Assembly: GCF_050920415.1 (NCBI RefSeq)
Contig: NZ_CP169309.1
DNA from: Escherichia coli
Lineage (GTDB): Bacteria; Pseudomonadota; Gammaproteobacteria; Enterobacterales; Enterobacteriaceae
Reading direction: 5' to 3' (one strand)
Length of the DNA: 64,000 nucleotides
How positions within the stretch are numbered: position 1 is the first letter of the stretch; each line of letters begins with the position of its first letter. The translations under genes were made by a program, and so were the position numbers. This document shows positions 1 to 64,000 of the stretch, in pieces. Under the pieces are notes generated by a model, which ran no database searches, was not told the origin of the DNA, and saw only the letters and a list, made by a program, of their open reading frames with translations.

Positions 1-235
1 CAAAATATTCAATATTTATATATTTCAATGTCTATTCATTTTATATGTGAATATATCAACCAGCAGAATACCTGTGTTCTAATTATTTTTAAATATTTTG
101 AATGAATGCTTATTGTCTGATACACAAGAAATAACTCTCTTTTTATCGTTAAAAGATGATATTTCACTTTGCCCGCGCCGTGAAAGTCACTGATAATGCG
201 TTCGTTCGTAAATTCAAAATGGCGTAATCTAATAT

Positions 236-1735
236 ATGCTAAATTTATTTGTTGGCCTTGATATATACACAGGGCTTTTGTTATTACTTGCTCTGGCATT
301 TGTGTTGTTCTACGAAGCAATCAATGGTTTTCATGACACGGCGAATGCGGTGGCAACCGTTATTTATACTCGTGCCATGCAGCCACAGCTTGCCGTGGTG
401 ATGGCGGCATTTTTTAACTTTTTTGGCGTATTGCTAGGCGGACTTAGCGTTGCCTATGCCATTGTCCATATGTTGCCAACCGATTTGTTGCTGAATATGG
501 GGTCAACTCACGGCCTGGCGATGGTCTTTTCCATGCTGCTGGCGGCGATTATCTGGAACCTGGGAACGTGGTTCTTTGGTTTACCGGCCTCCAGTTCGCA
601 TACCTTGATTGGTGCGATTATCGGCATCGGTTTAACCAACGCGCTTTTAACCGGCTCATCGGTGATGGATGCGTTAAACCTGCGTGAAGTGACCAAAATT
701 TTCTCCTCGCTGATTGTTTCCCCTATCGTCGGCCTGGTCATTGCGGGAGGCCTGATATTCCTGCTGCGCCGCTACTGGAGCGGGACGAAAAAGCGTGACC
801 GTATTCACCGCATTCCGGAAGATCGCAAAAAGAAAAAAGGCAAACGTAAGCCACCATTCTGGACGCGTATTGCGCTGATTGTTTCCGCTGCGGGCGTGGC
901 GTTTTCGCACGGCGCGAACGACGGGCAGAAAGGGATCGGACTGGTGATGCTGGTACTGGTGGGGATTGCTCCTGCTGGTTTCGTCGTCAATATGAATGCG
1001 TCCGGCTATGAAATTACCCGTACCCGCGATGCCGTCACCAACTTTGAACACTATCTGCAACAGCATCCTGAACTGCCGCAGAAGTTGATTGCGATGGAAC
1101 CTCCATTGCCTGCGGCATCGACTGATGGCACGCAAGTAACGGAGTTTCATTGTCATCCGGCAAATACCTTTGATGCGATTGCGCGCGTTAAAACGATGTT
1201 GCCAGGTAATATGGAAAGCTACGAGCCGTTAAGCGTGAGTCAGCGCAGCCAGCTGCGCCGCATTATGCTGTGCATCTCTGATACCTCTGCGAAGCTGGCG
1301 AAACTGCCAGGCGTCAGTAAAGAAGATCAGAACCTGCTGAAAAAACTGCGCAGCGATATGTTAAGCACCATTGAGTACGCTCCGGTGTGGATCATCATGG
1401 CGGTAGCACTGGCGCTCGGCATTGGCACCATGATTGGCTGGCGTCGTGTAGCGATGACCATCGGTGAGAAGATTGGTAAGCGCGGCATGACGTATGCGCA
1501 AGGCATGGCGGCACAAATGACGGCGGCAGTGTCTATCGGCCTTGCCAGTTATATTGGGATGCCCGTCTCCACAACGCACGTCCTCTCGTCTGCGGTAGCA
1601 GGGACGATGGTGGTGGACGGCGGTGGGTTACAGCGTAAAACGGTAACCAGCATCCTGATGGCGTGGGTGTTTACTTTACCGGCGGCGATTTTTCTGTCTG
1701 GTGGGTTGTACTGGATAGCATTGCAGTTGATTTAA
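236..1735 (+). CDS. pitB: Low-affinity inorganic phosphate transporter, PiT family
   Basis: 499 aa ORF that aligns by eye along its length with E. coli PitA/PitB (N-terminus [26 protein letters not shown]-terminal [22 protein letters not shown]). It differs from PitA at many positions and sits next to yghT, so it is the pitB paralog. Confidence 0.9.
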
Positions 1736-1743
1736 CCTTCCTG

Positions 1744-1780
1744 AAAATGCCCGGTCCTGACGATCGGGCATTTCCATTTT
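1744..1780. terminator. Stem-loop between convergent pitB and yghT, likely bidirectional terminator
   Basis: Inverted repeat AAATGCCCG / CGGGCATTT with an 11 nt loop, followed by a T-rich run on the + strand, in the 48 bp gap between the two convergent stop codons. Confidence 0.5.
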
Positions 1781-1783
1781 TGA

Positions 1784-2476
1784 CTAGTGATAACCACACG
1801 CGGTCATAAAATCCGTAATCGCTTTTTCTGCATCAACCAGCACCTTTTCCAGTGGCTGATTGGCGTCGATATCAACCAGTTGTGCACCACCAAAGGTTAA
1901 CTGTGGCGTTATGGCAATCTTTCTCGCCAGCGATTCCCGTTTATGGTCGGGTTTACGCGCGCAGGCAACTTCAAGGTCAACATTGAGTTTGATAACCAGA
2001 TCAGGCTTATGGCTCGCCATCCAGTGAAATGCTTTACGTTCCTGGCTTGCCAGCCATGAGACAAACCGGCCGCCTTCAACGTTAGGTGGGAACACCGTAC
2101 CATCGTAAGCGCCAGGAATTTGGTCCTGAGGATAACGATCGGTTAAGACAATCAGCCCGCGACGACGACAGGCGAGCATATGACGAAAGCGTAACAGTCG
2201 GCGGGCGACGAAAGCGGTGATCACCAGGGCCGGAACCGGACCCGGCAATTTTTTTGCCGTTTTCACTTCATTTTTTTCAATAGTCTTGTGCAGAGACTTT
2301 CCCATCAACGGTAATTTTGTCACTGCACGACCGACATTTCCGGCCTGTTTTCCTAAATGAACTCTTTCGGCAGCACCATATTTTTCGACAACGGTAATAA
2401 GATGTTCACACACCGTTGACTTGCCTGAACCATCGCTACCAATAACGGCAATTAATGGAGGTGTTATTGACTGCAT
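1784..2476 (-). CDS. yghT: P-loop NTPase, kinase-like (Walker A plus DRY motif); paralog of YghS and YghR
   Basis: 230 aa. Walker [14 protein letters not shown], then LTDRYPQD and ARKPDH motifs shared with the next two genes. No ABC signature (LSGGQ). The fold call (thymidylate/nucleoside kinase-like) is by motif only. Confidence 0.8.
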
Positions 2477-2556
2477 GAATATATCCTTAAATTTAAATAT
2501 CCATCCAAAATATTTATTTGGTTAATATGTTTTTATGAAAGCGTAATTCAGGTCAA

Positions 2557-2581
2557 TGTCACAATTAACCATTGTCACAAT
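2557..2581. promoter_or_regulatory. Direct repeat TGTCACAAT x2 in the divergent yghT/yghS promoter region, candidate operator
   Basis: TGTCACAAT at 2557-2565 and again at 2573-2581, 16 bp apart centre to centre, inside the 173 bp AT-rich divergent intergenic region. Confidence 0.3.
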
Positions 2582-2649
2582 AAGGTTGAACGGATATTCT
2601 GAGCACGGACCACGTAATATTCAATACATTATTTGCTGCCGGGTTTTTC

Positions 2650-3363
2650 GTGAATCAACGTAATATGTCAATAATTAATTCCACGCCAGTGCGTGTTATT
2701 GCCATTGTAGGATGTGATGGTTCAGGTAAATCGACCCTCACGGCAAGCCTGGTAAATGAACTGGCAGCAACAATGCCAACAGAACACATTTATCTCGGGC
2801 AATCGTCCGGGCGAATTGGCGAATGGATTTCACAGCTCCCTGTTATTGGCGCACCTTTTGGGCGTTATCTGCGAAGTAAAGCGGCACATGTGCACGAAAA
2901 GCCCTCCACACCGCCTGGCAATATTACTGCGCTGGTTATCTATCTGCTTTCCTGCTGGCGGGCGTATAAGTTTCGCAAAATGTTGTGTAAAAGCCAGCAA
3001 GGCTATCTGCTCATCACCGACCGCTACCCGCAGGTTGAAGTGCCGGGTTTTCGCTTTGATGGCCCGCAACTGGCAAAAAACACGGGCGGTAACGGCTGGA
3101 TAAAAATGTTAAGACAGCGCGAGCTCAAACTTTACCAATGGATGGCGTCTTATTTGCCCGTATTGTTGATTCGTCTTGGCATTGATGAACAAACCGCGTT
3201 TGCGCGTAAACCTGACCACCAACTGGCGGCGTTACAGGAAAAAATCGCTGTTACGCCGCAACTGACATTCAATGGTGCAAAGATCCTTGAACTGGATGGT
3301 CGGCAACCCGCCGATGAAATTCTGCAAGCGTCACTACGCGCAATTCACGCCGCGCTTTCCTGA
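2650..3363 (+). CDS. yghS: P-loop NTPase, kinase-like; paralog of YghT and YghR
   Basis: 237 aa. Walker A IAIVGCDGSGKST, ITDRYPQ, ARKPDHQLAALQEKIAVTPQLTF; collinear with YghT. Confidence 0.8.
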   Translation: MNQRNMSIINSTPVRVIAIVGCDGSGKSTLTASLVNELAATMPTEHIYLGQSSGRIGEWISQLPVIGAPFGRYLRSKAAHVHEKPSTPPGNITALVIYLLSCWRAYKFRKMLCKSQQGYLLITDRYPQVEVPGFRFDGPQLAKNTGGNGWIKMLRQRELKLYQWMASYLPVLLIRLGIDEQTAFARKPDHQLAALQEKIAVTPQLTFNGAKILELDGRQPADEILQASLRAIHAALS

Positions 3364-3393
3364 TCACCAAATGGATAGGGGATGATTTAACGA

Positions 3394-4152
3394 ATGGATG
3401 CACTACAAACACAAACTGTTAATAGTACAACCGCGCCGCAGCCCAACTACATTCCGGGGCTGATTGCGGTGGTCGGGTGTGATGGCACCGGTAAATCCAC
3501 ACTGACCACTGACCTGGTGAAATCGCTGCAACAACACTGGCAAACCGAGCGCCGCTATCTGGGGCTGCTCTCCGGCGAAGACGGCGACAAAATCAAACGG
3601 TTGCCGCTCGTTGGCGTCTGGCTGGAACGGCGACTGGCGGCCAAATCCTCGAAAACCCAAAGCATGAAAACCAAATCTCCGGCGCTATGGGCGGCGGTGA
3701 TTATGTACTGCTTCTCGCTGCGAAGAATGGCGAATCTACGCAAGGTTCAGCGACTGGCGCAAAGTGGCGTTCTGGTGGTCAGCGATCGCTTCCCGCAGGC
3801 TGAAATTTCGGGCTTTTATTATGACGGACCGGGGATTGGCATCGAGCGTGCGACCGGGAAAATCAGCATGTTTCTGGCCCAGCGCGAACGGCGTTTATAC
3901 CAAAAAATGGCGCAATACCGTCCTGAATTAATTATTCGTTTGGGGATTGATATTGATACTGCCATCTCCCGCAAGCCTGACCATGACTATGCCGAGCTGC
4001 AGGACAAAATCGGTGTCATGTCGACGATTGGCTATAACGGCACAAAAATTCTTGAGATTGATTCCAGAGCGCCCTACAGCGAAGTGCTGGAACAGGCACA
4101 GAAGGCGGTTTCTCTGGTTGCAATCGTTTCTGACCGCCGAAGTTTAACTTAA
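3394..4152 (+). CDS. yghR: P-loop NTPase, kinase-like; paralog of YghT and YghS
   Basis: 252 aa. Walker A IAVVGCDGTGKST, VSDRFPQ, SRKPDHDYAELQDKIG; third copy of the same fold. Confidence 0.8.
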   Translation: MDALQTQTVNSTTAPQPNYIPGLIAVVGCDGTGKSTLTTDLVKSLQQHWQTERRYLGLLSGEDGDKIKRLPLVGVWLERRLAAKSSKTQSMKTKSPALWAAVIMYCFSLRRMANLRKVQRLAQSGVLVVSDRFPQAEISGFYYDGPGIGIERATGKISMFLAQRERRLYQKMAQYRPELIIRLGIDIDTAISRKPDHDYAELQDKIGVMSTIGYNGTKILEIDSRAPYSEVLEQAQKAVSLVAIVSDRRSLT

Positions 4153-4197
4153 GGTTGGCGGGATACTTTTTATTATCAACGATAAGGTCAGGCTGAA

Positions 4198-5547
4198 TTG
4201 GCGGGGTTTAACATCAAACATTGGTTTGCAGATGGCGCGTTTCGCACCATTATTCGCAATAGCGCCTGGTTAGGCTCCAGTAATGTCGTGAGCGCTTTGC
4301 TGGGTCTGTTGGCGCTCTCGTGTGCCGGTAAAGGGATGACGCCCGCCATGTTTGGCGTACTGGTGATTGTGCAATCGTACGCCAAGTCGATCAGCGATTT
4401 TATTAAGTTTCAGACATGGCAGCTGGTGGTTCAGTACGGAACGCCAGCCTTGACCAATAATAATCCGCAGCAATTTCGCAATGTCGTCTCATTTTCCTTC
4501 TCGTTGGATATCGTCAGCGGCGCGGTGGCGATTGTCGGCGGCATTGCCTTACTCCCTTTTCTTTCCCATTCATTAGGTCTGGATGACCAAAGCTTTTGGC
4601 TGGCAGCGCTGTATTGCACGCTCATTCCTTCAATGGCTTCCTCCACACCGACCGGCATTCTGCGTGCAGTAGATCGCTTCGATTTGATTGCTGTACAGCA
4701 GGCGACGAAACCTTTTCTGCGCGCAGCGGGGAGCGTCGTAGCCTGGTATTTTGATTTTGGTTTTGCGGGTTTTGTTATTGCCTGGTACGCATCGAATCTG
4801 GTTGGCGGCACCATGTACTGGTGGTTTGCCGCGCGCGAATTACGCCGCAGAAATATCCATAACGCCTTCAAATTGAATCTGTTTGAGTCTGCCCGACACA
4901 TTAAAGGCGCGTGGAGTTTTGTCTGGTCAACCAACATTGCCCACTCCATCTGGTCGGCACGTAACTCGTGCAGCACAGTGTTGGTGGGGATCGTGTTAGG
5001 ACCCGCTGCCGCCGGGTTATTTAAAATCGCCATGACATTCTTCGATGCCGCCGGAACGCCAGCGGGTTTACTGGGCAAAAGTTTTTACCCAGAGGTGATG
5101 CGTTTAGATCCGCGTACCACCAGACCGTGGTTGTTAGGCGTGAAGTCCGGTTTACTGGCGGGCGGAATCGGTATTCTGGTGGCGCTCGCGGTGTTGATCG
5201 TCGGCAAGCCGCTCATTTCGCTGGTGTTTGGCGTTAAGTATCTCGAAGCGTATGACCTGATTCAGGTGATGCTTGGCGCAATTGTGATTTCGATGCTGGG
5301 CTTCCCACAGGAGTCATTGCTATTGATGGCGGGAAAACAGCGCGCTTTTCTCGTGGCGCAAACCATCGCCTCAATCGGCTACATCGTATTGCTGTTCATG
5401 TTCTGTCATCTGTTTGGCGTGCTGGGGGCTGCATTTGCTTACTTCGGTGGGCAATGTCTGGATGTGGTGCTCTCGTTAATTCCAACCTTAAAGGCATTTT
5501 TTCAGCGCCATTCCTTGCTTTATAACGCAGCCGGAGAGAAATCCTGA
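4198..5547 (+). CDS. yghQ: Multi-pass inner-membrane protein, MOP/polysaccharide-biosynthesis (Wzx/MurJ-like) flippase family
   Basis: 449 aa, highly hydrophobic throughout with many predicted TM segments. The track start is a TTG; the true start may be the internal ATG at about 4333. The stop overlaps the next ORF's start (TGATG). Confidence 0.7.
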   Translation: MAGFNIKHWFADGAFRTIIRNSAWLGSSNVVSALLGLLALSCAGKGMTPAMFGVLVIVQSYAKSISDFIKFQTWQLVVQYGTPALTNNNPQQFRNVVSFSFSLDIVSGAVAIVGGIALLPFLSHSLGLDDQSFWLAALYCTLIPSMASSTPTGILRAVDRFDLIAVQQATKPFLRAAGSVVAWYFDFGFAGFVIAWYASNLVGGTMYWWFAARELRRRNIHNAFKLNLFESARHIKGAWSFVWSTNIAHSIWSARNSCSTVLVGIVLGPAAAGLFKIAMTFFDAAGTPAGLLGKSFYPEVMRLDPRTTRPWLLGVKSGLLAGGIGILVALAVLIVGKPLISLVFGVKYLEAYDLIQVMLGAIVISMLGFPQESLLLMAGKQRAFLVAQTIASIGYIVLLFMFCHLFGVLGAAFAYFGGQCLDVVLSLIPTLKAFFQRHSLLYNAAGEKS

Positions 5548-5993
5548 TGATGAGAAAATATTTCCCGCTTGAGGCGAGCGAGCGTCTATTTATTGCAGTT
5601 GAAGAAGATGATGTCGTTGATGCGCAGGTCAGTTTACCGCCGACTATCGCAACAGGTTGTACCACCGAAATCATTCATGATAATTACGCGTTATGCCTGC
5701 AATTCTGGCTGAATGGCGTTGATCGTCAGGAATTACTGCGTTTAATCCACAAACAAGCCAAAGGCGAGGGGCTTACGGCTGACGAGCGTAAACAGTTTAA
5801 ATATATGCGGGCGCGTTATAAGCATCTACGTTTTGCCCAACGGTTGTATTTAAAAAAGCATCAGGCCGGATTTTTATTTGGCAAAACGACCGTTTTTCTT
5901 GGACGTTTTCAGGACGGCTTTCGTAACGGTAAGAAAAATATTGTGTCGTTTTACGGCAACCTTTTACGGATTTATTTAAGCTCTCCGGTCTAG
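5547..5993 (+). CDS. Hypothetical protein, no recognisable motif
   Basis: 148 aa ORF whose ATG overlaps the yghQ stop (translational coupling), same strand as neighbours. Basic, soluble-looking. Confidence 0.5.
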   Translation: MMRKYFPLEASERLFIAVEEDDVVDAQVSLPPTIATGCTTEIIHDNYALCLQFWLNGVDRQELLRLIHKQAKGEGLTADERKQFKYMRARYKHLRFAQRLYLKKHQAGFLFGKTTVFLGRFQDGFRNGKKNIVSFYGNLLRIYLSSPV

Positions 5994-6371
5994 TTGTTGG
6001 TGAACTATTCATTACGCCATAGCCAGTTAGAAAGCGTAAGCGGTTTTATTGCCTATCGGCAAAAGCAAATGCACCTCCTGAAAGAGATTATTGCCAAACC
6101 ACGGCTAACTGGCAGGGAATTTCATGATGTACGAAAAATAATCAGCCAGCAGGTTTCTTATTACGACACCCTAAGATCGCTTGATCCTGAAAATAAAGAA
6201 GCGTTACAGATTTCCCGCTTCCTCGCCGCCATTAATGGCCTGATGGGGGATAAACACGACGACATGGTGGCGGATGATATGGAAAACCGCCAGTCGTATG
6301 ATGCACCGATGGCGCTGGATAGCGATATTCGTCAGCGCTTAGAACTGCTGATTTCGCGTTTTCCGCTATAA
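5994..6371 (+). CDS. Hypothetical protein, start uncertain
   Basis: 125 aa ORF immediately after the previous stop. The track start is TTG; the first in-frame ATG is at about 6069. No motif recognised. Confidence 0.35.
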   Translation: MLVNYSLRHSQLESVSGFIAYRQKQMHLLKEIIAKPRLTGREFHDVRKIISQQVSYYDTLRSLDPENKEALQISRFLAAINGLMGDKHDDMVADDMENRQSYDAPMALDSDIRQRLELLISRFPL

Positions 6372-6379
6372 CCGGAGCA

Positions 6380-6943
6380 ATGATGTCATCTCGTTTGATT
6401 ATTGCGCTGATTATCATGCTCTTAGCCCCGGGTGTGCAGGCGCACAATTTCGTCACTGGTAAAACGGTTACCCCTGTTTATATCCAGGAAGGCGGCGAGC
6501 TGCTTCTGAATAGCGACGACGAAATTCACTACCAAAAGTGGAACAGCACACAGCTGGCGGGAAAAGTCCGCATTATTCAGTATATCGCCGGGCGTAAGTC
6601 GGCGAAGAAAAAGAACTCACTGTTAATTAAAGCGGTTGAAGCGGCAAACTTTCCGCAGGATCGTTTTCAGCCCACCACCATTGTGAACACCGATGATGCC
6701 ATCTTTGGTACTGGCTATTTTGTCGTTGGCAAAATCGAAAAAAATAAACGCCGCTATCCGTGGGCGCAATTCGTTATTGACGGCAATGGACAGGGACGCG
6801 TTGTCTGGCGGTTGCCGGAGCAGAGTTCAACCATTCTGGTGCTGAATAAAGCCGGGCAAATTCAGTGGGCAAAGGACGGCAGCCTGACGCCGGAAGAGGT
6901 AGATCATGTCATTGCGCTGGCGCAGAAGCTGATCAATGAATAA
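6380..6943 (+). CDS. Secreted/periplasmic protein with cleavable signal peptide, function unknown
   Basis: 187 aa. N-terminus MMSSRLIIALIIMLLAPGVQA|HN is a typical Sec signal peptide. It lies directly upstream of the LptF/LptG-like pair. Any YtfJ-like or LptA/LptC-like assignment is unverified. Confidence 0.6.
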   Translation: MMSSRLIIALIIMLLAPGVQAHNFVTGKTVTPVYIQEGGELLLNSDDEIHYQKWNSTQLAGKVRIIQYIAGRKSAKKKNSLLIKAVEAANFPQDRFQPTTIVNTDDAIFGTGYFVVGKIEKNKRRYPWAQFVIDGNGQGRVVWRLPEQSSTILVLNKAGQIQWAKDGSLTPEEVDHVIALAQKLINE

Positions 6944-6973
6944 AAAACTCAAAGGATTGAGGGCGTTAGTGAG

Positions 6974-8044
6974 ATGAAGCTGGTTGAACACTACATCATG
7001 CGTGGTACGCGCCGTCTGGTGCTGATTATCGTCGGTTTTCTGATCTTTATTTTCGCCAGCTACTCCGCACAGCGTTATCTGACCGAAGCGGCAAATGGGA
7101 CATTAGCTCTTGATGTTGTGCTGGATATTGTTTTCTACAAGGTGCTGATTGCACTGGAGATGTTGTTACCTGTTGGACTGTATGTGTCAGTTGGCGTGAC
7201 GCTAGGGCAGATGTATACCGACTCGGAAATTACCGCTATTTCTGCGGCGGGGGGGAGTCCGGGACGCTTGTACAAAGCCGTTCTTTATCTGGCGATACCG
7301 CTAAGTATTTTTGTCACCCTTCTGTCGATGTATGGTCGTCCGTGGGCTTATGCGCAGATTTATCAACTGGAGCAACAGTCGCAGTCGGAGCTGGATGTTC
7401 GCCAGTTGCGGGCAAAGAAATTTAACACTAACGATAACGGACGAATGATCCTTTCGCAGACGGTTGATCAGGATAATAATCGCCTGACTGACGTGCTGAT
7501 TTATACTTCTACTGCCAATCGAACCCGTATTTTCCGCGCCCGTTCGGTTGATGTAGTTGACCCATCACCCGAGAAACCGACCGTTATGTTGCATAACGGG
7601 ACCGCCTATCTTCTCGATCATCAGGGGCGTGACGACAACGAACAGATCTACCGTAATCTGCAATTGCATCTGAATCCGCTGGATCAAAGCCCTAACGTCA
7701 AACGCAAAGCAAAATCGGTCACGGAGCTGGCGCGCTCCGCCTTTCCTGCCGATCATGCCGAACTGCAATGGCGACAAAGCCGTGGCCTGACAGCATTGTT
7801 GATGGCGCTGCTGGCCATTTCATTAAGTCGGGTAAAACCGCGGCAAGGGCGATTTTCAACGTTATTGCCACTGACGTTGCTGTTTGTTGCCATTTTTTAT
7901 GGCGGCGACGTCTGCCGTACGCTGGTGGCTAACGGCGCGATTCCCCTCATTCCTGGTTTGTGGTTAGTACCCGGACTCATGCTAATGGGCCTGCTGATGC
8001 TGGTCGCACGCGACTTCTCTTTGCTGCAGAAATTTTCCCGATGA
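6974..8044 (+). CDS. LptF/LptG-family (YjgP/YjgQ) permease, paralog 1
   Basis: 356 aa. N-terminal TM helix, then a large periplasmic domain and C-terminal TM bundle, matching the LptF/LptG topology. Stop overlaps the next start (ATGA). Confidence 0.8.
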   Translation: MKLVEHYIMRGTRRLVLIIVGFLIFIFASYSAQRYLTEAANGTLALDVVLDIVFYKVLIALEMLLPVGLYVSVGVTLGQMYTDSEITAISAAGGSPGRLYKAVLYLAIPLSIFVTLLSMYGRPWAYAQIYQLEQQSQSELDVRQLRAKKFNTNDNGRMILSQTVDQDNNRLTDVLIYTSTANRTRIFRARSVDVVDPSPEKPTVMLHNGTAYLLDHQGRDDNEQIYRNLQLHLNPLDQSPNVKRKAKSVTELARSAFPADHAELQWRQSRGLTALLMALLAISLSRVKPRQGRFSTLLPLTLLFVAIFYGGDVCRTLVANGAIPLIPGLWLVPGLMLMGLLMLVARDFSLLQKFSR

Positions 8045-9120
8045 ATGTTTTCAGTCGCTATTTAATTCGTCATCTCTTTCTCGGTTTTGCCGCCGCCGCA
8101 GGGCTATTGCTGCCGCTCTTTACCACCTTCAACCTGATTAACGAACTGGATGATGTCAGCCCGGGTGGTTATCGCTGGACTCAGGCGGTGCTGGTGGTGC
8201 TGATGACCTTACCGCGCACACTGGTCGAACTTTCGCCGTTTATCGCCTTATTGGGAGGGATTGTCGGCCTGGGGCAGTTATCGAAAAACAGTGAGCTTAC
8301 CGCCATTCGCAGCACGGGGTTTTCTATCTTCCGTATTGCACTGGTGGCGCTGGTTGCCGGGATATTGTGGACTGTTTCATTAGGCACGATAGATGAGTGG
8401 GTGGCGTCGCCATTGCAGCAACAGGCGCTGCAAATCAAATCGACTGCCACTGCGTTGGGGGAGGACGATGACATTACCGGCAATATGCTGTGGGCCAGGC
8501 GTGGTAATGAATTTGTGACGGTGAAATCGCTGAACGAGCAGGGCCAGCCGGTGGGCGTGGAGATATTTCATTACCGCGACGATCTCTCGCTCGAATCCTA
8601 CATTTATGCACGCAGTGCCACCATTGAAGACGACAAAACGTGGATCCTGCATGGTGTGAATCATAAAAAATGGCTGAATGGCAAAGAAACGCTGGAAACA
8701 TCTGATAATCTTGCCTGGCAATCGGCCTTCACCAGTATGAATCTTGAAGAGTTATCGATGCCGGGAAATACTTTTTCTGTCCGTCAACTTAATCATTACA
8801 TCCATTATTTGCAGGAAACCGGGCAACCCAGCAGCGAATACCGCTTTGCACTGTGGGAAAAACTGGGACAACCCATCTTGACCCTTGCGATGATTTTGCT
8901 GGCTGTGCCGTTTACCTTTAGTGCCCCGCGTTCGCCTGGGATGGGTAGCCGTCTCGCTGTAGGCGTCATCGTGGGGTTACTCACCTGGAGCAGCTATCAA
9001 ATCATGGTCAATCTGGGATTGCTATTTGCGTTGAGCGCACCTGTTACCGCGCTCGGTTTACCGATAGCGTTTATGCTGGTGGCGTTGAGCCTGGTGTATT
9101 GGTATGACAGTCAACATTAA
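8041..9120 (+). CDS. LptF/LptG-family (YjgP/YjgQ) permease, paralog 2
   Basis: Start taken at the ATG at 8041 (MNVFSRYLIRHLFLGF...), not the longer track ORF from 7960. LGQLSKNSELTAIRSTGFS parallels LptG LGMLAQRSELVVMQASGFT. Periplasmic middle domain and C-terminal TMs. Confidence 0.8.
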   Translation: MNVFSRYLIRHLFLGFAAAAGLLLPLFTTFNLINELDDVSPGGYRWTQAVLVVLMTLPRTLVELSPFIALLGGIVGLGQLSKNSELTAIRSTGFSIFRIALVALVAGILWTVSLGTIDEWVASPLQQQALQIKSTATALGEDDDITGNMLWARRGNEFVTVKSLNEQGQPVGVEIFHYRDDLSLESYIYARSATIEDDKTWILHGVNHKKWLNGKETLETSDNLAWQSAFTSMNLEELSMPGNTFSVRQLNHYIHYLQETGQPSSEYRFALWEKLGQPILTLAMILLAVPFTFSAPRSPGMGSRLAVGVIVGLLTWSSYQIMVNLGLLFALSAPVTALGLPIAFMLVALSLVYWYDSQH

Positions 9121-9121
9121 A

Positions 9122-9148
9122 CCCGCCGTGGCGCAGCACCACAGCGGG
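9122..9148. terminator. Imperfect hairpin at the convergent junction of the two opposing operons
   Basis: CCCGCCGTGG ... CCACAGCGGG with one mismatch, in the 34 bp between the permease stop (9120) and the synthase stop (9155-9157). Confidence 0.3.
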
Positions 9149-9154
9149 CTCACA

Positions 9155-10327
9155 TTACTGCTTCAGAGTAGCAAATGCCTGAATGATGGCATCGATTTGC
9201 TCACGAGTGTGGGCAGCGTTTACGCTACAGCGCAGCAGCGTGATGCCTGCAGGCGCGGCAGGTGGCAGGATAAGATTCACATAAACGCCCAGCGAAATAA
9301 GCTCGCGCCAGATGCGTAAACCTTCCTCTTTCGAACCGATTATTACTGGCACTACCGGGCTAATATGTGAACTTAACTCGTAACCCAGTTTTTGCAGACC
9401 GTCATACAGATGGCTGGCGTTATCCATCAGCTTTTGCCGCAACTCTGGTTGTGAGGCAATGGTTCTTAACGACGAGCGCACGGTCGCAATGCAGGACGGA
9501 GAAGGAGAGGCGGTAAAAATATACGGGCGGCTGCCGTAGCGCAGCACTTCCATCGCTTCCGAACCGACAGCAAAACCGCCAATCGAGGCCAGACTTTTAC
9601 TGAAAGTACCAACGATAATATCCACATCATCTTCAACGCCAACGGCTTCAGCCAGTCCGCGCCCCGTTGCGCCTAACACGCCAAACGAATGCGCTTCATC
9701 GACAATCAAATAACCACCGAGACGACGTTTGATATCAACAATTTCCGCCAGCGGCGCAACGTCACCGAGCATACTGTAGATGCCTTCAACGATGATAATC
9801 GCCTCTTTTGCCCGTTCACCGAGGCGAACCATGCGCCGTTCCAGATCTTTAGCATCGTTATGGCGGAAACGAATAATTTCCGCTCCACCGAGAGAACAGG
9901 CGTCATAAATACTGGCGTGGCTATCGGCATCCAGTAACACCACGGCGTTATGGTCGGCAAGTGCGCTGATGACACCTAAATTAGCGGTATAACCGGTTGA
10001 AAAAACGATAGCGGTAGGGCGATTGAAAAACTCGGCAATCTCTTTCTCTAACGCCAGATGTGGCGCATAGCTGCCATTAGCCATACGAGAACCGGTAGTG
10101 CCGGTGCCTTGTGCCGCTAATGCTGCCTGACCTTCGGTGATGGCATCATGATTGAAAGTTAAACCGAGATAATTATTAGTCCCGGCCAGAATCACTTTTT
10201 TATTGCCGATACGGCCTTCAGTGGCGGAGTACACTTCATCAATACAGGTACCAAACGGCGTTAATCCGTTGTCACTAAATTGCAGTCGCTCGCCAGCAAG
10301 GCGCGCATATTTATCGTATAGCCCCAT
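9155..10327 (-). CDS. PLP-dependent alpha-oxoamine synthase (serine palmitoyltransferase / KBL / BioF family)
   Basis: 390 aa. Motifs DEAHSFGVLGATGRG and GTFSKSLASIGGF (PLP lysine) are hallmarks of alpha-oxoamine synthases. Start overlaps the ACP stop by 1 nt. Confidence 0.85.
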   Translation of the reverse strand: MGLYDKYARLAGERLQFSDNGLTPFGTCIDEVYSATEGRIGNKKVILAGTNNYLGLTFNHDAITEGQAALAAQGTGTTGSRMANGSYAPHLALEKEIAEFFNRPTAIVFSTGYTANLGVISALADHNAVVLLDADSHASIYDACSLGGAEIIRFRHNDAKDLERRMVRLGERAKEAIIIVEGIYSMLGDVAPLAEIVDIKRRLGGYLIVDEAHSFGVLGATGRGLAEAVGVEDDVDIIVGTFSKSLASIGGFAVGSEAMEVLRYGSRPYIFTASPSPSCIATVRSSLRTIASQPELRQKLMDNASHLYDGLQKLGYELSSHISPVVPVIIGSKEEGLRIWRELISLGVYVNLILPPAAPAGITLLRCSVNAAHTREQIDAIIQAFATLKQ

Positions 10328-10575
10328 TATTTATTCTCCAGCCATGGAAGTAGAGTTTCCATTAATTGCGCAGGGGTTTTGACATCCAGCAGAATATTAA
10401 TAGGAATGGAAATATCGAATCTGTCTTCCAGCATCATTAAGAGATCCATCACTTTGATCGACTCCAGGCCAAGATCGTTGACGAGATCGCTGTCGGGCTT
10501 AATTTCCACACCGTTTTCGACCAAATCCTGTAAACAGGAAAGGATGTAATCCATTACTATTTCACGATTTACCAT
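10327..10575 (-). CDS. Acyl carrier protein (phosphopantetheine-binding)
   Basis: 82 aa acidic protein. DLGLESIKVMDL is a candidate 4'-phosphopantetheine attachment site. Lies between the synthase and the reductase. Confidence 0.75.
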   Translation of the reverse strand: MVNREIVMDYILSCLQDLVENGVEIKPDSDLVNDLGLESIKVMDLLMMLEDRFDISIPINILLDVKTPAQLMETLLPWLENK

Positions 10576-10606
10576 AGAAACGTTAACACACCTTTAAACA
10601 AGACAA

Positions 10607-11521
10607 TCAAAATAGCCCGCTGCGTAATGCGTGTTCCAGGCTAATCCCGGGAAACCAATTAATATCTTCAGAAATACGGTTATTACTTGCTGACCAGTCG
10701 GCGTGGGTTAATTCACGGATTTTCGAGCGGGTCAGCATAGGTTCTTTACCTGCCAGGCGACTCAACGCGGTACTGATATCCGCAAGGCAGGTGAGTACCG
10801 ACAGAGGAATACCAACCATTCGAACGGAACCGCAACGGGCGTCGGCGGCAAGTTGCTGTACGCGTTGCCAGTCATAGCCGCCGGCGACGCCATCGCATAA
10901 TTCATAGGTTTGCGTTTGTACAGTTTCGGCGCTTAACCACTGCCCCACGGCTTGCGCGAAATCGGTGACGTGCAGGAAAGAGAGCTGTGTATCTGGCGCA
11001 CCAAGTCGTGGCAGCAGGCCGCGCAGCATCCAGCCAAACAGCGGTTTTAACTCTTTATCGCCGGGACCATACACGGCTGTCGGGCGAAAAATGCCCAGCG
11101 TAATTTCGTCAGCCATTGCGGTCAGTCGTTGTTCGGCGACGTGTTTGGAATTTGCGTACCAGGAGAGTTCGGGATGGCGCGCCGCCAGCGAAGAGATAAA
11201 CAGAAAACGTTGGCAAAAGCCGCTCTCTTTTGCCGCTTGCATCAGGCGCAGGCTGCCGTCAACGTTACAGCGGGTAAAAATCTCTTCTTTGTGTCCGCGC
11301 ACTTGCCCGGCGCAATGGACCACCGCGCTGGCTCCGGCAACCAGTTCGCTAAGCGAATGTGTATCTTCCAGCGAACCGCGCACCCAGATGAGATTATCAT
11401 TGACGTGAGCGCGGGCAGTACGCGTCAATGCGCGAACGTGAAAGCCGCGGGCGAGCAGGTTATCGATAATATATTTACCGATAAACCCGGTAGCGCCCGT
11501 CACCGCGACAGTTTGATTCAT
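10607..11521 (-). CDS. NAD(P)-dependent epimerase/dehydratase-family reductase (extended SDR)
   Basis: 304 aa. N-terminal Rossmann motif VAVTGATGFIG and catalytic YANSK (YxxxK). Start overlaps the ligase stop (ATGA). Confidence 0.8.
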   Translation of the reverse strand: MNQTVAVTGATGFIGKYIIDNLLARGFHVRALTRTARAHVNDNLIWVRGSLEDTHSLSELVAGASAVVHCAGQVRGHKEEIFTRCNVDGSLRLMQAAKESGFCQRFLFISSLAARHPELSWYANSKHVAEQRLTAMADEITLGIFRPTAVYGPGDKELKPLFGWMLRGLLPRLGAPDTQLSFLHVTDFAQAVGQWLSAETVQTQTYELCDGVAGGYDWQRVQQLAADARCGSVRMVGIPLSVLTCLADISTALSRLAGKEPMLTRSKIRELTHADWSASNNRISEDINWFPGISLEHALRSGLF

Positions 11522-13236
11522 GCCATGGATTCCTGCACATGAAGGCTTGCAGCATAACGTTTTTTCGCTTCCGCACGGGCAGGCTTGCCGGAGGACGTTC
11601 GGGGAATACTGTGGGGCGGCAACAGATCGATAGCCGCTGTTACGCCAAATTCGCTTTGGATCCGTGCTGCCAGTGCGTGGATAAGCTGCCCACGACGTTC
11701 TTCGTCGCTGATCCTACACTGGATCTGCAAAATGATTTTTTCCTGGGCGGTAACAAAAGCAATCGCATCGCCAGAATGAATTTCCGGTTCCTGTTCCGCA
11801 ATATATTCAATATCCTGCGGCCAGATATTACGGCCACGAATAATAATCAGATCTTTAATGCGCCCGGTGACATACAGATAACCATCCAGCAGATAACCGA
11901 GGTCGCCGGTATCTAACCAGCCCGTCGCGGCAATCTCGTCTTGCGAAACCTGGTCGCCAAAGTAACCGCTCATCAGGCTGGGGCCGGAGATGCAAATATG
12001 GCCTACCACACGTTCCGCGACCGGCATACCTGCTTCATTGCGGATTTCAATGCCATGTTCCGGCAACGCTTTACCGCAGTTGACGAAAGTCGATACGGCG
12101 CGTGTTTCAGCACCCGGCGCGACGGCTTTGCCCTGATATTCAAGGATGTCGCGATCCACTTCGTTAACCACAACCCCGGAGGCTTCATCAGAGAAGCTGA
12201 CAGCCAGCGCATTTTCTGCCAGTCCGTAGCACGGCATGAAAGTTTTATCGTCAAAGTTAACCTGACGGAAACATTCAGCAAATTGGTGGAGTTGTTCTGC
12301 GGAGATGGGTTCTGCGCCAATACCAGCGACGCGCCAGCACGAGAGATCCAGTTCAGCGAGATCTTTTTCATTCACGCGGCGCTGACACAATTCATAGCCA
12401 AACGGCGGCGCGACGGAAACTGTGCCACGATTTTTACTGATCAATTTAAGCCATTGCAGCGGACGCATGGCAAAATCCTGAGTGCGCAAATAATCTACTG
12501 AGAGCTGCGTGGCGACGGGGGTCAGGAGAAAGCCGACCAGTCCCATATCATGGTAGAAAGGCAGCCAGGAGACGCAGCGGTCGCCAGGGCGTAATTTAAT
12601 GCCATCGTGGCTTATAGCACGTAGATTAGCCATCACTTCGCGATGGGTGATAATGACGCCACGGGGAAAACGGGTGCTGCCGGAGGTGTACTGGAGGTAG
12701 GCGATATCGTTCGGAACTGGACGCTGGAGTACAACATCGGCTTCCGGTAATGCCTTAAACCAGGCGTGGCTTAAAACATGTAATTCGGGGTTGTTATGCG
12801 TAGCAGCATTGACCAGTGGCAACCACTCATCACCAGTGATAATGGCTGCGGGCTGGCAACTAGCCAGTAAACCTTGCAGTTTAGCGCTCCAGGAATCCCG
12901 CTGACCGACGCCCATTGGAATCGCTAACGGGACGGCGACTAAGCCGGCATACTGGCAGGCAAAAAAAGCCTCTACAAACCCGCTACTCGTTTCGGCAATC
13001 AGCGCCACGCGATCGCCTTTTTTCAGATTTAGTGATAACAACCGCTTCGCACCAGCTTCGGCACACGCTTTTAACGTCTGATATTCCAGTTGATCTTCAA
13101 GTTGGCAACGTCTGTCATAAAAATTCATTCCGGCGCTACTCAGAGCGGCGTAGTCCAAAGCATCAACCAGCGTTGGAAAATCGGCATAGCGCATAGGTAG
13201 GGAATGCGTAAAGATGTTATTAGACATATACACCAC
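11518..13236 (-). CDS. Fatty-acyl-AMP ligase / acyl-ACP synthetase (adenylate-forming enzyme)
   Basis: 572 aa. AMP-binding motifs YTSGSTRFPRGV, DTGDLGY and GRIKDLIIIRGRNIWPQDIE. The exact start (Met1, Met4 or Met15) is uncertain. Confidence 0.85.
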   Translation of the reverse strand: MVYMSNNIFTHSLPMRYADFPTLVDALDYAALSSAGMNFYDRRCQLEDQLEYQTLKACAEAGAKRLLSLNLKKGDRVALIAETSSGFVEAFFACQYAGLVAVPLAIPMGVGQRDSWSAKLQGLLASCQPAAIITGDEWLPLVNAATHNNPELHVLSHAWFKALPEADVVLQRPVPNDIAYLQYTSGSTRFPRGVIITHREVMANLRAISHDGIKLRPGDRCVSWLPFYHDMGLVGFLLTPVATQLSVDYLRTQDFAMRPLQWLKLISKNRGTVSVAPPFGYELCQRRVNEKDLAELDLSCWRVAGIGAEPISAEQLHQFAECFRQVNFDDKTFMPCYGLAENALAVSFSDEASGVVVNEVDRDILEYQGKAVAPGAETRAVSTFVNCGKALPEHGIEIRNEAGMPVAERVVGHICISGPSLMSGYFGDQVSQDEIAATGWLDTGDLGYLLDGYLYVTGRIKDLIIIRGRNIWPQDIEYIAEQEPEIHSGDAIAFVTAQEKIILQIQCRISDEERRGQLIHALAARIQSEFGVTAAIDLLPPHSIPRTSSGKPARAEAKKRYAASLHVQESMA

Positions 13237-13598
13237 GAAAAAAATTGGATATCAGAAATAAAATGACAATAATGCGGTGGATTATATAGGCATAAAAGAT
13301 AAATGAGATAGTATTTTCATCGGTGCGATATTGAACATTGATTTAAATAATAGGTTTGGCTTTGTTGTTTTTATTGTGAATTATATTTAATTTATGAATA
13401 TATTAAGAAGAAGCCTTGTTTGGTTGCCTTAAATCGACAAAAGGCATTGAGGCGCTTCTGTGTAGTCTCTGACCTTATCTTAATTATTAATAAATACTAT
13501 TTATTCTTTGTTTGTATTCTTTGGGTTGATTATTAAGATGCCGTTCGTTGCTGTTGCAATCTGTTTGTCACCGTTAATTATTTGTTATCCACAGAGAT
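13237..13598. promoter_or_regulatory. AT-rich divergent promoter region between the ligase operon and yghO
   Basis: 362 bp non-coding stretch with long A/T tracts (for example TTTAAATAATAGG, TTATATTTAATTTATGAATATATTAAG). No ORF. Candidate nucleoid-protein (H-NS-like) silenced promoter. Confidence 0.4.
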
Positions 13599-14741
13599 AT
13601 GGAATGCGATCTGCTGATGATTAAAATTGAAAAAGTAATTAATAAAAATGACCTTAAGGCATTTATCGCTTTTCCGTCATCACTTTATCCCGATGATCCA
13701 AACTGGATACCCCCTTTGTTCATTGAACGCAGCGAGCATTTGTCGGCGAAGAATCCGGGGACGGACCATATTATCTGGCAGGCGTGGGTAGCAAAAAAAG
13801 CGGGGCAGATAGTCGGGCGGATTACCGCGCAAATCGATACCTTGCACCGCGAGCGTTACGGTGACGATACCGGTCATTTCGGCATGATTGACGCCATTGA
13901 TGATCCGCAGGTTTTTGCCGCGTTGTTTGGCGCAGCGGAAGCGTGGTTGAAGTCACAAGGTGCAAGTAAGATCAGCGGGCCTTTCAGCCTGAATATCAAT
14001 CAGGAAAGCGGATTACTGATTGAAGGTTTCGACACTCCGCCCTGTGCGATGATGCCGCACGGTAAACCGTGGTATGCCGCGCATATTGAACAATTGGGTT
14101 ATCACAAAGGTATTGATTTACTGGCGTGGTGGATGCAACGAACCGATCTCACTTTCTCTCCGGCGCTAAAAAAACTGATGGATCAGGTGCGCAAAAAGGT
14201 GACCATTCGCTGCATCAAGCGCCAGCGGTTTGCCGAAGAGATGCTGATCCTGCGTGAGATTTTCAACTCTGGCTGGCAGCACAACTGGGGATTTGTGCCG
14301 TTTACCGAACATGAATTCGCTACCATGGGCGATCAACTAAAGTATCTGGTACCGGACGATATGATCTACGTCGCCGAGATTGATTCTGCTCCCTGCGCGT
14401 TTATAGTCGGCTTGCCGAACATCAACGAGGCGATTGCCGATCTGAACGGAGCGCTCTTTCCCTTCGGCTGGGCAAAATTGCTGTGGCGCTTAAAAGTCAG
14501 CGGTGTGCGAACTGCGCGAGTGCCGCTGATGGGCGTGCGTGACGAGTATCAGTTCAGCCGCATCGGCCCGGTGATTGCGCTGTTATTGATTGAAGCCTTA
14601 CGCGATCCGTTTGCTCGCCGGAAGATCGATGCGCTGGAAATGTCATGGATCCTCGAAACCAATACAGGCATGAATAACATGCTGGAACGCATTGGAGCGG
14701 AGCCGTACAAGCGTTACCGATTGTATGAAAAGCAGATTTGA
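13599..14741 (+). CDS. yghO: YghO-family protein, probably acyl-CoA N-acyltransferase fold (GNAT-like)
   Basis: 380 aa intact ORF. I recognise the name from its position next to glcC. The GNAT-like assignment is from memory of annotations, not from a motif I can point to. Confidence 0.65.
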   Translation: MECDLLMIKIEKVINKNDLKAFIAFPSSLYPDDPNWIPPLFIERSEHLSAKNPGTDHIIWQAWVAKKAGQIVGRITAQIDTLHRERYGDDTGHFGMIDAIDDPQVFAALFGAAEAWLKSQGASKISGPFSLNINQESGLLIEGFDTPPCAMMPHGKPWYAAHIEQLGYHKGIDLLAWWMQRTDLTFSPALKKLMDQVRKKVTIRCIKRQRFAEEMLILREIFNSGWQHNWGFVPFTEHEFATMGDQLKYLVPDDMIYVAEIDSAPCAFIVGLPNINEAIADLNGALFPFGWAKLLWRLKVSGVRTARVPLMGVRDEYQFSRIGPVIALLLIEALRDPFARRKIDALEMSWILETNTGMNNMLERIGAEPYKRYRLYEKQI

Positions 14742-14747
14742 TGGCAG

Positions 14748-15512
14748 TCACCCCTGCTTCATCTCCAGCGGCACCGCCGAGCGAATCAAATGGTGGCCTT
14801 CCAGCTCGATATCGTGGAGATTCTTTTTCACGGTCCGCACATGATCGCGTGCTGCGCGCTGGGCGACGTGTGGCAGCCGCTGCAACACCGCGTTGTAGAT
14901 CCGCGCATGCTGGCGATCGATCTGCTTTTTTTGCTGTGGTCGATGGTAGAGATTATTTACGCTGGCAAACACTGAATTAAACATCAGGTCGGTCAATGAT
15001 TGCAGTGTAAACACCAGCACCTGATTGTGGGAAGCCTGACAAATGGCGAGATGGAAAGCGTGATCCAGTTGTGCATGTTCGATCAGCGAAATCTCTTTGT
15101 TGTTCTCACTGGCGGCGAGCATTTTTTCATAACAGCGGGTTATCACAACAAAATCAGCCTGGGTTCCCAGCGTTGCCGCCAGCCTTGCCGATTCGCCCTC
15201 CAGCAATGCGCGAACGTCGAGCAGATCGTACAGCGTTCGCGGCTGCGTACTGAACAGATGGATCAGCGGGCTGGTGTCCTGCACCCGATTGAGCCGTGCG
15301 ACACGAGAATCGCGCCCCTGCGCCGTTTCAATAATCCCACGCCCGCGCAGCACGGTCAGCCCTTCACGCAGTGCGGAGCGTGAGAAGCCGAGCTTTTCAC
15401 ACAGTCGACGTTCCGAGGGAAGCGGCTGACCGACCTTCAGCACGCCGTCGATAATTAACCGTTCGATACTCTCTGCAACCACTTCGCAAATAGGGCGACG
15501 TTCATCTTTCAT
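14748..15512 (-). CDS. glcC: GntR/FadR-family transcriptional activator of the glc operon
   Basis: Start placed at the internal Met (MKDERRPICEVVAESIERLIIDGVLKVGQPLPSERRL...), giving 254 aa. N-terminal winged-HTH, C-terminal FCD domain. Divergent from glcD. Confidence 0.9.
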   Translation of the reverse strand: MKDERRPICEVVAESIERLIIDGVLKVGQPLPSERRLCEKLGFSRSALREGLTVLRGRGIIETAQGRDSRVARLNRVQDTSPLIHLFSTQPRTLYDLLDVRALLEGESARLAATLGTQADFVVITRCYEKMLAASENNKEISLIEHAQLDHAFHLAICQASHNQVLVFTLQSLTDLMFNSVFASVNNLYHRPQQKKQIDRQHARIYNAVLQRLPHVAQRAARDHVRTVKKNLHDIELEGHHLIRSAVPLEMKQG

Positions 15513-15762
15513 TCCCGGACCTCGTGCACAGGTAGGACCAATTTTTCTGTTCTTGATTCGCAAAACACGCACATCACGTAAGTGATTATGTTACATCAAT
15601 TTAACATTAGTTTAACCAAAGAAAGGTCACAGAGCTGGAAAAAAAATGGTCTGACCGGTAGCTAAAGAGATAGACGAAAACGAAAAGCCCGCTTAATAAC
15701 TGTTCACAGAAGCAGCGCGCAAAAATCAGCTGCCACACAACACAACAAAGCGAAGCCTACTC
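15513..15762. promoter_or_regulatory. Divergent glcC / glcD promoter-operator region
   Basis: 250 bp intergenic region between divergently oriented glcC and glcD. Individual sites were not resolved. Confidence 0.5.
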
Positions 15763-17262
15763 ATGAGCATCTTGTACGAAGAGCGTCTTGATGGCGCTTT
15801 ACCCGATGTCGACCGCACATCGGTACTGATGGCACTGCGTGAGCATGTCCCTGGACTGGAGATCCTGCATACCGATGAGGAGATCATTCCTTACGAGTGT
15901 GACGGGTTGAGCGCGTATCGTACGCGTCCATTACTGGTTGTTCTGCCTAAGCAGATGGAACAGGTGACGGCGATTCTCGCTGTCTGCCACCGTTTGCATG
16001 TACCGGTAGTGACCCGTGGCGCAGGCACCGGACTTTCTGGCGGTGCGCTGCCGCTGGAAAAAGGTGTGTTGTTGGTGATGGCGCGCTTTAAAGAAATCCT
16101 CGACATTAACCCCGTTGGTCGCCGTGCGCGTGTGCAGCCGGGCGTGCGTAACCTGGCGATCTCCCAGGCTGTTGCGTCGCATAATCTCTATTACGCGCCG
16201 GATCCTTCCTCACAAATCGCCTGTTCCATTGGCGGCAACGTGGCGGAAAACGCCGGGGGCGTCCACTGTCTGAAATATGGTCTGACCGTACATAACCTGC
16301 TGAAAATTGAAGTGCAAACGCTGGATGGCGAGGCACTAACGCTGGGATCGGACGCGCTGGATTCACCCGGTTTTGACCTACTGGCGCTGTTCACCGGATC
16401 GGAAGGCATGCTCGGCGTGACCACCGAAGTGACGGTAAAACTGCTGCCGAAGCCCCCTGTGGCACGAGTTCTGTTAGCCAGCTTTGACTCGGTAGAAAAA
16501 GCCGGACTTGCAGTTGGTGACATCATCGCTAATGGCATTATCCCCGGCGGGCTGGAGATGATGGATAACCTGTCGATCCGCGCGGCGGAAGATTTTATTC
16601 ATGCCGGTTATCCCGTCGATGCCGAAGCAATTTTATTGTGTGAGTTGGACGGCGTGGAATCTGATGTACAGGAAGACTGCGAGCGAGTTAACGGCATCTT
16701 ACTGAAAGCGGGCGCGACTGACGTCCGTCTGGCGCAGGATGAAGCGGAGCGCGTGCGTTTCTGGGCCGGCCGCAAAAATGCTTTTCCGGCGGTAGGACGT
16801 ATCTCCCCGGATTACTACTGCATGGACGGCACCATCCCGCGCCGCGCGTTGCCTGGCGTACTGGAAGGCATTGCCCGTTTATCGCAGCAATATGATTTAC
16901 GCGTTGCCAACGTCTTTCATGCCGGAGACGGCAATATGCACCCGTTAATCCTTTTCGATGCCAACGAACCCGGTGAATTCGCCCGTGCGGAAGAATTGGG
17001 TGGGAAGATCCTTGAACTCTGTGTTGAAGTAGGCGGCAGTATCAGTGGGGAACATGGCATCGGGCGCGAAAAAATCAATCAGATGTGCGCCCAGTTCAAC
17101 AGTGATGAAATTACTACCTTTCATGCAGTCAAGGCGGCGTTTGATCCTGATGGTTTGCTGAACCCTGGGAAAAACATCCCCACACTGCACCGCTGCGCTG
17201 AATTTGGTGCCATGCACGTGCATCACGGTCATTTACCTTTCCCTGAACTGGAGCGTTTCTGA
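15763..17262 (+). CDS. glcD: Glycolate oxidase subunit, FAD-linked
   Basis: 499 aa. FAD-binding oxidase family (GAGTGLSGGA). Stop overlaps the glcE start (TGATG). Confidence 0.9.
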   Translation: MSILYEERLDGALPDVDRTSVLMALREHVPGLEILHTDEEIIPYECDGLSAYRTRPLLVVLPKQMEQVTAILAVCHRLHVPVVTRGAGTGLSGGALPLEKGVLLVMARFKEILDINPVGRRARVQPGVRNLAISQAVASHNLYYAPDPSSQIACSIGGNVAENAGGVHCLKYGLTVHNLLKIEVQTLDGEALTLGSDALDSPGFDLLALFTGSEGMLGVTTEVTVKLLPKPPVARVLLASFDSVEKAGLAVGDIIANGIIPGGLEMMDNLSIRAAEDFIHAGYPVDAEAILLCELDGVESDVQEDCERVNGILLKAGATDVRLAQDEAERVRFWAGRKNAFPAVGRISPDYYCMDGTIPRRALPGVLEGIARLSQQYDLRVANVFHAGDGNMHPLILFDANEPGEFARAEELGGKILELCVEVGGSISGEHGIGREKINQMCAQFNSDEITTFHAVKAAFDPDGLLNPGKNIPTLHRCAEFGAMHVHHGHLPFPELERF

Positions 17263-18314
17263 TGCTACGCGAGTGTGATTACAGCCAGGTACTGCTGGAG
17301 CAGGTGAATCAGGCAATTAGCGATAAAACGCCGCTGGCGATTCAGGGAAGCAATAGCAAAGCCTTTTTAGGTCGTCCTGTCATCGGGCAAACGCTGGATG
17401 TGCGTTGCCATCGTGGCATTGTTAATTACGACCCGACCGAGCTGGTGATTACCGCGCGTGCCGGAACGCCGCTGGTGGCGATTGAAGCGGCGCTGGAGAG
17501 CGCGGGGCAAATGCTCCCCTGCGAGCCACCGCATTATGGTGACGAAGCCACCTGGGGCGGTATGGTCGCCTGCGGGCTGGCGGGGCCGCGTCGCCCGTGG
17601 AGCGGTTCGGTTCGCGATTTTGTCCTCGGCACGCGCATCATTACCGGCACTGGAAAACATCTGCGCTTTGGTGGCGAAGTGATGAAAAACGTTGCCGGAT
17701 ACGATCTCTCGCGGTTAATGGCCGGAAGCTACGGCTGTCTTGGCGTGCTCACTGAAATCTCGATGAAAGTGTTGCCGCGACCGCGCGCCACACTGAGCTT
17801 GCGTCGGGAAATAAGCCTGCAAGAAGCCATGAGTGAAATCGCCCAGTGGCAACTCCAGCCATTACCCATTAGTGGCTTATGTTACTTCGACAATGCGTTG
17901 TGGATCCGCCTTGAAGGCGGTGAAGGATCGGTAAAAGCAGCACGTGAACTGCTGGGTGGCGAAGAGGTTGCGGGTCAGTTCTGGCAGCAATTGCGTGAAC
18001 AACAACTGCCGTTCTTCTCATTACCGGGCACTTTATGGCGTATTTCCTTACCCACCGATGCGCCGATGATGGATTTACCCGGCGAGCAACTGATCGACTG
18101 GGGCGGCGCGTTACGTTGGCTGAAATCGACAGCCGATGACAATCAAATCCATCGCATTGCCCGCAACGCAGGCGGTCATGCGACCCGCTTTAGTGCCGGA
18201 GATGGTGGCTTTGCCCCGCTACCGGCTCCTTTATTCCGCTATCACCAGCAGCTTAAACAGCAGCTCGACCCTTGCGGCGTGTTTAACCCCGGTCGTATGT
18301 ACGCGGAACTTTAA
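17262..18314 (+). CDS. glcE: Glycolate oxidase subunit, FAD-binding
   Basis: 350 aa, position and sequence match GlcE. Confidence 0.9.
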   Translation: MLRECDYSQVLLEQVNQAISDKTPLAIQGSNSKAFLGRPVIGQTLDVRCHRGIVNYDPTELVITARAGTPLVAIEAALESAGQMLPCEPPHYGDEATWGGMVACGLAGPRRPWSGSVRDFVLGTRIITGTGKHLRFGGEVMKNVAGYDLSRLMAGSYGCLGVLTEISMKVLPRPRATLSLRREISLQEAMSEIAQWQLQPLPISGLCYFDNALWIRLEGGEGSVKAARELLGGEEVAGQFWQQLREQQLPFFSLPGTLWRISLPTDAPMMDLPGEQLIDWGGALRWLKSTADDNQIHRIARNAGGHATRFSAGDGGFAPLPAPLFRYHQQLKQQLDPCGVFNPGRMYAEL

Positions 18315-18324
18315 GGAGCAGACT

Positions 18325-29371: not shown

Positions 29372-30181
29372 ATGTTTTTTGATGTTTTTCAGCAATACCC
29401 CGCGGCGATGCCCGTCCTGGCTACCGTCGGAGGATTGATTATCGGCAGTTTTTTGAATGTGGTGATTTGGCGTTACCCCATCATGCTGCGCCAACAAATG
29501 GCGGAGTTTCACGGTGAAATGCCGAGTACGCAGTCAAAAATAAGCCTTGCGCTACCGCGTTCGCACTGCCCACATTGTCAGCAGACCATCCGGATACGTG
29601 ACAATATTCCGCTGCTCTCCTGGCTGATGCTCAAAGGGCGCTGCCGTGATTGTCAGGCGAAAATCAGCAAGCGTTATCCGCTGGTGGAGTTATTGACAGC
29701 ACTCGCTTTTTTGCTGGCGAGTCTGGTCTGGCCGGAAAGTGGATGGGCGCTGGCGGTGATGATATTATCCGCCTGGCTGATTGCCGCGAGCATCATTGAC
29801 CTCGATAACCAATGGCTGCCCGATGTTTTTACTCAGGGCGTATTGTGGACCGGGCTGATTGCGGCATGGGTGCAACAGAGTCCGTTAACGCTACAAGACG
29901 CAGTTACCGGCGTCCTGGTGGGATTTATCACTTTTTACTCCCTGCGCTGGATAGCCGGAATAGTTCTGCGTAAAGAAGCATTAGGCATGGGCGATGTATT
30001 ACTCTTCGCCGCGTTAGGTGGCTGGGTGGGCGCGTTGTCGCTGCCCAATGTGGCTTTAATCGCCTCATGCTGCGGCCTGATATATGCCGTTATTACAAAA
30101 AGAGGATCAACCACACTGCCTTTTGGACCGTGTTTAAGTCTGGGCGGTATAGCAACACTTTATCTACAGGCATTGTTTTAA
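29372..30181 (+). CDS. pppA: Prepilin peptidase (GspO/PulO family) for T2SS pseudopilins
   Basis: 269 aa polytopic membrane protein with a cysteine-rich cytoplasmic loop (CPHCQQ...CRDCQ) typical of prepilin peptidases. Confidence 0.9.
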
Positions 30182-30246
30182 TGATAACCCCGTCATTATC
30201 AAAGTGACATTTTAACTCTTATTAATAACCTTGGAGATTATTTACC

Positions 30247-30657
30247 ATGTCGATAAAACAGATGCCAGGGAGGGTATTAATATCGCTATTGTTGAGCGTT
30301 ACAGGATTATTAAGTGGCTGTGCCAGCCATAATGAAAATGCCAGTTTACTGGCGAAAAAACAGGCGCAAAATATCAGCCAAAACCTGCCGATTAAATCTG
30401 CGGGATATACCTTAGTGCTGGCGCAAAGTAGCGGCACGACGGTAAAAATGACCATTATCAGCGAAGCGGGTGCTCAGACCACGCAGACGCCAGACGCCTT
30501 TTTAACCAGCTACCAACGACAAATGTGCGCTGACCCGACGGTGAAATTAATGCTCACTGAGGGAATTAATTACAGCATAACGATTAATGATACACGTACA
30601 GGTAACCAGTATCAGCGGAAACTGGATCGCACCACCTGTGGAATAGTCAAAGCATAA
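30247..30657 (+). CDS. yghG: Small outer-membrane lipoprotein YghG, T2SS-beta secretin pilotin-like
   Basis: 136 aa, signal peptide with lipobox LLSGC. Conserved position between pppA and gspC. Confidence 0.8.
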   Translation: MSIKQMPGRVLISLLLSVTGLLSGCASHNENASLLAKKQAQNISQNLPIKSAGYTLVLAQSSGTTVKMTIISEAGAQTTQTPDAFLTSYQRQMCADPTVKLMLTEGINYSITINDTRTGNQYQRKLDRTTCGIVKA

Positions 30658-30672
30658 CGTCGGGTATATAAA

Positions 30673-31626
30673 TTGGCGCGGGTTGTTTTTCGTGACGCAC
30701 GAATTTATCTCATTCAATGGCTGACTAAAATTCGTCACACTCTTAACCAGAGACAATCTCTTAATACAAACAAAGAGCATCTTCGCAAAATTGTACGCGC
30801 GATGTTCTGGCTGATGCTGCTTATTATTTCTGCAAAAATGGCGTATTCACTCTGGCGCTATTTCTCCTTTTCTGCGGAATATACGGCGGTTTCTCCATCG
30901 GTGAATAAACAGCCCCATGCGGATGTAAAAACGTTCGATAAAAAAGATGTGCAATTAATCAGCCAGCAAAACTGGTTTGGTAAATATCAGCGCGTCGCCA
31001 CACCGGTAAAGCAACCTGAACCTGTAGCAGAAACGCGTCTTAATGTGGTGCTGCGCGGGATCGCCTTTGGTGCCAGACCCGGCGCGGTTATTGAAGAAGG
31101 TGGCAAACAGCAGGTCTATTTGCAGGGTGAACGGCTTGGCTCTCACAACGCATTGATTGAGGAAATCAATCGCGACCATGTGATGCTGCGCTATCAGGGA
31201 AAAATAGAGCGGCTCAGTCTGGCAGAAGAGGAGCGTTCCACCGTAGCCGTGACCAACAAAAAAGCCGTCAGTGACGAAGCAAAGCAAGCTGTTGCTGAGC
31301 CTGCTACCCGTGCGCCCGTTGAGATCCCGGCTGCTGTGCGTCAGGCACTGGCGAAAGATCCGCAGAAAATTTTTAACTATATCCAGCTTACGCCTGTGCG
31401 TAAGGAGGGAATTGTCGGTTATGCAGTGAAGCCGGGGGCAGATCGTTCTCTGTTCGATGCCAGCGGTTTCAGGGAAGGCGATATCGCCATTGCGCTCAAT
31501 CAGCAGGATTTCACTGATCCACGAGCAATGATTGCTCTGATGCGGCAGTTACCTTCAATGGATTCCATTCAACTTACGGTTTTACGCAAGGGTGCGCGCT
31601 ACGACATTTCCATCGCGCTGCGCTAA
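30673..31626 (+). CDS. gspC: T2SS protein GspC
   Basis: TM segment near the N-terminus, then a Pro/Ala-rich linker and C-terminal PDZ-like region. Precedes gspD. The start codon is uncertain (track start is TTG). Confidence 0.8.
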   Translation: MARVVFRDARIYLIQWLTKIRHTLNQRQSLNTNKEHLRKIVRAMFWLMLLIISAKMAYSLWRYFSFSAEYTAVSPSVNKQPHADVKTFDKKDVQLISQQNWFGKYQRVATPVKQPEPVAETRLNVVLRGIAFGARPGAVIEEGGKQQVYLQGERLGSHNALIEEINRDHVMLRYQGKIERLSLAEEERSTVAVTNKKAVSDEAKQAVAEPATRAPVEIPAAVRQALAKDPQKIFNYIQLTPVRKEGIVGYAVKPGADRSLFDASGFREGDIAIALNQQDFTDPRAMIALMRQLPSMDSIQLTVLRKGARYDISIALR

Positions 31627-31655
31627 CCGCATTTAATCCAGGAGAATCATTCATC

Positions 31656-33716
31656 GTGTTTTGGCGTGATATTACGTTGTCGGTCTGGCGTAAGAAGACA
31701 ACTGGCCTCAAAACAAAAAAGCGTTTACTGCCGCTGGTGCTGGCAGCGGTATTATGCAGTTCACCGGTCTGGGCGGAAGAAGCCACTTTCACCGCTAATT
31801 TTAAAGATACCGACCTGAAATCGTTCATCGAAACCGTCGGCGCTAACCTTAATAAAACCATCATTATGGGGCCGGGCGTACAGGGGAAAGTGAGTATTCG
31901 TACCATGACTCCGCTCAATGAACGCCAGTATTACCAGCTATTCCTTAACCTGCTGGAAGCACAGGGGTATGCCGTCGTACCGATGGAAAACGACGTGCTG
32001 AAGGTGGTGAAATCCAGCGCCGCGAAAGTCGAGCCACTGCCGCTGGTCGGTGAAGGCAGCGACAACTACGCGGGCGATGAAATGGTCACTAAAGTAGTGC
32101 CGGTACGCAATGTTTCGGTACGAGAGCTGGCGCCGATCCTGCGCCAGATGATCGATAGCGCTGGCTCAGGCAACGTTGTTAATTACGATCCCTCCAACGT
32201 GATTATGCTCACCGGGCGCGCCTCCGTCGTGGAACGGCTGACAGAAGTGATCCAGCGCGTGGATCATGCGGGAAACCGCACCGAAGAGGTGATCCCGCTG
32301 GATAACGCCTCGGCCTCGGAAATTGCCCGCGTGCTGGAAAGCCTGACCAAAAACAGCGGCGAGAACCAGCCTGCGACGCTGAAATCTCAAATTGTCGCCG
32401 ACGAACGCACCAACAGCGTGATTGTCAGTGGTGACCCTGCCACGCGAGACAAAATGCGCCGCCTGATCCGTCGGCTGGACTCAGAAATGGAGCGCAGCGG
32501 CAACAGCCAGGTGTTCTATCTCAAATACAGCAAAGCCGAAGATCTGGTCGATGTGTTGAAACAGGTCAGCGGCACGCTCACAGCGGCTAAAGAAGAGGCG
32601 GAAGGCACGGTTGGTAGCGGGCGTGAGGTTGTCTCCATCGCCGCCAGCAAACACAGTAATGCCCTGATTGTCACCGCGCCGCAGGACATCATGCAGTCGC
32701 TGCAAAGCGTGATTGAACAACTGGATATTCGCCGTGCTCAGGTGCATGTCGAGGCGTTGATCGTGGAAGTTGCCGAAGGCAGCAATATCAACTTCGGCGT
32801 GCAGTGGGCGTCGAAAGATGCCGGATTAATGCAGTTTGCTAACGGTACGCAGATCCCTATCGGTACGCTGGGCGCAGCCATTTCTCAGGCGAAACCGCAG
32901 AAAGGTTCAACGGTGATCAGCGAAAACGGTGCCACCACCATTAACCCGGATACTAACGGCGATCTCTCCACGCTCGCCCAGCTTCTTTCTGGCTTTAGCG
33001 GTACGGCGGTTGGCGTGGTGAAAGGCGACTGGATGGCGCTGGTACAGGCGGTTAAAAACGACTCCAGCTCGAACGTTCTCTCCACGCCGAGCATCACTAC
33101 GCTGGACAACCAGGAAGCCTTCTTCATGGTGGGTCAGGATGTTCCGGTATTAACCGGCTCTACCGTTGGCTCCAATAACAGCAATCCTTTCAATACAGTA
33201 GAAAGGAAAAAAGTCGGCATCATGCTGAAAGTCACGCCGCAGATTAACGAAGGAAACGCGGTACAGATGGTGATTGAGCAGGAAGTGTCGAAGGTGGAAG
33301 GACAGACCAGCCTCGACGTCGTGTTTGGCGAGCGCAAACTGAAAACCACCGTGCTGGCAAACGATGGTGAGCTGATCGTGCTTGGCGGTCTGATGGACGA
33401 TCAGGCGGGAGAAAGCGTGGCGAAAGTGCCGCTGCTTGGCGATATCCCATTGATTGGTAACCTGTTTAAATCGACGGCGGATAAAAAAGAAAAACGTAAT
33501 CTGATGGTGTTTATCCGCCCGACCATTCTGCGTGATGGTATGGCGGCAGACGGCGTGTCGCAGCGCAAATATAACTATATGCGCGCCGAACAGATCTATC
33601 GCGATGAGCAGGGCTTAAGCCTGATGCCGCACACCGCGCAGCCGGTACTGCCAGCGCAAAATCAGGCTCTACCGCCGGAAGTTCGTGCGTTCCTTAATGC
33701 CGGGAGAACGCGTTAA
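31656..33716 (+). CDS. gspD: T2SS secretin GspD
   Basis: 686 aa, GTG start with AGGAGA RBS, signal peptide [17 protein letters not shown]. Secretin C-domain ([14 protein letters not shown]). Confidence 0.9.
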
Positions 33717-35209
33717 TGGTGCCTGTAGCACAGGAAACCACCGCTAACACCGTGCGTCTGCCCTACAGTTTCAGCCGTCGGTTTAGTCTGGTGGCATGGT
33801 GCGAAGCGTCGCTGGAGATCCTCCATGTGCATCCGTTGTCGCTCTCTGTTTTGCAGGAGCTGCAACGGGGGCTGAACGCGCCCTTTACGCTGCGGCAAAT
33901 CGACGAAGCCGAATTTGAACAGCGGCTGAATGCGGTCTGGCAGCGGGACTCTTCCGAAGCTCGCCAGCTGATGGAAGATCTCGGTTCCGCCGAGGACTTT
34001 TTTACCCTCGCTGAAGAACTGCCGGAAACGGAAGATCTGCTGGAAAGTGACGACGATGCGCCAATCATCAAACTGATCAACGCCATGTTGGCAGAGGCGA
34101 TTAAAGAAGGCGCTTCGGATATCCACATCGAGACATTTGAAAAGAGTCTGGTGATCCGTTTTCGTGTTGACGGCACATTACATGAAATGCTGCGCCCGGG
34201 GCGCAAACTGGCCTCGCTGCTGGTATCACGTATTAAGGTGATGGCGCGGCTGGATATCGCCGAAAAGCGCGTACCGCAGGATGGCCGTATTGCGCTGCTG
34301 CTGGGTGGTCGGGCGATTGACGTGCGTGTCTCCACTATGCCTTCCGCCTGGGGCGAGCGCGTGGTGCTGCGACTGCTGGACAAAAACCAGGCCCGCCTGA
34401 CGCTGGAGCGTCTGGGTTTAAGTCAGCAACTGACCGCGCAGCTGCGCCAGTTACTGCACAAACCGCACGGCATCTTTCTGGTGACGGGGCCGACAGGTTC
34501 CGGCAAAAGCACCACGCTGTACGCCGGATTGCAGGAGCTGAACAACCACTCGCGCAACATTCTCACGGTTGAAGACCCCATCGAATACATGATTGAAGGG
34601 ATCGGTCAGACACAGGTTAACACCCGCGTCGGCATGACCTTCGCCCGTGGCCTGCGCGCGATTTTGCGTCAGGACCCGGATGTGGTGATGGTCGGTGAAA
34701 TCCGCGATACCGAAACCGCAGAAATCGCCGTCCAGGCGTCATTGACCGGACACCTGGTTCTTTCCACGCTGCATACCAACACGGCGGTGGGGGCGATCAC
34801 GCGTTTGCAGGATATGGGCGTTGAGCCTTTCCTGCTCTCTTCCAGCCTGACGGGCGTGATGGCGCAGCGACTTGTTCGCACACTGTGCACCGACTGCCGC
34901 CAGCCCGCGCCTGCCACTGATGAAGAAAAACGCCTGCTGGGAATTACCGACGTGCGTACCGTCACGCTGTACCATCCGCAGGGCTGCCCCGCCTGTAATC
35001 ACAAAGGTTTTCGCGGGCGTACTGCCATCCATGAGCTGATCGTGGTAGACGCCACATTGCGTGATTTGATCCACCGTCAGGCCGGGGAACTGGAGCTGGA
35101 ACGTTATGTCCGGCAACACTCTGCGGGTATCCGCAGCAACGGCATTGAGAAAGTGCTTGCCGGAGAAACCTCTCTCGATGAAGTGCTGCGGGTAACGATG
35201 GAGGCGTAA
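33716..35209 (+). CDS. gspE: T2SS ATPase GspE
   Basis: 497 aa. Walker [10 protein letters not shown] and C-terminal tetracysteine (CTDC...CPAC). Start overlaps the gspD stop (TAATG). Confidence 0.95.
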
Positions 35210-36432
35210 TGGCACTGTTTTACTATCAGGCGTTACAGCGTAATGGTCGCAAAACCAAAGGTATGATTGAGGCGGATTCCGCGCGTCATGCCCGCCAGTT
35301 GTTGCGCGGTAAAGAGCTTATCCCCGTACACATTGAAGCCCGGATGAATGCTTCGTCAGGGGGAATGTTGCAGCGTCGGCGACACGCACATCGTCGTGTG
35401 GCGGCGGCAGATCTGGCGCTGTTCACTCGCCAACTGGCAACGCTGGTGCAGGCAGCAATGCCGCTGGAAACCTGCTTACAGGCGGTCAGTGAGCAAAGTG
35501 AAAAACTGCATGTAAAAAGCCTCGGAATGGCGCTACGCAGCCGGATTCAGGAAGGTTACACCCTGTCGGACAGCCTGCGCGAACATCCCCGCGTCTTTGA
35601 CTCCCTGTTTTGTTCGATGGTGGCTGCCGGAGAAAAATCCGGGCATCTCGACGTGGTGCTCAATCGCCTGGCGGATTACACCGAACAGCGACAGCGCCTG
35701 AAATCACGCCTGCTGCAGGCCATGCTCTATCCGCTGGTACTGCTGGTGGTGGCAACGGGCGTGGTCACTATTTTGCTGACGGCGGTGGTGCCGAAAATTA
35801 TCGAACAGTTTGATCATCTCGGACTCGCGCTGCCTGCCTCCACCCGCGCTCTTATCGCTATGAGCGACGCGTTGCAGACCAGCGGCGTTTACTGGCTGGC
35901 GGGTCTGCTAGGGCTTCTGGTGCTGGGGCAACGACTACTCAAAAATCCTGCTATGCGCCTGCGCTGGGATAAAACCTTGCTGCGTCTTCCCGTGACGGGG
36001 CGTGTTGCGCGCGGACTGAATACGGCGCGCTTTTCCCGCACCTTAAGCATCCTCACCGCCAGCAGTGTTCCGTTGCTGGAAGGCATTCAGACCGCCGCTG
36101 CCGTGTCGGCAAATCGCTATGTCGAGCAACAACTGCTGCTGGCGGCAGATCGCGTCCGCGAAGGAAGCAGCTTGCGCGCTGCGCTGGCGGAGTTGAGCCT
36201 GTTCCCGCCGATGATGCTGTACATGATCGCCTCCGGCGAACAGAGCGGTGAACTGGAAACCATGCTTGAACAGGCCGCAGTCAACCAGGAACGGGAATTT
36301 GATACCCAGGTGGGGCTGGCGTTAGGGCTGTTTGAGCCTGCTCTGGTGGTGGTGATGGCGGGTGTGGTGCTGTTTATCGTCATCGCCATCCTCGAGCCGA
36401 TGCTGCAACTGAACAATATGGTTGGAATGTAA
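35209..36432 (+). CDS. gspF: T2SS inner-membrane platform protein GspF
   Basis: 407 aa, three TM segments with two cytoplasmic domains. TAATG overlap with gspE. Confidence 0.9.
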   Translation: MALFYYQALQRNGRKTKGMIEADSARHARQLLRGKELIPVHIEARMNASSGGMLQRRRHAHRRVAAADLALFTRQLATLVQAAMPLETCLQAVSEQSEKLHVKSLGMALRSRIQEGYTLSDSLREHPRVFDSLFCSMVAAGEKSGHLDVVLNRLADYTEQRQRLKSRLLQAMLYPLVLLVVATGVVTILLTAVVPKIIEQFDHLGLALPASTRALIAMSDALQTSGVYWLAGLLGLLVLGQRLLKNPAMRLRWDKTLLRLPVTGRVARGLNTARFSRTLSILTASSVPLLEGIQTAAAVSANRYVEQQLLLAADRVREGSSLRAALAELSLFPPMMLYMIASGEQSGELETMLEQAAVNQEREFDTQVGLALGLFEPALVVVMAGVVLFIVIAILEPMLQLNNMVGM

Positions 36433-36448
36433 TTTACGGAGTTATCAC

Positions 36449-36904
36449 ATGAATTCGTTATCCCGCACACAAGAACCACGGGCAGGTTTTACCCTGCTGG
36501 AAGTGATGGTGGTGATTGTTATTCTTGGCGTCCTGGCAAGTCTGGTGGTGCCTAACCTTTTGGGCAACAAAGAGAAAGCAGATCGGCAAAAAGCCATCAG
36601 CGATATCGTGGCGCTGGAGAACGCGCTGGATATGTATCGACTGGATAACGGGCGTTATCCGACCACCGAACAGGGGCTTGAGGCGCTGATCCAGCAACCG
36701 GCCAATATGGCGGACTCCCGCAACTACCGTCCTGGTGGATACATCAAACGGCTGCCAAAGGATCCGTGGGGCAATGATTATCAGTATCTCAGCCCGGGTG
36801 AAAAAGGACTGTTTGATGTTTACACCTTAGGGGCGGATGGTCAGGAAAACGGGGAAGGTGCTGGCGCAGATATCGGTAACTGGAATTTGCAGGAGTTTCA
36901 GTAA
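36449..36904 (+). CDS. gspG: T2SS major pseudopilin GspG
   Basis: Start at the ATG at 36449 (RBS GGAG). Prepilin leader and cleavage site ...RAGFTLLEVMVVIVILGVLASLVVPN. Confidence 0.9.
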   Translation: MNSLSRTQEPRAGFTLLEVMVVIVILGVLASLVVPNLLGNKEKADRQKAISDIVALENALDMYRLDNGRYPTTEQGLEALIQQPANMADSRNYRPGGYIKRLPKDPWGNDYQYLSPGEKGLFDVYTLGADGQENGEGAGADIGNWNLQEFQ

Positions 36905-36907
36905 TCA

Positions 36908-37471
36908 GTGCCCAAACGTGGATTCACTCTTCTGGAAATCATGCTGGTGATTTTCCTTATCGGCCTTGCCAGTGCGGGCGTGGTACAGACTTTTGCGAGC
37001 CGTTCTGAACCGCCCGCGAAAAAAGCGGCGCAGGATTTCCTGGCCCGCTTTGCGCAGTTTAAGGACAGGGCAGTGATCGAAGGGCAAACACTCGGTGTGC
37101 TAATCGACCCGCCTGGCTATCAGTTTATGCAGCGTCGTCACGGGCAGTGGTTGCCCGTTTCTGCGACCCGGTTATCGGCACAGGTTACGGTGGCGAAACA
37201 GGTGCAGATGCTGTTACAACCCGGCAGTGATATCTGGCAGAAGGAATATGCGCTGGAGCTGCAGCGTCGCCGCCTGACGCTGCACGATATTGAACTGGAG
37301 CTGCAAAAAGAGGCGAAAAAGAAGACGCCGCAGATCCGTTTTTCTCCTTTTGAACCCGCCGCGCCGTTTACGCTGCGCTTCTACTCGGCGGCGCAAAACG
37401 CGTGTTGGGCGGTAAAGCTGGCGCACGATGGCGCGTTATCCCTCAATCAATGTGATGAGAGGATGCCATGA
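36908..37471 (+). CDS. gspH: T2SS minor pseudopilin GspH
   Basis: GTG start, MPKRGFTLLEIMLVIFLIGL prepilin motif. Confidence 0.85.
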   Translation: MPKRGFTLLEIMLVIFLIGLASAGVVQTFASRSEPPAKKAAQDFLARFAQFKDRAVIEGQTLGVLIDPPGYQFMQRRHGQWLPVSATRLSAQVTVAKQVQMLLQPGSDIWQKEYALELQRRRLTLHDIELELQKEAKKKTPQIRFSPFEPAAPFTLRFYSAAQNACWAVKLAHDGALSLNQCDERMP

Positions 37472-37839
37472 AGCGCGGATTTACCTTGCTGGAAGTGATG
37501 ATCGCACTGGCGATTTTTGCGCTGGCTGCCACGGCGGTGTTACAGATTGCCAGCGGTGCGCTGAGTAATCAGCAAATCCTTGAGGAAAAAACGGTAGCGG
37601 GCTGGGTAGCTGAAAACCAGACCGCACTGCTCTACCTGATGACCCGTGAACAACGAGCGGTCAGGCACCAGGGCGAGAGTGATATGGCTGGAAGCCGCTG
37701 GTACTGGCGAACCACACCGCTGAATACCGGTAACGCGCTGCTCCAGGCGGTGGATATTGAAGTCAGTCTTCATGAAGACTTTTCGTCGGTGATTCAGTCA
37801 CGACGCGCCTGGTTTAGCGCCGTGGGAGGCCAACAGTGA
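37468..37839 (+). CDS. gspI: T2SS minor pseudopilin GspI
   Basis: MKRGFTLLEVMIALAIF prepilin motif. ATGA overlap with gspH. Confidence 0.85.
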   Translation: MKRGFTLLEVMIALAIFALAATAVLQIASGALSNQQILEEKTVAGWVAENQTALLYLMTREQRAVRHQGESDMAGSRWYWRTTPLNTGNALLQAVDIEVSLHEDFSSVIQSRRAWFSAVGGQQ

Positions 37840-38441
37840 GAAGGACTCGCGCTGGTTTCACGTTACTGGAAATGCTGGTGGCAATCGCCATTTTTGCCTC
37901 GCTGGCACTGATGGCACAGCAGGTGACAAACGGCGTCACACGCGTGAATAGCGCCGTCGCCGGACACGATCAAAAACTGAACCTCATGCAGCAAACGATG
38001 AGTTTTCTGACCCACGATCTGACACAAATGATGCCGCGTCCGGTAAGAGGCGATCAGGGTCAGCGAGAACCTGCGTTACTGGCGGGCGCTGGCGTGCTGG
38101 CCTCTGAGAGTGAAGGAATACGCTTTGTGCGCGGCGGTGTGGTTAATCCATTGATGCGTCTGCCGCGCAGTAATCTGCTCACCGTCGGTTACCGCATTCA
38201 TGACGGTTATCTCGAACGGTTAGCCTGGCCGCTGACCGATGCCGCAGGCAGCGTGAAGCCAACAACGCAAAAGTTGATTCCGGCGGATTCACTTCGTTTG
38301 CAGTTTTACGACGGCACTCGCTGGCAGGAAACCTGGTCATCAGTGCAGGCGATCCCTGTGGCAGTGCGCATGACTCTGCATTCGCCGCAATGGGGCGAGA
38401 TTGAACGCATCTGGTTGTTACGCGGGCCGCAATTATCATGA
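37836..38441 (+). CDS. gspJ: T2SS minor pseudopilin GspJ
   Basis: GTG start, AGFTLLEMLVAIAIF prepilin motif. Confidence 0.85.
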   Translation: MRRTRAGFTLLEMLVAIAIFASLALMAQQVTNGVTRVNSAVAGHDQKLNLMQQTMSFLTHDLTQMMPRPVRGDQGQREPALLAGAGVLASESEGIRFVRGGVVNPLMRLPRSNLLTVGYRIHDGYLERLAWPLTDAAGSVKPTTQKLIPADSLRLQFYDGTRWQETWSSVQAIPVAVRMTLHSPQWGEIERIWLLRGPQLS

Positions 38442-39415
38442 TCACCTCACCACCAAAACGCGGAATGGCACTGGTCGTGGTGCTGGTATTGCTGGCGGTC
38501 ATGATGCTGGTAACCATCACGCTTTCCGGGCGGATGCAGCAACAACTTGGGCGAACGCGCAGCCAGCAGGAGTACCAGCAGGCGCTGTGGTATAGCGCCA
38601 GTGCAGAAAGCCTCGCGCTGAGCGCACTCAGTCTGAGCCTGAAAAATGAAAAGCGCGTGCATCTGGCGCAGCCGTGGGCTTCCGGCCCTCGTTTGTTGCC
38701 ACTGCCGCAGGGGCAAATTGCCGTCACTCTGCGTGACGCTCAGGCCTGCTTTAACCTGAATGCCCTTGCTCAACCAACAACGGCGTCGCGTCCGCTCGCG
38801 GTACAACAACTGATTGCCCTGATCTCGCGCCTGGATGTGCCTGCTTATCGGGCCGAACTGATAGCCGAAAGCCTGTGGGAATTTATTGACGAGGACCGCA
38901 GCGTGCAGACGCGTCTGGGCCGTGAAGACAGCGAGTATCTCGCCCGTTCGGTACCGTTCTACGCCGCGAATCAACCGCTGACCGATATCAGCGAAATGCG
39001 CGTGGTACAGGGAATGGACGCCGGCCTTTATCAAAAACTCAAACCGCTGGTCTGTGCGCTGCCGATGACCCACCAGCAAATCAACATCAATACCTTAGAC
39101 GTCACGCAAAGTGTGATTCTTGAGGCGCTGTTTGACCCGTGGTTAAGCCCTGTTCAGGCGCGGGCGTTATTACAACAACGTCCTGCGAAGGGCTGGGAAG
39201 ATGTCGATCAGTTTCTCGCACAGCCGCTACTCGTTGACGTCGATGAGCGTACTAAAAAAAAGCTAAAAACCGTCCTGAGCGTGGACAGCAATTACTTCTG
39301 GCTGCGTTCAGATATCACCGTGAATGAGATTGAACTGACGATGAATTCGTTAATTGTCCGCATGGGCCCACAACATTTTTCGGTTCTCTGGCATCAGACA
39401 GGAGAAAGTGAGTGA
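38438..39415 (+). CDS. gspK: T2SS minor pseudopilin GspK
   Basis: 325 aa, N-terminal hydrophobic segment GMALVVVLVLLAVMMLV. Conserved position. Confidence 0.85.
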   Translation: MITSPPKRGMALVVVLVLLAVMMLVTITLSGRMQQQLGRTRSQQEYQQALWYSASAESLALSALSLSLKNEKRVHLAQPWASGPRLLPLPQGQIAVTLRDAQACFNLNALAQPTTASRPLAVQQLIALISRLDVPAYRAELIAESLWEFIDEDRSVQTRLGREDSEYLARSVPFYAANQPLTDISEMRVVQGMDAGLYQKLKPLVCALPMTHQQININTLDVTQSVILEALFDPWLSPVQARALLQQRPAKGWEDVDQFLAQPLLVDVDERTKKKLKTVLSVDSNYFWLRSDITVNEIELTMNSLIVRMGPQHFSVLWHQTGESE

Positions 39416-40590
39416 GTTCCATCCTTGAGATTTATTTCCCGCTTTGCGCCGCTGATCCCCTCCGTTGGCAACGCCGTACACACGACGTGGTGCACGGTAT
39501 CTGGCCTGACGTTGCTGACGAACGTCTCCAGCAATGGCTGCAAACTGATGCGATTCGACTCTACATTCCCGGCGAATGGATCAGCATCTGGCAGGTTGAA
39601 CTGCCTGATGTCGCACGTAAGCAGATACCGACTATTCTGCCCGCCTTACTGGAAGAAGAACTGAACCAGGATATCGACGAACTGCATTTTGCGCCGTTGA
39701 AAATCGACCAGCAACTGGCAACCGTGGCAGTGATTCACCAGCAGCATATGCGCAACATTGCGCAGTGGTTGCAGACAAACGGCATTACCCGCGCCACCGT
39801 TGCACCGGACTGGATGTCCATTCCTTGTGGATTTATGGCTGGCGATGCACAGCGAATTATTTGCCGCATCGATGAATGCCGGGGATGGAGCGCCGGGCGG
39901 GCGCTGGCTCCGCTCATGTTCCGCGCACAGCTCAATGAGCAGGCGTCTCCGCTTTCGCTGACCGTAGTCGGAATCGCGCCGGAAGAGCTATCTGCATGGG
40001 CTGGCCCAGACGCTGAACGTCTGACAGTGACGGCCCTGCCAGCCGTTACCACTTATGGCGAACCGGAAGGGAACCTGCTAACAGGGCCGTGGCAGCCTCG
40101 CGTCAGCTACCGAAAACAGTGGGCGCGCTGGCGGGTGATGATTCTGCCGATATTGCTGATTCTGGTTGCGCTGGCAGTGGAACGGGGCGTGACGTTATGG
40201 AGCGTCAGCGAACAGGTGGCGCAAAGCCGCACCCAGGCGGAGAAACAGTTCTTAACGCTATTCCCGGAGCAGAAGCGGATTGTGAATTTACGCTCTCAGG
40301 TGACGATGGCGCTGAAAAAATATCGCCCACAGACCGACGAAACCGATCTGCTCGCTGAGTTGTCAGCGATTGCCAGCACGCTGAAATCAGCGTCACTTTC
40401 CGACATTGAGATGCGTGGTTTCACCTTTGATCAAAAACGCCAGACGCTTCATCTCCAGTTGCGGGCCGCAAACTTTGCCAGCTTCGACAAACTGCGTAGC
40501 GCACTGGCGGCAGATTATGTTGTGCAACAGGACGCGTTACAGAAAGAGGGTGATGCGGTTTCCGGCGGCGTAACGTTGCGGAGGAAATAA
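39412..40590 (+). CDS. gspL: T2SS inner-membrane protein GspL
   Basis: 392 aa, GTG start overlapping the gspK stop. Cytoplasmic N-domain, single TM (WRVMILPILLILVALAV), periplasmic C-domain. Confidence 0.85.
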   Translation: MSSILEIYFPLCAADPLRWQRRTHDVVHGIWPDVADERLQQWLQTDAIRLYIPGEWISIWQVELPDVARKQIPTILPALLEEELNQDIDELHFAPLKIDQQLATVAVIHQQHMRNIAQWLQTNGITRATVAPDWMSIPCGFMAGDAQRIICRIDECRGWSAGRALAPLMFRAQLNEQASPLSLTVVGIAPEELSAWAGPDAERLTVTALPAVTTYGEPEGNLLTGPWQPRVSYRKQWARWRVMILPILLILVALAVERGVTLWSVSEQVAQSRTQAEKQFLTLFPEQKRIVNLRSQVTMALKKYRPQTDETDLLAELSAIASTLKSASLSDIEMRGFTFDQKRQTLHLQLRAANFASFDKLRSALAADYVVQQDALQKEGDAVSGGVTLRRK

Positions 40591-40591
40591 C

Positions 40592-52143: not shown

Positions 52144-53151
52144 GTGAAAAAGCAATGGATTGTTGGCACGGCGCTGCTTATGTTGATGACTGGTAATGCC
52201 TGGGCAGATGGCGAACCGCCAACTGAAAATATCTTAAAAGATCAATTCAAAAAGCAGTATCACGGCATTCTCAAGCTTGATGCCATCAGCTTAAAAAATC
52301 TTGATGCTAAGGGTAATCAGGCCACCTGGTCAGCGGAAGGCGATGTCTCTTCCAGTGACGATCTCTATACCTGGGTCGGTCAGTTGGCAGATTACGAACT
52401 GCTCGAACAGACCTGGACGAAAGATAAACCGGTAAAATTCTCGGCGATGTTAACCAGTAAAGGAACGCCCGCGTCTGGCTGGTCGGTGAACTTTTACTCT
52501 TTTCAGGCGGCAGCCAGCGATCGTGGGCGGGTGGTCGACGATATCAAAACGAATAATAAATATCTGATCGTGAATAGCGAAGATTTCAATTATCGCTTTA
52601 GTCAGCTTGAATCAGCGTTGAATACCCAGAAGAACTCGATTCCTGCGCTGGAAAAGGAAGTGAAAGCGCTTGATAAGCAAATGGTGGCGGCGCAGAAAGC
52701 AGCGGATGCATATTGGGGAAAAGATGCAAACGGTAAGCAAATGACCCGCGAAGACGCATTTAAAAAAATTCACCAACAGCGTGATGAGTTTAATAAACAG
52801 AACGATAGCGAGGCGTTCGCGGTTAAATATGACAAAGAGGTTTATCAACCGGCGATTGCGGCATGTCATAAACAGAGTGCAGAGTGTTATGAAGTGCCGA
52901 TTCAGCAGAAGCGAGATTTCGATATCAACGAACAACGGCGACAGACTTTTCTGCAATCACAAAAACTTAGCCGTAAATTGCAGGATGACTGGATAACGCT
53001 CGAAAAAGGGCAATATCCGTTAACGATGAAAGTTTCAGAAATAAACAGTAAAAAAGTCGCGATTTTGATGAAAATTGATGATATCAACCAGGCTAATGAA
53101 CGCTGGAAAAAAGATACCGAACAATTGCGGCGCAATGGGGTGATTAAGTAA
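52144..53151 (+). CDS. yggM: DUF1202-family exported protein YggM
   Basis: 335 aa, GTG start, signal peptide WIVGTALLMLMTGNAWA. Confidence 0.8.
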   Translation: MKKQWIVGTALLMLMTGNAWADGEPPTENILKDQFKKQYHGILKLDAISLKNLDAKGNQATWSAEGDVSSSDDLYTWVGQLADYELLEQTWTKDKPVKFSAMLTSKGTPASGWSVNFYSFQAAASDRGRVVDDIKTNNKYLIVNSEDFNYRFSQLESALNTQKNSIPALEKEVKALDKQMVAAQKAADAYWGKDANGKQMTREDAFKKIHQQRDEFNKQNDSEAFAVKYDKEVYQPAIAACHKQSAECYEVPIQQKRDFDINEQRRQTFLQSQKLSRKLQDDWITLEKGQYPLTMKVSEINSKKVAILMKIDDINQANERWKKDTEQLRRNGVIK

Positions 53152-53173
53152 TTTTTGCGATGACGCAAGAGTT

Positions 53174-53209
53174 GTAGCCGGATGTTGCGTACACGCCGCA
53201 TCCGGCAAT
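53174..53209. repeat. REP palindromic unit between yggM and hemW
   Basis: GTAGCCGGATGTTGCGTACACGCCGCATCCGGCAAT. Confidence 0.8.
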
Positions 53210-53215
53210 ACAAAT

Positions 53216-54352
53216 TTACTCAGCCAGAAAAAGCTCCAGCAGCGAATTTAAAAACAACTTCCCATGTTCCGTTATCTGCCAGTAATCCGCACATTCTGTG
53301 AGATAACCCTGAGCAATAGCCTCGTCTAACTGTGGGCGAATCACATCTTCGCAAAGCCCGGTATACGCACTAAACTCTGCGCGTGGTGCGGCCTCCAGCA
53401 AGCGAAAGCGGTTCATAAAGAACTCAAACGGCTTATCTGCGGCTTCGACATCACGCAGGCTTTCCAGATAACGCCCCTGCATAAAACCACGCGGGTGCCG
53501 CGTTTTGGTGGTGCGCAGAATGCGCCCATCCGGGAAGGTGACTTTGCCGTGCGCCCCGCAGCCGATGCCGATGTAGTCGCCAAATCGCCAGTAGTTGAGA
53601 TTGTGCTGGCACTGATAACCCGGTTTGGCGTAAGCGGAGGTTTCATATTGCTGATAACCCGCAGCCGTTAATAACTGATGCCCTTGCTCGAAGATATCCC
53701 ACAATGCATCGTCGTCCGGCAGTACAGGAGGGCGCGAGCCAAACAACGTATTAGGTTCGATGGTCAGTTGATACCAGGAAAGGTGCGGCGGATTCAGTTC
53801 AATGGCCTGGCGTAGATCGCCAAGCGCCTCTTCCAGTGATTGATCAGGCAACCCATGCATCAAATCGAGGTTAAAACTACGCAGCCCCAGCCCGCTTGCC
53901 AGATTTGCCGCCCGTTTCGCTTCTTGCGGGCCATGAATACGTCCAAGTCGTTTTAGCTTTTCTTCACTAAAACTCTGCACACCAATAGATATGCGGTTTA
54001 CACCAGCACGCTGATAATCAACAAAGCGATCGGCTTCTACCGTGCCTGGGTTCGCTTCCATGGTGATTTCTGCATCCGCTGCCAGCGGCAAACGCGCACG
54101 CACGCCGTCCAGCAGCGTTTGCATCGCCGGGCCAGAAAGCAGGCTCGGCGTACCGCCGCCAATAAAGATTGTCTGCACTTCACGGCCCTGAGCGTAAGCC
54201 ACATCGTTGTCCAGATCGTTAAGCAGATGCTGAACATAATCGTCGTGCGGCACTTCTCCTTTCAACGCGTGAGAGTTGAAATCGCAGTACGGGCATTTCT
54301 GCACGCACCACGGGATGTGAATGTAGAGACTCAGCGGCGGTAATTTAACCAT
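53216..54352 (-). CDS. hemW: Radical-SAM heme chaperone HemW (YggW)
   Basis: 378 aa, N-terminal CxxxCxxC radical-SAM motif ([12 protein letters not shown]). Confidence 0.9.
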
Positions 54353-54938
54353 TTCGTAAAGCGTCCAACAGCAGTTTCAATGCCTGACCACGGTGGGAAA
54401 TGGCGCTCTTTTCTTCGCGGGTCAGTTCGGCAGCGGTTTTACCTTCGGAAGGCACGAAGAATATTGGATCATAACCAAAGCCGCCAGTACCCGCCGGTTC
54501 ACGAGTAATCACGCCCGGCCAGCTACCGTGGCACACCAGCGGAGTCGGATCTTCCGCGTGGCGCAGATATACCAGCACGCAGTGGAAACGCGCTTGACGT
54601 TGGTCGTCCGGTACGTCTTTCAGAGTTTCCAACAGTTTTTGCAGATTCTTTTGATCGGTCGCGTCTTCACCGGAATAACGTGCGGAGTAAATCCCAGGCG
54701 CACCGCCAAGCACATCTACCGCCAGACCAGAGTCGTCGGCAATTGCTGGTAAACCGGTCACTTTTGCCGCGTGTCGTGCTTTCAGAATCGCGTTTTCGAT
54801 AAAGGTCAGGCCGGTTTCTTCGGCAGAATCTACGCCGAGGTCTGTTTGGGCCACGATATCAAGACCGAAGTCGCTAAGCAGCGACGCCAGCTCACGCACT
54901 TTACCGGCATTGCCGGTTGCGAGGACAACTTTTTGCAT
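54345..54938 (-). CDS. rdgB: dITP/XTP pyrophosphatase
   Basis: 197 aa, Ham1/Maf-type motifs ([12 protein letters not shown]). Overlaps hemW by 8 nt. Confidence 0.9.
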
Positions 54939-54945
54939 AGGATAC

Positions 54946-55236
54946 CTAATTAATTAACGCCGCGATTTCTGGCGGGATTTGTTGCGGATTAATGATTTTA
55001 ATTTGTTTGTGGCGGCCAAGTTCGCCTTTCTCAATTACCACCTGGCTTTTGGCTACCCGGAATTGCTTGCCGAGAAACTTCACCAGATGGCTGTTGGCCT
55101 GGCCGTCAACCGGCGGCGCGGTAATGGCGACTTTTACTTCGTCGCCATGTAAACCGACAATAGAATCACGGCTGGCTTTCGGCTGAATATAAAGCCGTAA
55201 AACCAGACCGTCATCGTTAACTGTTACGGCACTCAT
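54946..55236 (-). CDS. yggU: DUF167-family protein YggU
   Basis: Start taken at the internal Met ([25 protein letters not shown]), about 96 aa. The track ORF begins 4 codons earlier. Confidence 0.8.
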
Positions 55237-55799
55237 AACGCCATCCACAGCCCCGGTAGCAGCATGTTTCCGGTCGCCTGCAGTACTTCTGCGACACCCA
55301 TATTAATGACATACAGCAGCAGAACGAGGATCATCGGCGAGAAATCAATCCCACCCATTGCTGGCAGCAGGCGGCGAATCGGGCGCAGCAGTGGATCAGC
55401 AAGCTGGATCAGGACGTATTCAATCGGGCTACGACCCTGGCTTACCCAGCTCATAATCGCCATCACCAGCAGGACCCAGAAAATCAACAGGCCGATGGTT
55501 TTCAGCAAAATCAGTAAACCAGCAATCCAGATGATCGGCAGGAAAGTCACGACTTTAAACAGCACGATGGCTTTGATAAAACTCAAAATGTACGCAACCA
55601 GCAGCGAGGCGCTATCAATGGGGCCCATTGCCGGAATAACGCGGCGCAGTGGTCCGATAATCGGCTGCGTCACCTTCACCACAAACTGTGAGAAGGGGTT
55701 GTAAAAATCACAATGAGCCCACTGCATCCAGATGCGTAATAACAGCACCATGGTATACAGCTCAATGACCGTTGAAAGCAGGAAAGTCAACGTATTCAT
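55233..55799 (-). CDS. yggT: YGGT-family inner-membrane protein
   Basis: 188 aa, four hydrophobic segments. Stop overlaps the yggU start. Confidence 0.85.
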
Positions 55800-55816
55800 G
55801 GCGTTCCTTTGATTCC

Positions 55817-56521
55817 TTATTTTTTAGAGTAATCACGCGCACCAAAAATTGCAGTGCCGATACGAACCATCGTGCTACCTGCCGCAATGGCGGCTTCCAT
55901 ATCGTCCGACATTCCCAGAGAGAGCGTGTCGATATGCGGGTAGCGCGTTTTCAGTCCGGCAAATGCTACAGCCATTTGGCGTGCAACTTCAAACTGCCTT
56001 ACATATTCTGACTCAGGCGCAGGGATCGCCATCAGCCCGCGTAGACGTAAACGCGGTAGTTCAGAGACCGCTGCTGCCAGCTCGTCCAGTTCAGCCAGTT
56101 GAATCCCGGACTTACTGTTTTCATCACTAATATTAATTTGAATCAGTACGTTAAGAGGGGGAAGTTCTGCCGGGCGCTGGTCGTTCAGGCGGGTGGCGAT
56201 GCGCAAACGGTCGATGGTATGACACCAGTCGAAATGTTCTGCCACCAGGCGGCTTTTATTAGACTGCAACGGGCCAATAAAATGCCATTCTAATCCTGTT
56301 ACGCCCAGTTCCTGAAAGTGGCGAATTTTATCTACCCCTTCCTGAACATAGTTTTCACCAAATTGACGCTGCCCGGCATCAATGGCTTCTGCGATGGCGC
56401 TCGCAGGTTTTGTTTTACTGACTGCAAGCAGCGTAATTTCTTCTGGAGAACGACCGCAACGCGTTGCAGCCGCTGAGATTTTGTCCCGGACCTGTGCCAG
56501 GTTATGCGCAATATCGTTCAT
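55817..56521 (-). CDS. yggS: PLP-homeostasis protein (YggS/PLPBP family)
   Basis: 234 aa, alanine-racemase-N-like fold with the PLP lysine in LAVSKTK. Confidence 0.9.
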   Translation of the reverse strand: MNDIAHNLAQVRDKISAAATRCGRSPEEITLLAVSKTKPASAIAEAIDAGQRQFGENYVQEGVDKIRHFQELGVTGLEWHFIGPLQSNKSRLVAEHFDWCHTIDRLRIATRLNDQRPAELPPLNVLIQINISDENSKSGIQLAELDELAAAVSELPRLRLRGLMAIPAPESEYVRQFEVARQMAVAFAGLKTRYPHIDTLSLGMSDDMEAAIAAGSTMVRIGTAIFGARDYSKK

Positions 56522-56538
56522 TTTCCGAGGATCTTAGT

Positions 56539-57519
56539 ATGAATATGGAAGAAATTGTGGCCCTTAGTGTAAAGCATAATGTCTCGGATCTACACCTGTG
56601 CAGCGCCTGGCCCGCACGATGGCGTATTCGCGGGAGGATGGAAGCTGCGCCGTTTGATGCGCCGGACGTGGAAGAGCTACTACGGGAGTGGCTGGATGAC
56701 GATCAGCGGGCAATATTGCTGGAGAATGGTCAGTTAGATTTTGCTGTGTCGCTGGCGGAAAACCAGCGATTGCGCGGCAGTGCGTTCGCGCAACGGCAAG
56801 GTATTTCTCTGGCATTACGGCTGTTGCCTTCGCACTGCCCGCAGCTCGAACAGCTTGGCGCACCACCGGTATTGCCGGAATTACTCAAGAGCGAGAATGG
56901 CCTGATTCTGGTGACGGGGGCGACGGGGAGCGGCAAATCTACCACGCTGGCGGCGATGGTTGGCTATCTCAATCAACATGCCGATGCGCATATTCTGACG
57001 CTGGAAGATCCTGTGGAATATCTCTATGCCAGCCAGCGATGTTTGATCCAGCAGCGGGAGATTGGTTTGCACTGTATGACGTTCGCATCGGGGTTGCGGG
57101 CTGCATTGCGGGAAGATCCCGATGTGATATTGCTCGGAGAGCTGCGTGACAGCGAGACAATCCGTCTGGCGCTGACGGCGGCAGAAACCGGGCATCTGGT
57201 GCTGGCAACATTACATACGCGTGGTGCGGCGCAGGCAGTTGAGCGACTGGTGGATTCATTTCCGGCGCAGGAAAAAGATCCCGTGCGTAATCAACTGGCA
57301 GGTAGTTTACGGGCGGTGTTGTCACAAAAGCTGGAAGTGGATAAACAGGAAGGACGCGTGGCGCTGTTTGAATTGCTGATTAACACACCTGCGGTGGGGA
57401 ATTTGATTCGAGAAGGGAAAACCCACCAGTTACCGCATGTTATTCAAACCGGGCAGCAGGTGGGGATGATAACGTTTCAGCAGAGTTATCAGCTGCGGGT
57501 GGGGGAAGGGCGTTTGTAA
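56539..57519 (+). CDS. yggR: PilT-like type IV pilus retraction ATPase homolog
   Basis: Start at the ATG at 56539 (MNMEEIVALSVKHNVSDLHL), 326 aa. Walker A GATGSGKST. Confidence 0.9.
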   Translation: MNMEEIVALSVKHNVSDLHLCSAWPARWRIRGRMEAAPFDAPDVEELLREWLDDDQRAILLENGQLDFAVSLAENQRLRGSAFAQRQGISLALRLLPSHCPQLEQLGAPPVLPELLKSENGLILVTGATGSGKSTTLAAMVGYLNQHADAHILTLEDPVEYLYASQRCLIQQREIGLHCMTFASGLRAALREDPDVILLGELRDSETIRLALTAAETGHLVLATLHTRGAAQAVERLVDSFPAQEKDPVRNQLAGSLRAVLSQKLEVDKQEGRVALFELLINTPAVGNLIREGKTHQLPHVIQTGQQVGMITFQQSYQLRVGEGRL

Positions 57520-57525
57520 ATCGCC

Positions 57526-57942
57526 TTAATATCCCTGCTCGAAATAACTTTCGAGAATAATAACCGCAGAGGCAGAGTCGACTTTACCTTTGTTGAGCGC
57601 CCGATAGCCGCCCTGTTCGAACAGACCGGAGCGCGCTTCCACGGTGCTAAGCCGTTCATCATGGAGCTTAACTTCAACACCGAAACGACCATGAATACGG
57701 TTGGCAAATTTACGCGCTCTGGCAGTCAACGGCTGTTCTGTGCCGTCCATATTCAGCGGCAAACCGACGATGATTTCGTCCGGCTGCCACTCTTTCAGTA
57801 AACGTTCGATGAGATTCCAGTCCGGCGTACCGTCCTGCGCTTTAATTGCAGGCAAAGGGCGAGCGGTGCCGGTAATGCGTTGGCCGACCGCTACGCCAAT
57901 GCTTTTAGTGCCGAAGTCGAAGGCGAGTAAGGTTCCACTCAT
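57526..57942 (-). CDS. ruvX: Putative pre-16S rRNA nuclease / Holliday-junction resolvase-like (YqgF/RuvX)
   Basis: Start at the internal Met ([20 protein letters not shown]), 138 aa. Start overlaps the yqgE stop by 1 nt. Confidence 0.9.
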
Positions 57943-58505
57943 CAGGCGTGCCCCGCAACGCCAGGCATGGTGAGAATATCCACACCAATCAGTTTTGCCG
58001 CATCGCGCCAGCGGTCGGCAATCGGTGTTTTGAACAGAATATTCAGATCTGCCGGGGCGGTTAGCCACGCGTTATCGAGAATTTCTTGTTCCAGTTGACC
58101 TTTCTCCCAGGAGGCATACCCCAGCGCCACCAATACGTCAGACGGTTGTTTATCGGTGCCGAGCGTTTCCAGCACATCGCGGGAAGTGGTCATCACCGTG
58201 TTGTCTGAAATGCGAATGCTGGAAGCAAAATTGGAGGGCGGAGTATGCAAAATAAACCCGCGATCTTCAGCCAGTGGGCCGCCGAGCATAACCGGTTTAT
58301 CCAGACGGATTGATTCATCACGCGGCTCCGGCGTGATCTTCAGCTTTTCCAGAATCCCTTCAATTTTGAGATTTTCCAGCGGCTTGTTGACGATGATCCC
58401 CATTGCACCATTGGTATTATGTTCGCAAATGTAGACCACGGAACGACGGAAAATCGGATCCTGGAGAGCAGGCATGGCAATAAGAAAGTGATGCTGTAAA
58501 TTCAT
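57942..58505 (-). CDS. yqgE: UPF0301 / DUF179 protein YqgE
   Basis: Start at [30 protein letters not shown], 187 aa. Confidence 0.85.
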
Positions 58506-58613
58506 TGTCAGAGGTTCTGTTTCCTGGTTCAAAAAAGCAACAGCGCCCAGTATGCGTGGAAAGAAGGGCGCTGTCACTCAGAGTCTCAACGAGATCCTTC
58601 TCGCTAAGGTGGG

Positions 58614-59564
58614 TTACTGCTGCTGTAAACGTGCTTCGATGGCATCCATTAACATACCGGTGATCGACACCGGAAACTCTGCTTCAATCTCACGAATACA
58701 GGTTGGGCTGGTGACGTTAATTTCAGTCAGACGGTCGCCGATGATATCCAGACCAACAAAAATCAGCCCTTTTTCTTTCAGCGTCGGTCCGATCTGACGG
58801 GCGATTTTCCAGTCACTTTCCGTCAGCGGACGAGGTTCCCCGCGACCACCGGCAGCCAGGTTACCACGGGTTTCGCCGCCTTGTGGAATACGCGCCAGGC
58901 AGTACGGCACCGGTTCGCCATCCACCACCAACACGCGTTTGTCGCCATCTTTAATGGCTGGCAGGTAATTTTGCGCCATGCAGTAGCGAGTGCCATGCTC
59001 AGTCAGGGTTTCGGCAATCACGCCGAGGTTTGGATCGCCTTCTTTCACGCGGAAAATCGACGCGCCGCCCATACCGTCAAGCGGCTTAAGAATGATGTCG
59101 CTGTGTTTCTCCCAGAACGCTTTCAGCTGTGCTTTATTGCGCGTAACCAGCGTTTCTGGCGTTAAGTCAGAGAACCAGGCGGTAAACAGTTTCTCGTTAC
59201 AGTCGCGCAGGCTTTGCGGCTTGTTAACGATCAGCGTCCCTTTCTCTTCGGCACGTTCCAGAATATAGGTCGCGTAGATAAACTCGGTATCAAACGGCGG
59301 GTCTTTACGCATCAGGATCACATCGAGATCGGCCAGCGGCAGATCCTGTTCACCGACGAACGAAAACCACTCTTCGTAGTTCTGCTTCACGTTCAGCGTG
59401 CGGGTATGGGCGCGGGCTTCGCCATTGATCAAATACAGATCGCCCATCTCCATATAGTGAAGTTCGTAACCACGACGTTGTGCTTCCAGCAACATAGCGA
59501 AACTGGAATCTTTCTTGATGTTGATGCTTGCGATGGGGTCCATCACGATGCCGAGCTTGATCAT
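58614..59564 (-). CDS. gshB: Glutathione synthetase (ATP-grasp)
   Basis: 316 aa, MIKLGIVMDPIASINIKKDSSFAMLLEAQRRGYELHYMEMGDLY. Confidence 0.95.
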   Translation of the reverse strand: MIKLGIVMDPIASINIKKDSSFAMLLEAQRRGYELHYMEMGDLYLINGEARAHTRTLNVKQNYEEWFSFVGEQDLPLADLDVILMRKDPPFDTEFIYATYILERAEEKGTLIVNKPQSLRDCNEKLFTAWFSDLTPETLVTRNKAQLKAFWEKHSDIILKPLDGMGGASIFRVKEGDPNLGVIAETLTEHGTRYCMAQNYLPAIKDGDKRVLVVDGEPVPYCLARIPQGGETRGNLAAGGRGEPRPLTESDWKIARQIGPTLKEKGLIFVGLDIIGDRLTEINVTSPTCIREIEAEFPVSITGMLMDAIEARLQQQ

Positions 59565-59576
59565 TATTCTTCTCCG

Positions 59577-60308
59577 TTAGCCCAAATCGCCAAATCGTAC
59601 TTGTAGCGCGGTAATGGCGGTGAGCGCAGTTGTCTCTGTACGCAAAACGCGAGGTCCCAACAGGATATCAGTAAATTGATAGCGGGCAGTCATGGCAATT
59701 TCATCTGCCGATAAACCGCCTTCTGGGCCAATTAGCAGGCGGACGCGTTCAACCGGTAACGGCAACGTATTGATGCTGTTACTGGCGCGCGGGTGAAGAT
59801 TCAGTTTCAGTCCTTCATCCTGCTCTGCACACCAGGCTTCCAGATCCATCGCTGGACGGATTTCCGGCACCCGGTTACGACCACACTGCTCACAGGCAGC
59901 AATTGCAATCTTCTGCCACTGCTGGAGCTTCTTGTTCAGACGTTCACTATCCAGTTTAACGCCGCAACGCTCAGAAAAAAGTGGCGTAATGAGGCTTACA
60001 CCGAGTTCGATCGATTTCTGGATCGTAAATTCCATTTTTTCGCCACGCGACATCACCTGACCGAGGTGAATATGCAGCGGAGATTCACGATCGTCGAGTT
60101 GGCCTTCCAGCACTTTCACTTCCACGCTTTTTTTGCTGGCGCTGGTAATTTCGGCGTCAAAGACCTGGTTGCTGCCGTCAAATAATTGCAACGCCTGTCC
60201 CGGCCCCATGCGCAGTACGCGCCCGATATGGTTGGCGGCATCTTCGCAAAGCGCGATGTGAGAATGGCTGGTCAGTGGTTCAGGATGATAAATGCGGGGG
60301 ATACGCAT
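59577..60308 (-). CDS. rsmE: 16S rRNA (uracil1498-N3)-methyltransferase
   Basis: Start at [12 protein letters not shown], 243 aa. Confidence 0.9.
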
Positions 60309-60387
60309 AGTTAAAAATCCGCGTCGTCTCCCCACGCGGTTGTACGCGTGGGGTAGGAGTTAACAAAAAGAATTCCGCTAGTGTAGG

Positions 60388-61095
60388 TTAGCTCTTTCGC
60401 GCCTGGCAAGCGCGTTGCACATACGGGTTATGATTGCCCTGCACCTTCGCGATGCGTTCATCGCGCTCGCACTCCCAGTCGGTAACCGGATACATCTTGT
60501 TCCATGCGTTAAACAGCTGCGTTTGCTGGCGAGAAAGCGTCAGGTTGTATTGGTCACGCATATAGAAGTATGTGCGCGCAATGGCACCGCGTGCACGAGC
60601 TGGTGGCTCGGCGACTTTTTCTTTGAAATCGACCTTCATAGCGCATTGACCGTACTGGCCTTCGCCGCCATTCCACTGGCTGTACATAAAGTTGCCGCGA
60701 TCGCCATTCACCTCACCGACTGACGGTTGCAGGTTATGCATATCGCTTTCCATCTTGCGATAAACCGGATCTTTGGCACAGTTTTTACGTCCACCGTCCT
60801 GCCAGCACTGGCGCTGGTGACCGAACTGCCAGGCGGGAACAACGTGTTCCCACTCTACGCGGCTGGCGCGGTTTTCATTTTTGCGCACCTGATAGCCGCA
60901 CGATTGCAGATCAACAACGCCTTTTTTGCCCTGCCAGTCAATTTTACATCCGCAGTAAAACGTACCCGGCGCGTCAGCGTGGATTTTTACCGCCACGGCT
61001 TTCGCCTGAGAAAAACTATTGATACCTTCGGCCAACGTCGGGCCGGAAAATGCTGCGCTCAGTACCACCGCAGCAATAGACAAATAACGGTACAT
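60388..61095 (-). CDS. endA: Periplasmic DNA-specific endonuclease I
   Basis: 235 aa with signal peptide. Matches EndA. Confidence 0.9.
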
Positions 61096-61189
61096 CACTT
61101 ACTCCGTGTTAAAACGAGCCAGCAACGTAGCGAAAGTTGTTTTGGTATGCAATCAGCCAGATCAGGAAAGTTCCTGATAGTTCAGGTGG

Positions 61190-61687
61190 TTATTTTGCAA
61201 TCAGCTGTTCACCGCAATGAACACAGCGATAGACGGCCTCGCCACGAACTACGCGATTATGGCGGCGTACGGTAAGCTGATGTTCCTGGCACTTGCAGCG
61301 GTAGGGGAAGGTGTTGCGACGCACGGATTGCAGTTCAAACTGGTGCGTACGACGAGCGGGAACGCCCAGCACGCTTTCCATCATCCATTTCCACTCTTTG
61401 CCATGTGGCGCTACGCGGCCGAAATGTTTCCATACCAGCAAATGTGCCAGTTCGTGTGGCACCACTTCTTCAATAAAGGCTTCGCTGTTTTCCAACAGTA
61501 AAACCGGATTGAGGCGAATTTCATAGCTTTCAAGCCAGGCTGTTCCGGCGGAGGTTCCGCGCTGGGTGTAAGAGAGTTTTGGCTCCGGGTAGTTACGCCC
61601 TAGCTTCAGGTTGGCCTGGGCGAGTTTTTCCCGCAGGCGACGCATAACGGCCTGTTGGATGGCGATAGGGAGACGGGATGTTTTCAT
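61190..61687 (-). CDS. sprT: SprT-family zinc-metallopeptidase-like protein
   Basis: 165 aa, HELAH motif and C-terminal CxxC...CxxC zinc ribbon. Confidence 0.9.
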
Positions 61688-61763
61688 AGCGGCAGAGGAT
61701 AGAGCGAAGAAAAGATGACTGCAAGAGGTGGCTTCCTCCGCGACGGGAGGAAGCCAGAGGAGA

Positions 61764-63158
61764 TTAATCGTGAGCGCCGATTTCGCGCAGTTTACGACCT
61801 TTCATCAGATTACGTTCAATATGTTCCAGCGAAACGTGTTTGGTTTCCGGTACCAGCCACAATGTCAGCAGGATAAACAGTACGTTCAGAGCCGCATACA
61901 CCCAGAAGGTGTTGGCGTTACCCAGCGTGTTGAGCATGGTCAGGAACGTTGCGCCAACGATCATGTTGGCAATCCAGTTGGTGGCGGTGGAGCAGGTGAT
62001 GCCAAAATCGCGGCCTTTCAGCGGCTGAATTTCGGAGCACAGTACCCAAATCAGCGGACCGGCACTCATGGCAAAGCCGACAATAAACATCAGCAGCATG
62101 GCGATAGCGAAATACTGCGCCGACGGAGAGTGGATACCGATATGCATCATTGTACCGAGTATGCCCATGCCAGCAGCCATCACCAGGAAGCCCAGCGTTA
62201 GCGTTGGTTTACGTCCCCAGCGGTCAACAAGGCCGATTGCGATAAAGGTGGCGAGTACGTTGGTGAGACCGACGATCACTGTCCCCCACATTTGCTCGGT
62301 GGTGTTGGTATAACCCGCCAGTTCGAAGATTTTCGGCGCGTAATACATGATGACGTTCATCCCGGTGAATTGCTGCATTACCTGCAACAGTACGCCAAGG
62401 AACACCGCGCGGCGGAAGTTGCTGTTCTCTTTAAACAGCGCCCAGCCACTCTGTTTAACCTGCAAACTTTCACGGATTTCATCCAGTTCGCGTTTCGCTT
62501 CCGCACTGGTGTCGCGCAGGCGCAGCAGCACGCGCTCGGCATCAACAAAACGGCGTTTGGCGGCAAACCAACGTGGGCTGTCTGGCAGGAAGAAAACACC
62601 AATCAGCAGCAGAATTGCCGGGATGATAATCACACCCAGCATCCAGCGCCATGCACCAGTGTAGCTAAAGGCGGTATCAGAAAGATAAGCACCGAGGATC
62701 CCGATAGTGATCATCAACTGATACATCGAGATCATACTGCCGCGAATTTTTTCCGGCGCAATTTCAGAGAGGTAAAGCGGTGCGGTATAAGAGGCCACAC
62801 CCACCGCCAGCCCCAGCAGAACGCGGGAAAGAATCAGTACTTCAACGTTTGGCGCAGCCGCAGAGAACAGTGAACCAGCAACAAACAGAATTGCGCCGAT
62901 CATCAGGCTCTTTTTGCGCCCGAGTTTAAAGGAGAGCCAGCCGCTACCCACCGCACCGACTGCCGCACCGAACATCATGGAGCTTACGACCCATTCTTGC
63001 GTGTGCGAAGTAATCTGGAATTCATCAGCAATAAACGGCAGTGCGCCAGCAATTACACCGATATCCAGGCCAAAGAGTAATCCCGCCAGAGCGGCAAGGA
63101 AGCAGACGAAAAACGTCATTGCCTTGTTTGACCGCCCCTGTTTTTTAGCGTCAGGCAT
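61764..63158 (-). CDS. galP: Galactose:H+ symporter (MFS sugar porter)
   Basis: Start at [30 protein letters not shown], 464 aa. Sugar-porter motifs ([12 protein letters not shown]). Confidence 0.95.
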
Positions 63159-63221
63159 GATGCCCTCCAATATGGTTATTTTTTATTGTGAATTAAGATA
63201 GGTGAGTACGACGTAAAAAGA

Positions 63222-63237
63222 TGTGAAGCAAATCACA
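63222..63237. promoter_or_regulatory. CRP binding site in the galP promoter
   Basis: TGTGA-AGCAAA-TCACA, a perfect match to the CRP core consensus TGTGA-N6-TCACA, upstream of galP. Confidence 0.6.
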
Positions 63238-63240
63238 TCA

Positions 63241-63256
63241 GTGTAATCGCTTACAC
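63241..63256. promoter_or_regulatory. GalR/GalS operator in the galP promoter
   Basis: GTGTAATCGCTTACAC, a 16 bp dyad matching the gal operator consensus GTGnAAnCGnTTnCAC, immediately next to the CRP site. Confidence 0.6.
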
Positions 63257-63504
63257 TAACATTTATCTTAGTTATGATTTAAGTGCATGAAAATAATTGA
63301 GTTATATCATCATAGATTAAACGCAGTTATCTGCAATTAAGACTTTACTGAAAAGAAATGTAACAGCTGTGAAAACTGAATAATAATATGAAAATATTAC
63401 AAATATTTGGCTGGTGTGGTGGGTGTAATCGGTTTCAGTCGTGGTGATGATTTGAGGGTAAAACGTGTTCAGGAAGAATGATGTTATTGTGCAGGCGGTT
63501 TTTT

Positions 63505-63583
63505 TTGCCGGATGCGGCGTGAACGCCTTATCCACTTACATGTGACAGCGGTTGTGGGCCTGATAAGCGTAGCGCATCAGGCA
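63505..63583. repeat. REP/BIME palindromic units between galP and metK
   Basis: GCCGGATGCGGCGTGAACGCCTTATCC and GGGCCTGATAAGCGTAGCGCATCAGGC. Confidence 0.8.
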
Positions 63584-63598
63584 TTTCTCTGGAAAAGA

Positions 63599-63622
63599 AA
63601 AAGGCCAGCGCGAGGCTGGCCT
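63599..63622 (-). terminator. metK terminator hairpin
   Basis: AAAGGCCAGC-GCGAG-GCTGGCCTTT just downstream of the metK stop on the minus strand. Confidence 0.6.
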
Positions 63623-63643
63623 TTGAAAGCAGGTGAAGAAAGA

Positions 63644-64000: not shown

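Follow-up and report, generated by a model that had tools for sequence, protein, structure and literature searches.

Three related P-loop proteins, YghT, YghS and YghR, are encoded side by side at the head of a lipid gene cluster in Escherichia coli, and the locus raises the question of which substrate they act on. The window (the whole stretch of 64,000 nucleotides that was analyzed) is E. coli chromosome, and the trio heads the known sphingolipid locus of the E. coli B type. The ceramide-synthesis half of this E. coli/Enterobacterales locus was already characterized biochemically (PMC9386255). In the literature searched there was no characterization of YghR, YghS or YghT, nor any report on a thymidylate kinase with a bacterial sphingolipid. 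The three proteins probably phosphorylate a bacterial sphingolipid, since in many proteobacteria their genes are accompanied by those for ceramide synthesis and by genes for a flippase and a polyphosphate-binding-like protein.

The three paralogues and their fold

The genes are yghT (1784-2476, minus strand; 230 aa, clade T), yghS (2650-3363, plus strand; 237 aa, clade S) and yghR (3394-4152, plus strand; 252 aa, clade R), exactly the open reading frames listed in the first-pass annotation, and each product is a paralogue within the thymidylate kinase superfamily. The names yghT and yghS are those of the RefSeq record that matches positions 1700-4300 of the window at 100%; yghT is recognized by its open reading frame, the RefSeq gene and its motifs, ARKPDH among them. 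The pairwise alignment suggested earlier was run with BLASTP and gave 37% identity between YghT and YghS (E 4e-55), 34% between YghT and YghR (E 5e-47) and 43% between YghS and YghR (E 1e-62). Similarity of this order (34-43% identity) is far beyond chance, and the three proteins are paralogues, as had been proposed. The word "tandem" had been used loosely for them, since only yghS and yghR stand head-to-tail. The third copy, yghT, is indeed inverted and leaves a 173-bp, AT-rich divergent intergenic region (2477-2649); of the promoter placed there by the first-pass annotation, a promoter scan revealed a single weak sigma-70-like match (2572-2600, plus strand), which is not above shuffled expectation, and the region is retained as a presumed promoter.

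All three sequences share the P-loop GxDG(S/T)GKST (one form being GCDGTGKST) and the motif DR(Y/F)PQ, which reads TDRYPQ in YghT and YghS and SDRFPQ in YghR, so that the Walker A and DRY/DRF motifs described before are present throughout. The RKPDH block had been given as ARKPDH for the whole set; it has this form in YghT and YghS, but YghR carries SRKPDH, with S and not A preceding RKPDH. No LSGGQ-like signature was found in the three sequences, in agreement with the first reading, and an ABC transporter ATPase is ruled out, ABC_tran matching the P-loop only (E 0.01-0.06). The sequences also lack a GGDG motif and have no DAGK_cat match, and homology to the CpgB-type ceramide kinase is ruled out on these grounds.

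YghT, YghS and YghR possess the three-layer alpha/beta fold of thymidylate kinases; each protein, like each clade, carries the P-loop GxxGxGK(S/T), a DRX motif and a basic lid. Both sequence and structure place them closest to thymidylate kinases, enzymes that act on phosphate acceptors. Deoxynucleoside kinases (dNK, dCK, dGK), whose acceptor is a nucleoside hydroxyl, score below thymidylate kinases and show no significant sequence match to the trio. The fold search upheld the thymidylate kinase half of the earlier thymidylate/deoxynucleoside kinase assignment. The trio is a distinct, previously unclassified clade of the thymidylate kinase superfamily, from which it differs by about 40 additional residues, a long basic helix among them, by its acceptor-side residues, and by its occurrence as three fixed paralogues inside a lipid locus. 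Neither Pfam nor NCBIfam assigned the kinases, the CHAD-like protein or YghO to a family: the Pfam Thymidylate_kin match is not significant (i-Evalue 0.019), and NCBIfam TIGR00041 (dTMP kinase) matches over the full length but weakly, with 25.7, 24.7 and 31.3 bits against a curated cut-off of 83.25. In an HMM alignment the Gln-Gly of the base-reading motif of thymidylate kinases, in which the Gln takes part in base reading, is replaced by an invariant Asp-Gly in the Ygh family. The PGAP product name "dTMP kinase" for yghS and yghT is flagged as an over-annotation. That P-loop kinases can take lipid acceptors is known from LpxK, the lipid A 4'-kinase, which acts on an outer-membrane lipid precursor; LpxK belongs to a different P-loop family than the trio and is absent from the top structural or sequence matches.

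The sphingolipid locus and its conservation

The placement at the head of a lipid cluster is correct. On the plus strand, yghR is followed by a yghQ-type MOP (Wzx-like) flippase gene (4198-5547), identified by a weak NCBIfam MOP flippase match and by Polysacc_synt in orthologous loci, and by genes for a CHAD-like all-helical protein (5547-6371), a YtfJ-family periplasmic protein (6380-6943; NCBIfam TIGR01626, 209 bits, above cut-off), an LptF paralogue of the LptF2-type permeases (6974-8044; NCBIfam TIGR04407, 323 bits) and an LptG paralogue of the LptG2 type (8041-9120; RefSeq annotation and tblastn map). The minus strand then encodes, according to the RefSeq annotation, the serine palmitoyltransferase Spt (9155-10327), the specialized acyl carrier protein AcpR (10327-10575), a CerR-type reductase of the NAD-dependent epimerase/dehydratase family (10607-11521) and the acyl-ACP synthetase (fatty acyl-AMP ligase) AasR (11518-13227), and the plus strand the N-acyltransferase YghO of the bacterial ceramide synthase type (13599-14741), the last four also supported by PMC9386255. 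In that work Spt of E. coli B was characterized and yghO/ECD_02850 was listed as the acyl-CoA N-acyltransferase of the sphingolipid locus. LptF2/G2 of Caulobacter have a role in sphingolipid transport and bind the housekeeping LptB (bioRxiv 10.64898/2026.04.12.717747); there is no dedicated LptB gene, and no glycosyltransferase gene, within the E. coli locus.

The CHAD-like protein is 274 aa long in RefSeq, and its gene contains an in-frame stop at 5991-5993 in this window. It consists of two four-helix bundles with conserved basic residues, as does the CHAD polyphosphate-binding domain. The likeness is structural only: Pfam PF05235 (CHAD) gave no match, and a sequence search of the PDB returned none at E values up to 10.

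Among complete E. coli genomes the spt block is present in about 75% and yghTSR in 85%, and about 540 of them, the K-12 type included, carry yghTSR but no spt block. In the K-12 type this state arose by a recent deletion associated with IS5.

Across 80 loci from Gamma-, Beta-, Alpha- and Deltaproteobacteria, 54 of them full-length, the family resolves into three clean orthologous clades, T, S and R. Clade T is present in 66 loci; in 47 of 55 related loci a yghT orthologue stands upstream of S in divergent orientation, and in 59 of 61 loci S is followed by R with both genes on one strand. One natural S-R fusion protein (P0121) was also found. Conservation of the DR in the DRxPQ motif reaches at least 90% in each clade, and all three clades keep the P-loop Lys, the DRX Asp and Arg, and the basic lid. 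The clades retain their association with Spt, AcpR, CerR and AasR from class to class: Spt is encoded within 10 kb of the trio in 43 of the 54 full-length loci (no Spt within that distance in the other 11). A MOP flippase gene is present in 62 of the 80 loci. The triplication is ancient, and the trio is fixed in conserved synteny with ceramide genes. Genes for DgkA-like or DAGK_cat (CpgB-like) lipid kinases stand beside the trio in 24 of the 80 loci, CpgB-like ones in four; most loci, that of E. coli included, encode no other lipid kinase within the cluster. An LpxO-like Asp/Arg hydroxylase occurs in 17 loci. Sphingomonads carry the module (L076, L080); the glycosphingolipids described from them are not known to be phosphorylated.

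Among the more distant relatives, hundreds are either about 500 aa long or fused to MOP flippases and GT4 glycosyltransferases. Such relatives sit in Wzx/Wzy polysaccharide clusters without ceramide genes, so the acceptor of the family need not be ceramide; in one such case (L086) the fused gene comes immediately after a gene for a Polysacc_synt flippase, and genes for GT4, Wzy and sulfotransferase belong to the same cluster. Homology between the CHAD-like protein and the unassigned N-terminal domain of the roughly 500-aa fused relatives was considered and rejected, as BLAST and phmmer returned nothing and hhalign a probability of 0.9%.

A proposed head-group module and the competing explanations

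The trio, the basic helical CHAD-like protein and YghQ may be regarded as a conserved head-group module beside the ceramide-synthesis genes. The reading preferred here, plausible if still tentative, is that YghT, YghS and YghR act as ATP-dependent phosphotransferases, none redundant with the others, and that they assemble a phosphorylated ceramide head group, possibly a phosphoanhydride, ahead of its flipping and export. A lipid kinase of the DgkA or CpgB type, or possibly a member of the trio itself, would first phosphorylate ceramide; the three enzymes, acting step by step or as a hetero-oligomer, would then add further ATP-derived phosphoryl groups onto the phosphorylated head group. The strongly anionic pyro- or oligophosphate ceramide so formed would be flipped by YghQ and extracted towards the outer membrane by the LptF2/G2 paralogues. 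Transfer of phosphate onto phosphate is the reaction performed by thymidylate kinases. Since 24 loci also encode a dedicated lipid kinase (DgkA-like or CpgB-like), the trio probably does not serve as the primary ceramide kinase. This reading builds on the paralogy, the fold, the catalytic motifs intact in three clades, the ancient triplication, the conserved linkage to ceramide genes and the resemblance of the neighbor to the CHAD fold; from these we infer that the proteins are kinases, that their acceptor is a lipid, that the product is a phosphoanhydride, and in what order the steps occur. A more specific version, which we consider rather unlikely, has the trio and the CHAD-like protein make a ceramide oligophosphate (Cer-P to Cer-PP to Cer-PPP), a short phosphoanhydride chain. 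Each paralogue would add one phosphate, in the manner of NMP and NDP kinases, the CHAD-like protein would hold the chain, and the Wzx-like flippase would recognize the pyrophosphate in the way known for undecaprenyl-PP substrates. The literature searched contains no mention of ceramide pyro-, di-, tri- or polyphosphate.

The nearest functional analogy for the trio may be archaeal PPK3, the heteromeric polyphosphate kinase of Sulfolobus formed by cPPK3 and rPPK3 (PMC12995831). There, as here, adjacent thymidylate-kinase-like paralogues are encoded together with a CHAD-type protein alongside, the chemistry is phosphate onto a phosphate acceptor, and the cPPK3 homologue ST1543 (2plr) is a top structural neighbor of the trio. 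However, the Ygh paralogues are three and not two, their partner is CHAD-like by fold only, and their surroundings are genes for ceramide synthesis and export. The DRX arginine is replaced in the thymidylate-kinase-like regulatory subunit of PPK3 (PMC12995831) but lost in none of the Ygh clades. The sequence profile also prefers canonical thymidylate kinases (1.3e-10) over ST1543 (1.6e-4, over the P-loop region only), and PPX, SixA and Pst are not among the recurrent neighbor families of the Ygh loci. Membership in PPK3 was rejected on the retained arginine and the profile, and less clearly on the neighborhood. CpgB, the ceramide kinase of Caulobacter, likewise belongs to a proteobacterial sphingolipid locus and contributes phosphate to an anionic sphingolipid head group, but it is a DAGK_cat/YegS-type enzyme with a GGDG motif and a fold unrelated to YghT, YghS and YghR (PMC10331486). 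The CpgB-like genes of four loci accompany the trio and do not replace it, and the Caulobacter cpg head-group genes are lacking from trio loci.

The suggestion of the first-pass annotation that the kinases act directly on a lipid, as ceramide kinases do, is partly supported and now stands as a rival. Each paralogue would phosphorylate a different hydroxyl (C1-OH, C3-OH or that of the acyl chain) or a different ceramide species. The shared dNK/thymidylate kinase fold serves hydroxyl as well as phosphate acceptors (dNKs phosphorylate a 5'-OH), no other lipid kinase is encoded in most clusters, and the LpxO-like hydroxylase of 17 loci could supply an extra hydroxyl. We nevertheless judge it unlikely, as the DgkA-like or DAGK_cat-type kinases of 24 of the 80 loci would be redundant, the nearest relatives are thymidylate kinases and not dNKs, and the CHAD-like partner is left without explanation. 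As a further rival, the paralogues would assemble into a bacterial PPK3-like heteromer for the synthesis or breakdown of inorganic polyphosphate; the CHAD-like protein would bind this polyphosphate, which might serve the sphingolipid pathway as phosphate donor or counter-ion. The preference for canonical thymidylate kinases, the arginine kept in all clades and the presence of lipid synthesis and export genes in place of PPX, SixA or Pst make it improbable. E. coli, moreover, already has PPK1.

The kinases could instead act on a non-sphingolipid envelope acceptor (such as an undecaprenyl-phosphate-linked glycan, a sugar or a polysaccharide) that the adjacent flippase handles, with an indirect link to the ceramide genes, and the fused relatives, the L086 cluster and the retention of yghTSR without spt in K-12-type genomes point this way. 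This is quite improbable for clades T, S and R, whose association with Spt, AcpR, CerR and AasR spans several classes and sets them apart from the distant fusions; a glycosyltransferase is absent from the E. coli locus, and the K-12 state is a recent deletion. Very improbable is a non-catalytic or regulatory role, such as that of ATP-binding scaffolds or energizers for the flippase or LptF2/G2. It would fit the LptF2/G2 paralogues without a dedicated LptB and the regulatory subunits of PPK3, but the P-loop Lys, the DRX Asp and Arg and the basic lid are kept in all three clades, the ABC signature is absent, and the Caulobacter LptF2/G2 use the housekeeping LptB. Genuine dTMP or nucleotide kinases, as the RefSeq product name and the weak full-length TIGR00041 match would have them, are hardly credible in view of 25-31 bits against a cut-off of 83, the insignificant Pfam match, the invariant Asp-Gly, the synteny with lipid genes and the canonical tmk elsewhere in E. 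coli.

Significance for the sphingolipid head group

The analysis shows an ancient and fixed set of three Ygh kinases whose link to ceramide genes holds in four proteobacterial classes and extends to a CHAD-like protein and a MOP flippase. The module would be an alternative to the cpg head-group pathway of Caulobacter, and the head group of the enterobacterial sphingolipid becomes directly testable. Were the ceramide oligophosphate to exist, about 75% of complete E. coli genomes would encode a class of anionic outer-membrane lipid not described before. The locus suggests a second case, after archaeal PPK3, of thymidylate kinase paralogues and a CHAD partner recruited for phosphate-on-phosphate chemistry.

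The paralogues and their annotation

The genes yghT (1784-2476, minus strand, 230 aa), yghS (2650-3363, plus strand, 237 aa) and yghR (3394-4152, plus strand, 252 aa) match ORFs at exactly the coordinates of the first-pass annotation. The products are clear paralogues, as claimed there, with identities of 37% for YghT-YghS (E 4e-55), 34% for YghT-YghR (E 5e-47) and 43% for YghS-YghR (E 1e-62). The motifs G(S/C)DG(S/T)GKST, (T/S)DR(Y/F)PQ and (A/S)RKPDH are present, and no ABC signature was found in the three proteins, again in agreement. The proposed kinase fold was correct, and the fold search did not return the non-catalytic P-loop neighbours that would have spoken against it. Pfam gave no significant domain in any of the three, and no characterisation of them was found in the literature searched. 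In NZ_CP169399.1, PGAP calls yghS and yghT (window 1784-3363) "dTMP kinase" at 25-26 bits on TIGR00041. The trio scores just 25-31 bits against this NCBIfam equivalog, whose cut-off is 83, so the HMM does not justify the RefSeq name; it is likely an over-annotation spread to thousands of genomes.

The sphingolipid locus of E. coli

The window is E. coli chromosome, identical (100%) to NZ_CP169399.1 over 1700-4300, and most of this stretch is present in 4604 of 5426 complete E. coli genomes. pitB lies upstream of the trio. Downstream are a yghQ-type MOP flippase gene, a gene for a 274-aa hypothetical protein (5547-6371, plus strand), a YtfJ-family gene and paralogues of lptF and lptG, then spt, an ACP gene, an epimerase-family reductase, a fatty acyl-AMP ligase and yghO. 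The region corresponds to the E. coli B-type sphingolipid locus, whose Spt, AcpR and AasR are characterised proteins and in which yghO is given as the N-acyltransferase (PMC9386255). It holds no glycosyltransferase, CDP-alcohol transferase or nucleotidyltransferase, and no counterpart of the cpg genes with which Caulobacter makes ceramide phosphoglycerate (PMC11324152). The spt-aasR block occurs in 4067 of the 5426 genomes. K-12-type genomes carry IS5 between a truncated yghQ and yghO, the ceramide genes being gone and yghTSR kept; in NZ_CP092702.1 (locus positions 11500-13694) everything from the 274-aa gene through aasR is missing, and yghTSR and yghO are remnants of the locus in such strains. 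yghT is inverted relative to yghS, as had been noted, across a 173-bp AT-rich spacer, and a promoter scan of the spacer gave no signal above background. Further along the window, downstream of the glc genes, a 1525-aa ORF (24665-29242, plus strand) precedes a long same-strand ORF run (29372-41143).

The 274-aa protein has no match in Pfam, NCBIfam or PDB sequences. Its model is all-helical and very confident (pLDDT 94.6), and in fold it resembles CHAD domains, which bind polyphosphate and are built from a pair of four-helix bundles bearing conserved basic patches (PMC6537752); the modelled likeness is to a phosphoanhydride-polymer binding domain. The next structural matches are generic four-helix bundles (~107 residues aligned). 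Arg, Lys and His columns are invariant in the family (pI 9.3), and this protein and the three kinases are all basic. In the window, an in-frame stop (5991-5993) replaces W149 of this gene; it is found neither in the otherwise identical RefSeq record nor in any of the 5426 genomes, the closest of which differs by one mismatch (99.9%). The allele is unusual, with 90-95% identity to most genomes versus 95-99% for yghTSR.

Distribution and neighbours of the trio

Scanning a single genome from each species yielded 321 relatives; the 80 best loci were taken forward. These derive from Enterobacterales, Xanthomonadales-type genera, Carnimonas, Betaproteobacteria (Nitrotoga, Sulfuritalea, Gallionellaceae, Methylotenera), Alphaproteobacteria (Sphingobium, Novosphingobium, Acetobacter), and Myxococcales and Deltaproteobacteria MAGs. 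Mapped onto the 80 loci by tblastn, YghS (the query) was found in 80, YghR in 77, YghT in 68, YghQ in 62, the 274-aa protein and AcpR in 55 each, Spt in 54, CerR in 51, AasR in 48, LptF2/G2 in 36 and YghO in 29. Where the full 20 kb was available (54 loci), all three kinases were present in 50 and Spt in 43, the remaining 11 lacking Spt within 10 kb.

A neighbour-joining tree of all 204 family ORFs, references excepted, resolves into exactly three clades (T 68, S 66, R 70), with one member of each in 51 of 78 loci. Orthologues from different classes share 50-60% identity versus 34-43% among the E. coli paralogues, so the triplication is ancient and every copy has been kept. With the P-loop, DRxPQ, DG, a Glu and RKPDH conserved in every clade, all three appear competent for catalysis. 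Differences between the clades fall in the segment that follows strand 2 and in a long basic helix, the acceptor-binding region of thymidylate kinases; the earlier suggestion of sub-functionalised kinases is judged right. Gene order is conserved: in 59 of 61 loci R follows S on one strand, and in 47 of 55 T lies upstream of S in divergent orientation. Metagenomes also contain fused S-R and T-S/R proteins, a hint that the paralogues work together physically.

A DAGK_cat/YegS-type lipid kinase, of the class to which CpgB, the ceramide kinase of Caulobacter, belongs (PMC10331486), adjoins the trio in four distant loci (L017 8816-9877, L058 2670-3809, L076 5378-6421, L079 13253-14239). DgkA-like kinases occur in 20 of the 80 loci by tblastn. 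Such a small DAGK_prokar gene lies inside loci of Serratia, Pantoea, Erwinia, Rosenbergiella, Carnimonas and others (L003 2279-2644, L005 12359-12730), not of E. coli, and may encode a dedicated ceramide kinase. An LpxO-like Asp/Arg hydroxylase is present in 17 related loci. PAP2 lipid-phosphate phosphatases of two families, one of them carrying a signal peptide, recur next to the trio (15 and 7 loci) in loci from Beta- and Gammaproteobacteria (L052 7562-8125, L053 1515-2198), where DUF2147, PEMT-like methyltransferase and LptA-like genes also recur.

Function of the trio

Among the genes that accompany ceramide synthesis, phosphotransfer is the only head-group chemistry encoded. Dedicated lipid kinases are often found with the trio, and thymidylate kinases, the closest enzymes, transfer phosphate onto phosphate. 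The preferred reading, a tentative one, is that the trio are three non-redundant phosphotransferases which elaborate the head group of a phosphorylated ceramide, probably to a pyro- or oligophosphate. Fold, motifs, triplication, synteny and the CHAD-like partner are observed; activity, acceptor and product are inferred. Each enzyme would act on the phosphorylated head group, the MOP flippase would flip the resulting ceramide pyro- or oligophosphate, and the LptF2/G2 paralogues would extract it; Caulobacter LptF2/G2 are needed for sphingolipid transport and use the housekeeping LptB (bioRxiv 10.64898/2026.04.12.717747). No description of ceramide pyro- or polyphosphates was found in the literature searched.

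Direct phosphorylation of a hydroxyl, close to the first-pass analogy with ceramide kinases, is doubtful: with dedicated lipid kinases so often nearby, the trio is probably not the first phosphorylation step, and its closest enzymes use phosphate acceptors. The likeness to ceramide kinases is not homology. A CHAD-like neighbour would also suit an inorganic polyphosphate kinase like PPK3, the heteromeric enzyme of Sulfolobus, which is unlikely here. The regulatory subunit of PPK3 lacks the DRX arginine, whereas all three Ygh clades retain it; the PPK3 homologue ST1543 matches the Ygh profile at 1.6e-4, in the P-loop only, versus 1.3e-10 for canonical thymidylate kinases; and PPX, SixA and Pst are absent from the recurrent neighbour families of the related loci. 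On these grounds the trio is not a PPK3, though by analogy it may work like one in chemistry. A non-sphingolipid acceptor would accord with the loci lacking Spt, and with the K-12-type genomes in which the trio persists without spt, and is less likely again, given how widely Spt accompanies the trio. Non-catalytic regulators, at odds with the motifs kept in every clade, are highly improbable, and true dTMP kinases, for which the RefSeq name speaks, are barely credible at the scores obtained.

Beyond the trio, 2172 more distant relatives were found at E up to 1e-3. Many are ~500 aa long with an unassigned N-terminal domain fused to the kinase domain (~250 aa, motif HWKSNxHLxxALxGExDxDLLV; P0163, P0169, P0172), and others are fused to a MOP flippase or GT4 glycosyltransferase; P0215 (978 aa) and P0253 (669 aa) are further examples. 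In Wzx/Wzy polysaccharide clusters (L086 7223-9482, L088 8001-10186) the fused gene directly follows the flippase and precedes a second small P-loop protein without DRX, which couples the wider family to envelope glycoconjugate export, and its ancestral acceptor was not necessarily ceramide. The first-pass observation is confirmed and its interpretation partly supported: within the thymidylate-kinase superfamily, YghT, YghS and YghR form a clade of their own, made up of three anciently separated paralogues and linked to the sphingolipid loci of bacteria.

Follow-up and report, generated by a model that had tools for sequence, protein, structure and literature searches.

The 13 kb pitB-glcC interval of Escherichia coli is the published 13-gene sphingolipid (ceramide) locus, eight genes of which are missing from K-12

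The AasR, AcpR and Spt proteins of Escherichia coli BL21 have been demonstrated to produce 3-oxosphinganine, and empty-vector BL21(DE3), which carries the native locus, gave no 3-oxosphinganine and no SPT activity (PMC9386255), from which it follows that laboratory cultures express the locus very weakly or not at all. The E. coli genes epi and yghO have been published as orthologs of Caulobacter crescentus CC_1164 and CC_1154, and Caulobacter CerR has been reported to be periplasmic. The Caulobacter proteins LptF2G2 assemble into a complex and also bind LptB, as described in a study that also draws the sphingolipid operons of E. coli UTI89 (preprint 10.64898/2026.04.12.717747). We found no publication in which a sphingolipid was detected in E. 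coli.

The DNA analyzed here, a 64,000-nucleotide stretch of E. coli contig NZ_CP169309.1 (the window), harbors 13 genes at positions 1784-14741 in the order yghT, yghS, yghR, yghQ, a gene for a CHAD-like protein, a ytfJ-like gene, lptF2, lptG2, spt, acpR, cerR/epi, aasR and yghO. This 13 kb pitB-glcC interval is the published 13-gene E. coli locus for sphingolipid (ceramide) synthesis and export; the locus is already known (PMC9386255; preprint 10.64898/2026.04.12.717747) and the gene name spt is already in use at NCBI, so that an earlier sequence-only reading, which had called the pathway uncharacterized, was outdated on this point. We consider it very probable that the block represents the Escherichia form of the proteobacterial sphingolipid locus, i.e., an old 13-gene module that would make a ceramide-based lipid and bring it to the outer membrane, and that K-12 lost eight of its genes in an IS5-linked deletion. 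The same reading had described an intact yghO of 380 aa and a full yghQ of 449 aa, and both open reading frames are present. Its count of nine genes between them holds for the open reading frames of this window, whereas PGAP annotates eight, because a TAG stop at 5991-5993 splits the gene for the CHAD-like protein (5547-6371, + strand; 274 aa, all-helical) into two frames. The near-identical strain NZ_CP169399, in which 17.5 kb are identical bar one base and are annotated with the same gene set, has TGG at this codon.

The core that is deleted in K-12 is present in 4,063 of 5,426 complete E. coli genomes (~75%), presence being defined as retention of at least 80% of this core, so that the count covers the core and not the intactness of all 13 genes. 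The term accessory, applied to the locus in the sequence-only reading, was thus overstated: the block is absent from some genomes, but its absence would reflect repeated losses through IS-linked deletions. The full set of 13 genes is found together in Escherichia and in about ten further genera of Enterobacterales, also where the gene order has changed, according to a scan of other species that relied on peptide patterns and whose absences are provisional. Computed over E. coli, further Escherichia species and additional genera, dN/dS lies between 0.02 and 0.19 for every one of the 13 genes. Such values are not expected for a silent relic that is heading to decay and yields no lipid in any natural condition, a reading favored by the blank empty-vector results with BL21 and by the many independent natural inactivations (the K-12 IS5, an O157-type deletion, IS1 deletions, an IS3 insertion, a yghO frameshift in EC958 and the nonsense codon of the window); together with the cohesion of the gene set through rearrangements and the prevalence of the core, they leave this reading improbable.

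Within the sphingolipid module, the putative ceramide synthesis enzymes were compared with curated models and with the described systems. Spt, the serine palmitoyltransferase (9155-10327, - strand), scores 599.6 bits against NF047599 (cutoff 500) and contains the PLP-lysine motif TFSK; its assignment as BioF or Kbl was rejected, as it falls below both cutoffs (335 vs 426 and 298 vs 460, respectively). Directly upstream of spt and abutting it is acpR (10327-10575, - strand), encoding a specialized acyl carrier protein that matches ACP models, and nearby on the same strand is aasR (11518-13227), encoding the fatty acyl-AMP ligase that would load AcpR (PRK09192, 871 bits, which exceeds the curated cutoff). 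Both the Spt score and the gene arrangement are those of an AcpR-dependent (Rhodobacteria-type) serine palmitoyltransferase system, to which these genes are assigned on sequence grounds. AasR would charge AcpR with a fatty acid and Spt would condense acyl-AcpR with serine to 3-oxosphinganine, as demonstrated for BL21 proteins with 97-100% identity (Spt 98.7%, AcpR 100%, AasR 97.4%). Based on Caulobacter orthology, YghO (bCerS/CC_1154; 13599-14741, + strand, ATG start), a candidate bacterial ceramide synthase or N-acyltransferase, would then add the N-acyl chain, and Epi/CerR (CC_1164; 10607-11521, - strand), an NAD-dependent reductase with Epimerase/SDR-family matches, would reduce the 3-keto group to yield dihydroceramide. 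The N-terminus of Epi opens directly on the Rossmann motif GATGFIG, and a signal peptide is not evident. YghO has no sequence match in Pfam or PDB and shares 42% identity over 375 aa with a gene in a Caulobacteraceae spt cluster, as expected of a bCerS ortholog; the corresponding identities of AasR, Spt and Epi to this cluster are 43%, 54% and 34%. The divergently oriented genes aasR and yghO are separated by an AT-rich intergenic region (13228-13598), which is spanned by a 1 kb segment in which GC content drops to 0.41 (13001-14000) and is the presumed promoter location; it gave no match above Rfam gathering scores, and a promoter scan of it performed no better than chance.

Export of the lipid would begin with YghQ (4198-5547, + strand), a MOP/Wzx-type flippase candidate that shows a weak match to a MOP flippase model, carries PF01943 in its E. 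albertii ortholog and is 33% identical to the immediate upstream neighbor of the aasR homologue in the Caulobacteraceae spt cluster. The paralogous permeases LptF2 (6974-8044, + strand) and LptG2 (8041-9120, + strand) score above the curated cutoffs over their full length (TIGR04407, 323 bits vs 230, and TIGR04408, 304 bits vs 240) and belong to the LptF/LptG permease family, and their E. albertii orthologs carry PF03739. As suggested by protein family and by the Caulobacter experiments, YghQ would carry the lipid across the inner membrane, and LptF2/LptG2, together with the housekeeping ATPase LptB, would extract it toward the outer membrane. An accessory role may fall to the YtfJ-like protein (6383-6943, + strand; TIGR01626, 209 bits vs 151), which is apparently periplasmic, its N-terminus MSSRLIIALIIMLLAPGVQA being read by eye as a signal peptide. 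Among the proteins of the E. coli locus there is no ATPase with an ABC-transporter domain match, and no LptC2, LptB or DAGK-type ceramide kinase, so that any statement on the head group or on the transport partners is a guess; LptB complex formation and the requirement for lipid export were established for Caulobacter only, and by analogy an E. coli LptB2F2G2 sphingolipid exporter is a candidate. The automatic names suggest instead a locus for lipopolysaccharide or polysaccharide export, with Spt being in reality a BioF/Kbl-type enzyme of another pathway: PGAP uses "lipopolysaccharide biosynthesis protein", LptF and LptG, NCBI names the Spt of some strains only "aminotransferase class I/II", the LptF and LptG cutoffs are passed, and YghQ resembles Wzx-type flippases. 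We judge this highly improbable in view of the Spt score, which exceeds only the Spt equivalog cutoff and not those of BioF and Kbl, the 3-oxosphinganine made by BL21 Spt/AcpR/AasR, the lack of any glycosyltransferase or sugar-nucleotide gene in the locus, and the link of the Caulobacter LptF2G2 paralogs to sphingolipid transport.

The remaining proteins of the sphingolipid module are three P-loop paralogs with a thymidylate-kinase-like fold, YghT (1784-2476, - strand), YghS (2650-3363, + strand) and YghR (3394-4152, + strand), and the CHAD-like protein. YghT, which is retained in K-12, shares 34-37% identity with YghS and YghR, and YghS has an invariant GxDGxGK P-loop as well as DRxP and RKxDH motifs. 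The best Foldseek matches of the YghR AF2 model (pLDDT 81) are thymidylate kinases at TM 0.5-0.7 and 14-20% identity. The annotation as thymidylate kinase was nevertheless rejected, as only the fold is common: the scores of the three proteins, 25-31 bits, fall short of the cutoffs of 83 and 193, with YghT at only 25.7 bits against the dTMP-kinase models. No homolog of the P-loop paralogs, of the CHAD-like protein or of the YtfJ-family protein was detectable in the Caulobacteraceae locus examined. Speculatively, YghR/S/T and the CHAD-like protein might build or handle a phosphorylated head group. Extending this, one can imagine, though we think it unlikely, that most natural E. coli, but not K-12, can make a hitherto undetected anionic phosphorylated sphingolipid outside laboratory-culture conditions, with a head group installed by YghR/S/T and the CHAD-like protein as a phosphate- or polyphosphate-binding protein, phosphate possibly supplied by the flanking transporter PitB (236-1735, + strand; annotated), export through YghQ and LptB-powered LptF2G2, and head-group chemistry unlike the ceramide phosphoglycerate of Caulobacter.

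Between pitB and glcC, K-12 MG1655 has only yghT, yghS, yghR, a shortened yghQ that is annotated as lacking its C-terminus, IS5 and yghO, which is the content that the sequence-only reading had given for K-12. Alignment of K-12 to the window, with five intact strains as reference, ends at 5265/5266 and restarts at 13639, and the 8,373 bp in between (5266-13638) are gone, with a single IS5 in their place. Both genes at the junction are fragmentary, as that reading had also proposed: the yghQ remnant comprises codons 1-355 only, and yghO is still an open reading frame but lacks its promoter and first 13 codons, its annotated start lying inside IS5. The IS5 is flanked by the unlike 4-mers TTAG and TTAA, which makes this a deletion and not an empty site; a simple IS5 insertion was rejected, there being no matching 4-bp target duplication and 8,373 bp being absent. 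An IS5-associated deletion removed the 3' end of yghQ, the 5' end of yghO and the eight genes between them (those for the CHAD-like protein, the YtfJ-like protein, LptF2, LptG2, Spt, AcpR, Epi and AasR), which agrees with the proposal that K-12 is a natural knockout. The K-12 junction was found in 347 of the 5,426 complete genomes; the four junction carriers listed are K-12-sized, and one is labelled laboratory-developed. BL21(DE3), a laboratory strain as well, has all 13 genes intact, and its YghR/S/T are identical to the K-12 proteins.

The block occupies the same pitB-glcC site in E. albertii and E. whittamii, and synteny is conserved in phylogroup B1 and B2 strains (including EC958 and O104:H4), E. 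whittamii, two further Escherichia species and E. albertii. Its dS and nucleotide identity match those of the flanking genes, and its composition shows no anomaly (GC 50.0% vs 51.9% for the whole window; GC3 0.45-0.60 vs 0.58-0.62 in the flanks). There is no integrase or transposase among the annotated genes of the block, no adjoining tRNA (the nearest is at 41275), and no flanking repeat above chance level, so that neither a genomic island nor a mobile element is recognizable. Taken together, the K-12 junction, the Escherichia synteny, the dN/dS and dS values and the lack of mobility marks support the proposal that the block is ancestral and was lost in K-12, and, as far as sequence comparison can tell, that it is old in Escherichia, not recently inserted, and under purifying selection in all its genes; the module would have been kept between pitB and glcC since before the split of E. 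coli and E. albertii. Recent acquisition as an island by non-K-12 strains, with K-12 as the ancestral state, has in its favor the ~25% of complete genomes without the core, the slightly lower GC3, a best Spt score to the beta-proteobacterial Spt model and the varied contexts described below, but is hardly credible and, for E. coli, is refuted by the structure of the K-12 junction and the conserved synteny in E. albertii, besides the intact BL21 locus with its K-12-identical YghR/S/T. On deeper timescales the sphingolipid module has moved, since across Enterobacterales it is found, often with pitB, in unrelated genomic contexts: pitB adjoins yghT in Citrobacter, Pseudocitrobacter and Hafnia and lies beside the cluster in Pluralibacter, and all other flanks differ.

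The membrane lipid biology of E. coli has been worked out for the most part in K-12, where eight of these genes are missing, and what textbooks say about the lipids of the species may therefore be wrong for natural isolates. In studies of K-12, e.g., work on chlorhexidine adaptation, what remains of yghQ and yghO is handled like any other gene. BL21(DE3) and UTI89 are tractable carriers of the locus, and K-12 provides a ready null background for reconstitution.

Among known systems, the IS5 insertion in wbbL of K-12, which abolishes O-antigen, is alike in that a cell-envelope pathway of the laboratory strain has been knocked out by IS5, and both copies figure among the 11 listed for BW25113. 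The wbbL insertion is a simple one; the yghQ/yghO copy differs in having unlike flanks and 8.4 kb missing. LptF2/LptG2 resemble the lipopolysaccharide extractor LptB2FG in passing the LptF and LptG equivalog cutoffs, and the housekeeping lptFG genes are located elsewhere on the chromosome. They differ in being second copies in a lipid-synthesis cluster without LptB, LptC or LptA, and their substrate would be a sphingolipid and not LPS. The C. crescentus locus CC_1152-CC_1168 (ccna_01212-01226) has in common with E. coli the five ceramide genes aasR, cerR/epi, acpR, spt and cerS/yghO, a flippase candidate (CC_1166) matching YghQ, and a second LptF/LptG pair without its own LptB. In E. coli, LptC2, CpgB/CC_1160 (a DAGK-like ceramide kinase) and the other CPG head-group genes are absent, and the locus instead has the three thymidylate-kinase-fold paralogs and the CHAD-like and YtfJ-family proteins. 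Closest of all are BL21(DE3) ECD_02850-02854 (yghO, aasR, epi, acpR and spt) and the UTI89 sphingolipid operons, which are the same chromosomal locus (PMC9386255; 10.64898/2026.04.12.717747); BL21 has the identical gene order and proteins 95-100% identical to those of the window, whose copy differs from the published BL21/UTI89 locus in the nonsense codon of the gene for the CHAD-like protein. Whereas the 2022 paper dealt with five genes and presented them as characteristic of E. coli B and ETEC B7A (PMC9386255), the locus is here a 13-gene unit, which occurs in ~75% of complete genomes as well as in E. albertii.

The 13 genes at 1784-14741, between pitB and glcC, are the E. coli sphingolipid locus, which has already been published, so that the finding itself is not new. 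Over its first 17.5 kb the window is identical, save for one base, to NZ_CP169399, a food isolate in whose annotation gss and pitB are followed by yghT (minus strand), yghS, yghR (encoding a 252-aa P-loop protein), yghQ (449 aa, annotated "lipopolysaccharide biosynthesis protein"), a gene for a 274-aa hypothetical protein (the CHAD-like protein), a YtfJ-family gene, lptF and lptG, then by four minus-strand genes for Spt, an acyl carrier protein, an NAD-dependent epimerase/dehydratase and a fatty acyl-AMP ligase, and finally by yghO, glcC (minus strand) and glcD. The ORFs found at 1784-14741 agree with the layout proposed in the sequence-only reading, including the intact genes flanking the interval from yghQ to yghO, but its count of nine genes within that interval exceeds the annotated eight because a stop codon splits the 274-aa gene. 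The sole mismatch, A at 5992 in the window versus G in NZ_CP169399, changes TGG to TAG at 5991-5993, which leaves the CHAD-like gene as two ORFs, of 148 and 125 aa. Divergence of the window strain from BL21, K-12, O104:H4 and EC958 amounts to 3-6% throughout 1-24000, in the block and in its flanks, and only four of 5,426 complete E. coli genomes are at least 99% identical to it, indicating a rarely sequenced lineage.

The K-12 interval had been described as a degraded version of this locus, and both the gene content of MG1655 and the BLAST breakpoints bear this out. MG1655 carries pitB, yghT, yghS, yghR, a yghQ that is marked as lacking its C-terminus, an IS5 transposase gene, yghO and glcC, and its alignment breaks at window positions 5266 and 13639. 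At the left junction, K-12 has ...GACCTGATTTAG followed directly by GGAAGGTGCG, the latter being the IS5 end, and the same site in five intact strains reads ...GACCTGATTCAGGTGATG; at the right junction, ...CGCACCTTCC is followed by TTAATAAAAATG. The 4-mers bordering the element, TTAG and TTAA, are unlike, which rules out a target duplication, and taken together with the absence of 8,373 bp they identify the K-12 state as an IS5-associated deletion, which may have arisen by recombination between two IS5 copies or as an adjacent deletion made by one copy. The left 4-mer, TTAG, is one base off the intact allele, TCAG. K-12 retains residues 1-355 of YghQ, and its yghO lacks the promoter and the first 13 codons. 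A second segment absent from K-12, of ~8 kb, lies at 31630-39625; from its position it corresponds to the central part of the type II secretion (gsp beta) cluster, so that in K-12 gspC runs into a fragment of gspL.

Of the 5,426 genomes, 4,063 have 80% or more of the core that K-12 lost (5266-13638), and 4,039 have 80% or more of window 1-16500. Carriers include EC958 (ST131), NC101, O104:H4, O103:H2 and BL21(DE3), the last with 13 of 13 genes and with YghR, YghS and YghT identical to the K-12 proteins; one match to the block comes from a record that is classified as plasmid. The K-12 yghQ::IS5 junction occurs in 347 of the 5,426 genomes, and the four examples listed are K-12-sized (about 4.6 Mb), one of them labelled as laboratory-developed. 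An O157-like pitB::IS3 truncation was found in 296 of the 5,426, and 267 records match pitA only and have no pitB. In the O157-like strains (comparison locus L003, 13471-25471) an IS3-family element truncates pitB at window 1471, and the cut gene is followed by an island with nleB, nleE and efa1-like genes. Elsewhere, an IS1A deletion extends from yghS to spt in GN03551, IS1A follows the beginning of the CHAD-like gene in TUM9757, O121:H19 has an IS3 insertion in the locus, and EC958 has a locus that is complete apart from yghO (L004, 20348-21491), which its annotation gives as frameshifted. The lesions in these five backgrounds are independent events, separate from that of K-12. The IS1A-bounded deletions, in two clinical strains (L068, 9282-10219; L069, 8101-8945), differ from each other. 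Since K-12 and O157 are heavily over-sampled, the natural carriage rate of the block is probably above 75%.

The sequence-only reading had taken the block to be ancestral and lost in K-12, which proved right, as did the observation as a whole. In E. albertii CP030783, reached through a look-up of the 274-aa protein, the order hyb-yghU-gss-pitB-[13 genes]-glcC-glcD is identical, and a scan for Spt with one genome per species placed the cluster at pitB-glcC in E. whittamii and two other Escherichia species. In a sliding-identity comparison with four E. coli lineages the window strain scores 93-98%, both inside the block and beside it; with E. albertii the value is 82-87%, in the block as in pitB. 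Against other E. coli, dS in the block (0.05-0.34) brackets that of the pitB/glcC/glcD flanks (0.07-0.30). The shared site and order, together with a divergence like that of the flanks, establish that the block has been at pitB-glcC since before the split of E. coli and E. albertii. Pairwise dN/dS is 0.02-0.19 across all 13 genes. GC content is 50.0% in the block versus 51.9% in the window, and GC3 is 0.45-0.60 versus 0.58-0.62 in the flanks. Annotation places no integrase or transposase in the block, the nearest tRNA gene is pheV, 26 kb off, and a search for island-boundary repeats returned chance-level pairs only, in line with the absence of integrase, transposase and flanking direct repeats noted earlier. 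One imperfect 38-nt inverted pair (2415-2452/2698-2735) spans the yghT-yghS divergent region; it lies inside the 5' (N-terminal) coding ends, in the P-loop-coding stretch of these paralogs, and is not a regulatory element. At the yghO 3' end and glcC (14001-16000), identity is 97% with E. albertii CP030783 but about 96% with E. coli strains, and the adjacent block reaches only 82-87% with E. albertii, a pattern that suggests inter-species recombination at glcC.

The 13 genes were also found in Citrobacter, Pseudocitrobacter, Hafnia, Pluralibacter, Serratia, Sodalis, Mangrovibacter, Pantoea and Rosenbergiella, in rearranged order in some. pitB adjoins yghT in Citrobacter, Pseudocitrobacter and Hafnia and lies beside the cluster in Pluralibacter (L011, L012, L013, L021, L025), and outside pitB and the block the flanks have nothing in common between genera. 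On this deeper timescale, therefore, the module has undergone horizontal transfer or reshuffling within Enterobacterales. It may comprise 14 genes with a phosphate theme, embracing PitB, three kinase-fold proteins and the CHAD-like protein. Serratia sp. M24T3 (L017, L026) carries the full 13-gene cluster and a second, separate spt-acpR pair.

Spt passes its equivalog cutoff (599.6 versus 500) and fails those of BioF and Kbl, AasR scores 871 bits as a fatty acyl-AMP ligase, AcpR is an ACP, LptF2 and LptG2 score above the LptF and LptG cutoffs, and the YtfJ-like protein scores above that of TIGR01626. YghQ has a weak MOP-flippase match, and its E. albertii ortholog matches PF01943. YghR, YghS and YghT are mutual P-loop paralogs (34-43% identity) that fall far under the cutoffs of dTMP-kinase models; an AF2 model of YghR (pLDDT 81) matches thymidylate kinases at the level of fold only. 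No Pfam family matched the 274-aa protein or YghO, the latter tried both singly and as an alignment of 19 sequences, and YghO, its profile, YghR and the YtfJ-like protein had no significant match in PDB sequence searches. YghO is 42% identical to its counterpart in a Caulobacteraceae spt cluster, and tblastn of YghR/S/T, the CHAD-like and YtfJ-like proteins and LptF2G2 against one Caulobacteraceae locus gave no convincing match. A defence-system reading was rejected, PADLOC models on seven proteins yielding one sub-threshold, P-loop-only match. Rfam found no family in window 1-16500, and promoter and terminator scans gave site numbers not above those of shuffled sequence, the pitB terminator hairpin (1745-1773) being the only standout of the latter.

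The pathway had been called uncharacterised, which is out of date: its BL21(DE3) genes have been named (ECD_02851 aasR, 02852 epi, 02853 acpR, 02854 spt and yghO/ECD_02850 aca), AcpR has been shown to carry 4'-phosphopantetheine and co-expressed E. coli AasR, AcpR and Spt to yield 3-oxosphinganine, which BL21 with empty vector does not produce (Padilla-Gomez et al. 2022, PMC9386255), and the sphingolipid operons of E. coli UTI89 have been drawn (Uchendu, Isom and Klein, bioRxiv 10.64898/2026.04.12.717747). AasR, AcpR and Spt of the window share 97-100% identity with their BL21(DE3) counterparts. The three would act in succession to make 3-oxosphinganine, as shown in these orthologs, and by orthology YghO would N-acylate and Epi reduce the product to dihydroceramide. 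Family membership and Caulobacter experiments suggest that YghQ may flip the lipid and that LptF2G2 may extract it with LptB; speculatively, YghR/S/T and the CHAD-like protein could make or handle a phosphorylated head group.

In Caulobacter the locus includes LptC2/F2/G2 and a candidate flippase (Olea-Ozuna et al. 2024, PMC11324152), and its LptF2-LptG2 complex binds LptB (Uchendu, Isom and Klein, bioRxiv 10.64898/2026.04.12.717747). The Caulobacter ceramide kinase, CpgB, is DAGK-like, whereas the E. coli block encodes no DAGK-like protein; a Pseudomonas version of the cluster has a DAGK-like protein, an MsbA-like ABC exporter, a CptA-like transferase and two YghRST-like proteins.

Follow-up and report, generated by a model that had tools for sequence, protein, structure and literature searches.

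The nine-nucleotide direct repeat between the divergent genes yghT and yghS of Escherichia coli rather probably represents core promoter DNA, in which copy 2 would provide the –35 element of yghS and copy 1 would be a lineage-specific near-duplicate, possibly serving as a weak –35 element of yghT. According to this model, copy 2 would carry the hexamer TTGTCA of a sigma-70-type promoter with TATTCT as its –10 element 17 bp downstream, and the palindromic TGTCACA core would appear –35-like on both strands, i.e., as TTGTCA on the plus strand and as GTGACA or TTGTGA on the minus strand. Because of this palindromic core, the divergent yghT promoter may draw a weak –35 element from copy 1, which lies 16 bp further on the yghT side. 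The complete identity of the two copies (9/9) would have arisen in the E. coli lineage from an older and looser likeness (G-Y-CACAA-Y), and it is within the range of chance. With regard to regulation, H-NS-type silencing of the AT-rich spacer, relieved by SlyA, would be likelier than control by a factor specific for the 9-mer.

Sequence, setting and statistics of the repeat

Throughout the text, the window refers to the whole stretch of 64 kb of E. coli chromosomal DNA that was analysed. Its sole exact copies of TGTCACAAT are located on the plus strand at 2557–2565 (copy 1, on the yghT side) and at 2573–2581 (copy 2, on the yghS side), with a gap of 7 bp between them. An earlier, sequence-only reading of this DNA had described two identical 9-mers 16 bp apart, which is right in coordinates and sequence, 16 bp being the start-to-start distance, and the string quoted there (AATGTCACAATTAACCATTGTCACAATAAGG) is what positions 2555–2585 read. 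If one mismatch is allowed, the repeat lengthens to 12 nt (CAaTGTCACAAT / CAtTGTCACAAT). Two further symmetries had not been part of that description. Together with the preceding A2571 and T2572, copy 2 forms an 11-nt palindrome (ATTGT-C-ACAAT), and the inner halves of both copies constitute an inverted repeat, ACAAT-N5-ATTGT (2561–2575), whose half-site centres are 10 bp apart. The palindromic nature of the core TGTCACA accounts for this inverted reading of the pair, and two outward-facing TTGT-type –35 boxes at a distance of 7 bp suffice to produce this arrangement.

Both copies are part of the divergent yghT/yghS spacer (2477–2649), which comprises 173 bp with 31% G+C as judged from open reading frames, RefSeq annotation and composition. 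A 261-bp query across the site matched 4692 of 5426 complete E. coli genomes, annotated with yghT and yghS, and the gene names used here were taken from the RefSeq annotation of these matching genomes; the remaining 734 of the 5426 are without the yghT|yghS spacer. To the left, yghT (1784–2476, minus strand) encodes a P-loop protein resembling dTMP kinase, the NCBIfam dTMP-kinase model matching solely far under its cutoff, and it is convergent with pitB (236–1735, plus strand), which has its own upstream region. To the right, the yghT paralog yghS (2650–3363, plus strand, GTG start) is followed by yghR (3394–4152, plus strand) and heads a same-strand gene run which extends to the LptF/G paralogs (2650–9120) and is putatively co-transcribed. 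The 44-nt segment containing the repeat is also present in K-12 at MG1655 3134018–3134061, where a window position x corresponds to MG1655 3136607 – x. That the repeat occupies the regulatory core between two divergent genes, as originally proposed, is correct, and the divergent yghT|yghS order is kept in every enterobacterial ortholog that was retrieved. The spacer is furthermore flanked by a 38-nt inverted repeat (2415–2452 / 2698–2735, 76% complementary), which was dismissed as a structural element, since it merely reflects that the N-terminal, P-loop-coding parts of the paralogs yghT and yghS point in opposite directions.

As a chance test, exact direct repeats of at least 9 nt within 30 bp were counted in dinucleotide-preserving shuffles. 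Such a repeat was present in 750 of 20,000 shuffles of the spacer (3.75%), and the whole window contains 12 pairs of this kind (10 distinct) versus 7.5 ± 3.4 in shuffles, so that several of them are bound to turn up in 64 kb. The TGTCACAAT repeat is statistically unremarkable and is by itself no evidence of function. Scaled from 0.67 per 64 kb, chance alone would give about 48 copies of the 9-mer in a whole genome. Within the window, ACAAT-N5-ATTGT has a single match at up to one mismatch, versus 2.7 expected.

Conservation of the spacer and predicted promoters

Orthologous spacers were gathered independently of the repeat by scanning for a YghS peptide pattern with one genome per species. Further orthologs were obtained by a protein search with contig look-ups in ten named Enterobacterales and by a metagenome scan, excluding E. 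coli, on the P-loop coding pattern of yghS, the matches of which were sorted by tblastn. YghS homologs of Sulfuritalea, Methylotenera and Halioglobus were set aside as uninformative for the spacer comparison, as they are found without the divergent yghT context. The final alignment comprised 12 non-redundant spacers from six clades (Escherichia, Hafnia, Citrobacter, Pseudocitrobacter, Shimwellia and Pluralibacter), and conservation was scored for each E. coli position as the number of the five other clades in agreement.

The mean score amounts to 2.88 of 5 clades for the whole spacer (2477–2649) and to 2.40 for its left part on the yghT side. It reaches 4.50 for TTGTCA (2572–2577) and 4.83 for TATTCT (2595–2600), and this pair of hexamers, starting at 2572 and 2595 with a spacing of 17 bp, holds conservation rank 1 of 144. 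Copy 1 has a mean of 3.11 over the full 9-mer (2557–2565), composed of 1.67 for its TGT (2557–2559) and 3.83 for CACAAT (2560–2565). As the score of this TGT is that low and the CAAT tail of copy 2 (2578–2581) only attains 2.75, the repeat unit is not the conserved unit. Ranked as nine-mers, copy 1 is found at position 68 and copy 2 at position 20 of 164, and the pair of 9-mers in the register proposed by the sequence-only reading ranks 28th of 148.

Among the orthologs compared, the exact repeat occurs solely in E. coli and in two cryptic Escherichia genomes. Copy 2 stays fixed while copy 1 drifts, and the six-clade alignment reveals no co-variation between them. In fact, CATTGTCACAA (2570–2580) is invariant in Escherichia, Hafnia and Citrobacter and is kept at 9 of 11 positions in Pseudocitrobacter and Shimwellia, and what is conserved at copy 2 across the six clades is CATTGTCAC(AA), i.e., the –35 hexamer TTGTCA with its flanks. 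Copy 1 reads TGCCACAAT in E. albertii, AGCCACAAT or AGCCACATT in Hafnia, i.e., AGCCACA(A/T)T, and ACGACAAT in Citrobacter, and it differs in Pseudocitrobacter, too. In Pluralibacter, both copies are lost and the –10 block is retained. The inverted repeat ACAAT-N5-ATTGT is kept in Escherichia and H. paralvei and becomes a perfect 6+6 version (GACAAT-N5-ATTGTC) in Citrobacter; 4 of 5 positions match in the other Hafnia and in Shimwellia, 3 of 5 in Pseudocitrobacter, and it is lost in Pluralibacter. Judged from this alignment, the exact repeat is young and lineage-specific, whereas CATTGTCAC(AA) and ATATTCT are old.

The same comparison bears on the idea that the pair is a remnant of a 16-bp tandem duplication (CAATGTCACAATTAAC / CATTGTCACAATAAGG) without any selected function, which we regard as very improbable. 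An identity of 12 out of 16 nt between the two units in E. coli speaks in its favour. However, Tandem Repeats Finder with a minimum score of 30 reports none, and the units of Hafnia are identical at only 9 of 16 positions, meaning that those of E. coli are more alike, which is the opposite of decay. The TGCCACAAT and AGCCACAAT versions of copy 1 in E. albertii and Hafnia, as opposed to TGTCACAAT in E. coli, likewise argue against such an origin.

Within E. coli, complete identity was counted in 4505 of 4684 genomes for the 44-nt repeat segment, compared with 4628 of 4680 for its right flank and 3959 of 4689 for its left flank; these counts are rough, as BLAST trims mismatched ends. On these figures, it is the entire yghS-proximal half of the spacer that is conserved within the species and not the repeat in particular.

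The two best conserved hexamers would constitute a promoter of the yghS operon, here termed P1. Its predicted –35 element TTGTCA (2572–2577, plus strand), located inside copy 2, agrees with TTGACA at 5 of 6 positions, and its predicted –10 element TATTCT (2595–2600, plus strand), part of the conserved block ATATTCTG, agrees with TATAAT at 4 of 6 positions, including A2 and T6. In a consensus scan, TTGTCA-17-TATTCT was the single promoter-like site in 2400–2750; such a match alone is no better than chance (1 found versus 1.4 expected), and the argument for a promoter therefore rests on conservation. In a simple weight-matrix scan with frequencies from published promoter compilations, 11 of the 12 closer orthologs had the same site as first or second match ahead of yghS, with Shimwellia featuring a version with a 16-bp spacer, TTGTCA-16-TATCCT. 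P1 thereby combines the characteristics of a sigma-70 promoter, namely a –35 and a –10 element, a spacer in the range of 16–18 bp and conservation of both hexamers and of their spacing. Transcription from P1 would, as inferred from the position of these elements, start near 2605–2608, about 45 nt upstream of the GTG of yghS, which in K-12 is MG1655 ~3133999–3134002 on the minus strand. No entry of a mapped transcription start for yghS or yghT was found in the Cappable-seq, SMRT-Cappable-seq and Kim 2012 supplements.

A second promoter of yghS might be located closer to the gene. Some 25 nt before the yghS start (window 2614–2626), most orthologs keep the block (A)TACAAT, and in Serratia, Rahnella and Erwinia TACAAT is the –10 element of the top-scoring promoter, preceded at 16–18 bp by TTGAAC, TTGATA or TTGAAG. 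This block may represent a second, ancestral yghS promoter (P2), for which TTCAAT (2620–2625, plus strand; TACAAT in most orthologs) would be a possible alternative –10 element in E. coli. Shimwellia additionally carries a perfect palindrome, GTCAC-GGCAC-GTGAC, between the –35 and –10 elements, about 90 to 76 nt upstream of the yghS start, which is a typical repressor position; a 4/5 version of it exists in Pluralibacter, and it is absent from E. coli.

Evidence for a promoter on the yghT side is weaker. A candidate –35 element, TTGTGA (2559–2564, minus strand), was read from the sequence inside copy 1 and is followed after 18 bp by a weak candidate –10 element, TTTCAT (2535–2540, minus strand), in a poorly conserved region; this combination is not among the top weight-matrix matches of E. 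coli. By eye, comparable weak arrangements are present in H. paralvei (TTGTGG-18-CATTAT) and Citrobacter (TTGTCG-16-TATATC). For the yghT side of Hafnia and Citrobacter, the preferred weight-matrix match combines GTGACA of copy 2 with a subsequent TATTTT or TAGTAT. Taken from these hexamers, copy 1 may play a role in yghT transcription as a weak –35 element.

The overall arrangement resembles back-to-back divergent sigma-70 promoters: TTGTCA and TATTCT, 17 bp apart, occupy the most conserved positions of a 173-bp spacer, and a second, outward-facing –35-like hexamer is found 7 bp away on the other strand. It deviates from such a system in the weakness and poor conservation of the promoter on the yghT side and in its –35 block, which comprises 11 nt instead of a hexamer. 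The conserved block at copy 2, CATTGTCACAA, thus exceeds what a –35 element occupies; the five nucleotides of this block that flank the hexamer do not vary in three clades whose adjacent promoter spacer is only about 45% identical (our own count from the alignment). These additional conserved positions may point to a further constraint, for instance a bound protein.

Candidate operators and regulators

An operator of a trans-acting regulator, placed over the –35 boxes of both divergent promoters and serving to repress or co-activate yghT and the yghS operon, is a possibility that we consider doubtful. It could be occupied by a dimer on ACAAT-N5-ATTGT or by two dimers on the two palindromic TGTCACA cores. 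In line with this option, the pair is placed centrally between the genes, on top of both candidate –35 boxes, the 11 conserved nucleotides of copy 2 are more than a hexamer requires, and Escherichia and H. paralvei have kept the inner inverted repeat unbroken, with a perfect 6+6 version in Citrobacter. The complete identity of the 44-nt segment in the large majority of E. coli genomes given above points in the same direction, and if P2, with its –10 element T(A/T)CAAT at 2620–2625, were used, both copies would come to lie at activator-type positions near –55 and –71.

Several observations stand against it. Repeated or palindromic half-sites at a sensible spacing are present, but copy 1 is not conserved as a duplicate of copy 2, no co-variation is visible, and Pluralibacter is without both elements, yet with the –10 block. 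Among E. coli genomes, the right flank surpasses the repeat segment in conservation, and the inverted repeat is to be expected anyway from two outward-facing TTGT-type –35 boxes. A two-copy operator shared by both arms, as suggested by the sequence-only reading, is not supported, and what that reading itself had named as refuting it largely applies: the exact repeat is not conserved, and solely copy 2 is well kept across the six clades. A narrower version, in which the palindromic CATTGTCACAA(T), joined in some lineages by an ACAAT 10 bp upstream, forms the candidate operator of a trans-acting regulator, appears unlikely to us; if true, this operator would switch the whole yghT / yghS-operon arm of the lipid cluster on or off.

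Further copies upstream of potentially co-regulated genes would be expected of an operator, and a search for them had been proposed together with the motif. In the 64-kb window and in the FAAL|yghO spacers of E. coli, Citrobacter and Serratia, none was found in a regulatory position: the 9-mer, the 11-mer palindrome and ACAAT-N5-ATTGT are absent from all other intergenic positions of the window. An exact TTGTCACAA at 57319–57327 lies inside an ORF of 351 amino acids and was discarded as a chance match. The FAAL|yghO spacer (13237–13598), the second promoter region of the cluster, shares a single 9-nt overlap, TCACAATAA, with the site. This overlap was rejected as a cluster-wide motif, since it is absent in Citrobacter, where the FAAL|yghO spacer has no CACAA, and in Serratia, where a single CACAA occurs in an unrelated context. 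The same E. coli spacer (30% G+C) contains a 9-nt direct repeat of its own, TATTCTTTG, at 13502 and 13515 (13502–13523).

Known binding sites were addressed by comparing 16 consensus sequences, i.e., those of 15 transcription factors and the DnaA box, with the site and with shuffles, and none of them fits the site better than shuffles, which further argues against an operator. These included the consensus sequences of CRP (TGTGA-N6-TCACA), FNR (TTGAT-N4-ATCAA) and Fur (GATAATGATAATCATTATC), whose best matches have 3/10, 3/10 and 8/19 mismatches and are equalled in 28%, 45% and 41% of shuffles, respectively, so that the earlier impression of a motif unrelated to these three regulators holds. 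PhoB, ArcA, OmpR, CpxR, PhoP, CusR, LexA, DnaA, SlyA and GlrR were dismissed for the same reason, as none of them fits better than shuffles. The Pho box, which was considered in view of the neighbouring pitB, consists of two CTGTCAY heptamers 11 bp apart. TTGTCAC resembles such a heptamer and overlaps the –35 position; however, the spacing here is 16 bp, and the best match to the full box has 7/18 mismatches, no better than shuffles. Separately, the consensus of the RcsAB box (TCAGAATATCCGTT) matches at 10 of 14 positions at 2589–2602 on the minus strand, over the conserved –10 block; this match is equalled in 10% of shuffles and constitutes a weak lead given the envelope-lipid gene content.

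Another resemblance concerns repressors of the GntR/FadR type, which presumably bind paired short palindromic operators over the promoter, e.g., TTGTA[G/C]TACAA in the case of DgoR. Here, two close 11-nt palindromes of the type TTGT-N-ACAA overlap the –35 region. Unlike in those operators, the second palindrome is not conserved; moreover, the FadR-type pattern TNGTNNNACNA has an inner N3, whereas an inner N1 is found here. The generic FadR-type pattern has 1 mismatch here, a fit that 41% of shuffles reach as well, and for the DgoR consensus there are 5 mismatches. No gene of the GntR type travels with the cluster: glcC, located just past yghO, adjoins it in E. coli alone and has its own spacer without such a site. 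GlcC was rejected as the binding protein, as the glcC|glcD spacer shares no k-mer with the motif and glcC is unlinked to the cluster in Citrobacter and Serratia.

The view that the cluster encodes no regulator, so that any binding protein would act in trans, has stood up to closer inspection. YghO (380 aa, 13599–14741) is listed as "putative DNA-binding transcriptional regulator" in the MG1655 record, and its orthologs flank the cluster in Serratia, Rahnella and Erwinia. Nevertheless, it was not retained as a credible cluster-encoded regulator, as neither Pfam, searched up to E ≤ 10, nor NCBIfam yields a match for the protein. The lack of a regulator gene accompanying the cluster in E. coli, Citrobacter and Serratia also weighs against the operator. 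In the literature searched, no specific regulator of yghS or yghT was found, and the matches listed for the strings TGTCACAAT, TTGTCACAA and ATTGTGACA came from unrelated eukaryotic or viral studies alone. A weak FlhDC genomic-SELEX peak (intensity 11) has been reported in the spacer, with its listed motif located elsewhere (PMC9962212).

An alternative option is that neither copy is recognised specifically, that this AT-rich spacer of mobile origin is silenced by H-NS and relieved by SlyA- or LeuO-type proteins, and that the repeat is incidental and copy 1 without function. Taken as a full account of the site, this seems rather improbable to us, despite a number of supporting observations. 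The spacer has a G+C content of only 31%, the repeat statistics are within chance, and yghS is contained in two H-NS regulon data sets and was upregulated 3.1-fold on SlyA overexpression (PMC5797941). The locus is patchy, as reflected by the 734 of 5426 E. coli genomes without it, and has homologs in Betaproteobacteria. In AT richness, patchy distribution, H-NS listing and SlyA response, the region thus resembles H-NS-silenced, SlyA-relieved promoters. It differs from them in that the SlyA consensus TTAGCAAGCTAA is not present at the site (5/12 mismatches), and binding of H-NS would be independent of the 9-mer. Such silencing leaves unexplained why CATTGTCAC and ATATTCT stand out so sharply by their conservation from diverged surroundings; this pattern needs a sequence-specific reader, most simply RNA polymerase. 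The silencing view is compatible with the core-promoter explanation and not opposed to it.

The lipid gene cluster behind the predicted promoter

In non-K-12 E. coli, yghT and yghS stand at the start of a complete gene cluster for lipid synthesis and export, which covers about 13 kb of the window (1784–14741). Besides the three P-loop paralogs yghT, yghS and yghR, the same-strand run from yghS includes a MOP flippase (4198–5547), and the cluster continues with a hypothetical gene of 274 aa (5547–6371), a YtfJ-family gene (6380–6943) and the LptF/LptG paralogs (6974–9120). The hypothetical gene contains an in-frame TAG at 5991–5993, where strain WB61 has TGG (Trp149), and it is probably a pseudogene in the present strain. 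Encoded on the other strand are a serine palmitoyltransferase (9155–10327; NCBIfam NF047599, 599.6 bits versus a cutoff of 500), an acyl carrier protein, an SDR reductase (10607–11521) and a fatty acyl-AMP ligase (FAAL, 11518–13236), after which yghO follows. From this gene content, the cluster looks like a sphingolipid-type pathway. No characterisation of it was found in the literature searched.

The identical gene set is present in Citrobacter (L060) and Serratia (L062), and the cluster is common to Escherichia, Hafnia, Citrobacter and relatives; in K-12, most of it has been lost, next to IS5. Some E. coli records feature a divergent YghS allele with only 72–75% identity, and YghS homologs with 46–58% identity are encoded in Methylotenera, Sulfuritalea and Halioglobus genomes. 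Judged from its distribution, the yghT/yghS locus looks horizontally mobile.

The analysis yields a promoter model for the yghS operon, together with MG1655 coordinates, in which the repeat most likely marks an ordinary, uncharacterised sigma-70 promoter. Of greater interest than the motif are the genes under its control, and knowledge of when they are expressed would help to find the lipid that is made.

Follow-up and report, generated by a model that had tools for sequence, protein, structure and literature searches.

What does a second pair of LptF/LptG-type permeases do in Escherichia coli, encoded next to lipid biosynthetic genes and without an ATPase gene of its own? The question arises from a 64,000-nucleotide stretch of E. 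coli DNA (contig NZ_CP169309.1; hereafter the window), in which a sequence-only reading had described a co-directional gene run ending in such a pair. We find that this region makes up the left half of the E. coli sphingolipid (ceramide) locus, a cluster that most wild E. coli carry and that K-12 has deleted. The second LptF/LptG pair is real, and it is not new: the literature already presents such a pair as a probable sphingolipid exporter borrowing LptB, the ATPase of LPS transport. Sphingolipid export by LptF2/LptG2 was first put forward in 2024 (PMC11324152), and the idea was put to the test in Caulobacter in a 2026 preprint (Uchendu, Isom and Klein, bioRxiv 10.64898/2026.04.12.717747), whose Figure 2B draws the locus of E. 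coli UTI89 beside that of Caulobacter.

Gene run, ceramide genes and conservation of the cluster

The plus-strand run comprises seven genes, of which one is disrupted, in this strain alone: yghS (2650..3363), yghR (3394..4152), yghQ (4198..5547), a gene for a 274-aa protein (5547..6371), a gene for a secreted 187-aa protein (6383..6943, with a start at 6380 or 6383), lptF2 (6974..8044) and lptG2 (8041..9120). The gene positions given earlier for the run at 2650-9120 were correct, but its count of eight genes was not, since the "two unknown ORFs" included in it are a single gene split by an amber codon. Both parts, orf148 (5547-5993) and orf125 (5994-6371), share a reading frame with only the TAG at 5991-5993 between them, and this codon is TGG in a genome differing from the window at 5 of 64,000 bases, where the gene is annotated as a single 274-aa protein. 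TAG at this position was found in none of the 2475 complete E. coli genomes matching the 61-mer around the site, and the nonsense mutation is private to the sequenced strain.

Two overlaps noted from the sequence were confirmed, one between the yghQ stop and the next ATG (TGATG at 5545-5549) and the other between the permease genes (ATGA at 8041-8044, with the lptG-like start at 8041 chosen from RefSeq and from the alignment to LptG). The remaining intergenic gaps are, in order, 30, 45, about 10 and 30 nt, and simple scans revealed no terminator-like sites above chance inside the run. Divergent from yghS and part of the same module is yghT (1784..2476, minus strand). The intergenic segment between these two genes (2477..2649, assigned to neither strand) is the presumed promoter region; a sigma-70-like match in it at 2572-2600 is at chance level only, and in K-12 the segment gave a weak in vitro FlhDC SELEX peak (PMC9962212).

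The genes adjoining the permease run are those of a ceramide pathway. Convergent with lptG2 and 34 nt downstream of it in the window is spt, for serine palmitoyltransferase (9155..10327, minus strand; NF047599 599.6 bits, cutoff 500; also named spt in RefSeq). It is followed on the same strand by acpR, for a specialised acyl carrier protein (10327..10575), by a gene for a CerR-like NAD-dependent reductase of the epimerase/dehydratase family (10607..11521), and by aasR, for a fatty acyl-AMP ligase/acyl-AcpR synthetase (11518..13227; NF006624 871 bits, cutoff 600). On the plus strand, yghO (13599..14741), for an N-acyltransferase of the bCerS/'aca' type, is counted as the fifth ceramide gene, and the five are clustered in both C. 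crescentus and E. coli BL21, whose Spt, AcpR and AasR yielded 3-oxo-sphinganine when expressed (PMC9386255). The genes yghO and spt co-occur in 42 loci.

The cluster could be silent or vestigial in E. coli, with permeases that have no working role, as K-12 shows the locus to be dispensable, but we regard this as improbable. The IS5-associated deletion in K-12, from the 3' part of yghQ through the 5' end of yghO, has no obvious laboratory cost and about a quarter of complete E. coli genomes lack most of the cluster (at least 80% of it is covered in 4057 of 5426), yet all 13 cluster genes are under strong purifying selection (dN/dS 0.02-0.15 relative to two other Escherichia species; 0.05 for yghT) and many Enterobacterales genera have kept the full gene set even though it has been rearranged. 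The nonsense mutation in the window likewise fits a decaying cluster, but it is confined to one strain; and although we found no report in the literature of a native E. coli sphingolipid from the locus, Spt, AcpR and AasR from BL21 are enzymatically active (PMC9386255). Judged from dN/dS and from coverage across E. coli genomes, the cluster genes appear to be in use.

The LptF2/LptG2 permeases and their probable energy source

Both permeases passed the PF03739 check proposed for them (188.6 bits for LptF2, 231 bits for LptG2) and also exceeded the curated cutoffs for LptF (TIGR04407, 323.4 bits; cutoff 230) and LptG (TIGR04408, 304 bits; cutoff 240). LptF2 aligns over residues 7-343 to 5x5y_F (E 1.9e-32) and over its full length to solved LptF chains, and LptG2 over residues 1-352 to the E. 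coli LptG chain 6mhu_G (E 7.5e-41). Identity to the K-12 housekeeping proteins, whose genes are at a chromosomal site other than this locus, is 29% for LptF2 and 27% for LptG2.

Both permeases are encoded together in 40 loci of other species, and spt, acp, cerR and aasR are present as well in 35 of these, with spt scored within the stretch around each locus; the other five are truncated loci. Linkage of the permease pair to spt is maintained through at least four gene orders across the 35 loci. The reported lack of an ABC ATPase gene was confirmed for the cluster and extends to the other species, as none of the 40 loci has an adjacent ABC ATPase gene and only three show any ABC-like ORF in their flanks, each at least 5.2 kb from lptG2. 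While the absence holds, the oddity attributed to it does not: K-12 housekeeping lptFG also has no adjacent ATPase gene, lptB being located apart from it in the lptCAB operon, which makes a permease operon without an ATPase less odd.

Recruitment of LptB by the permeases, one of the options raised earlier, is supported on two counts. In housekeeping LptF/LptG, coupling-helix residues govern LptB binding (PMC5082905), and the coupling-helix glutamates are kept in the paralogs (LptF E84 in 41/41, LptG E88 in 41/42), as are LptF Y80, A90 and G92 and LptG G96 across 41-44 paralogs. Within the coupling helices, identity is 50% (LptF) and 37.5% (LptG), compared with 24% and 27% overall. Moreover, LptF2 and LptG2 of Caulobacter co-purify, and LptB co-purifies with them (bioRxiv 10.64898/2026.04.12.717747).

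By contrast with the docking residues, several of the lipid-A phosphate and inner-core contacts named for LptF/LptG (PMC6744409) are lost or charge-reversed. In the LptG paralogs K34 is replaced by N, D or T, K40 by E or D, K41 by D, and R133 by L or Q, and in the LptF paralogs K322 is replaced by N and Q248 by A or S. One phosphate-binding cluster is still basic, made up of the only residues that stay so (LptF R33 and, in LptG, R136 replaced by K and K62 by R), and at LptF K317 the residue call varies with the alignment used. The paralogs do not retain the full set of LPS-binding cationic residues (LptG K34, K40, K41, R133, R136 and K62; LptF R33, K317 and K322), and the changed contacts support a predicted substrate other than LPS.

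These contacts also bear on whether LptF2/LptG2 might be a substitute extractor for LPS (of a modified lipid A, say, or during stress) whose place beside the ceramide genes is coincidental. We consider this very unlikely. That both proteins pass the LptF/LptG 'equivalog' models, and are named accordingly in RefSeq, would fit such a role, as would the one lipid-A phosphate-binding cluster that is kept; but in every paralog the residues contacting the 4'-phosphate and inner core are missing or carry the opposite charge, a K34E change in housekeeping LptG is lethal (PMC6744409), and coincidence sits poorly with an spt linkage that survives rearrangement of gene order. In Caulobacter, furthermore, the equivalents are dispensable once sphingolipid synthesis is removed, lptF2/lptG2 being deletable only in spt or cpgB mutants, that is, where there is no anionic sphingolipid (bioRxiv 10.64898/2026.04.12.717747).

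The accompanying P-loop, membrane, CHAD-fold and YtfJ-family proteins

YghS, YghR and the third paralog, YghT, are thymidylate-kinase-like P-loop proteins belonging to three orthologous groups that are conserved across species and tied to sphingolipid loci. With thymidylate kinases and similar NMP-kinase-like phosphotransferases they have in common a Walker A motif (GxDGxGKST), a DRY-type motif (DRYPQ in YghS) and a lid-like RKPDH, and their closest solved structures are thymidylate kinases, in weak profile matches (E 1.7e-6 for YghS). The name 'dTMP kinase' that RefSeq gives to yghS and yghT is nonetheless not supported, the TIGR00041 scores of the three proteins (24.7 bits for YghS, then 31.3 and 25.7 bits) being far under the cutoff of 83.25. 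A CpgB-like ceramide kinase (DAGK_cat, GGDG motif) was rejected: the bacterial ceramide kinase CpgB is of the DAGK type (PMC10331486), whereas YghS, YghR and YghT, with thymidylate-kinase-like matches only, are unrelated to it.

We give hardly any credence to these three proteins, and not LptB, energising the permeases or YghQ as a non-ABC motor, for although they are annotated as ATP-binding and belong to the same gene run, which lacks an ABC ATPase, no relatives of theirs could be detected other than thymidylate kinases, which act as phosphotransferases on small molecules and are not ABC nucleotide-binding domains, the permease coupling helices retain residues that fit the LptB groove, and the kinases are found apart from lptF2G2 in several Enterobacterales and, in Sphingomonadales and Acetobacteraceae, accompany yghQ and the CHAD-fold gene with no lptFG nearby. 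In Lysobacterales loci, similarly, spt accompanies the kinase genes, yghQ and the CHAD-fold gene while lptF2G2 is not detectable within 10 kb, so the other module genes can occur without the permeases. The left arm as a set (YghT, YghS and YghR with the distant MOP transporter and the CHAD-fold protein) recurs in sphingolipid-producing proteobacteria.

Weak matches of YghQ to PF01943 (34.0 bits, E 2.7e-8) and PF13440 (31.6 bits) indicate that it is a probable, distant member of the MOP superfamily (Polysacc_synt), a membrane protein and candidate flippase; the assignment comes from matches of only ~34 bits, and the 34 bits obtained with NF007773 are far under its cutoff of 273. A yghQ-like gene is present in 70 of 79 loci and, with few exceptions among these 70, adjoins the CHAD-fold gene.

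The 274-aa protein encoded by the amber-split gene has a CHAD fold. CHAD domains (PF05235) are polyphosphate-binding modules. No Pfam model matched the E. coli protein, even at E<=10, while among 76 relatives PF05235 matches 3 at E<=0.001 and 21 at E<=0.1; structures for comparison are 6qv5, 3e0s, 6rn5 and the C-terminal half of E. coli YgiF (5a61). Its setting differs from that of known CHAD domains, in that the gene always adjoins that of a MOP-type membrane protein in sphingolipid-associated loci and is not beside triphosphate tunnel metalloenzyme or polyphosphate genes.

For the secreted 187-aa protein, an OstA/LptA-like beta-jellyroll had been raised as a possibility, but structure prediction gave an alpha/beta thioredoxin-like fold instead (pLDDT 85.9). 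Foldseek comparison of the model with the PDB returned 552 matches at E<=0.001, and 50 of 50 among the matches listed were thioredoxin-like. The protein is a member of the YtfJ_HI0045 family (TIGR01626 209.4 bits, cutoff 151.1; PF09695 198 bits), with an N-terminus that looks like a signal peptide (MSSRLIIALIIMLLAPGVQA) and an invariant basic loop, A69-G-R-x-x-A-K-K-K-N78. It contains no cysteine, and so no redox-active CxxC, and is not a redox enzyme. LptA/LptC-like proteins were not found in any of the 79 loci using phmmer with K-12 LptA and LptC as queries.

A proposed export route and comparison with known systems

Taken as a whole, the locus is best explained, in our judgement with good probability, by sphingolipid synthesis coupled to export by LptF2/LptG2 via LptB. 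The adjacent ceramide genes, the spt linkage and the Caulobacter data all support the earlier suggestion that a second LptF/LptG pair, a MOP protein and a periplasmic protein export the lipid made by the neighbouring genes. In the route we propose, the first steps, loading of AcpR with a fatty acid by AasR and condensation with serine by Spt, have been shown with the E. coli enzymes upon expression (PMC9386255); by homology, N-acylation by YghO and reduction by the CerR-like enzyme would then give dihydroceramide. YghT, YghS and YghR, together with the CHAD-fold protein, may act in the cytoplasm to make or process a head group that is anionic and probably phosphorylated, and YghQ may carry the lipid to the periplasmic leaflet. 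There, LptF2/LptG2 would be the transmembrane part of an ABC extractor that has no ATPase gene of its own, docking the housekeeping LptB dimer via the conserved coupling helices and passing the lipid to the shared Lpt bridge and on to the outer membrane, with the cysteine-free YtfJ-like protein as a putative periplasmic accessory.

Compared with housekeeping LptB2FGC of E. coli, the second pair is of the same family, with full-length architecture and E84/E88 conserved, and the two genes overlap in both cases (by 1 nt in K-12 and 4 nt here). However, identity is only 27-29%, several of the contacts to lipid-A phosphate and the inner core are lost or charge-reversed, the linked genes are those for ceramide and not pepA/yjgR, and the pair can be dispensed with, as its absence from K-12 shows. 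Against K-12 LptF/LptG the enterobacterial pair reaches 83 and 126 bits, more than the 27 and 62 bits it reaches against the sphingolipid-locus pair of a metagenomic contig, the sole non-enterobacterial pair compared, and function is therefore transferred here by context and not by phylogeny.

The closest parallel is C. crescentus, where LptF2/LptG2 (CCNA_01214/CCNA_01213) are likewise a second PF03739 pair beside spt, acp, cerR, an acyl-ACP synthetase and a ceramide synthase. Neither pair has its own ATPase gene, and the Caulobacter locus also has a MOP-type putative flippase (CC_1166, IPR002797). The experiments on the permeases come from Caulobacter. The E. coli locus is without LptC2 and without the Caulobacter head-group genes (CpgA, the DAGK-type CpgB, CpgC, CpgD and a Tam41-like protein), and has instead the three thymidylate-kinase-like proteins, the CHAD-fold protein and the YtfJ-like protein; given the absence of those head-group genes, the E. 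coli substrate would differ from that of Caulobacter.

Organization of the locus and its ceramide genes

Seven co-directional genes occupy the plus strand: yghS (2650-3363), yghR (3394-4152), yghQ (4198-5547), a gene for a 274-amino-acid (aa) protein with a CHAD fold (5547-6371), a gene for a secreted 186/187-aa protein (6383-6943), and a second, lptF-/lptG-like permease pair, designated lptF2 (6974-8044) and lptG2 (8041-9120). An earlier sequence-only reading had described an eight-gene run; the co-directional genes are there, but they number seven, and the eighth member of the module is the divergent yghT (1784-2476, minus strand), which lies next to pitB (236-1735). The overlapping stop and start codons noted in that reading are present, TGATG at 5545-5549 and ATGA at 8041-8044, and the remaining intergenic gaps in the run are 30, 45, ~10 and 30 nt. 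Consensus scans within the run gave promoter and terminator signals not above chance, and appear silent for or against a single transcript. For K-12, PMC9962212 describes a weak FlhDC peak, obtained by in vitro SELEX, between the divergent yghS and yghT genes (window 2477-2649).

Convergent with the permease genes, on the minus strand, are spt (9155-10327), the acyl carrier protein gene acpR (10327-10575), the epimerase-family reductase gene cerR (10607-11521) and the fatty acyl-AMP ligase gene aasR (11518-13227), with yghO (13599-14741) beyond them on the plus strand. Against the serine palmitoyltransferase model Spt reached 599.6 bits (cutoff 500), and against the fatty acyl-AMP ligase model the ligase reached 871 bits. 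Spt, AcpR and AasR of E. coli BL21, when expressed together, yield 3-oxo-sphinganine, and the same paper states that clustering of all five dihydroceramide genes is limited to Caulobacter and E. coli BL21 (PMC9386255). The divergent aasR/yghO intergenic region (window 13001-13500) and the region upstream of pitB (1-500) are AT-rich (36-37% G+C). The rest of the window carries the glc operon, sslE, the gsp-beta type II secretion cluster and housekeeping genes as far as metK, and an Rfam scan located the sRNA C0719 at 22205-22426 (minus strand, 285.6 bits) and a tRNA at 41278-41350 (minus strand), annotated as tRNA-Phe in a near-identical genome.

That closest genome, MFDS1022581 (NZ_CP169399.1), differs from this stretch of the E. 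coli chromosome at 5 bases in 64000. One of these, G to A at 5992, is the sole difference across the first 19.4 kb and bears on what had been read as two unknown ORFs (orf148 and orf125): they are in fact in one frame, split by a single TAG (5991-5993), which is TGG in NZ_CP169399.1, where RefSeq annotates a single 274-aa protein. Since the exact 61-mer centred on the TAG was absent from all 2475 matching complete E. coli genomes (0/2475; the best had one mismatch), the amber codon may be either a sequencing error or a strain-private, recent loss-of-function mutation. The other four differences, at 28560, 30874, 52113 and 59724, are sslE T1293M, gspC T68A, one substitution between genes and one synonymous substitution in rsmE.

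A second LptF/LptG pair and its conserved gene neighbourhood

The assignment of two LptF/LptG-family permeases held. LptF2 and LptG2 passed the NCBI curated models (323.4 bits, cutoff 230, and 304 bits, cutoff 240, respectively), matched PF03739 (188.6 and 231 bits) and aligned over their full length to solved chains of LptF (E 1.9e-32) and LptG (E 7.5e-41). They are only 29% and 27% identical to the K-12 housekeeping proteins, and so are old paralogs. We aligned 41-44 paralogs of other species and compared residues assigned an LptB-docking role (PMC5082905). LptF E84 was kept in 41/41 paralogs and LptG E88 in 41/42, LptF Y80, A90 and G92 and LptG G96 were nearly always kept, and identity to the housekeeping proteins in the coupling helix was 50% for LptF and 37.5% for LptG, compared with 24% and 27% overall. 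Of the lipid A and inner-core contacts given in PMC6744409, only some were retained: a basic residue persists at LptF R33 and at LptG K62 and R136 (R and K, respectively, in the paralogs), but altered positions include K34 (to N/D/T), K40 (to E/D), K41 (to D) and R133 (to L/Q) in LptG, and K322 (to N) and Q248 (to A/S) in LptF. Judging from these substitutions, the paralog cavity no longer has the second phosphate site or the core sites present in the LPS extractor, and we infer that it would suit a lipid with one anionic site, not bis-phosphorylated lipid A plus core.

As the sequence-only reading stated, the cluster contains no ABC ATPase gene. This had been presented as an oddity, but it is less odd than it seems, because the K-12 housekeeping lptF-lptG operon, between pepA and yjgR, also has no ATPase gene, and lptB lies far away in the lptCAB operon.

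To follow the locus across species we took one genome per species and the 274-aa family, using a 13-sequence alignment, which gave 79 loci whose called ORFs were searched with the proteins of the window. Both permeases were found in 40 of the 79 loci, 35 of which also have spt, acp, cerR and aasR, the other five being truncated stretches. An ABC-like ORF occurred in the flank of 3 of the 40, each time at least 5.2 kb from lptG2, and the ORF search found no LptA-like or LptC-like ORF in any of the 79. In Enterobacterales, at least four gene orders exist around the permeases and the spt operon: this operon may be downstream and convergent, or upstream on the same strand, lptF2G2 may be split off and divergent, or the kinase genes yghT, yghS and yghR may be on the far side. 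All 13 genes nevertheless remain together, and linkage that outlasts rearrangement is good evidence for a shared function. All 13 are also under maintaining selection, given dN/dS values of 0.02-0.15 in comparisons with two other Escherichia species.

Within E. coli, 4057 of 5426 complete genomes cover 80% or more of the cluster. K-12 has an IS5 element in place of the segment from the 3' part of yghQ through the 5' end of yghO (6147-7341 of locus L007, the K-12 locus, corresponding to NC_000913.3 3130146-3131340), and so keeps truncated yghQ and yghO and lacks the CHAD-fold gene, the ytfJ-like gene for the secreted protein, lptF2G2 and the entire spt operon.

Beyond Enterobacterales, the module recurs in Lysobacterales, Sphingomonadales and Acetobacteraceae. 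A yghQ-like gene is present in 70/79 loci, adjoining the CHAD-fold gene in nearly all of those, and the kinase genes are present in most loci. In Lysobacterales the spt operon is within the same cluster; in Sphingomonadales and Acetobacteraceae the loci have the kinases, and spt is not within 10 kb. The enterobacterial LptF2/LptG2 are closer to housekeeping LptF/LptG than to the single non-enterobacterial sphingolipid-locus pair compared, and common descent of the enterobacterial and Caulobacter pairs is therefore unproven.

Putative head-group and accessory proteins

The 274-aa protein is one of a family that forms ~197 clusters at 50% identity; it matched no Pfam model, and its structure was predicted with very high confidence (pLDDT 97.1, pTM 0.93). 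Among its relatives, the CHAD Pfam model matched 3/76 at E<=0.001 and 21/76 at E<=0.1. Its conserved Arg, Lys and His positions are compatible with an anionic ligand. Searching PDB sequences with YghR, the YtfJ-like protein and the family profile of the CHAD-fold protein yielded no informative match. Tandem CHAD-fold genes or a fused double-length protein occur in Luteibacter (L048 and L054), a Sphingomonas MAG (L084) and the 564-aa relative P0123; the N-terminal parts of the longer fusions P0256 (1155 aa), P0258 (976 aa) and P0269 (983 aa) had no NCBIfam match.

For the 187-aa protein, an OstA/LptA-like beta-jellyroll had been suggested. The protein has a signal peptide and belongs to the YtfJ family (TIGR01626, 209.4 bits; PF09695, 198 bits), and its predicted structure (pLDDT 85.9) gave 552 Foldseek matches at E<=0.001, the best 50 of which were all thioredoxin-like, which rules out an LptA/OstA-like fold. 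It has zero cysteines and, roughly where thioredoxin-fold oxidoreductases carry CxxC (as placed by the secondary structure of the model, not by superposition), an invariant, strongly basic loop, A69-G-R-x-x-A-K-K-K-N78, which hints at an anionic ligand. As modelled, it is a redox-dead thioredoxin-fold protein and not a bridge component.

YghS, YghR and YghT form three conserved paralogous groups of P-loop proteins, whose family profile gave weak matches to the PDB headed by thymidylate kinases, the only relatives detectable. RefSeq names yghT and yghS 'dTMP kinase', which looks like over-annotation of a distinct P-loop family, because their scores, 24.7-25.7 bits, fall far short of the curated cutoff of 83.25. 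Polyphosphate kinase 2 was considered as a relative and discarded, since it did not appear among the 60 listed PDB profile matches (276 in all). Nor are they homologs of CpgB, the Caulobacter ceramide kinase, which is DAGK-like with a GGDG motif. A metagenomic locus (L008, ERR13912362_8334) combines the kinase/yghQ/CHAD-fold trio with an lptFG pair, spt, acp and a DAGK-type (CpgB-like) kinase, indicating that the P-loop kinases coexist with a CpgB-type kinase rather than replace it; it also has a PAP2 phosphatase and an Asp/Arg hydroxylase-family gene. YghQ had been read as an MOP-family flippase, and is indeed an MOP-superfamily member, but a distant one (~34 bits).

A candidate sphingolipid export route and its Caulobacter counterpart

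In the route we consider most likely, ceramide would be made in the cytoplasm, as expression of the E. coli enzymes partly shows; the three kinases, with the CHAD-fold protein, would phosphorylate or handle its head group; YghQ, to judge from its family, might flip the lipid; and LptB2-LptF2-LptG2 would extract it to the shared Lpt bridge, as residue conservation, synteny and the Caulobacter experiments suggest. A tentative and rather unlikely reading is that the left arm (YghT, YghS, YghR, YghQ and the CHAD-fold protein, joined in Enterobacterales by the YtfJ-like protein) is a module that makes and handles an anionic sphingolipid head group unlike the ceramide phosphoglycerate of Caulobacter, with ceramide mono-, di- or oligophosphate as a possible product. 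Speculatively, the thymidylate-kinase-like enzymes would add phosphate to phosphate, the CHAD-fold protein would hold a phosphate-rich ligand, the MOP transporter would flip it and LptB-LptF2G2 would take ceramide mono-, di- or oligophosphate to the outer membrane of wild E. coli. The known substrates of MOP transporters are pyrophosphate-linked lipids.

If this is true, K-12 cannot make that ceramide phosphate. In most natural E. coli the ceramide pathway is complete and a second lipid extractor is present; K-12 has lost both, and K-12-based envelope biology may consequently miss an outer-membrane lipid of the species, an idea already in the literature. The literature found reports no native E. 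coli sphingolipid, mentions yghS, yghR, yghT and yghQ only incidentally, their function being uncharacterised, and includes no paper linking CHAD domains to sphingolipids.

The sequence-only reading saw here an export route for the lipid of the adjacent genes, with LptB as one possible ATPase to be recruited, which the LptB-docking residues, the linkage to spt and the Caulobacter experiments support. By analogy with Caulobacter this interpretation is right, and it is already known, having been proposed in 2024 and tested in Caulobacter. Second copies of LptC, LptF and LptG, together with a putative flippase, CC_1166 (IPR002797), were named in the Caulobacter sphingolipid region in 2024 and proposed to carry phosphosphingolipids to the outer membrane (PMC11324152). 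A preprint of April 2026 (10.64898/2026.04.12.717747) found that Caulobacter tolerates deletion of lptF2, lptG2 and lptC2 only when spt or cpgB is mutated, that LptF2 and LptG2 co-purify and that both pull down the single LptB; the UTI89 locus of E. coli is shown in its Figure 2B. Our analysis adds that the CHAD-fold gene is one gene, that the secreted protein has a redox-dead thioredoxin fold, that the paralog cavity lacks LPS-binding sites of the housekeeping extractor and that the head-group genes of the E. coli locus are unlike those of Caulobacter, four points that lead to concrete, testable predictions on an E. coli lipid.

Follow-up and report, generated by a model that had tools for sequence, protein, structure and literature searches.

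Overlapping bidirectional terminators that carry a hairpin and lie between convergent genes form an established and prevalent class in Escherichia coli, as revealed by SEnd-seq (Ju et al., 2019, as related in bioRxiv 10.1101/2022.10.23.513370), and for members of this class without classical features the latter preprint proposes a polymerase-collision mechanism. In addition, when a terminator was situated a few bp behind a translated gene in E. coli, the trailing ribosome was reported to repress it almost entirely (PMC4824070).

The sphingolipid loci of Caulobacter crescentus, E. coli BL21 and E. coli UTI89 contain the same genes as the locus studied here, namely aasR, epi, acpR, spt, yghO (aca) and the LptF/LptG paralogues (PMC9386255; bioRxiv 10.64898/2026.04.12.717747). 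In the former, Spt, AcpR and AasR were characterised from E. coli BL21(DE3) as ECD_02851-02854, the BL21 spt orthologue ECD_02854 was assayed and yghO was described as an N-acyltransferase; the roles of acpR, epi and aasR used below are taken from the same text (PMC9386255). In the latter, a 2026 preprint, sphingolipid transport was shown to depend on the LptF/LptG paralogues of the Caulobacter sphingolipid locus, and a depiction of the E. coli UTI89 locus was included (bioRxiv 10.64898/2026.04.12.717747). The available portions of both sources deal with enzymes and transporters, and neither the junction nor a terminator at it is mentioned in them.

In the present work, we computationally analysed the junction at which the transporter genes and the biosynthetic genes of such a locus converge, within a window of 64,000 nucleotides of the E. 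coli assembly GCF_050920415.1 (contig NZ_CP169309.1). A literature search for RNA ends at this junction returned enzymology, transporter and general terminator papers, none of which maps ends here. K-12, the usual strain for term-seq, lacks the sphingolipid locus.

Genes and Operons at the Locus

The window is a 100% match to E. coli strain MFDS1022581 over 8600-9700, and related sequence was present in 4,121 of the 5,426 complete E. coli genomes and absent from the other 1,305. According to the PGAP annotation of the matching record, one strand carries, in order, gss, pitB, yghT, yghS, a hypothetical gene, a MOP-flippase-like gene, another hypothetical gene, a YtfJ-family gene, lptF and lptG, while the other strand carries spt, an ACP gene, a gene for an NAD-dependent epimerase/dehydratase and one for a fatty acyl-AMP ligase, after which come yghO and glcC. 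The region corresponds to the sphingolipid (yghQ-yghO) accessory locus of E. coli.

On the + strand, an LptF-family permease gene at 6974-8044 (Pfam PF03739, 1.9e-55; TIGR04407, 323 bits) represents an accessory, "lptF2"-like paralogue; it sits in the yghQ-yghO accessory cluster and was named lptF by PGAP in a strain with one base difference across the region. It is followed by the final gene of the operon, an LptG-family permease gene ("lptG2"-like) at 8041-9120 (PF03739, 2.9e-68; TIGR04408, 303.7 bits), whose annotated start overlaps the lptF stop by 4 bp. On the - strand, the final gene is spt, encoding serine palmitoyltransferase, at 9155-10327 (NF047599, 599.6 bits against a cutoff of 500; also named spt by PGAP), and profile searches together with PGAP identified the phosphopantetheine-binding ACP gene acpR at 10327-10575, the SDR/epimerase gene epi at 10607-11521 and the fatty acyl-AMP ligase gene aasR at 11518-13236. 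Neighbouring genes here either overlap, by 1 bp or 4 bp, or are separated by a gap of 31 bp, which indicates that aasR-epi-acpR-spt is one operon. An earlier note on this DNA, made from the letters alone, had described a permease operon converging with a biosynthetic operon, and this gene layout was borne out by the profile searches and by PGAP.

Both PGAP and the NCBIfam equivalog models gave the accessory genes at 6974-9120 the names lptF and lptG ("LPS export ABC transporter permease"). Since the locus is a sphingolipid locus missing from approximately one quarter of complete E. coli genomes, and since the Caulobacter counterparts have been assigned to sphingolipid transport, the LPS-export name is probably an over-annotation. 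The window and MFDS1022581 differed at a single base over the 18.7 kb compared. This base, at 5992, changes TGG to TAG (W149*) in a hypothetical gene of 274 aa at 5547-6371 (+), splitting it into two ORFs, and the genes directly following it are the ytfJ-like, lptF-like and lptG-like ones. The new stop codon could be polar on the transporter genes and lower the + strand transcription that arrives at the junction.

Geometry of the Convergent Junction

The lptG-like ORF ends with a TAA at 9118-9120 (+) and the spt ORF with a TAA at 9157-9155 (-), so the spacer separating both stop codons, 9121-9154, measures exactly 34 bp according to the ORF list and the sequence; the gene ends were the same in the PGAP annotation of a strain with an identical junction. 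The convergent junction, its 34 bp and the imperfect hairpin at 9122-9148 were thus located correctly in the earlier note. The seven convergent junctions of the window had spacers of 6, 34, 48, 48, 64, 312 and 422 bp (n = 7, from a crude ORF call), among which 34 bp is unexceptional, and the 48- and 64-bp spacers fold comparably per nucleotide to the 34-bp spacer. We therefore rejected the idea of an exceptionally tight junction, with the yghO/glcC junction at 6 bp and others at 48 bp in the same window. At the former, yghO (+, end 14741) and glcC (-, end 14748) leave 6 bp between their stops, which are free of a hairpin (-1.4 and -2.2 kcal/mol), and this junction is both tighter and structurally barer than that of the lptG-like gene and spt.

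A promoter scan detected no promoter-like site near the junction, and the two weak promoter-like sites inside spt, approximately 460-720 bp from the spacer, were no greater in number than in shuffled sequence. An ORF on the + strand at 9104-9319 (71 aa), antisense to spt and starting inside the lptG-like gene, was unsupported and was treated as spurious. A search of 8600-9700 on both strands with the Rfam 15 covariance models gave no match at E up to 1.

Folding of the Hairpin on the Two Strands

The inverted repeat at 9122-9148 consists of the arms CCCGCCGTGG and CCACAGCGGG around a 7-nt loop (CGCAGCA), with one mismatch, C9127·A9143. In the lptG-sense RNA (+), this sequence folds into 5+4 bp flanking the mismatch, closed by the 7-nt loop, at -14.6 to -15.7 kcal/mol, with z = -2.3 to -2.7 against dinucleotide shuffles; the sequence 3' of the stem is CUCACAUUACUG, without a U tract. 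In the spt-sense RNA (-), a G·U pair takes the place of the C·A mismatch, and the loop is shortened to 3 nt by two extra pairs, resulting in an unbroken stem of 12 bp that includes two G·U pairs (-22 kcal/mol), and with its flanks the stem reaches 16 bp over 9118-9152 (-27.7 kcal/mol), with z = -4.1 to -6.3. As read from the sequence, a U-rich tail, UUUAAUGUU, directly follows the - strand stem from 9121 down to 9113, overlapping the stop and last codons of the lptG-like gene, and its tract is interrupted by AA.

A stable GC-rich stem-loop (stem of at least 5 bp, loop of 3-8 nt) was accordingly found on both strands, whereas a U-rich tract was found only on the - strand. The terminator scan asked for at least five T in eight bases, which UUUAAUGUU provides, and the consensus scan reported a terminator-like site at the junction on the - strand only; on the + strand none was reported at the junction or across 9157-10500, including the interior of spt. 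The distance from the stop codon to the stem is 1 nt for the lptG-like gene and 2-6 nt for spt. The hairpin had previously been called weak and imperfect, which is true for the + strand RNA of the window allele but false for the unbroken and strong - strand RNA. The folding energies of 9122-9148, which had been proposed as a check, divided in the same way, being weaker on the + strand (-15.7 kcal/mol) and strong on the - strand (-27.7 kcal/mol).

Alleles Within E. coli

Alignment of sampled E. coli junctions revealed an invariant 5' arm, together with variation of G/A at 9143, A/G at 9136 in the loop and a 1-nt insertion in the loop. Position 9143 is A in the window and G in most E. coli, and A9143 creates the + strand mismatch, while on the - strand pairing is retained as G·U. 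Alleles were counted as exact 74-mer matches among about 4,110 complete E. coli genomes with the junction. A perfect stem was found with a 7-nt loop in 1,370 genomes and with an 8-nt loop in 1,186, the combination of A9143 and A9136 (ST131 type) in 564, and the window allele (A9143, G9136) in 63; approximately 930 genomes vary elsewhere in the 74-mer and were left unclassified. The perfect 10-bp stem is therefore present in at least 2,556 of the roughly 4,110 genomes (at least 62%). The perfect allele folds at -21.9 kcal/mol (+) and -29.9 kcal/mol (-), compared with -15.7 (+) and -27.7 (-) for the A9143 alleles, so that G9143A costs 6.2 kcal/mol on the + strand versus 2.2 kcal/mol on the - strand. 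Judged by these allele sequences, the imperfection of the hairpin is an allele and not a design feature.

With up to 3 mismatches allowed, the hairpin matched the window at one place, and it occupied a median of one place per genome (3,833-4,110 genomes), which marks it as a local signal and not a dispersed repeat. A REP/BIME repeat was rejected on the same grounds. REP/BIME palindromes resemble the junction element in being GC-rich, imperfect palindromes of E. coli 3' intergenic regions; however, they have many dispersed copies per genome and the junction hairpin has one.

Conservation in Escherichia and Other Genera

We aligned ten distinct but closely related Escherichia alleles, among them those of E. 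whittamii and of three further divergent Escherichia genomes taken from the genome scan. Standard pairs occupied 95.6% of alignment cells, compared with 38-51% when the 3' partners were slid by 1-3 columns, and the value of 95.6% was attained by 4 of 500 shuffles. Two compensatory pair changes were observed, the replacement of C-G by U-A in strain SCPM and that of G-C by A-U in E. whittamii. With two events among ten closely related sequences, covariation within Escherichia offers modest evidence for a retained structure. Moreover, GGGTTTAAT was invariant or nearly so across the aligned Escherichia alleles.

The spt and lptG-like genes also converge in Citrobacter amalonaticus, C. youngae, three Pseudocitrobacter genomes and Hafnia paralvei. 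The spacers there measure 44-90 bp and contain stable hairpins that are unrelated in sequence to that of Escherichia. The Pseudocitrobacter hairpins folded at -30 to -33 kcal/mol (z = -5.5 to -7.3), the z values were -4.1 and -2.4 for C. amalonaticus and -3.6 and -3.2 for C. youngae, and the hairpin of Hafnia was weaker (z = -2.7 and -1.2). A structure retained by position and not by sequence is what would be expected of a terminator or insulator at the junction. These hairpins of other genera give stronger support than the Escherichia covariation, and they point to insulation of the two operons, not to cross-talk. In Pseudocitrobacter vendiensis, both stop codons lie within the extended stem (UGAAU pairs with AUUCA), and the 44-bp spacer and both stops form one near-perfect palindrome.

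Discussion

From the sequence, the fold energies, the distribution of alleles and the conservation, all of which were observed directly, we infer termination and its efficiency on either strand. The explanation that we favour, with a probability of approximately 70%, is that the spacer contains one shared, strand-asymmetric terminator hairpin serving two converging operons. In the - strand RNA, the unbroken GC-rich stem of 12-16 bp followed by UUUAAUGUU would most likely act as a canonical Rho-independent terminator, and 9122-9148 is a probable intrinsic terminator of the aasR-epi-acpR-spt operon, whose transcript would end within the last codons of the lptG-like gene. In the + strand RNA, the weaker hairpin without a U tract would at most cause pausing or partial termination of the polymerases of the lptF/lptG-like operon, a pause or a partial stop being its probable function, and any polymerase that passes it would continue antisense into spt and be stopped there by Rho or by collision. 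Read-through from the transporter side is plausible because this strand has no U tract and its hairpin begins 1 nt after the stop codon. The converse, antisense read-through from the spt side, had also been suggested in the earlier note, and it was not supported given the strong - strand hairpin (-27.7 kcal/mol) and its tail UUUAAUGUU.

The - strand resembles the Rho-independent terminators of E. coli in its GC-rich 12-bp stem, short loop and U-rich 3' stretch, placed just past the last stop of the operon. The junction differs from them in that its U tract is interrupted (UUUAAUGUU), a point against reading it as a terminator, and overlaps the opposing stop, in that the + strand has no U tract at all, and in that the stem is unusually close to both stops (1 nt and 2-6 nt). 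Because of this closeness and the repression of such terminators by the trailing ribosome (PMC4824070), efficiency could drop on both strands, and some read-through appears plausible, more so on the + strand. The junction can also be placed beside the overlapping bidirectional terminators, as one hairpin element in a convergent spacer folds on both transcripts and the same layout recurs in other genera. It shares with that class a single palindrome in a short convergent spacer and predicted 3' ends that overlap by about 40 nt; in contrast, the junction is markedly asymmetric, with one strand that looks classical, whereas members of the class are said in the preprint not to resemble intrinsic terminators.

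A bidirectional terminator of the collision type is the first competitor to a shared asymmetric terminator, and one that we regard as rather unlikely. Here the hairpin would only be a pause site that fixes the meeting point of the polymerases, trailing polymerases would release the stalled ones, and the hairpin would terminate nothing by itself. This model was shown for convergent E. coli pairs whose junction hairpins have no classical terminator features (bioRxiv 10.1101/2022.10.23.513370), and both the missing U tract of the + strand here and the Pseudocitrobacter junction hairpins, which have no clear U tract on either strand, agree with it. However, the U-rich tail at the - strand stem in Escherichia and the conservation of GGGTTTAAT make the classical mechanism sufficient, and collision requires good transcription of both operons; if it operates, it may apply to the + strand. 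A junction that is leaky by design, at which antisense RNA over the opposite 3' gene couples or mutually limits the expression of transporter and synthesis genes, seems quite improbable to us. The + strand hairpin of the window allele is indeed weak, without a U tract and 1 nt behind the stop codon, the consensus scan found no other + strand terminator-like site inside spt, and a balance of export and synthesis does seem to matter physiologically, since LptF2/G2 of Caulobacter could not be deleted while the anionic sphingolipid was made (bioRxiv 10.64898/2026.04.12.717747). Nevertheless, the strong - strand signal would permit leakage in one direction at most, the stem is perfect in most E. 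coli, hairpins are maintained at this place in several genera as insulation would predict, and mutual inhibition of two jointly needed functions brings no obvious benefit.

A further reading, which we consider highly doubtful, would make the junction a one-way valve whose leakiness varies by E. coli lineage, the spt operon being always tightly terminated and the LptF2/G2 operon reading through, with antisense RNA or collisions over spt as the result. If this were true, G9143A would raise + strand read-through, as its cost of 6.2 kcal/mol on the + strand against 2.2 on the - strand implies, and lineages such as ST131 would have a different balance of sphingolipid synthesis and export. It is very improbable, finally, that the hairpin is a chance or neutral palindrome without a role in transcription, or solely a 3' stabiliser against exonucleases. 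Short GC-rich palindromes do arise randomly, the + strand z was modest (-2.3 to -2.7), and a role in stabilising mRNA is inseparable from termination by sequence; yet the - strand z reached -6.3, the U-rich tail adjoins the - strand stem, compensatory changes occurred, and other genera have hairpins of unrelated sequence at the corresponding junction.

Read as a shared asymmetric terminator, the feature is of an ordinary kind for a convergent junction, since bacteria normally end two converging operons in such a way; the genes of the locus have already been described, and no new mechanism is indicated. It defines likely 3' boundaries for the aasR-epi-acpR-spt operon and the adjacent LptF2/LptG2-like operon, with little importance beyond annotation. 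An overlap of about 40 nt between the two transcripts, with one hairpin in common, is probable and is useful to consider when these genes are cloned or deleted. It is of mild interest that a common natural SNP at 9143 weakens the hairpin mainly in one direction, and the G/A difference offers a ready natural test of the effect of a single stem mismatch on direction-dependent termination.

In E. coli PK8217, an IS5 is inserted 21 nt beyond the hairpin (equivalent to 9169/9170), and spt and the remaining synthesis operon have been lost; in E. coli BS-04, the whole cluster is present as a heavily decayed remnant, in which a copy of the hairpin, likewise degraded, can be recognised. These two cases are too few to call the junction an insertion/deletion hotspot. 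Furthermore, the alleles of approximately 91% identity in PM7, A28 and 1912D004 carry many substitutions in the last 40 nt of the lptG-like gene (9080-9120), while neither their spacer nor the first 45 nt at the 3' end of spt differs from the common allele, a pattern suggestive of a breakpoint of recombination in these alleles at the junction or close to it.

Follow-up and report, generated by a model that had tools for sequence, protein, structure and literature searches.

Does Escherichia coli possess the genes of a sphingolipid pathway, what would such a pathway make, and is it still of use to the organism? Reviews continue to give the species just three major membrane lipids. The question is raised by a locus in a 64,000-nucleotide stretch of E. 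coli DNA (contig NZ_CP169309.1; the window, in what follows). We conclude with high confidence that E. coli here carries its own copy of the dihydroceramide pathway of the Caulobacter type ('Rhodobacteria'). All five open reading frames claimed in a preliminary description of this DNA were found in place. The genes for spt, an acyl carrier protein (ACP), an SDR reductase and a fatty acyl-AMP ligase do form a tight block on the minus strand (positions 9155-13227), with yghO as divergent neighbour on the plus strand (13617-14741). The features are:

9155..10327, minus strand: spt, 390 aa, serine palmitoyltransferase, a PLP-dependent alpha-oxoamine synthase
10327..10575, minus strand: acpR, 82 aa, dedicated acyl carrier protein, overlapping spt by 1 nt
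10607..11521, minus strand: gene for an extended SDR of the epi/cerR type, 304 aa, predicted 3-keto reductase, after a 31-nt spacer
11518..13227, minus strand: aasR, 569 aa, fatty acyl-AMP ligase acting as acyl-AcpR synthetase, with a 4-nt overlap with the reductase gene
13228..13616, no strand: divergent aasR-yghO intergenic region, presumed shared control region with a putative regulatory role
13617..14741 (ORF from 13599), plus strand: yghO, 374 aa, candidate tandem-GNAT N-acyltransferase, homolog of the bacterial ceramide synthase (aca/bCerS)

The mechanically derived aasR reading frame extends to a GTG at 13236, while the RefSeq start is the ATG at 13227. For yghO, a start at 13617 is more likely than one at 13599, because the homologs are 374 aa long. 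G+C falls to its local minimum around the intergenic region between the two genes, at 0.41 for the 1-kb composition window 13001-14000, an interval that also takes in parts of both genes. The region contains one weak sigma-70-like match, at 13246-13273. Overall, promoter and terminator matches were no more frequent than in shuffled sequence, and the scan therefore gives no regulatory insight.

The motifs quoted in the preliminary description were all recovered, namely GTFSKS (Lys244), DEAHSFGVLGATGRG, GATGFIG, YANSK (Tyr122/Lys126) and YTSGSTRFPRGV (from residue 180), and their positions are kept in 64 to 79 related loci. Among testable loci outside E. coli, 51 of 64 keep the four genes colinear as aasR-reductase-acp-spt, with the SDR gene between aasR and acpR; acpR is the immediate upstream neighbour of spt in 77 of 79 loci, and the control flanks glcC and glcD co-occur with spt in none of the 79. 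The recurrence of this four-gene arrangement is far beyond chance. The resemblance to the Caulobacter ceramide locus, proposed earlier, is borne out by the order of CC_1162-CC_1165.

The nature of the product turns first on which alpha-oxoamine synthase Spt is. If Spt were merely SPT-like, the locus could yield a different amino-ketone or amino-alcohol, such as a CAI-1-like signal, a cysteate sulfonolipid-type base or a deoxy-base derived from alanine or glycine. The members of this enzyme family are closely related and all score against Spt, cysteate acyltransferase at 201 bits and KBL at 204. In addition, the position of Arg378 in the Sphingomonas paucimobilis enzyme (SpSPT) is occupied by Leu354 in E. 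coli Spt and is non-basic in all 79 relatives, a replacement that could, speculatively, affect substrate handling. Against such a product stands the fact that only one curated model reaches its cut-off, the serine palmitoyltransferase equivalog NCBIfam NF047599 (599.6 bits, cut-off 500). The models for BioF (334.8, cut-off 426), KBL (297.8, cut-off 460), CqsA (221.9, cut-off 428) and ALAS (218.9, cut-off 338) all fail. The nearest solved structures, matching over the full length, are those of Sphingomonas SPT (PDB 2jg2, 2x8u), with 375 bits for S. paucimobilis and 371 for S. wittichii, about 170 bits above all other PDB relatives (KBL 204, BioF 177). The PLP lysine and the catalytic residues of these enzymes all have equivalents in E. 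coli Spt: His137, Asp210, His213, Lys244 and Arg366 correspond to His159, Asp231, His234, Lys265 and Arg390 of SpSPT and are invariant across all 79 loci. The cut-offs of the curated models and the gaps in PDB scores settle the question in favour of an Spt over BioF, KBL or CqsA, as had been proposed. Moreover, SPT_Ec of strain BL21, which is 98.7% identical to Spt and has been tested experimentally, gave a 3-oxo-sphinganine-like product from L-[14C]serine, and the conserved neighbours of spt include a reductase and the bCerS-like YghO. We consider a different product very unlikely. The gene arrangement in Sphingomonas differs, aasR being distant from acpR-spt, whereas the genes adjoin in a single block in E. 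coli.

The other genes of the block are consistent with the same pathway. ACP models match AcpR with E values of 6e-9, yet below every cut-off, and we therefore regard it as a specialised ACP. The modifiable serine on which the earlier proposal depended is present: Ser39, within the motif GLESIK, is conserved in 77 of 77 homologs, and the protein is 100% identical to BL21 AcpR (ECD_02853), which carries beta-alanine/phosphopantetheine. AasR passes the fatty acyl-AMP ligase model NCBIfam NF006624 (871 bits, cut-off 600), its adenylation motif YTSGSTRFPRGV is conserved among related loci, and it is 96.3% identical to AasR_Ec of BL21. In the SDR, the GxxGxxG glycines G9, G12 and G15 are conserved in 64 of 64 sequences, and Tyr122 and Lys126 of YxxxK in 64 of 65. 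Its PDB relatives comprise NAD-dependent epimerases, NDUFA9 and ketoreductases, and the protein is predicted to be the 3-keto reductase.

YghO had been described as a GNAT-like acyltransferase that could supply the N-acylation step. On sequence, this assignment finds no backing in Pfam: searches with YghO, by sequence and by profile, returned no Pfam, NCBIfam or PDB match, and PF00583, tried member by member, matches just 2 of 32 members of the family, E. coli YghO not among them. Since nothing significant came from the PDB, the fold was predicted by model. The AF2 model (pLDDT 90.4) has tandem GNATs as its top Foldseek matches (E 1e-15), so that the fold upholds the description, as does family membership. 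Of the 79 loci, 46 have a yghO homolog no more than 10 kb from spt, and in 40 it is divergent from aasR and adjoins it. In a Caulobacter metagenome-assembled genome (MAG), a protein encoded beside an LptG2 homolog is 43% identical to YghO over the full length (E 3e-109); its gene has the place of CC_1154 beside CC_1155 in the published Caulobacter locus. These comparisons support YghO as a homolog of the Caulobacter N-acyltransferase CC_1154. The gene (ECD_02850 in BL21) has also been named aca, for N-acyltransferase (PMC9386255).

Four reactions can be proposed. AasR would adenylate a long-chain fatty acid and load it onto the phosphopantetheine arm of AcpR; Spt would condense the acyl-AcpR with L-serine to give 3-oxo-sphinganine and CO2; the SDR would reduce the 3-keto group; and YghO, the candidate tandem-GNAT acyltransferase, would N-acylate the base, leading to dihydroceramide. 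Which of 3-keto reduction and N-acylation comes first is disputed in the literature. The first two steps have been shown for the near-identical proteins of BL21(DE3) when overexpressed. For the last two the grounds are homology, fold and the conservation of the gene neighbourhood, and sphinganine- and ceramide-like TLC spots suggest that the E. coli reductase and YghO may be active.

Much of this had been described before. Padilla-Gómez et al. (2022; PMC9386255) reported the five-gene cluster, yghO included, in E. coli BL21(DE3). In that work, overexpression of AasR_Ec, AcpR_Ec and SPT_Ec led to 3-oxo-sphinganine in vivo, extracts containing SPT_Ec converted L-[14C]serine into the product mentioned above, and AcpR_Ec was labelled in vivo with beta-alanine. 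The lipid profile of BL21(DE3) with the empty vector served as baseline, without the new compounds, even though this strain carries the locus; that speaks against production by the unmodified strain. The BL21(DE3) genes ECD_02850-ECD_02854 (yghO/aca, aasR, epi, acpR, spt) are the locus of the window in another strain: genes, order, flanks and RefSeq product names are alike, the differences are allelic only, and the window proteins are 96-100% identical to ECD_02851-02854. The RefSeq annotation already calls the gene spt. The E. coli sphingolipid cluster is thus known: it has been described, partly tested in the laboratory and annotated. Of the earlier suggestion of a cryptic sphingolipid pathway, the word "cryptic" is fair, as we found no account of a native lipid; the idea itself is not new, being preceded by PMC9386255 and RefSeq.

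The comparison with Caulobacter places the locus in a wider family. C. crescentus CC_1162-CC_1165 together with CC_1154 (spt, acpR, epi/cerR, aasR and aca/bCerS) share with E. coli the five enzymes and the order aasR-epi-acpR-spt, and the literature regards the two clusters as homologous. The sequence used for comparison was that of the MAG, labelled 'uncultured Caulobacter sp.' and not C. crescentus itself, to which Spt is 55% identical, AcpR 42%, the reductase 34% (to the protein in the equivalent position), AasR 43% and YghO, as above, 43%. Both loci further contain a flippase-like gene and LptF/G paralogs (CC_1166 and lptF2/lptG2 in Caulobacter). They differ in that yghO is directly divergent from aasR in E. 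coli, whereas its counterpart in Caulobacter lies about 7 kb away. They also differ in the genes beyond the biosynthetic block, which in the window are:

1784-2476, minus strand: yghT, P-loop kinase-like, paralog of yghS and yghR
2650-3363, plus strand: yghS, P-loop kinase-like, paralog of yghT and yghR
3394-4152, plus strand: yghR, P-loop kinase-like, paralog of yghT and yghS
4198..5547, plus strand: yghQ, MOP-family flippase-like membrane protein (the MOP flippase match is weak)
5547..6371, plus strand: conserved hypothetical gene, 274 aa in relatives, with a nonsense codon at 5991-5993
6383..6943, plus strand: gene for a YtfJ-family protein (TIGR01626, 209 bits)
6974..8044, plus strand: lptF2, paralog of the LPS exporter permease LptF (TIGR04407, 323 bits)
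8041..9120, plus strand: lptG2, paralog of the LPS exporter permease LptG (TIGR04408, 304 bits)

The cut-offs of TIGR04407 and TIGR04408 are both reached, so that a second, diverged LptF/LptG pair adjoins spt. The lptF2 product matches E. coli LptF (6mhu_F) with only 94 bits, which makes it a distant paralog. The two genes stand together beside spt in 34 of 79 loci, and no lptB and no lptC-like gene is annotated within the locus. Caulobacter LptF2 and LptG2 (CCNA_01214/01213) have been implicated in sphingolipid export, in a preprint whose figure counts the locus of E. coli UTI89 among sphingolipid operons. YghQ is 28% identical (E 7e-22) to the product of a Caulobacter MAG ORF that lies upstream of aasR, where CC_1166, the putative flippase, is found in the published locus. 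By analogy with Caulobacter, transport of the lipid toward the outer membrane is probably the task of LptF2/LptG2 and YghQ.

The published Caulobacter locus has its head-group genes at CC_1158-CC_1161; the interval between spt and lptF2 is their place in the MAG. When all MAG ORFs were compared with the window by tblastn, those of this interval had no homolog there, in a search in which the MAG LptF2 and LptG2 also failed to reach the E 1e-3 threshold. What the E. coli locus has instead are yghR, yghS and yghT, the 274-aa gene and the YtfJ-family gene. The matches of YghR, YghS and YghT to the dTMP-kinase model are weak and below the cut-off, and the AF2 model of YghS (pLDDT 85.9) resembles the dTMP/deoxynucleoside kinase fold (TM 0.55-0.67). 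Of 13 Enterobacterales loci, 11-12 have the genes of these proteins together with spt, a linkage that recurs in Luteibacter, Dyella and one betaproteobacterial MAG; we found no literature linking them to sphingolipids. The 274-aa gene accompanies spt in Enterobacterales, Luteibacter and Dyella. A family search with the protein gave no match, and the window allele carries W149* relative to strain MFDS1022581. Linkage of the YtfJ-family gene to spt is confined to Enterobacterales (10 of 13 loci), and the hydrophobic N-terminus and A-x-A motif of its product suggest a signal peptide. It is conceivable, though we hold it to be doubtful, that Enterobacterales, E. coli included, make something other than plain ceramide: a sphingolipid that is modified, perhaps by phosphorylation, and exported to the outer membrane, with YghR, YghS and YghT as candidate head-group enzymes unrelated to the Caulobacter head-group (CPG) genes. 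Their partners may then be YghQ, LptF2/LptG2, the 274-aa protein and the YtfJ-family protein. The native product and its phenotype are known for Caulobacter, while for E. coli the evidence so far comes from overexpression in BL21(DE3).

Of 5426 complete E. coli genomes, 4067 have the full locus. The lineage of the window is a diverged Escherichia; compared with most E. coli, its nucleotide identity is about 96% for the locus and about 95% for glcDEF. Horizontal acquisition is a notion without support: the G+C content is typical save for the intergenic dip, the divergence does not exceed that of glcDEF, and the context is common to other Enterobacterales.

A last question is whether the genes, intact as they are, could be an evolutionary relic that E. 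coli leaves unused, the lipid being made in no natural condition. We found no report in the literature of a sphingolipid in unmodified E. coli or Enterobacterales, and the locus appears to be silent or weakly expressed in laboratory culture. About a quarter of the complete genomes are without the full locus; K-12 is viable after an IS5-associated deletion that removed the whole biosynthetic block and left yghQ truncated by IS5; and the neighbouring 274-aa gene of the window is interrupted by its nonsense codon. A relic is nevertheless hard to reconcile with the dN/dS values, which lie at 0.02-0.14 in each of the 12 genes tested (the references being a diverged Escherichia genome, about 90% identical in nucleotide sequence, and also Hafnia for those genes that allowed an estimate of dS), or with the full conservation of the catalytic residues. 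In five other Enterobacterales loci, as in E. coli, pitB adjoins the locus, with 60-88% protein identity across the order, and the proteins are active on expression. We give the relic explanation very little credence; the locus appears to be kept by selection in most E. coli.

The case for a ceramide route in E. coli has already been made in the literature, and the present finding is therefore a confirmation, not a discovery. It means that most E. coli, K-12 excepted, carry a complete, selectively maintained ceramide route. It also calls for caution in the choice of strain, since the common expression host BL21(DE3) carries the locus and has the pathway, whereas K-12 does not.

The four tightly coupled genes and divergent yghO that the preliminary description had read as a sphingolipid-type module were all found in the ORF map at 9155-14741, and every motif it quoted is present in the window proteins. 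The four genes share one strand with operon-like packing, and the region lies between glcC and a block of ygh genes.

9155-10327, minus strand: spt, serine palmitoyltransferase gene
10327-10575, minus strand: acyl carrier protein (ACP) gene acpR, 82 aa, overlapping spt by 1 nt
10607-11521, minus strand: extended SDR, 304 aa, between the ACP and ligase genes
11518-13227, minus strand: aasR, fatty acyl-AMP ligase, overlapping the SDR gene by 4 nt
13617-14741, plus strand: yghO, divergent from the four-gene block
14748-15512, minus strand: glcC, flanking gene

The start of aasR is ambiguous: the ORF begins with GTG at 13236, and the RefSeq start is the ATG at 13227 in the near-identical strain and a downstream Met (562 aa) in BL21(DE3).

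Spt scores 599.6 bits against NF047599, the NCBI serine palmitoyltransferase equivalog (cut-off 500), and falls under the cut-offs of the models for BioF (334.8 versus 426), KBL (297.8 versus 460), CqsA (221.9 versus 428) and ALAS. Its best solved structures are the SPTs of S. paucimobilis (375 bits) and S. wittichii (371), followed by S. multivorum SPT (267), KBL (204), BioF (177) and CqsA (124). In an alignment to the S. paucimobilis enzyme (SpSPT, PDB 2jg2), His137, Asp210, His213, Lys244 and Arg366 correspond to SpSPT His159, Asp231, His234, Lys265 and Arg390, and all five are invariant among 79 related loci. By model cut-offs, structure scores and residues, the synthase thus groups with Spt, as had been claimed, and not with BioF/KBL, the placement named beforehand as refuting that claim. 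SpSPT Arg378, which we take to be implicated in serine carboxylate binding, is replaced by Leu354, a position occupied by L, I, V, M or F in 79/79 related Spt sequences. If that role is correct, the acyl-ACP-using Spt clade may position its substrate otherwise than the Sphingomonas enzyme. In one 794-aa representative protein from the comparison (P0126), the Spt domain (residues 399-785) is fused to an N-terminal half of unknown nature.

The ligase, ACP and SDR also fit their predicted pathway roles. The ligase reaches 871 bits against the fatty acyl-AMP ligase model (cut-off 600); the ACP has the modifiable serine expected of it, Ser39, kept in 77/77 homologs; and the SDR keeps GxxGxxG and Tyr122/Lys126, its solved relatives including NDUFA9 and ketoreductases. 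In one gammaproteobacterial symbiont locus (L047, 3301-4233), AcpR is duplicated in tandem upstream of spt.

YghO has no sequence match in Pfam, NCBIfam or PDB. An AlphaFold2 model built from a family alignment of 32 sequences from related loci (mean pLDDT 90.4) was compared with PDB by Foldseek, and tandem-GNAT proteins came out on top (E about 1e-15, TM 0.57-0.72): a clavulanate-pathway tandem GNAT, glucosamine N-acetyltransferase, MAB_4324, MshD and Eis. The GNAT-like nature suggested earlier is therefore borne out as a predicted tandem-GNAT fold. A protein adjoining an LptG paralog in a metagenome-assembled 'uncultured Caulobacter sp.' genome (Caulobacter MAG) also matches the whole of YghO at 43% identity (E 3e-109); in C. 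crescentus, the matching slot beside CC_1155 (lptG2) is occupied by CC_1154.

The locus extends upstream as far as yghT, and also holds a YtfJ-family gene and the flippase-like yghQ.

1784-4152: yghT, yghS and yghR, three paralogous P-loop proteins, in RefSeq 'dTMP kinase' or 'ATP-binding protein'
5547-6371, plus strand: conserved hypothetical gene of unknown family, 274 aa, between yghQ and the YtfJ-family gene
6974-9120: lptF2/lptG2

With a score of only about 94 bits to E. coli LptF, LptF2 is by sequence distantly paralogous to the housekeeping protein. The two genes owe their RefSeq names lptF/lptG to passing the TIGR equivalog cut-offs, and these names probably over-annotate what are paralogs belonging to sphingolipid loci. 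The 274-aa gene carries a premature stop in the window (W149*, 5991-5993) and is intact in BL21(DE3) and in the otherwise almost identical MFDS1022581. YghR/S/T score far under the dTMP kinase cut-off; the YghS model has a dTMP/deoxynucleoside-kinase-like fold, with lower confidence at residues 50-90 (pLDDT about 60). Since their genes accompany spt in several orders (Enterobacterales, Luteibacter, Dyella and one betaproteobacterium), a role as lipid or head-group kinases is possible for them. At the slot of the putative flippase CC_1166, the Caulobacter MAG has an ORF to which YghQ is 28% identical, and the MAG ORFs between spt and lptF2, the published head-group gene position, have no homolog in the window. 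There are hints, a lead and not a result, that head-group chemistry differs from that of Caulobacter.

A scan with the Spt profile, one genome per species, gave 80 loci, which were searched by tblastn with all window proteins; the counts below are for the 79 outside E. coli. The loci come from Enterobacterales, Nitrospira, Geobacter, nitrosomonads, Xanthomonadales and Caulobacter. An ACP adjoins spt in 77/79, and aasR-SDR-acp-spt is colinear in 51 of the 64 with enough upstream DNA. YghO homologs lie within 10 kb of spt in 46/79 (divergent and adjoining aasR in 40), LptF/G paralogs occur in 34/79, and the flanking controls glcC or glcD in 0/79. Against a diverged Escherichia genome, dN/dS was 0.02-0.14 in all 12 locus genes tested, so purifying selection acts on the cluster.

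The E. coli cluster is not new to the literature. It was described by Padilla-Gómez et al. 2022 (PMC9386255), who gave the sphingolipid genes of BL21(DE3) as ECD_02851 aasR, ECD_02852 epi, ECD_02853 acpR, ECD_02854 spt and 'yghO ECD_02850' aca, and noted that no organisms other than Caulobacter and E. coli have all five in a cluster. In their work AcpR_Ec was labelled with beta-alanine, SPT_Ec extracts were active with L-[14C]serine, co-expression of AasR_Ec, AcpR_Ec and SPT_Ec yielded 3-oxo-sphinganine, and ECD_02852 and ECD_02850 were proposed to lie behind the observed sphinganine- and ceramide-like spots. The window proteins are 100% (AcpR), 98.7% (Spt), 96.4% (SDR) and 96.3% (AasR) identical to those of BL21(DE3), and RefSeq labels the site 'spt: serine palmitoyltransferase'. 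A 2026 preprint includes E. coli UTI89 operons in a figure of sphingolipid loci with LptF/G homologs. Among 5426 complete E. coli genomes, 4067 have at least 80% of the region. K-12 lacks the cluster through an IS5-associated deletion that begins midway through yghQ and ends at the start of yghO: in MG1655 (L002, 5738-9103), IS5 stands between truncated yghQ and yghO in place of about 8 kb holding the 274-aa gene, the YtfJ-family gene, lptF2, lptG2, spt, acpR, SDR and aasR. K-12 is thus unable to make the lipid, whereas the full locus is present in BL21(DE3). The window strain is a diverged Escherichia lineage: compared with most complete E. coli genomes, its identity is about 96% in the sphingolipid locus (9155-14741) and only about 94.8% in glcDEF (15763-19500), and MFDS1022581 alone matches at about 100%.

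Literature searches turned up no sphingolipid reported from unmodified E. coli, and the lipid profile of BL21(DE3) with empty vector, a strain whose retrieved sequence carries the locus, served as the baseline without the new compounds (PMC9386255). 'Cryptic', as the pathway had been called, is therefore a fair term. The order of reduction and N-acylation in the bacterial ceramide pathway is disputed. The observation is confirmed and its sphingolipid interpretation supported; the residual interest lies in native expression and the identity of the mature lipid.

Follow-up and report, generated by a model that had tools for sequence, protein, structure and literature searches.

The AT-rich region described here separates two divergently oriented sets of genes in Escherichia coli, within a window of 64,000 nucleotides, the whole stretch of DNA that was analysed. 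Annotation was taken from the identical sequence of E. coli MFDS1022581 (NZ_CP169399.1), whose record positions exceed those of the window by 769,960. On the left, four overlapping or closely spaced genes occupy 9155-13227 and run leftward on the minus strand: aasR (11518-13227), the first gene of the operon and the orthologue of ECD_02851, encoding a fatty acyl-AMP ligase (FAAL), or specialised acyl-ACP synthetase; cerR, or epi (10607-11521), of the NAD-dependent epimerase/dehydratase family; acpR (10327-10575), encoding an acyl carrier protein; and spt (9155-10327), encoding serine palmitoyltransferase, which acpR overlaps by 1 bp. On the right, yghO (13617-14741, annotated as 13599-14741) lies on the plus strand and encodes an N-acyltransferase that is, from its annotation and published orthology, a candidate ceramide synthase. 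The FAAL protein scores 871 bits against NCBIfam PRK09192 (cut-off 600) and Spt 599.6 bits against the equivalog NF047599 (cut-off 500). NCBIfam matches of CerR, from the epimerase/dehydratase family, are all sub-threshold, and YghO matched nothing in Pfam, NCBIfam or the PDB sequences, its homologues, most of them 374 residues long, being labelled N-acetyltransferase or GNAT.

These flanking genes are the published dihydroceramide genes of E. coli, aasR-cerR-acpR-spt leftward and yghO rightward. In BL21(DE3) they were described by Padilla-Gomez et al. 2022 (PMC9386255) as aasR (ECD_02851), epi (ECD_02852), acpR (ECD_02853), spt (ECD_02854) and yghO (ECD_02850), with YghO given as the orthologue of the Caulobacter N-acyltransferase CC_1154 and the reductase as that of CC_1164, and 3-oxo-sphinganine was formed when E. 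coli AasR, AcpR and SPT were co-expressed (PMC9386255). The spt, dedicated acpR and aasR genes of the Caulobacter-type (Rhodobacterial) ceramide gene set are thus all present. The neighbourhood of the operon also includes paralogues of lptF and lptG, a gene resembling a flippase, and yghR/S/T, and the yghR/S/T-yghQ-lptF/G-spt-yghO block resembles the Caulobacter cluster for sphingolipid synthesis and transport (PMC11324152).

The aasR start is best placed at ATG 13227, which is preceded by a GGTG Shine-Dalgarno-like element (13231-13234, minus strand, 3 nt before the ATG) and gives a protein that fits PRK09192 from profile position 4. The start chosen by PGAP varies by strain, being 13227 here and the equivalent of 13194 in ATCC 8739, N3 and AHM21. 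For yghO, the start common to other genera is ATG 13617, yielding the usual 374-residue protein. The annotated ATG at 13599 (MECDLL...) is peculiar to Escherichia; other genera have AAGG before the ATG equivalent to 13617, an element that E. coli lacks. Since aasR starts at 13227 and the conserved yghO start is at 13617, the spacer extends over about 13228-13616 (389 bp). A sequence-only reading of this DNA had delimited a 362-bp stretch, 13237-13598; the spacer is real, and its limits are best moved outward. Its placement between divergent transcription units agrees with the annotation of NZ_CP169399.1, in which the start codons face apart.

Base composition of the spacer

The original 13237-13598 interval has 29.6% GC, compared with 51.9% for the whole window, 52.4% for the FAAL gene and 50.7% for yghO, so the region is indeed, as had been proposed, far more AT-rich than the coding DNA around it. 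AT content is 69.5-70.4% over the 362-389 bp of the spacer, and in 100-bp windows of at least 62% AT the whole AT-rich patch spans 13161-13732, taking in the first codons of both genes and running approximately 120 bp into yghO. Sliding-window analysis makes the spacer the second most AT-rich 362-bp stretch of the 64 kb, behind only the glcA-sslE spacer: 232 of 63,639 overlapping windows are this low or lower in GC, and all of them lie in one or the other of these two regions. Runs of A/T at least 8 bp long occur at 29 per kb in the patch and 2.9 per kb in the window, and TpA steps make up 10.3% and 4.2%, respectively.

Among 70 annotated intergenic regions of at least 100 bp, sampled from 214 kb of the same chromosome (mean 42.9% GC, sd 7.3), the aasR-yghO spacer is third lowest in GC (z = -1.8), and it is the lowest of the 24 divergent spacers sampled, whose mean is 39.4%. 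Several other spacers in this sample have 30-32% GC. The spacer is therefore in the low tail of the distribution and is no outlier. Two further AT-rich spacers lie nearby, the divergent yghT-yghS spacer (2477-2649, 31.2% GC) and the region upstream of pitB (1-368, approximately 32% GC), next to genes of 45-53% GC.

Constraint, variation and distribution

Constraint within the spacer was assessed in an alignment of nine Escherichia sequences, comprising typical E. coli, cryptic clades and E. whittamii, using as yardstick 337 third-codon positions in the flanking genes, 137 of them polymorphic (41%). On the aasR side (13237-13330) only 10 of 94 columns vary, significantly fewer than at the third-codon positions (Fisher p = 9e-9), with invariant blocks at 13239-13253, 13264-13288, 13292-13320 and 13332-13343. 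By this comparison a module of approximately 105 bp (13239-13343, minus strand) is under strong purifying selection within Escherichia. At its centre is a perfect TATAAT, the predicted -10 hexamer of the aasR operon (13281-13286, minus strand; position-weight-matrix score 8.6), which is invariant in the nine sequences, and 17 bp from it a weak predicted -35, ATCTCA (13304-13309, minus strand), matches at three of six positions. The conserved footprint covers about +35 to -70 around the predicted aasR start site near 13274. Because a perfect TATAAT is combined with a poor -35 and with conserved DNA reaching to approximately -70, we infer that the footprint fits a promoter needing an activator, upstream contacts or a particular condition.

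The remaining two-thirds of the spacer, approximately 270 bp proximal to yghO (13331-13598), is polymorphic in 131 of 274 columns against 41% at third-codon positions (p = 0.09) and evolves about neutrally. Within it a better-conserved island (13373-13411, 90% pairwise identity) contains promoter-like elements on both strands, predicted as GTGAAT-17-TATATT on the plus strand and TTAATA-15-TATAAT on the minus strand. A stock sigma-70 scan returned one site where 3.4 were expected, and no terminators were found. On the yghO side only weak or distant promoter candidates were predicted, and no strong promoter. The description of the spacer as a divergent control region is supported by start codons that point away from each other, by an arrangement kept in other genera and by the 105-bp footprint on a perfect -10 hexamer.

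The yghO-proximal part occurs as two haplotypes, A and B, which are approximately 75-80% identical, differ by several indels and do not track species labels. Type A is found in typical E. coli, Escherichia sp. MOD1-EC7003 and E. whittamii, and type B in E. coli AHM21C2872I, Escherichia sp. E1V33 and strain SCPM-O-B-8794. As the haplotypes cut across species labels, recombination of spacer haplotypes across lineages is suggested.

The divergent layout of the aasR operon and yghO is kept in nine other enterobacterial genera, among them Shimwellia, Citrobacter (C. amalonaticus), Pluralibacter, Pseudocitrobacter, Serratia, Klebsiella (K. indica), Cedecea and Hafnia. Their spacers are 271-818 bp long, with a GC content that is in every case 14-27 points lower than that of the flanking genes. 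A 200-bp core has 22-33% GC in most genera, the minimum in Serratia being 36-38%. The Serratia spacer has 42% GC overall (58% AT), so the conserved trait is the GC drop relative to the flanks and not an absolute AT content of the grade expected for H-NS. In 12-mer footprinting of eight genera against shuffles only the ribosome-binding block beside aasR (ATACACCAYG), in which the GGTG element lies, stands out (z about 5). Between genera, then, AT-richness is conserved and sequence is not. In Shimwellia, Pluralibacter, Serratia and Klebsiella indica the spacer measures 700-820 bp, roughly double that of Escherichia. In Shimwellia pseudoproteus another contig carries a further homologue of yghO (73% identity), and neither aasR nor spt nor acpR was detected within 6 kb of it. 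On a 430-bp contig of Macrococcus sp. DPC7161 with coverage below 1, a piece of YghO agrees at 99% with that of E. coli, almost certainly because E. coli DNA contaminated the assembly.

In E. coli K-12 MG1655, window positions 5267-13638 (8,372 bp) are missing and an IS5 stands in their place. The gap covers the 3' part of yghQ, two hypothetical genes, the lptF/lptG paralogues, spt, acpR, cerR, aasR, the spacer and the first codons of yghO, and the right-hand junction of IS5 with yghO is at TTAA 13639-13642, which lies at the patch edge within the AT-rich 5' end of yghO. An IS5-associated deletion has thus removed the ligase operon and the entire control region from K-12. The control region is carried along with the ceramide genes by 4154 of 5426 complete genomes. 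The body of yghO is found in 4553, leaving approximately 400 that, like K-12, lack the spacer. IS5-family insertion hotspots of E. coli fall in H-NS-bound DNA (PMC11335895). We considered whether the spacer is itself an insertion-sequence hotspot in the population, and this was ruled out, as it is intact in 4135 of the 4154 carriers.

The strain studied is itself divergent from most E. coli: its gshB (58614-59564) is at least 99% identical in four of 5425 genomes and approximately 98% identical in typical ones, and its glc region is 95.6% identical to that of K-12. Its true place may be in a cryptic Escherichia clade filed as E. coli. Between yghD and yqgA the window carries a tRNA-Phe gene (41275-41350), which we take to be pheV, a frequent integration site of pathogenicity islands; there is no island at this position.

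Candidate silencing by H-NS and StpA

The sequence-only reading had proposed that the spacer is a target of nucleoid-associated silencing, which would keep the pathway cryptic under laboratory conditions. At approximately 70% AT over 450-570 bp the patch has the composition and length expected of DNA silenced by H-NS and StpA (approximately 65-70% AT or more over several hundred bp). The high-affinity H-NS nucleation motif tCGATAAATT (Lang et al. 2007, PMC2094087) is not enriched in the spacer, where a single 8/10 site (13389-13398, minus strand) compares with 1.4 expected from Markov shuffles (P = 0.75). Curvature predicted in a wedge model places the spacer mean at the 67th percentile of the window, with one local peak at 13304-13312 above the 99th percentile.

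Unlike H-NS-silenced islands, whose flanking genes are low in GC, the locus has flanking genes of 52.4% (FAAL) and 50.7% GC (yghO). The spacer is therefore not part of a low-GC island, and the AT-rich DNA available for an H-NS filament to extend along would be limited. Repression by short patches of H-NS is often no more than weak. In enterotoxigenic E. coli (ETEC), H-NS bound a 460-bp AT-rich promoter fragment and not its 93-bp core, binding that needs flanking AT-rich DNA (PMC4287617); as 460 bp sufficed there, the aasR-yghO patch would be long enough. The glcA-sslE spacer (24189-24682), 11 kb away and the most AT-rich of the window (28.9% GC over 494 bp), serves as a positive control for composition, since the sslE promoter region is repressed by H-NS/StpA, more at 22 °C than at 37 °C (PMC5012682), and is also listed in PMC2094087.

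Published expression experiments bear on how quiet the locus is. In BL21(DE3), SPT alone or Caulobacter AcpR and AasR alone gave no 3-oxo-sphinganine, and E. coli SPT accepts Caulobacter acyl-AcpR (PMC9386255). As partial gene sets yielded no product, the chromosomal genes are not detectably active at 30 °C in rich medium. The sphinganine- and ceramide-like spots seen in BL21 were credited by the authors 'possibly' to the chromosomal reductase and YghO (PMC9386255), and given this possible activity the locus would not be fully silent. A literature search found no paper tying yghO or the locus to H-NS, nor ChIP or hns-mutant data for it, and the ChIP-seq study of H-NS in ETEC H10407 lists no targets of the protein in text or supplements. 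K-12 data cannot help on this locus because the region is deleted there. From composition, binding of H-NS to the spacer is probable, and silencing of the ceramide genes by H-NS is plausible. For H-NS as the chief cause of the pathway's quietness, we see a real possibility that falls somewhat short of even odds.

A shared regulatory spacer and its alternatives

The data as a whole are best explained, with a probability we put at about 0.5, by a shared regulatory spacer of the dihydroceramide genes that has two unequal parts and is subject to H-NS dampening. This one spacer would regulate both aasR-cerR-acpR-spt, leftward, and yghO, rightward. Its aasR module of approximately 105 bp would be a promoter requiring an activator or a particular condition, and the approximately 270 bp of DNA at about 70% AT towards yghO is a near-neutral stretch holding many weak promoter-like hexamers and no strong promoter. 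With 450-570 bp at approximately 70% AT, the patch is of a type that in E. coli becomes coated by H-NS and StpA. H-NS probably binds it and would dampen both promoters, and H-NS together with the intrinsically weak promoters may keep the output of the pathway from rising above the detection limit in laboratory culture.

Much of the same evidence can be read without special silencing. An ordinary divergent spacer could owe its AT-richness to relaxed constraint, AT-biased mutation and the content of promoters, UP elements and 5'-UTRs, its genes being expressed at low level from weak promoters or for want of an activator, with any H-NS binding incidental. Two-thirds of the spacer does change at the rate of third-codon positions, conservation across genera is limited to the ribosome-binding block, and what persists, even in GC-rich Serratia, is a drop of 17-25 GC points relative to the flanks. 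Divergent spacers in this genome average 39% GC, several others having 30-32%. The spacer has no excess of the H-NS motif and is of average predicted curvature, the -35 of the aasR operon is poor, and for yghO the scans predicted no good promoter. However, it would be unusual in E. coli for DNA of approximately 70% AT over about 0.5 kb to escape H-NS, the equally AT-rich region upstream of sslE is under H-NS/StpA control, and the IS5 of K-12 sits at the edge of the patch. We regard this combination of weak promoters and incidental H-NS binding as possible and, on balance, doubtful.

A more specific control is improbable. On this account the spacer would mainly be the target of a dedicated regulator, either ArcA at a repeat on the yghO side or an activator at -35 to -70 of the aasR promoter, and ceramide synthesis would, if so, be tied to oxygen, growth phase or envelope stress. 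The invariant DNA at 13292-13343 upstream of the poor -35 is in keeping with such an activator. Of 18 transcription-factor and sigma consensus sequences that were scanned, one gave a candidate: an ArcA-box-like direct repeat, GTTAATTATTTGTTA (13573-13587, plus strand), 30 bp before ATG 13617, which agrees with the consensus at 13 of 15 positions. Nowhere else in the 64 kb is there a match with two mismatches or fewer, 0.10 being expected. It is kept at 11-13 of 15 positions in the five Escherichia sequences scored, type B included, amid the variable right-hand part of the spacer. Its P value of 0.02 is, however, uncorrected and not significant after correction for 18 motifs, and the repeat has no counterpart in other genera, among which no footprint of a regulator is shared. 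We take it as a lead only. Consensus scores were no better than shuffles for Fur, CRP, FNR, PhoB, PhoP, RcsB, CpxR, PmrA and FadR, nor for OmpR, SlyA, Lrp, IHF, Fis, LexA and sigma-54.

Nor is the spacer likely to conceal a gene. A small gene, an sRNA or a cis-regulatory RNA such as a yghO leader or riboswitch is disfavoured, indeed very improbable, and the original description of the stretch as non-coding holds. Use of the promoter-like site near 13376-13404 would give yghO a 5' leader of approximately 190 nt, and the spacer does contain two 38-residue open reading frames. However, indels between the Escherichia haplotypes disrupt both frames, and no conserved reading frame was found in the spacer or in the longer spacers of Serratia and Shimwellia. 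An Rfam scan of 12800-14000 gave no match at E≤1, folding of the GC-richer centre gave z values of -1.0 to +1.2 on both strands and in both haplotypes, a repeat search returned short AT-rich chance pairs only, and substitution is neutral-like in rate.

The preferred reading, a shared spacer dampened by H-NS, can be set beside known systems. The sslE (yghJ) region lies in the same neighbourhood and is nearly identical in composition and size (28.9% GC over 494 bp, compared with 29.9% over 371 bp here), and both regions precede genes for accessory envelope functions, which K-12 either lacks or keeps silent. They differ in that H-NS/StpA binding and repression are experimental at sslE and predicted from composition at the aasR-yghO spacer, in that the sslE region is among the most curved in the wedge model and the aasR-yghO spacer is average, and in that the sslE promoter is unidirectional and the aasR-yghO spacer divergent. 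Another parallel is the leuO-leuLABCD spacer of the same genome, also divergent and AT-rich (32.3% GC over 656 bp), a region controlled by H-NS and LeuO; it is served by a dedicated antagonist, LeuO, whereas the ceramide cluster contains no regulator gene. With proU and bgl (Lang et al. 2007) the spacer shares AT-richness, dense TpA steps and long A/T runs, and IS5 is associated with both bgl and the aasR-yghO locus, but proU and bgl carry several good tCGATAAATT matches and secondary sites in place of the one chance-level 8/10 site found here. The Caulobacter crescentus cluster (CC_1165-CC_1162 and CC_1154) comprises the same five enzyme types, adjoined as in E. coli by lptF/lptG paralogues and a flippase; unlike its Caulobacter counterpart, the E. 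coli candidate for cerS, yghO, stands back to back with the aasR operon across a common spacer.

In type, the spacer is an ordinary AT-rich divergent promoter region and belongs to a well-known class. What the analysis adds is that it is tied to published ceramide genes, that constraint is confined to the aasR-proximal 105 bp with a well-placed -10 while the rest drifts, and that K-12 has lost the whole unit. A stronger proposal is that the patch is a genuine H-NS/StpA switch, silencing a complete ceramide pathway in about three-quarters of E. coli strains and relieved by temperature, osmolarity, oxygen or an activator acting on the aasR module. We consider this unlikely, if worth stating: were it true, removal of H-NS or the right cue from host or environment would place a sphingolipid in the E. 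coli envelope. Sphingolipid production is not generally associated with E. coli, yet the control region and the ceramide genes occur together in 4154 of 5426 complete genomes, and the enzymes work from plasmids. The value of the spacer is that of a handle and not of a new type of element. Finding what quiets or activates the native genes would be the practical route to the natural product and to its role, whether in the envelope or in interaction with the host.

Follow-up and report, generated by a model that had tools for sequence, protein, structure and literature searches.

A close relative of the protein studied here, its ortholog from Escherichia coli K-12, has been assayed in Vibrio cholerae (bioRxiv 10.1101/2021.10.23.465551). 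YggR of MG1655 complements pilT and pilTU deletions of that species for natural transformation, its Walker A mutant does not, and in the pilTU deletion the K-12 protein retracts pili alone. The same work used E201A as the Walker B mutant of the K-12 protein, there called PilT_Ec, and described two substitutions in its AIRNLIRE signature, the same two as those of the protein reported below. ATPase-dead PilT_Ec gave no PilU-dependent retraction, unlike its Acinetobacter and Pseudomonas orthologs, and such retraction was still absent when AIRNLIRE was restored or 15 C-terminal residues were added; E. coli has no PilU ortholog (bioRxiv 10.1101/2021.10.23.465551). The genes of type IVa pili are usually split among multiple loci (PMC6668835), and DNA uptake that is induced by Sxy and depends on HofQ has been demonstrated in E. 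coli (PMC3330819).

The yggR gene and its product

We analysed a stretch of 64,000 nucleotides, hereafter the window, from E. coli MFDS1022581. It is identical to positions 769961-833960 of NZ_CP169399.1 except for 5 substitutions, none of which is near yggR. RefSeq names the product of 56539-57519 yggR, PilT/PilU family type 4a pilus ATPase. The gene and its surroundings comprise the following features.

56539-57519, + strand: yggR (pilT) coding sequence, ATG start, 326 aa, TAA stop (open reading frame listing and sequence)
56527-56531, + strand: Shine-Dalgarno GAGGA, 7 nt 5' of the yggR ATG (read from the sequence)
56522-56538, no strand: gap of 17 bp between the start codons of yggS and yggR
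55817-56521, - strand: yggS (PLP homeostasis protein), divergent neighbour of yggR
57526-57942, - strand: ruvX (yqgF), convergent with yggR, 6 bp past its stop

A first, sequence-only reading of the window had placed yggR divergently from yggS, yggT and yggU, and both the open reading frame listing and RefSeq bear out its coordinates and gene order. Beyond yggS, the genes yggT, yggU, rdgB and hemW run in the same strand direction. There is no pilU 3' of yggR, where the next gene is ruvX. The sequence CCGAGGAT at the yggR Shine-Dalgarno is kept in most Enterobacteriaceae loci. Because the start codons are only 17 bp apart, the promoters of yggR and yggS must be sought inside each other's coding sequences, and the first 45 codons of yggS overlap the presumed control region of yggR.

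YggR matches the TIGR01420 profile (PilT/PilU family type 4a pilus ATPase) with 467.5 bits over profile positions 1-328 of 343, the curated cut-off being 319.1 bits, and the Pfam T2SSE profile with 169.8 bits. Its best match among solved structures is the PilT of Pseudomonas aeruginosa (3jvu, E = 5e-83, 282 bits), with residues 1-319 of YggR aligned end to end with residues 1-322 of that protein. The PilT structures of Geobacter, Aquifex and others likewise align end to end. With YggR as the query against the PDB, four PilT structures score 261-282 bits, against 242 bits for PilU (9n32); the PilT of T. thermophilus (5fl3), with 235 bits, falls below this PilU. Chains of PilB, GspE, DotB and VirB11 match over the ATPase core alone. 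[quoted passage not shown] Motif searches located the following elements.

56917-56943, + strand: Walker A, GATGSGKST, aa 127-135 (motif search), aligned with GPTGSGKST of P. aeruginosa PilT
57004-57018, + strand: Asp box, EDPVE, aa 156-160 (motif search and PilT alignment)
57121-57150, + strand: Walker B, DVILLGELRD, aa 195-204, containing the catalytic Glu201 (motif search)
57187-57219, + strand: His box, TGHLVLATLHT, aa 217-227 (motif search and PilT alignment)
57391-57414, + strand: AVGNLIRE, aa 285-292, a variant that agrees with the PilT signature AIRNLIRE at 6 of 8 residues

The YggR of the window differs from that of K-12 at 4 of 326 residues (T41A, H87Q, T110P and H319L; 98.8% identity), none of them in a motif. 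A role as an anti-phage defence ATPase was considered and rejected: PADLOC returned nothing on YggR beyond P-loop matches of 27-37 residues (mad8 with 29 bits, mad3 with 18 bits). The sequence-only reading was right to call yggR a gene for a PilT-type ATPase, given the TIGR01420 score above the cut-off, the match to 3jvu and the presence of all catalytic motifs. It had tied this call to the Walker A motif and family similarity alone; the basis is far broader and includes profiles, structures and four motifs. Its description of the function as unclear no longer holds for the protein itself, given that K-12 YggR restores retraction in V. cholerae in a manner that depends on Walker A. The biochemical function of YggR as a retraction motor is already known, from heterologous evidence. 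The searchable literature yielded no phenotype of a yggR deletion in E. coli.

Pilus genes and the position of pilT

The sequence-only reading had presented yggR as an orphan and had suggested looking for dispersed type IV pilus genes elsewhere in the genome. We found three such loci in the same genome (NZ_CP169399.1), and the gene is no orphan: ppdA-ppdB-ygdB-ppdC lies at 978.7-980.5 kb, hofMNOPQ at 405.2-408.5 kb and ppdD-hofB-hofC at 4272.0-4275.1 kb. With the exception of hofC, the genes of these loci are intact and their proteins are 93-100% identical to those of K-12. Among complete E. coli genomes, ppdD-hofBC is present in 5424 out of 5426, and hofMNOPQ and the ppdA-C locus are each present in 5425 out of 5426. 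The yggR gene (at least 80% of its length) is found in 5424 of the 5426, in agreement with its earlier description as conserved E. coli core.

The platform gene hofC has a private amber codon in the source strain (TGG to TAG at codon 240). A 61-nt hofC probe, whose flanks were partly guessed, has a single match among complete E. coli genomes, in the source strain itself. Should the amber codon be genuine and no artefact of assembly, this isolate probably has a broken pilus machine, with yggR still intact, and may have a motor without a working platform. Such a lesion, if real, would be recent and would leave our reading of yggR unchanged.

The window itself had been said to contain no pilin or assembly genes. 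This holds for type IV pilus genes; it does not extend to type II secretion, for which a complete cluster with pseudopilins is present.

24683-29242: sslE, type II secretion cluster (RefSeq annotation)
29372-30181, + strand: pppA, prepilin peptidase (RefSeq annotation; the open reading frame translates at these window coordinates)
30247-30657: gspS2, type II secretion cluster (RefSeq annotation)
30673-40590: gspC-L, with the pseudopilins gspG-K at 36449-39415 (RefSeq annotation)
40592-41143: yghD, type II secretion cluster (RefSeq annotation)

This cluster is homologous to type IV pilus machinery, though it contains no type IV pilus genes. Most of it is presumably missing from K-12. Its peptidase PppA may also act on type IV prepilins; it reportedly processes PpdD, in work attributed to Francetic and colleagues in 1998.

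The neighbourhood of yggR is shared well beyond E. coli. We fetched 30 Enterobacteriaceae loci, and in all 27 with a callable yggS this gene is divergent from pilT, with a gap of 14-17 bp. Four Erwiniaceae loci show hemW-rdgB-yggT-yggS, then pilT, then ruvX-yqgE-gshB-rsmE on the opposite strand, and a relative of 47% identity has yggT-proC-yggS divergent from pilT. Since the head-to-head pair of yggS and pilT persists down to 47% identity, yggR can be placed at the ancestral position of pilT. Judging from gene order, the site next to yggS is this ancestral position and yggR is no stranded copy.

We conclude, with a probability of roughly 0.8, that yggR encodes the PilT retraction ATPase of the dispersed type IVa pilus of E. 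coli and stands at the ancestral pilT locus. This is supported by membership in the family, intact catalytic motifs, purifying selection (see below), co-occurrence with the pilus loci and the motor activity of the K-12 protein in V. cholerae. A false puzzle is thereby removed: genes for a cognate pilus are present elsewhere in the genome, and the motor gene sits where pilT always sat. The gene is an annotated part of the core, and its family, partners and motor activity are already on record.

The conserved block at the yggS-yggR junction

We scanned the region upstream of yggR for the core of CRP-S sites, i.e., Sxy-dependent CRP sites. An exact TGCGA-N6-TCGCA occurs at 56390-56405. It is unique in the 64-kb window, where 0.21 matches are expected (about 0.002 per 500 bp). 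It is listed below with two conserved blocks near the junction of the two genes.

56390-56405, no strand: palindrome TGCGA-N6-TCGCA (CRP-S core), candidate operator, 134-149 bp 5' of the yggR ATG and over yggS codons 39-44
56386-56443, no strand: block conserved at the DNA level in yggS codons 27-45, the palindrome followed by GGTTTnGTTTTACTGACTGCAAGCAnnGTAA (11-species alignment)
56546-56597, no strand: block of conserved synonymous sites in yggR codons 3-20 (11-species alignment)

Among the 45 loci that we fetched, exact matches to the core are limited to the site shared by the source strain and K-12 and to its orthologues in 11 other genomes. Wherever an Enterobacteriaceae locus extends far enough upstream, and in all four Erwiniaceae, the core is conserved at 9-10 of 10 positions, at offsets of -146 to -149. 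It is complete (10/10) in Escherichia, Salmonella, Leclercia, one Enterobacter, a subgroup of Citrobacter and Mixta gaviniae, and scores 9/10, with TTCGA or CCGCA in one half, in the other Citrobacter and in Klebsiella, Cedecea, Pantoea and Erwinia. The TTCGA half-site, found in most Citrobacter, Klebsiella, Pantoea and Erwinia, has lost the G at position 5. No CRP-S-like site is present at the same offset in the relatives with 52% and 47% identity, and the element seems, from these loci, to be limited to Enterobacterales.

In 11 representative species, none of the four synonymous core positions varies while the spacer does, and only 21-25% of the synonymous third positions of yggS codons 1-120 are invariant. 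When E. coli is compared with each of the four Erwiniaceae, degenerate codons for the same amino acid are identical in 10-14 of 14-16 cases within yggS codons 27-44, against 37-45% elsewhere in the gene (Fisher p = 1e-4, 7e-4, 3e-3 and 0.09 in the four comparisons). Synonymous change is suppressed over about 56386-56600, from codon 45 of yggS to codon 20 of yggR with the gap included; beyond this interval the normal period-3 pattern is back. By inference from the alignment, yggS would have its control region within yggR, as the block at 56546-56597.

Tentatively, yggR could belong, so far unrecognised, to the Sxy/CRP-S competence regulon, with a predicted operator and promoter within the first 45 codons of yggS; we give this proposal well below even odds. 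Our confidence that the block across yggS and yggR is a real functional element of some kind, at the DNA or RNA level, is much higher than for the operator reading. The best candidate upstream of ppdD under the same scoring, ATTTGCGAGGCGTTACGAAGAA, reaches 8/10 and is centred about 137 bp 5' of the ATG, the yggR site being centred at 141.5 bp. The flanks of 56390-56405 are not A/T-rich, and the site lies inside coding sequence. On neither strand of 56200-56900 did a promoter scan reveal a sigma-70 consensus. Candidates for -10 and -35 elements that were picked by hand, among them the invariant TGaGATTTT at 56474-56482, were guesses and were not used as evidence.

H. influenzae is not known to have a pilT. 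Pili lacking PilT are mentioned for nontypeable Haemophilus (PMC6668835). Cameron & Redfield reported 13 CRP-S sites in E. coli, among which the yggR site is absent because they examined only orthologs of H. influenzae competence genes; in their study, the Sxy dependence of sbmC was predicted correctly from the CRP-S motif alone. We found no mention of yggR or pilT in those Sxy/CRP-S papers of the Redfield group that we searched, no E. coli regulation or knockout data in the searchable literature on yggR and competence or on pilT and Sxy, and no mention of PilT or YggR in the EHEC pilus literature that we searched. The candidate control site may be unreported.

It is possible, if doubtful, that the palindrome and its block have nothing to do with yggR: they could form a hairpin within yggS mRNA, or resemble a terminator that acts on antisense transcripts. 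The whole element lies within yggS codons 27-45, and the yggS mRNA strand folds there at -9.7 kcal/mol (z = -3.0). However, the + strand fold is no better than shuffled sequences (z = -0.6), and changes from G to T in Citrobacter and from T to C in Cedecea and in one Erwiniaceae locus break stem pairs. There is no covariation in the yggS stem, since these changes in other species come without compensation. A search of 55500-58200 against Rfam gave no match at E up to 1. The stretch 56388-56417 on the + strand does score as terminator-like, with a 7-bp stem followed by TTTTGTTTTA, yet there is no + strand gene upstream for it to terminate, all genes from 53216 to 56521 being on the - strand. 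With this and the shuffle-like + strand fold, we rejected the terminator as the main reading of the palindrome. Against an element unconnected with yggR also stands the location of an exact CRP-S core beside the sole pilus gene as yet unassigned to the Sxy regulon, where about 0.002 matches per 500 bp are expected by chance.

If the Sxy-regulon reading of yggR is true, it would account for the fixed synonymous sites that these yggS codons show in both Enterobacteriaceae and Erwiniaceae: 55 nt of yggS would have to meet coding and regulatory demands at once, a clean example of a regulatory sequence that constrains the synonymous sites of a neighbouring gene. The Sxy regulon would also be completed by the retraction motor that it lacks, and the motor would be made only when the pilus is made. 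The CRP-S-type palindrome within yggS is a modest, testable lead.

Selection, proposed role and comparison with known systems

Between the window and K-12, yggR shows 32.5 synonymous and 4.5 non-synonymous differences (dN/dS of 0.04), a ratio that matches those of its housekeeping neighbours. By these counts, the gene is under strong purifying selection. As for the divergent segment from hemW to ruvX, a donor was sought and none retained: E. albertii, E. whittamii and two other Escherichia species are no closer to the window than K-12. The protein is 326 aa long in 28 of 30 Enterobacteriaceae loci, the exceptions being Cedecea (329 aa) and a disrupted copy in Leclercia. Losses do occur: yggR is truncated in Shigella, frameshifted or stopped in Leclercia NCTC13032 and ended by a premature stop in one lineage of Salmonella Saintpaul. 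This pattern fits a gene that is useful, yet dispensable in some niches.

These losses could also be taken as signs of a cryptic remnant, intact in appearance, unexpressed and serving no E. coli pilus, as could the missing sigma-70 consensus promoter near yggR and the broken hofC of this strain. We find such a remnant very unlikely. The excess of synonymous over non-synonymous differences, the constant protein length and the near-universal presence of the gene (5424 of 5426 genomes) argue against it, as do the intact catalytic motifs, the activity of the K-12 protein as a motor and the conservation of the Shine-Dalgarno and of the upstream block. That YggR works mainly outside pilus retraction, e.g., with the type II secretion system that a complete cluster, pseudopilins included, encodes 15-32 kb upstream in the window, or as an ATPase in signalling, as might be suggested by the recovery of yggR in a hypochlorite-resistance screen with ASKA overexpression and by the reported link between P. 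aeruginosa PilT and surface sensing, is in our view more improbable still: the type II cluster is variable and yggR universal, PilT is frequently lost from type II systems (PMC6668835), yggR is syntenic with yggS and not with gsp genes in all lineages examined, and the K-12 protein retracts a real type IVa pilus.

Under the preferred reading, in which yggR encodes the PilT of the dispersed pilus, YggR would be the hexameric retraction ATPase of the chromosomal type IVa pilus of E. coli. The other parts of this machine would be the pilin PpdD, the extension motor HofB, the platform HofC, the alignment complex HofMNOP and the secretin HofQ, with PpdA, PpdB, YgdB and PpdC as minor pilins; the accessory motor PilU has no counterpart in the E. 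coli system. Within E. coli, we infer, it is the PpdD pilus that YggR acts on. If it behaves like the PilT proteins already characterised, its hexamer would dock on HofC in the place of HofB, and ATP hydrolysis would return PpdD subunits to the inner membrane and thus shorten the pilus. Retraction would draw bound DNA inwards through HofQ when Sxy has induced uptake, and in pilus-making strains YggR could drive twitching. In the more tentative regulatory part of the scheme, CRP and Sxy would switch on yggR together with the rest of the system through the TGCGA-N6-TCGCA embedded in yggS.

The candidate yggR site can be set beside the CRP-S promoters of ppdD, hofM (yrfD) and sbmC. The C6 and G17 that define the class are also present in TGCGA-N6-TCGCA of yggR, although the latter, unlike the sites of these promoters, lies inside a neighbouring coding sequence. 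Among motor proteins, HofB/PilB and GspE share the Pfam T2SSE ATPase core with YggR. The match is limited to about residues 51-265 of YggR, which lacks their N-terminal domains, and the PilB and GspE models give it 136-154 bits, against cut-offs of 630-676 bits. PilU (9n32) is closer, with the same TIGR01420 family and fold, yet it scores 242 bits against 282 for PilT. It cannot retract pili alone, whereas the K-12 YggR can do so in a V. cholerae pilTU deletion.

The closest counterparts are the PilT proteins of P. aeruginosa and V. cholerae. YggR departs from canonical PilT in its AVGNLIRE signature in the place of AIRNLIRE, in about 15 missing C-terminal residues (326 aa, against 344-345 aa) and, for the K-12 protein, in the inability to support PilU-dependent retraction; moreover, no pilU follows yggR. 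What they have in common with YggR is more extensive. Like YggR, the P. aeruginosa (3jvu/3jvv) and V. cholerae proteins consist of two domains, lack N1D and carry these same four motifs (Walker A, Asp box, Walker B and His box); the P. aeruginosa protein matches YggR over its full length (E = 5e-83). The pilT of the 47%-identity relative is divergent from yggS, as is yggR, and we take the corresponding pilT-yggS arrangement of P. aeruginosa to be PA0392-PA0396. In V. cholerae, the resident PilT can be functionally replaced by the K-12 ortholog of YggR.

Conserved sites around the yggS and yggR start codons

The alignment of 11 Enterobacteriaceae species over this region shows that synonymous sites are almost invariant in yggR codons 3-20 (window 56546-56597), where the conserved pattern reads GGAAGAAAT..TGGCCCTTAGTGTAAAGCATAA.GT.TC.GATCTACACCT. 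These conserved codons probably contain the promoter or leader of yggS, placed within the yggR coding sequence. We also found a second, weaker match resembling the Sxy-dependent CRP site (CRP-S), TGCCAGGTTATGCGCA, which scores 8/10 and lies at window 56495-56510, 29-44 bp before the start codon of yggR. The stretch that holds it is conserved within Enterobacteriaceae, not in Erwiniaceae.

Secretion, lipid and pilus genes

Two further gene clusters of the window, and one pilus gene encoded elsewhere in the source genome, are the following:

24683-41143: complete type II secretion cluster (sslE, pppA, gspS2, gspC-L, yghD)
3394-13227: cluster flanked by yghS and yghO (RefSeq annotation)
NZ_CP169399.1 4273851-4275053 (11852-13054 of L010, the fetched ppdD-hofB-hofC locus of the source strain), outside the window: hofC, pilus platform gene

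The type II secretion cluster, most of which we take to be missing from K-12, includes one prepilin peptidase and five pseudopilin genes. The RefSeq products of the yghS-yghO cluster are an LPS biosynthesis protein, YtfJ, additional copies of lptF and lptG, a serine palmitoyltransferase (spt), an acyl carrier protein, an epimerase, and a fatty acyl-AMP ligase. These products resemble a lipid pathway of the sphingolipid type, an unusual feature in E. coli.

In the source strain, codon 240 of hofC is changed from TGG to TAG (amber), and RefSeq flags the gene as a pseudogene. The sequence context of this amber codon was found in the source strain only, among the 5426 complete E. coli genomes searched. 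For the yggR (pilT) ortholog of Leclercia adecarboxylata NCTC13032, the match is 974 nt long (4001-4974 of its fetched locus, L037), a length not divisible by 3, and translation reaches a stop at codon 104. This copy seems to be either a frameshifted pseudogene or the product of a sequencing error.

A divergent hemW-ruvX segment

The window differs from NZ_CP169399.1 at only five positions (5992, 28560, 30874, 52113, and 59724), all of them substitutions, with no indels. Compared with K-12, the segment from hemW to ruvX (53216-57942) is unusually divergent, with dS of 0.08-0.31 and nucleotide identities of 93.5% for hemW, 94.4% for yggT, and 94.7% for ruvX, whereas dS is 0.04-0.09 in yggM and in yqgE, gshB, and rsmE just outside the segment. 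The yggR allele is found at 99% identity or more in the source strain only, and the remaining E. coli genomes are at 95-96.6%. The 4 other Escherichia species compared included no closer donor of the segment.

The first 489 bp of yggR (window 56539-57027) are also carried by the 14.8-kb, ColE1-like plasmids KY612498-KY612500, as the 'delta-yggR' portion of an ISEcp1-blaCMY-2 transposition unit. This piece is 98% identical to the window allele, and almost all E. coli chromosomes are less close.

The yggR-ruvX junction

Other Escherichia species carry REP-like inserts between yggR and ruvX, different ones at the same spot. In the window, yggR ends with TAA and only 6 bp (57520-57525) separate it from ruvX. 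K-12 differs in both respects: its yggR stop is TGA, and about 177 bp of REP/BIME-like repeats lie between the two genes (5918-6100 of L003, the fetched K-12 yggR locus).
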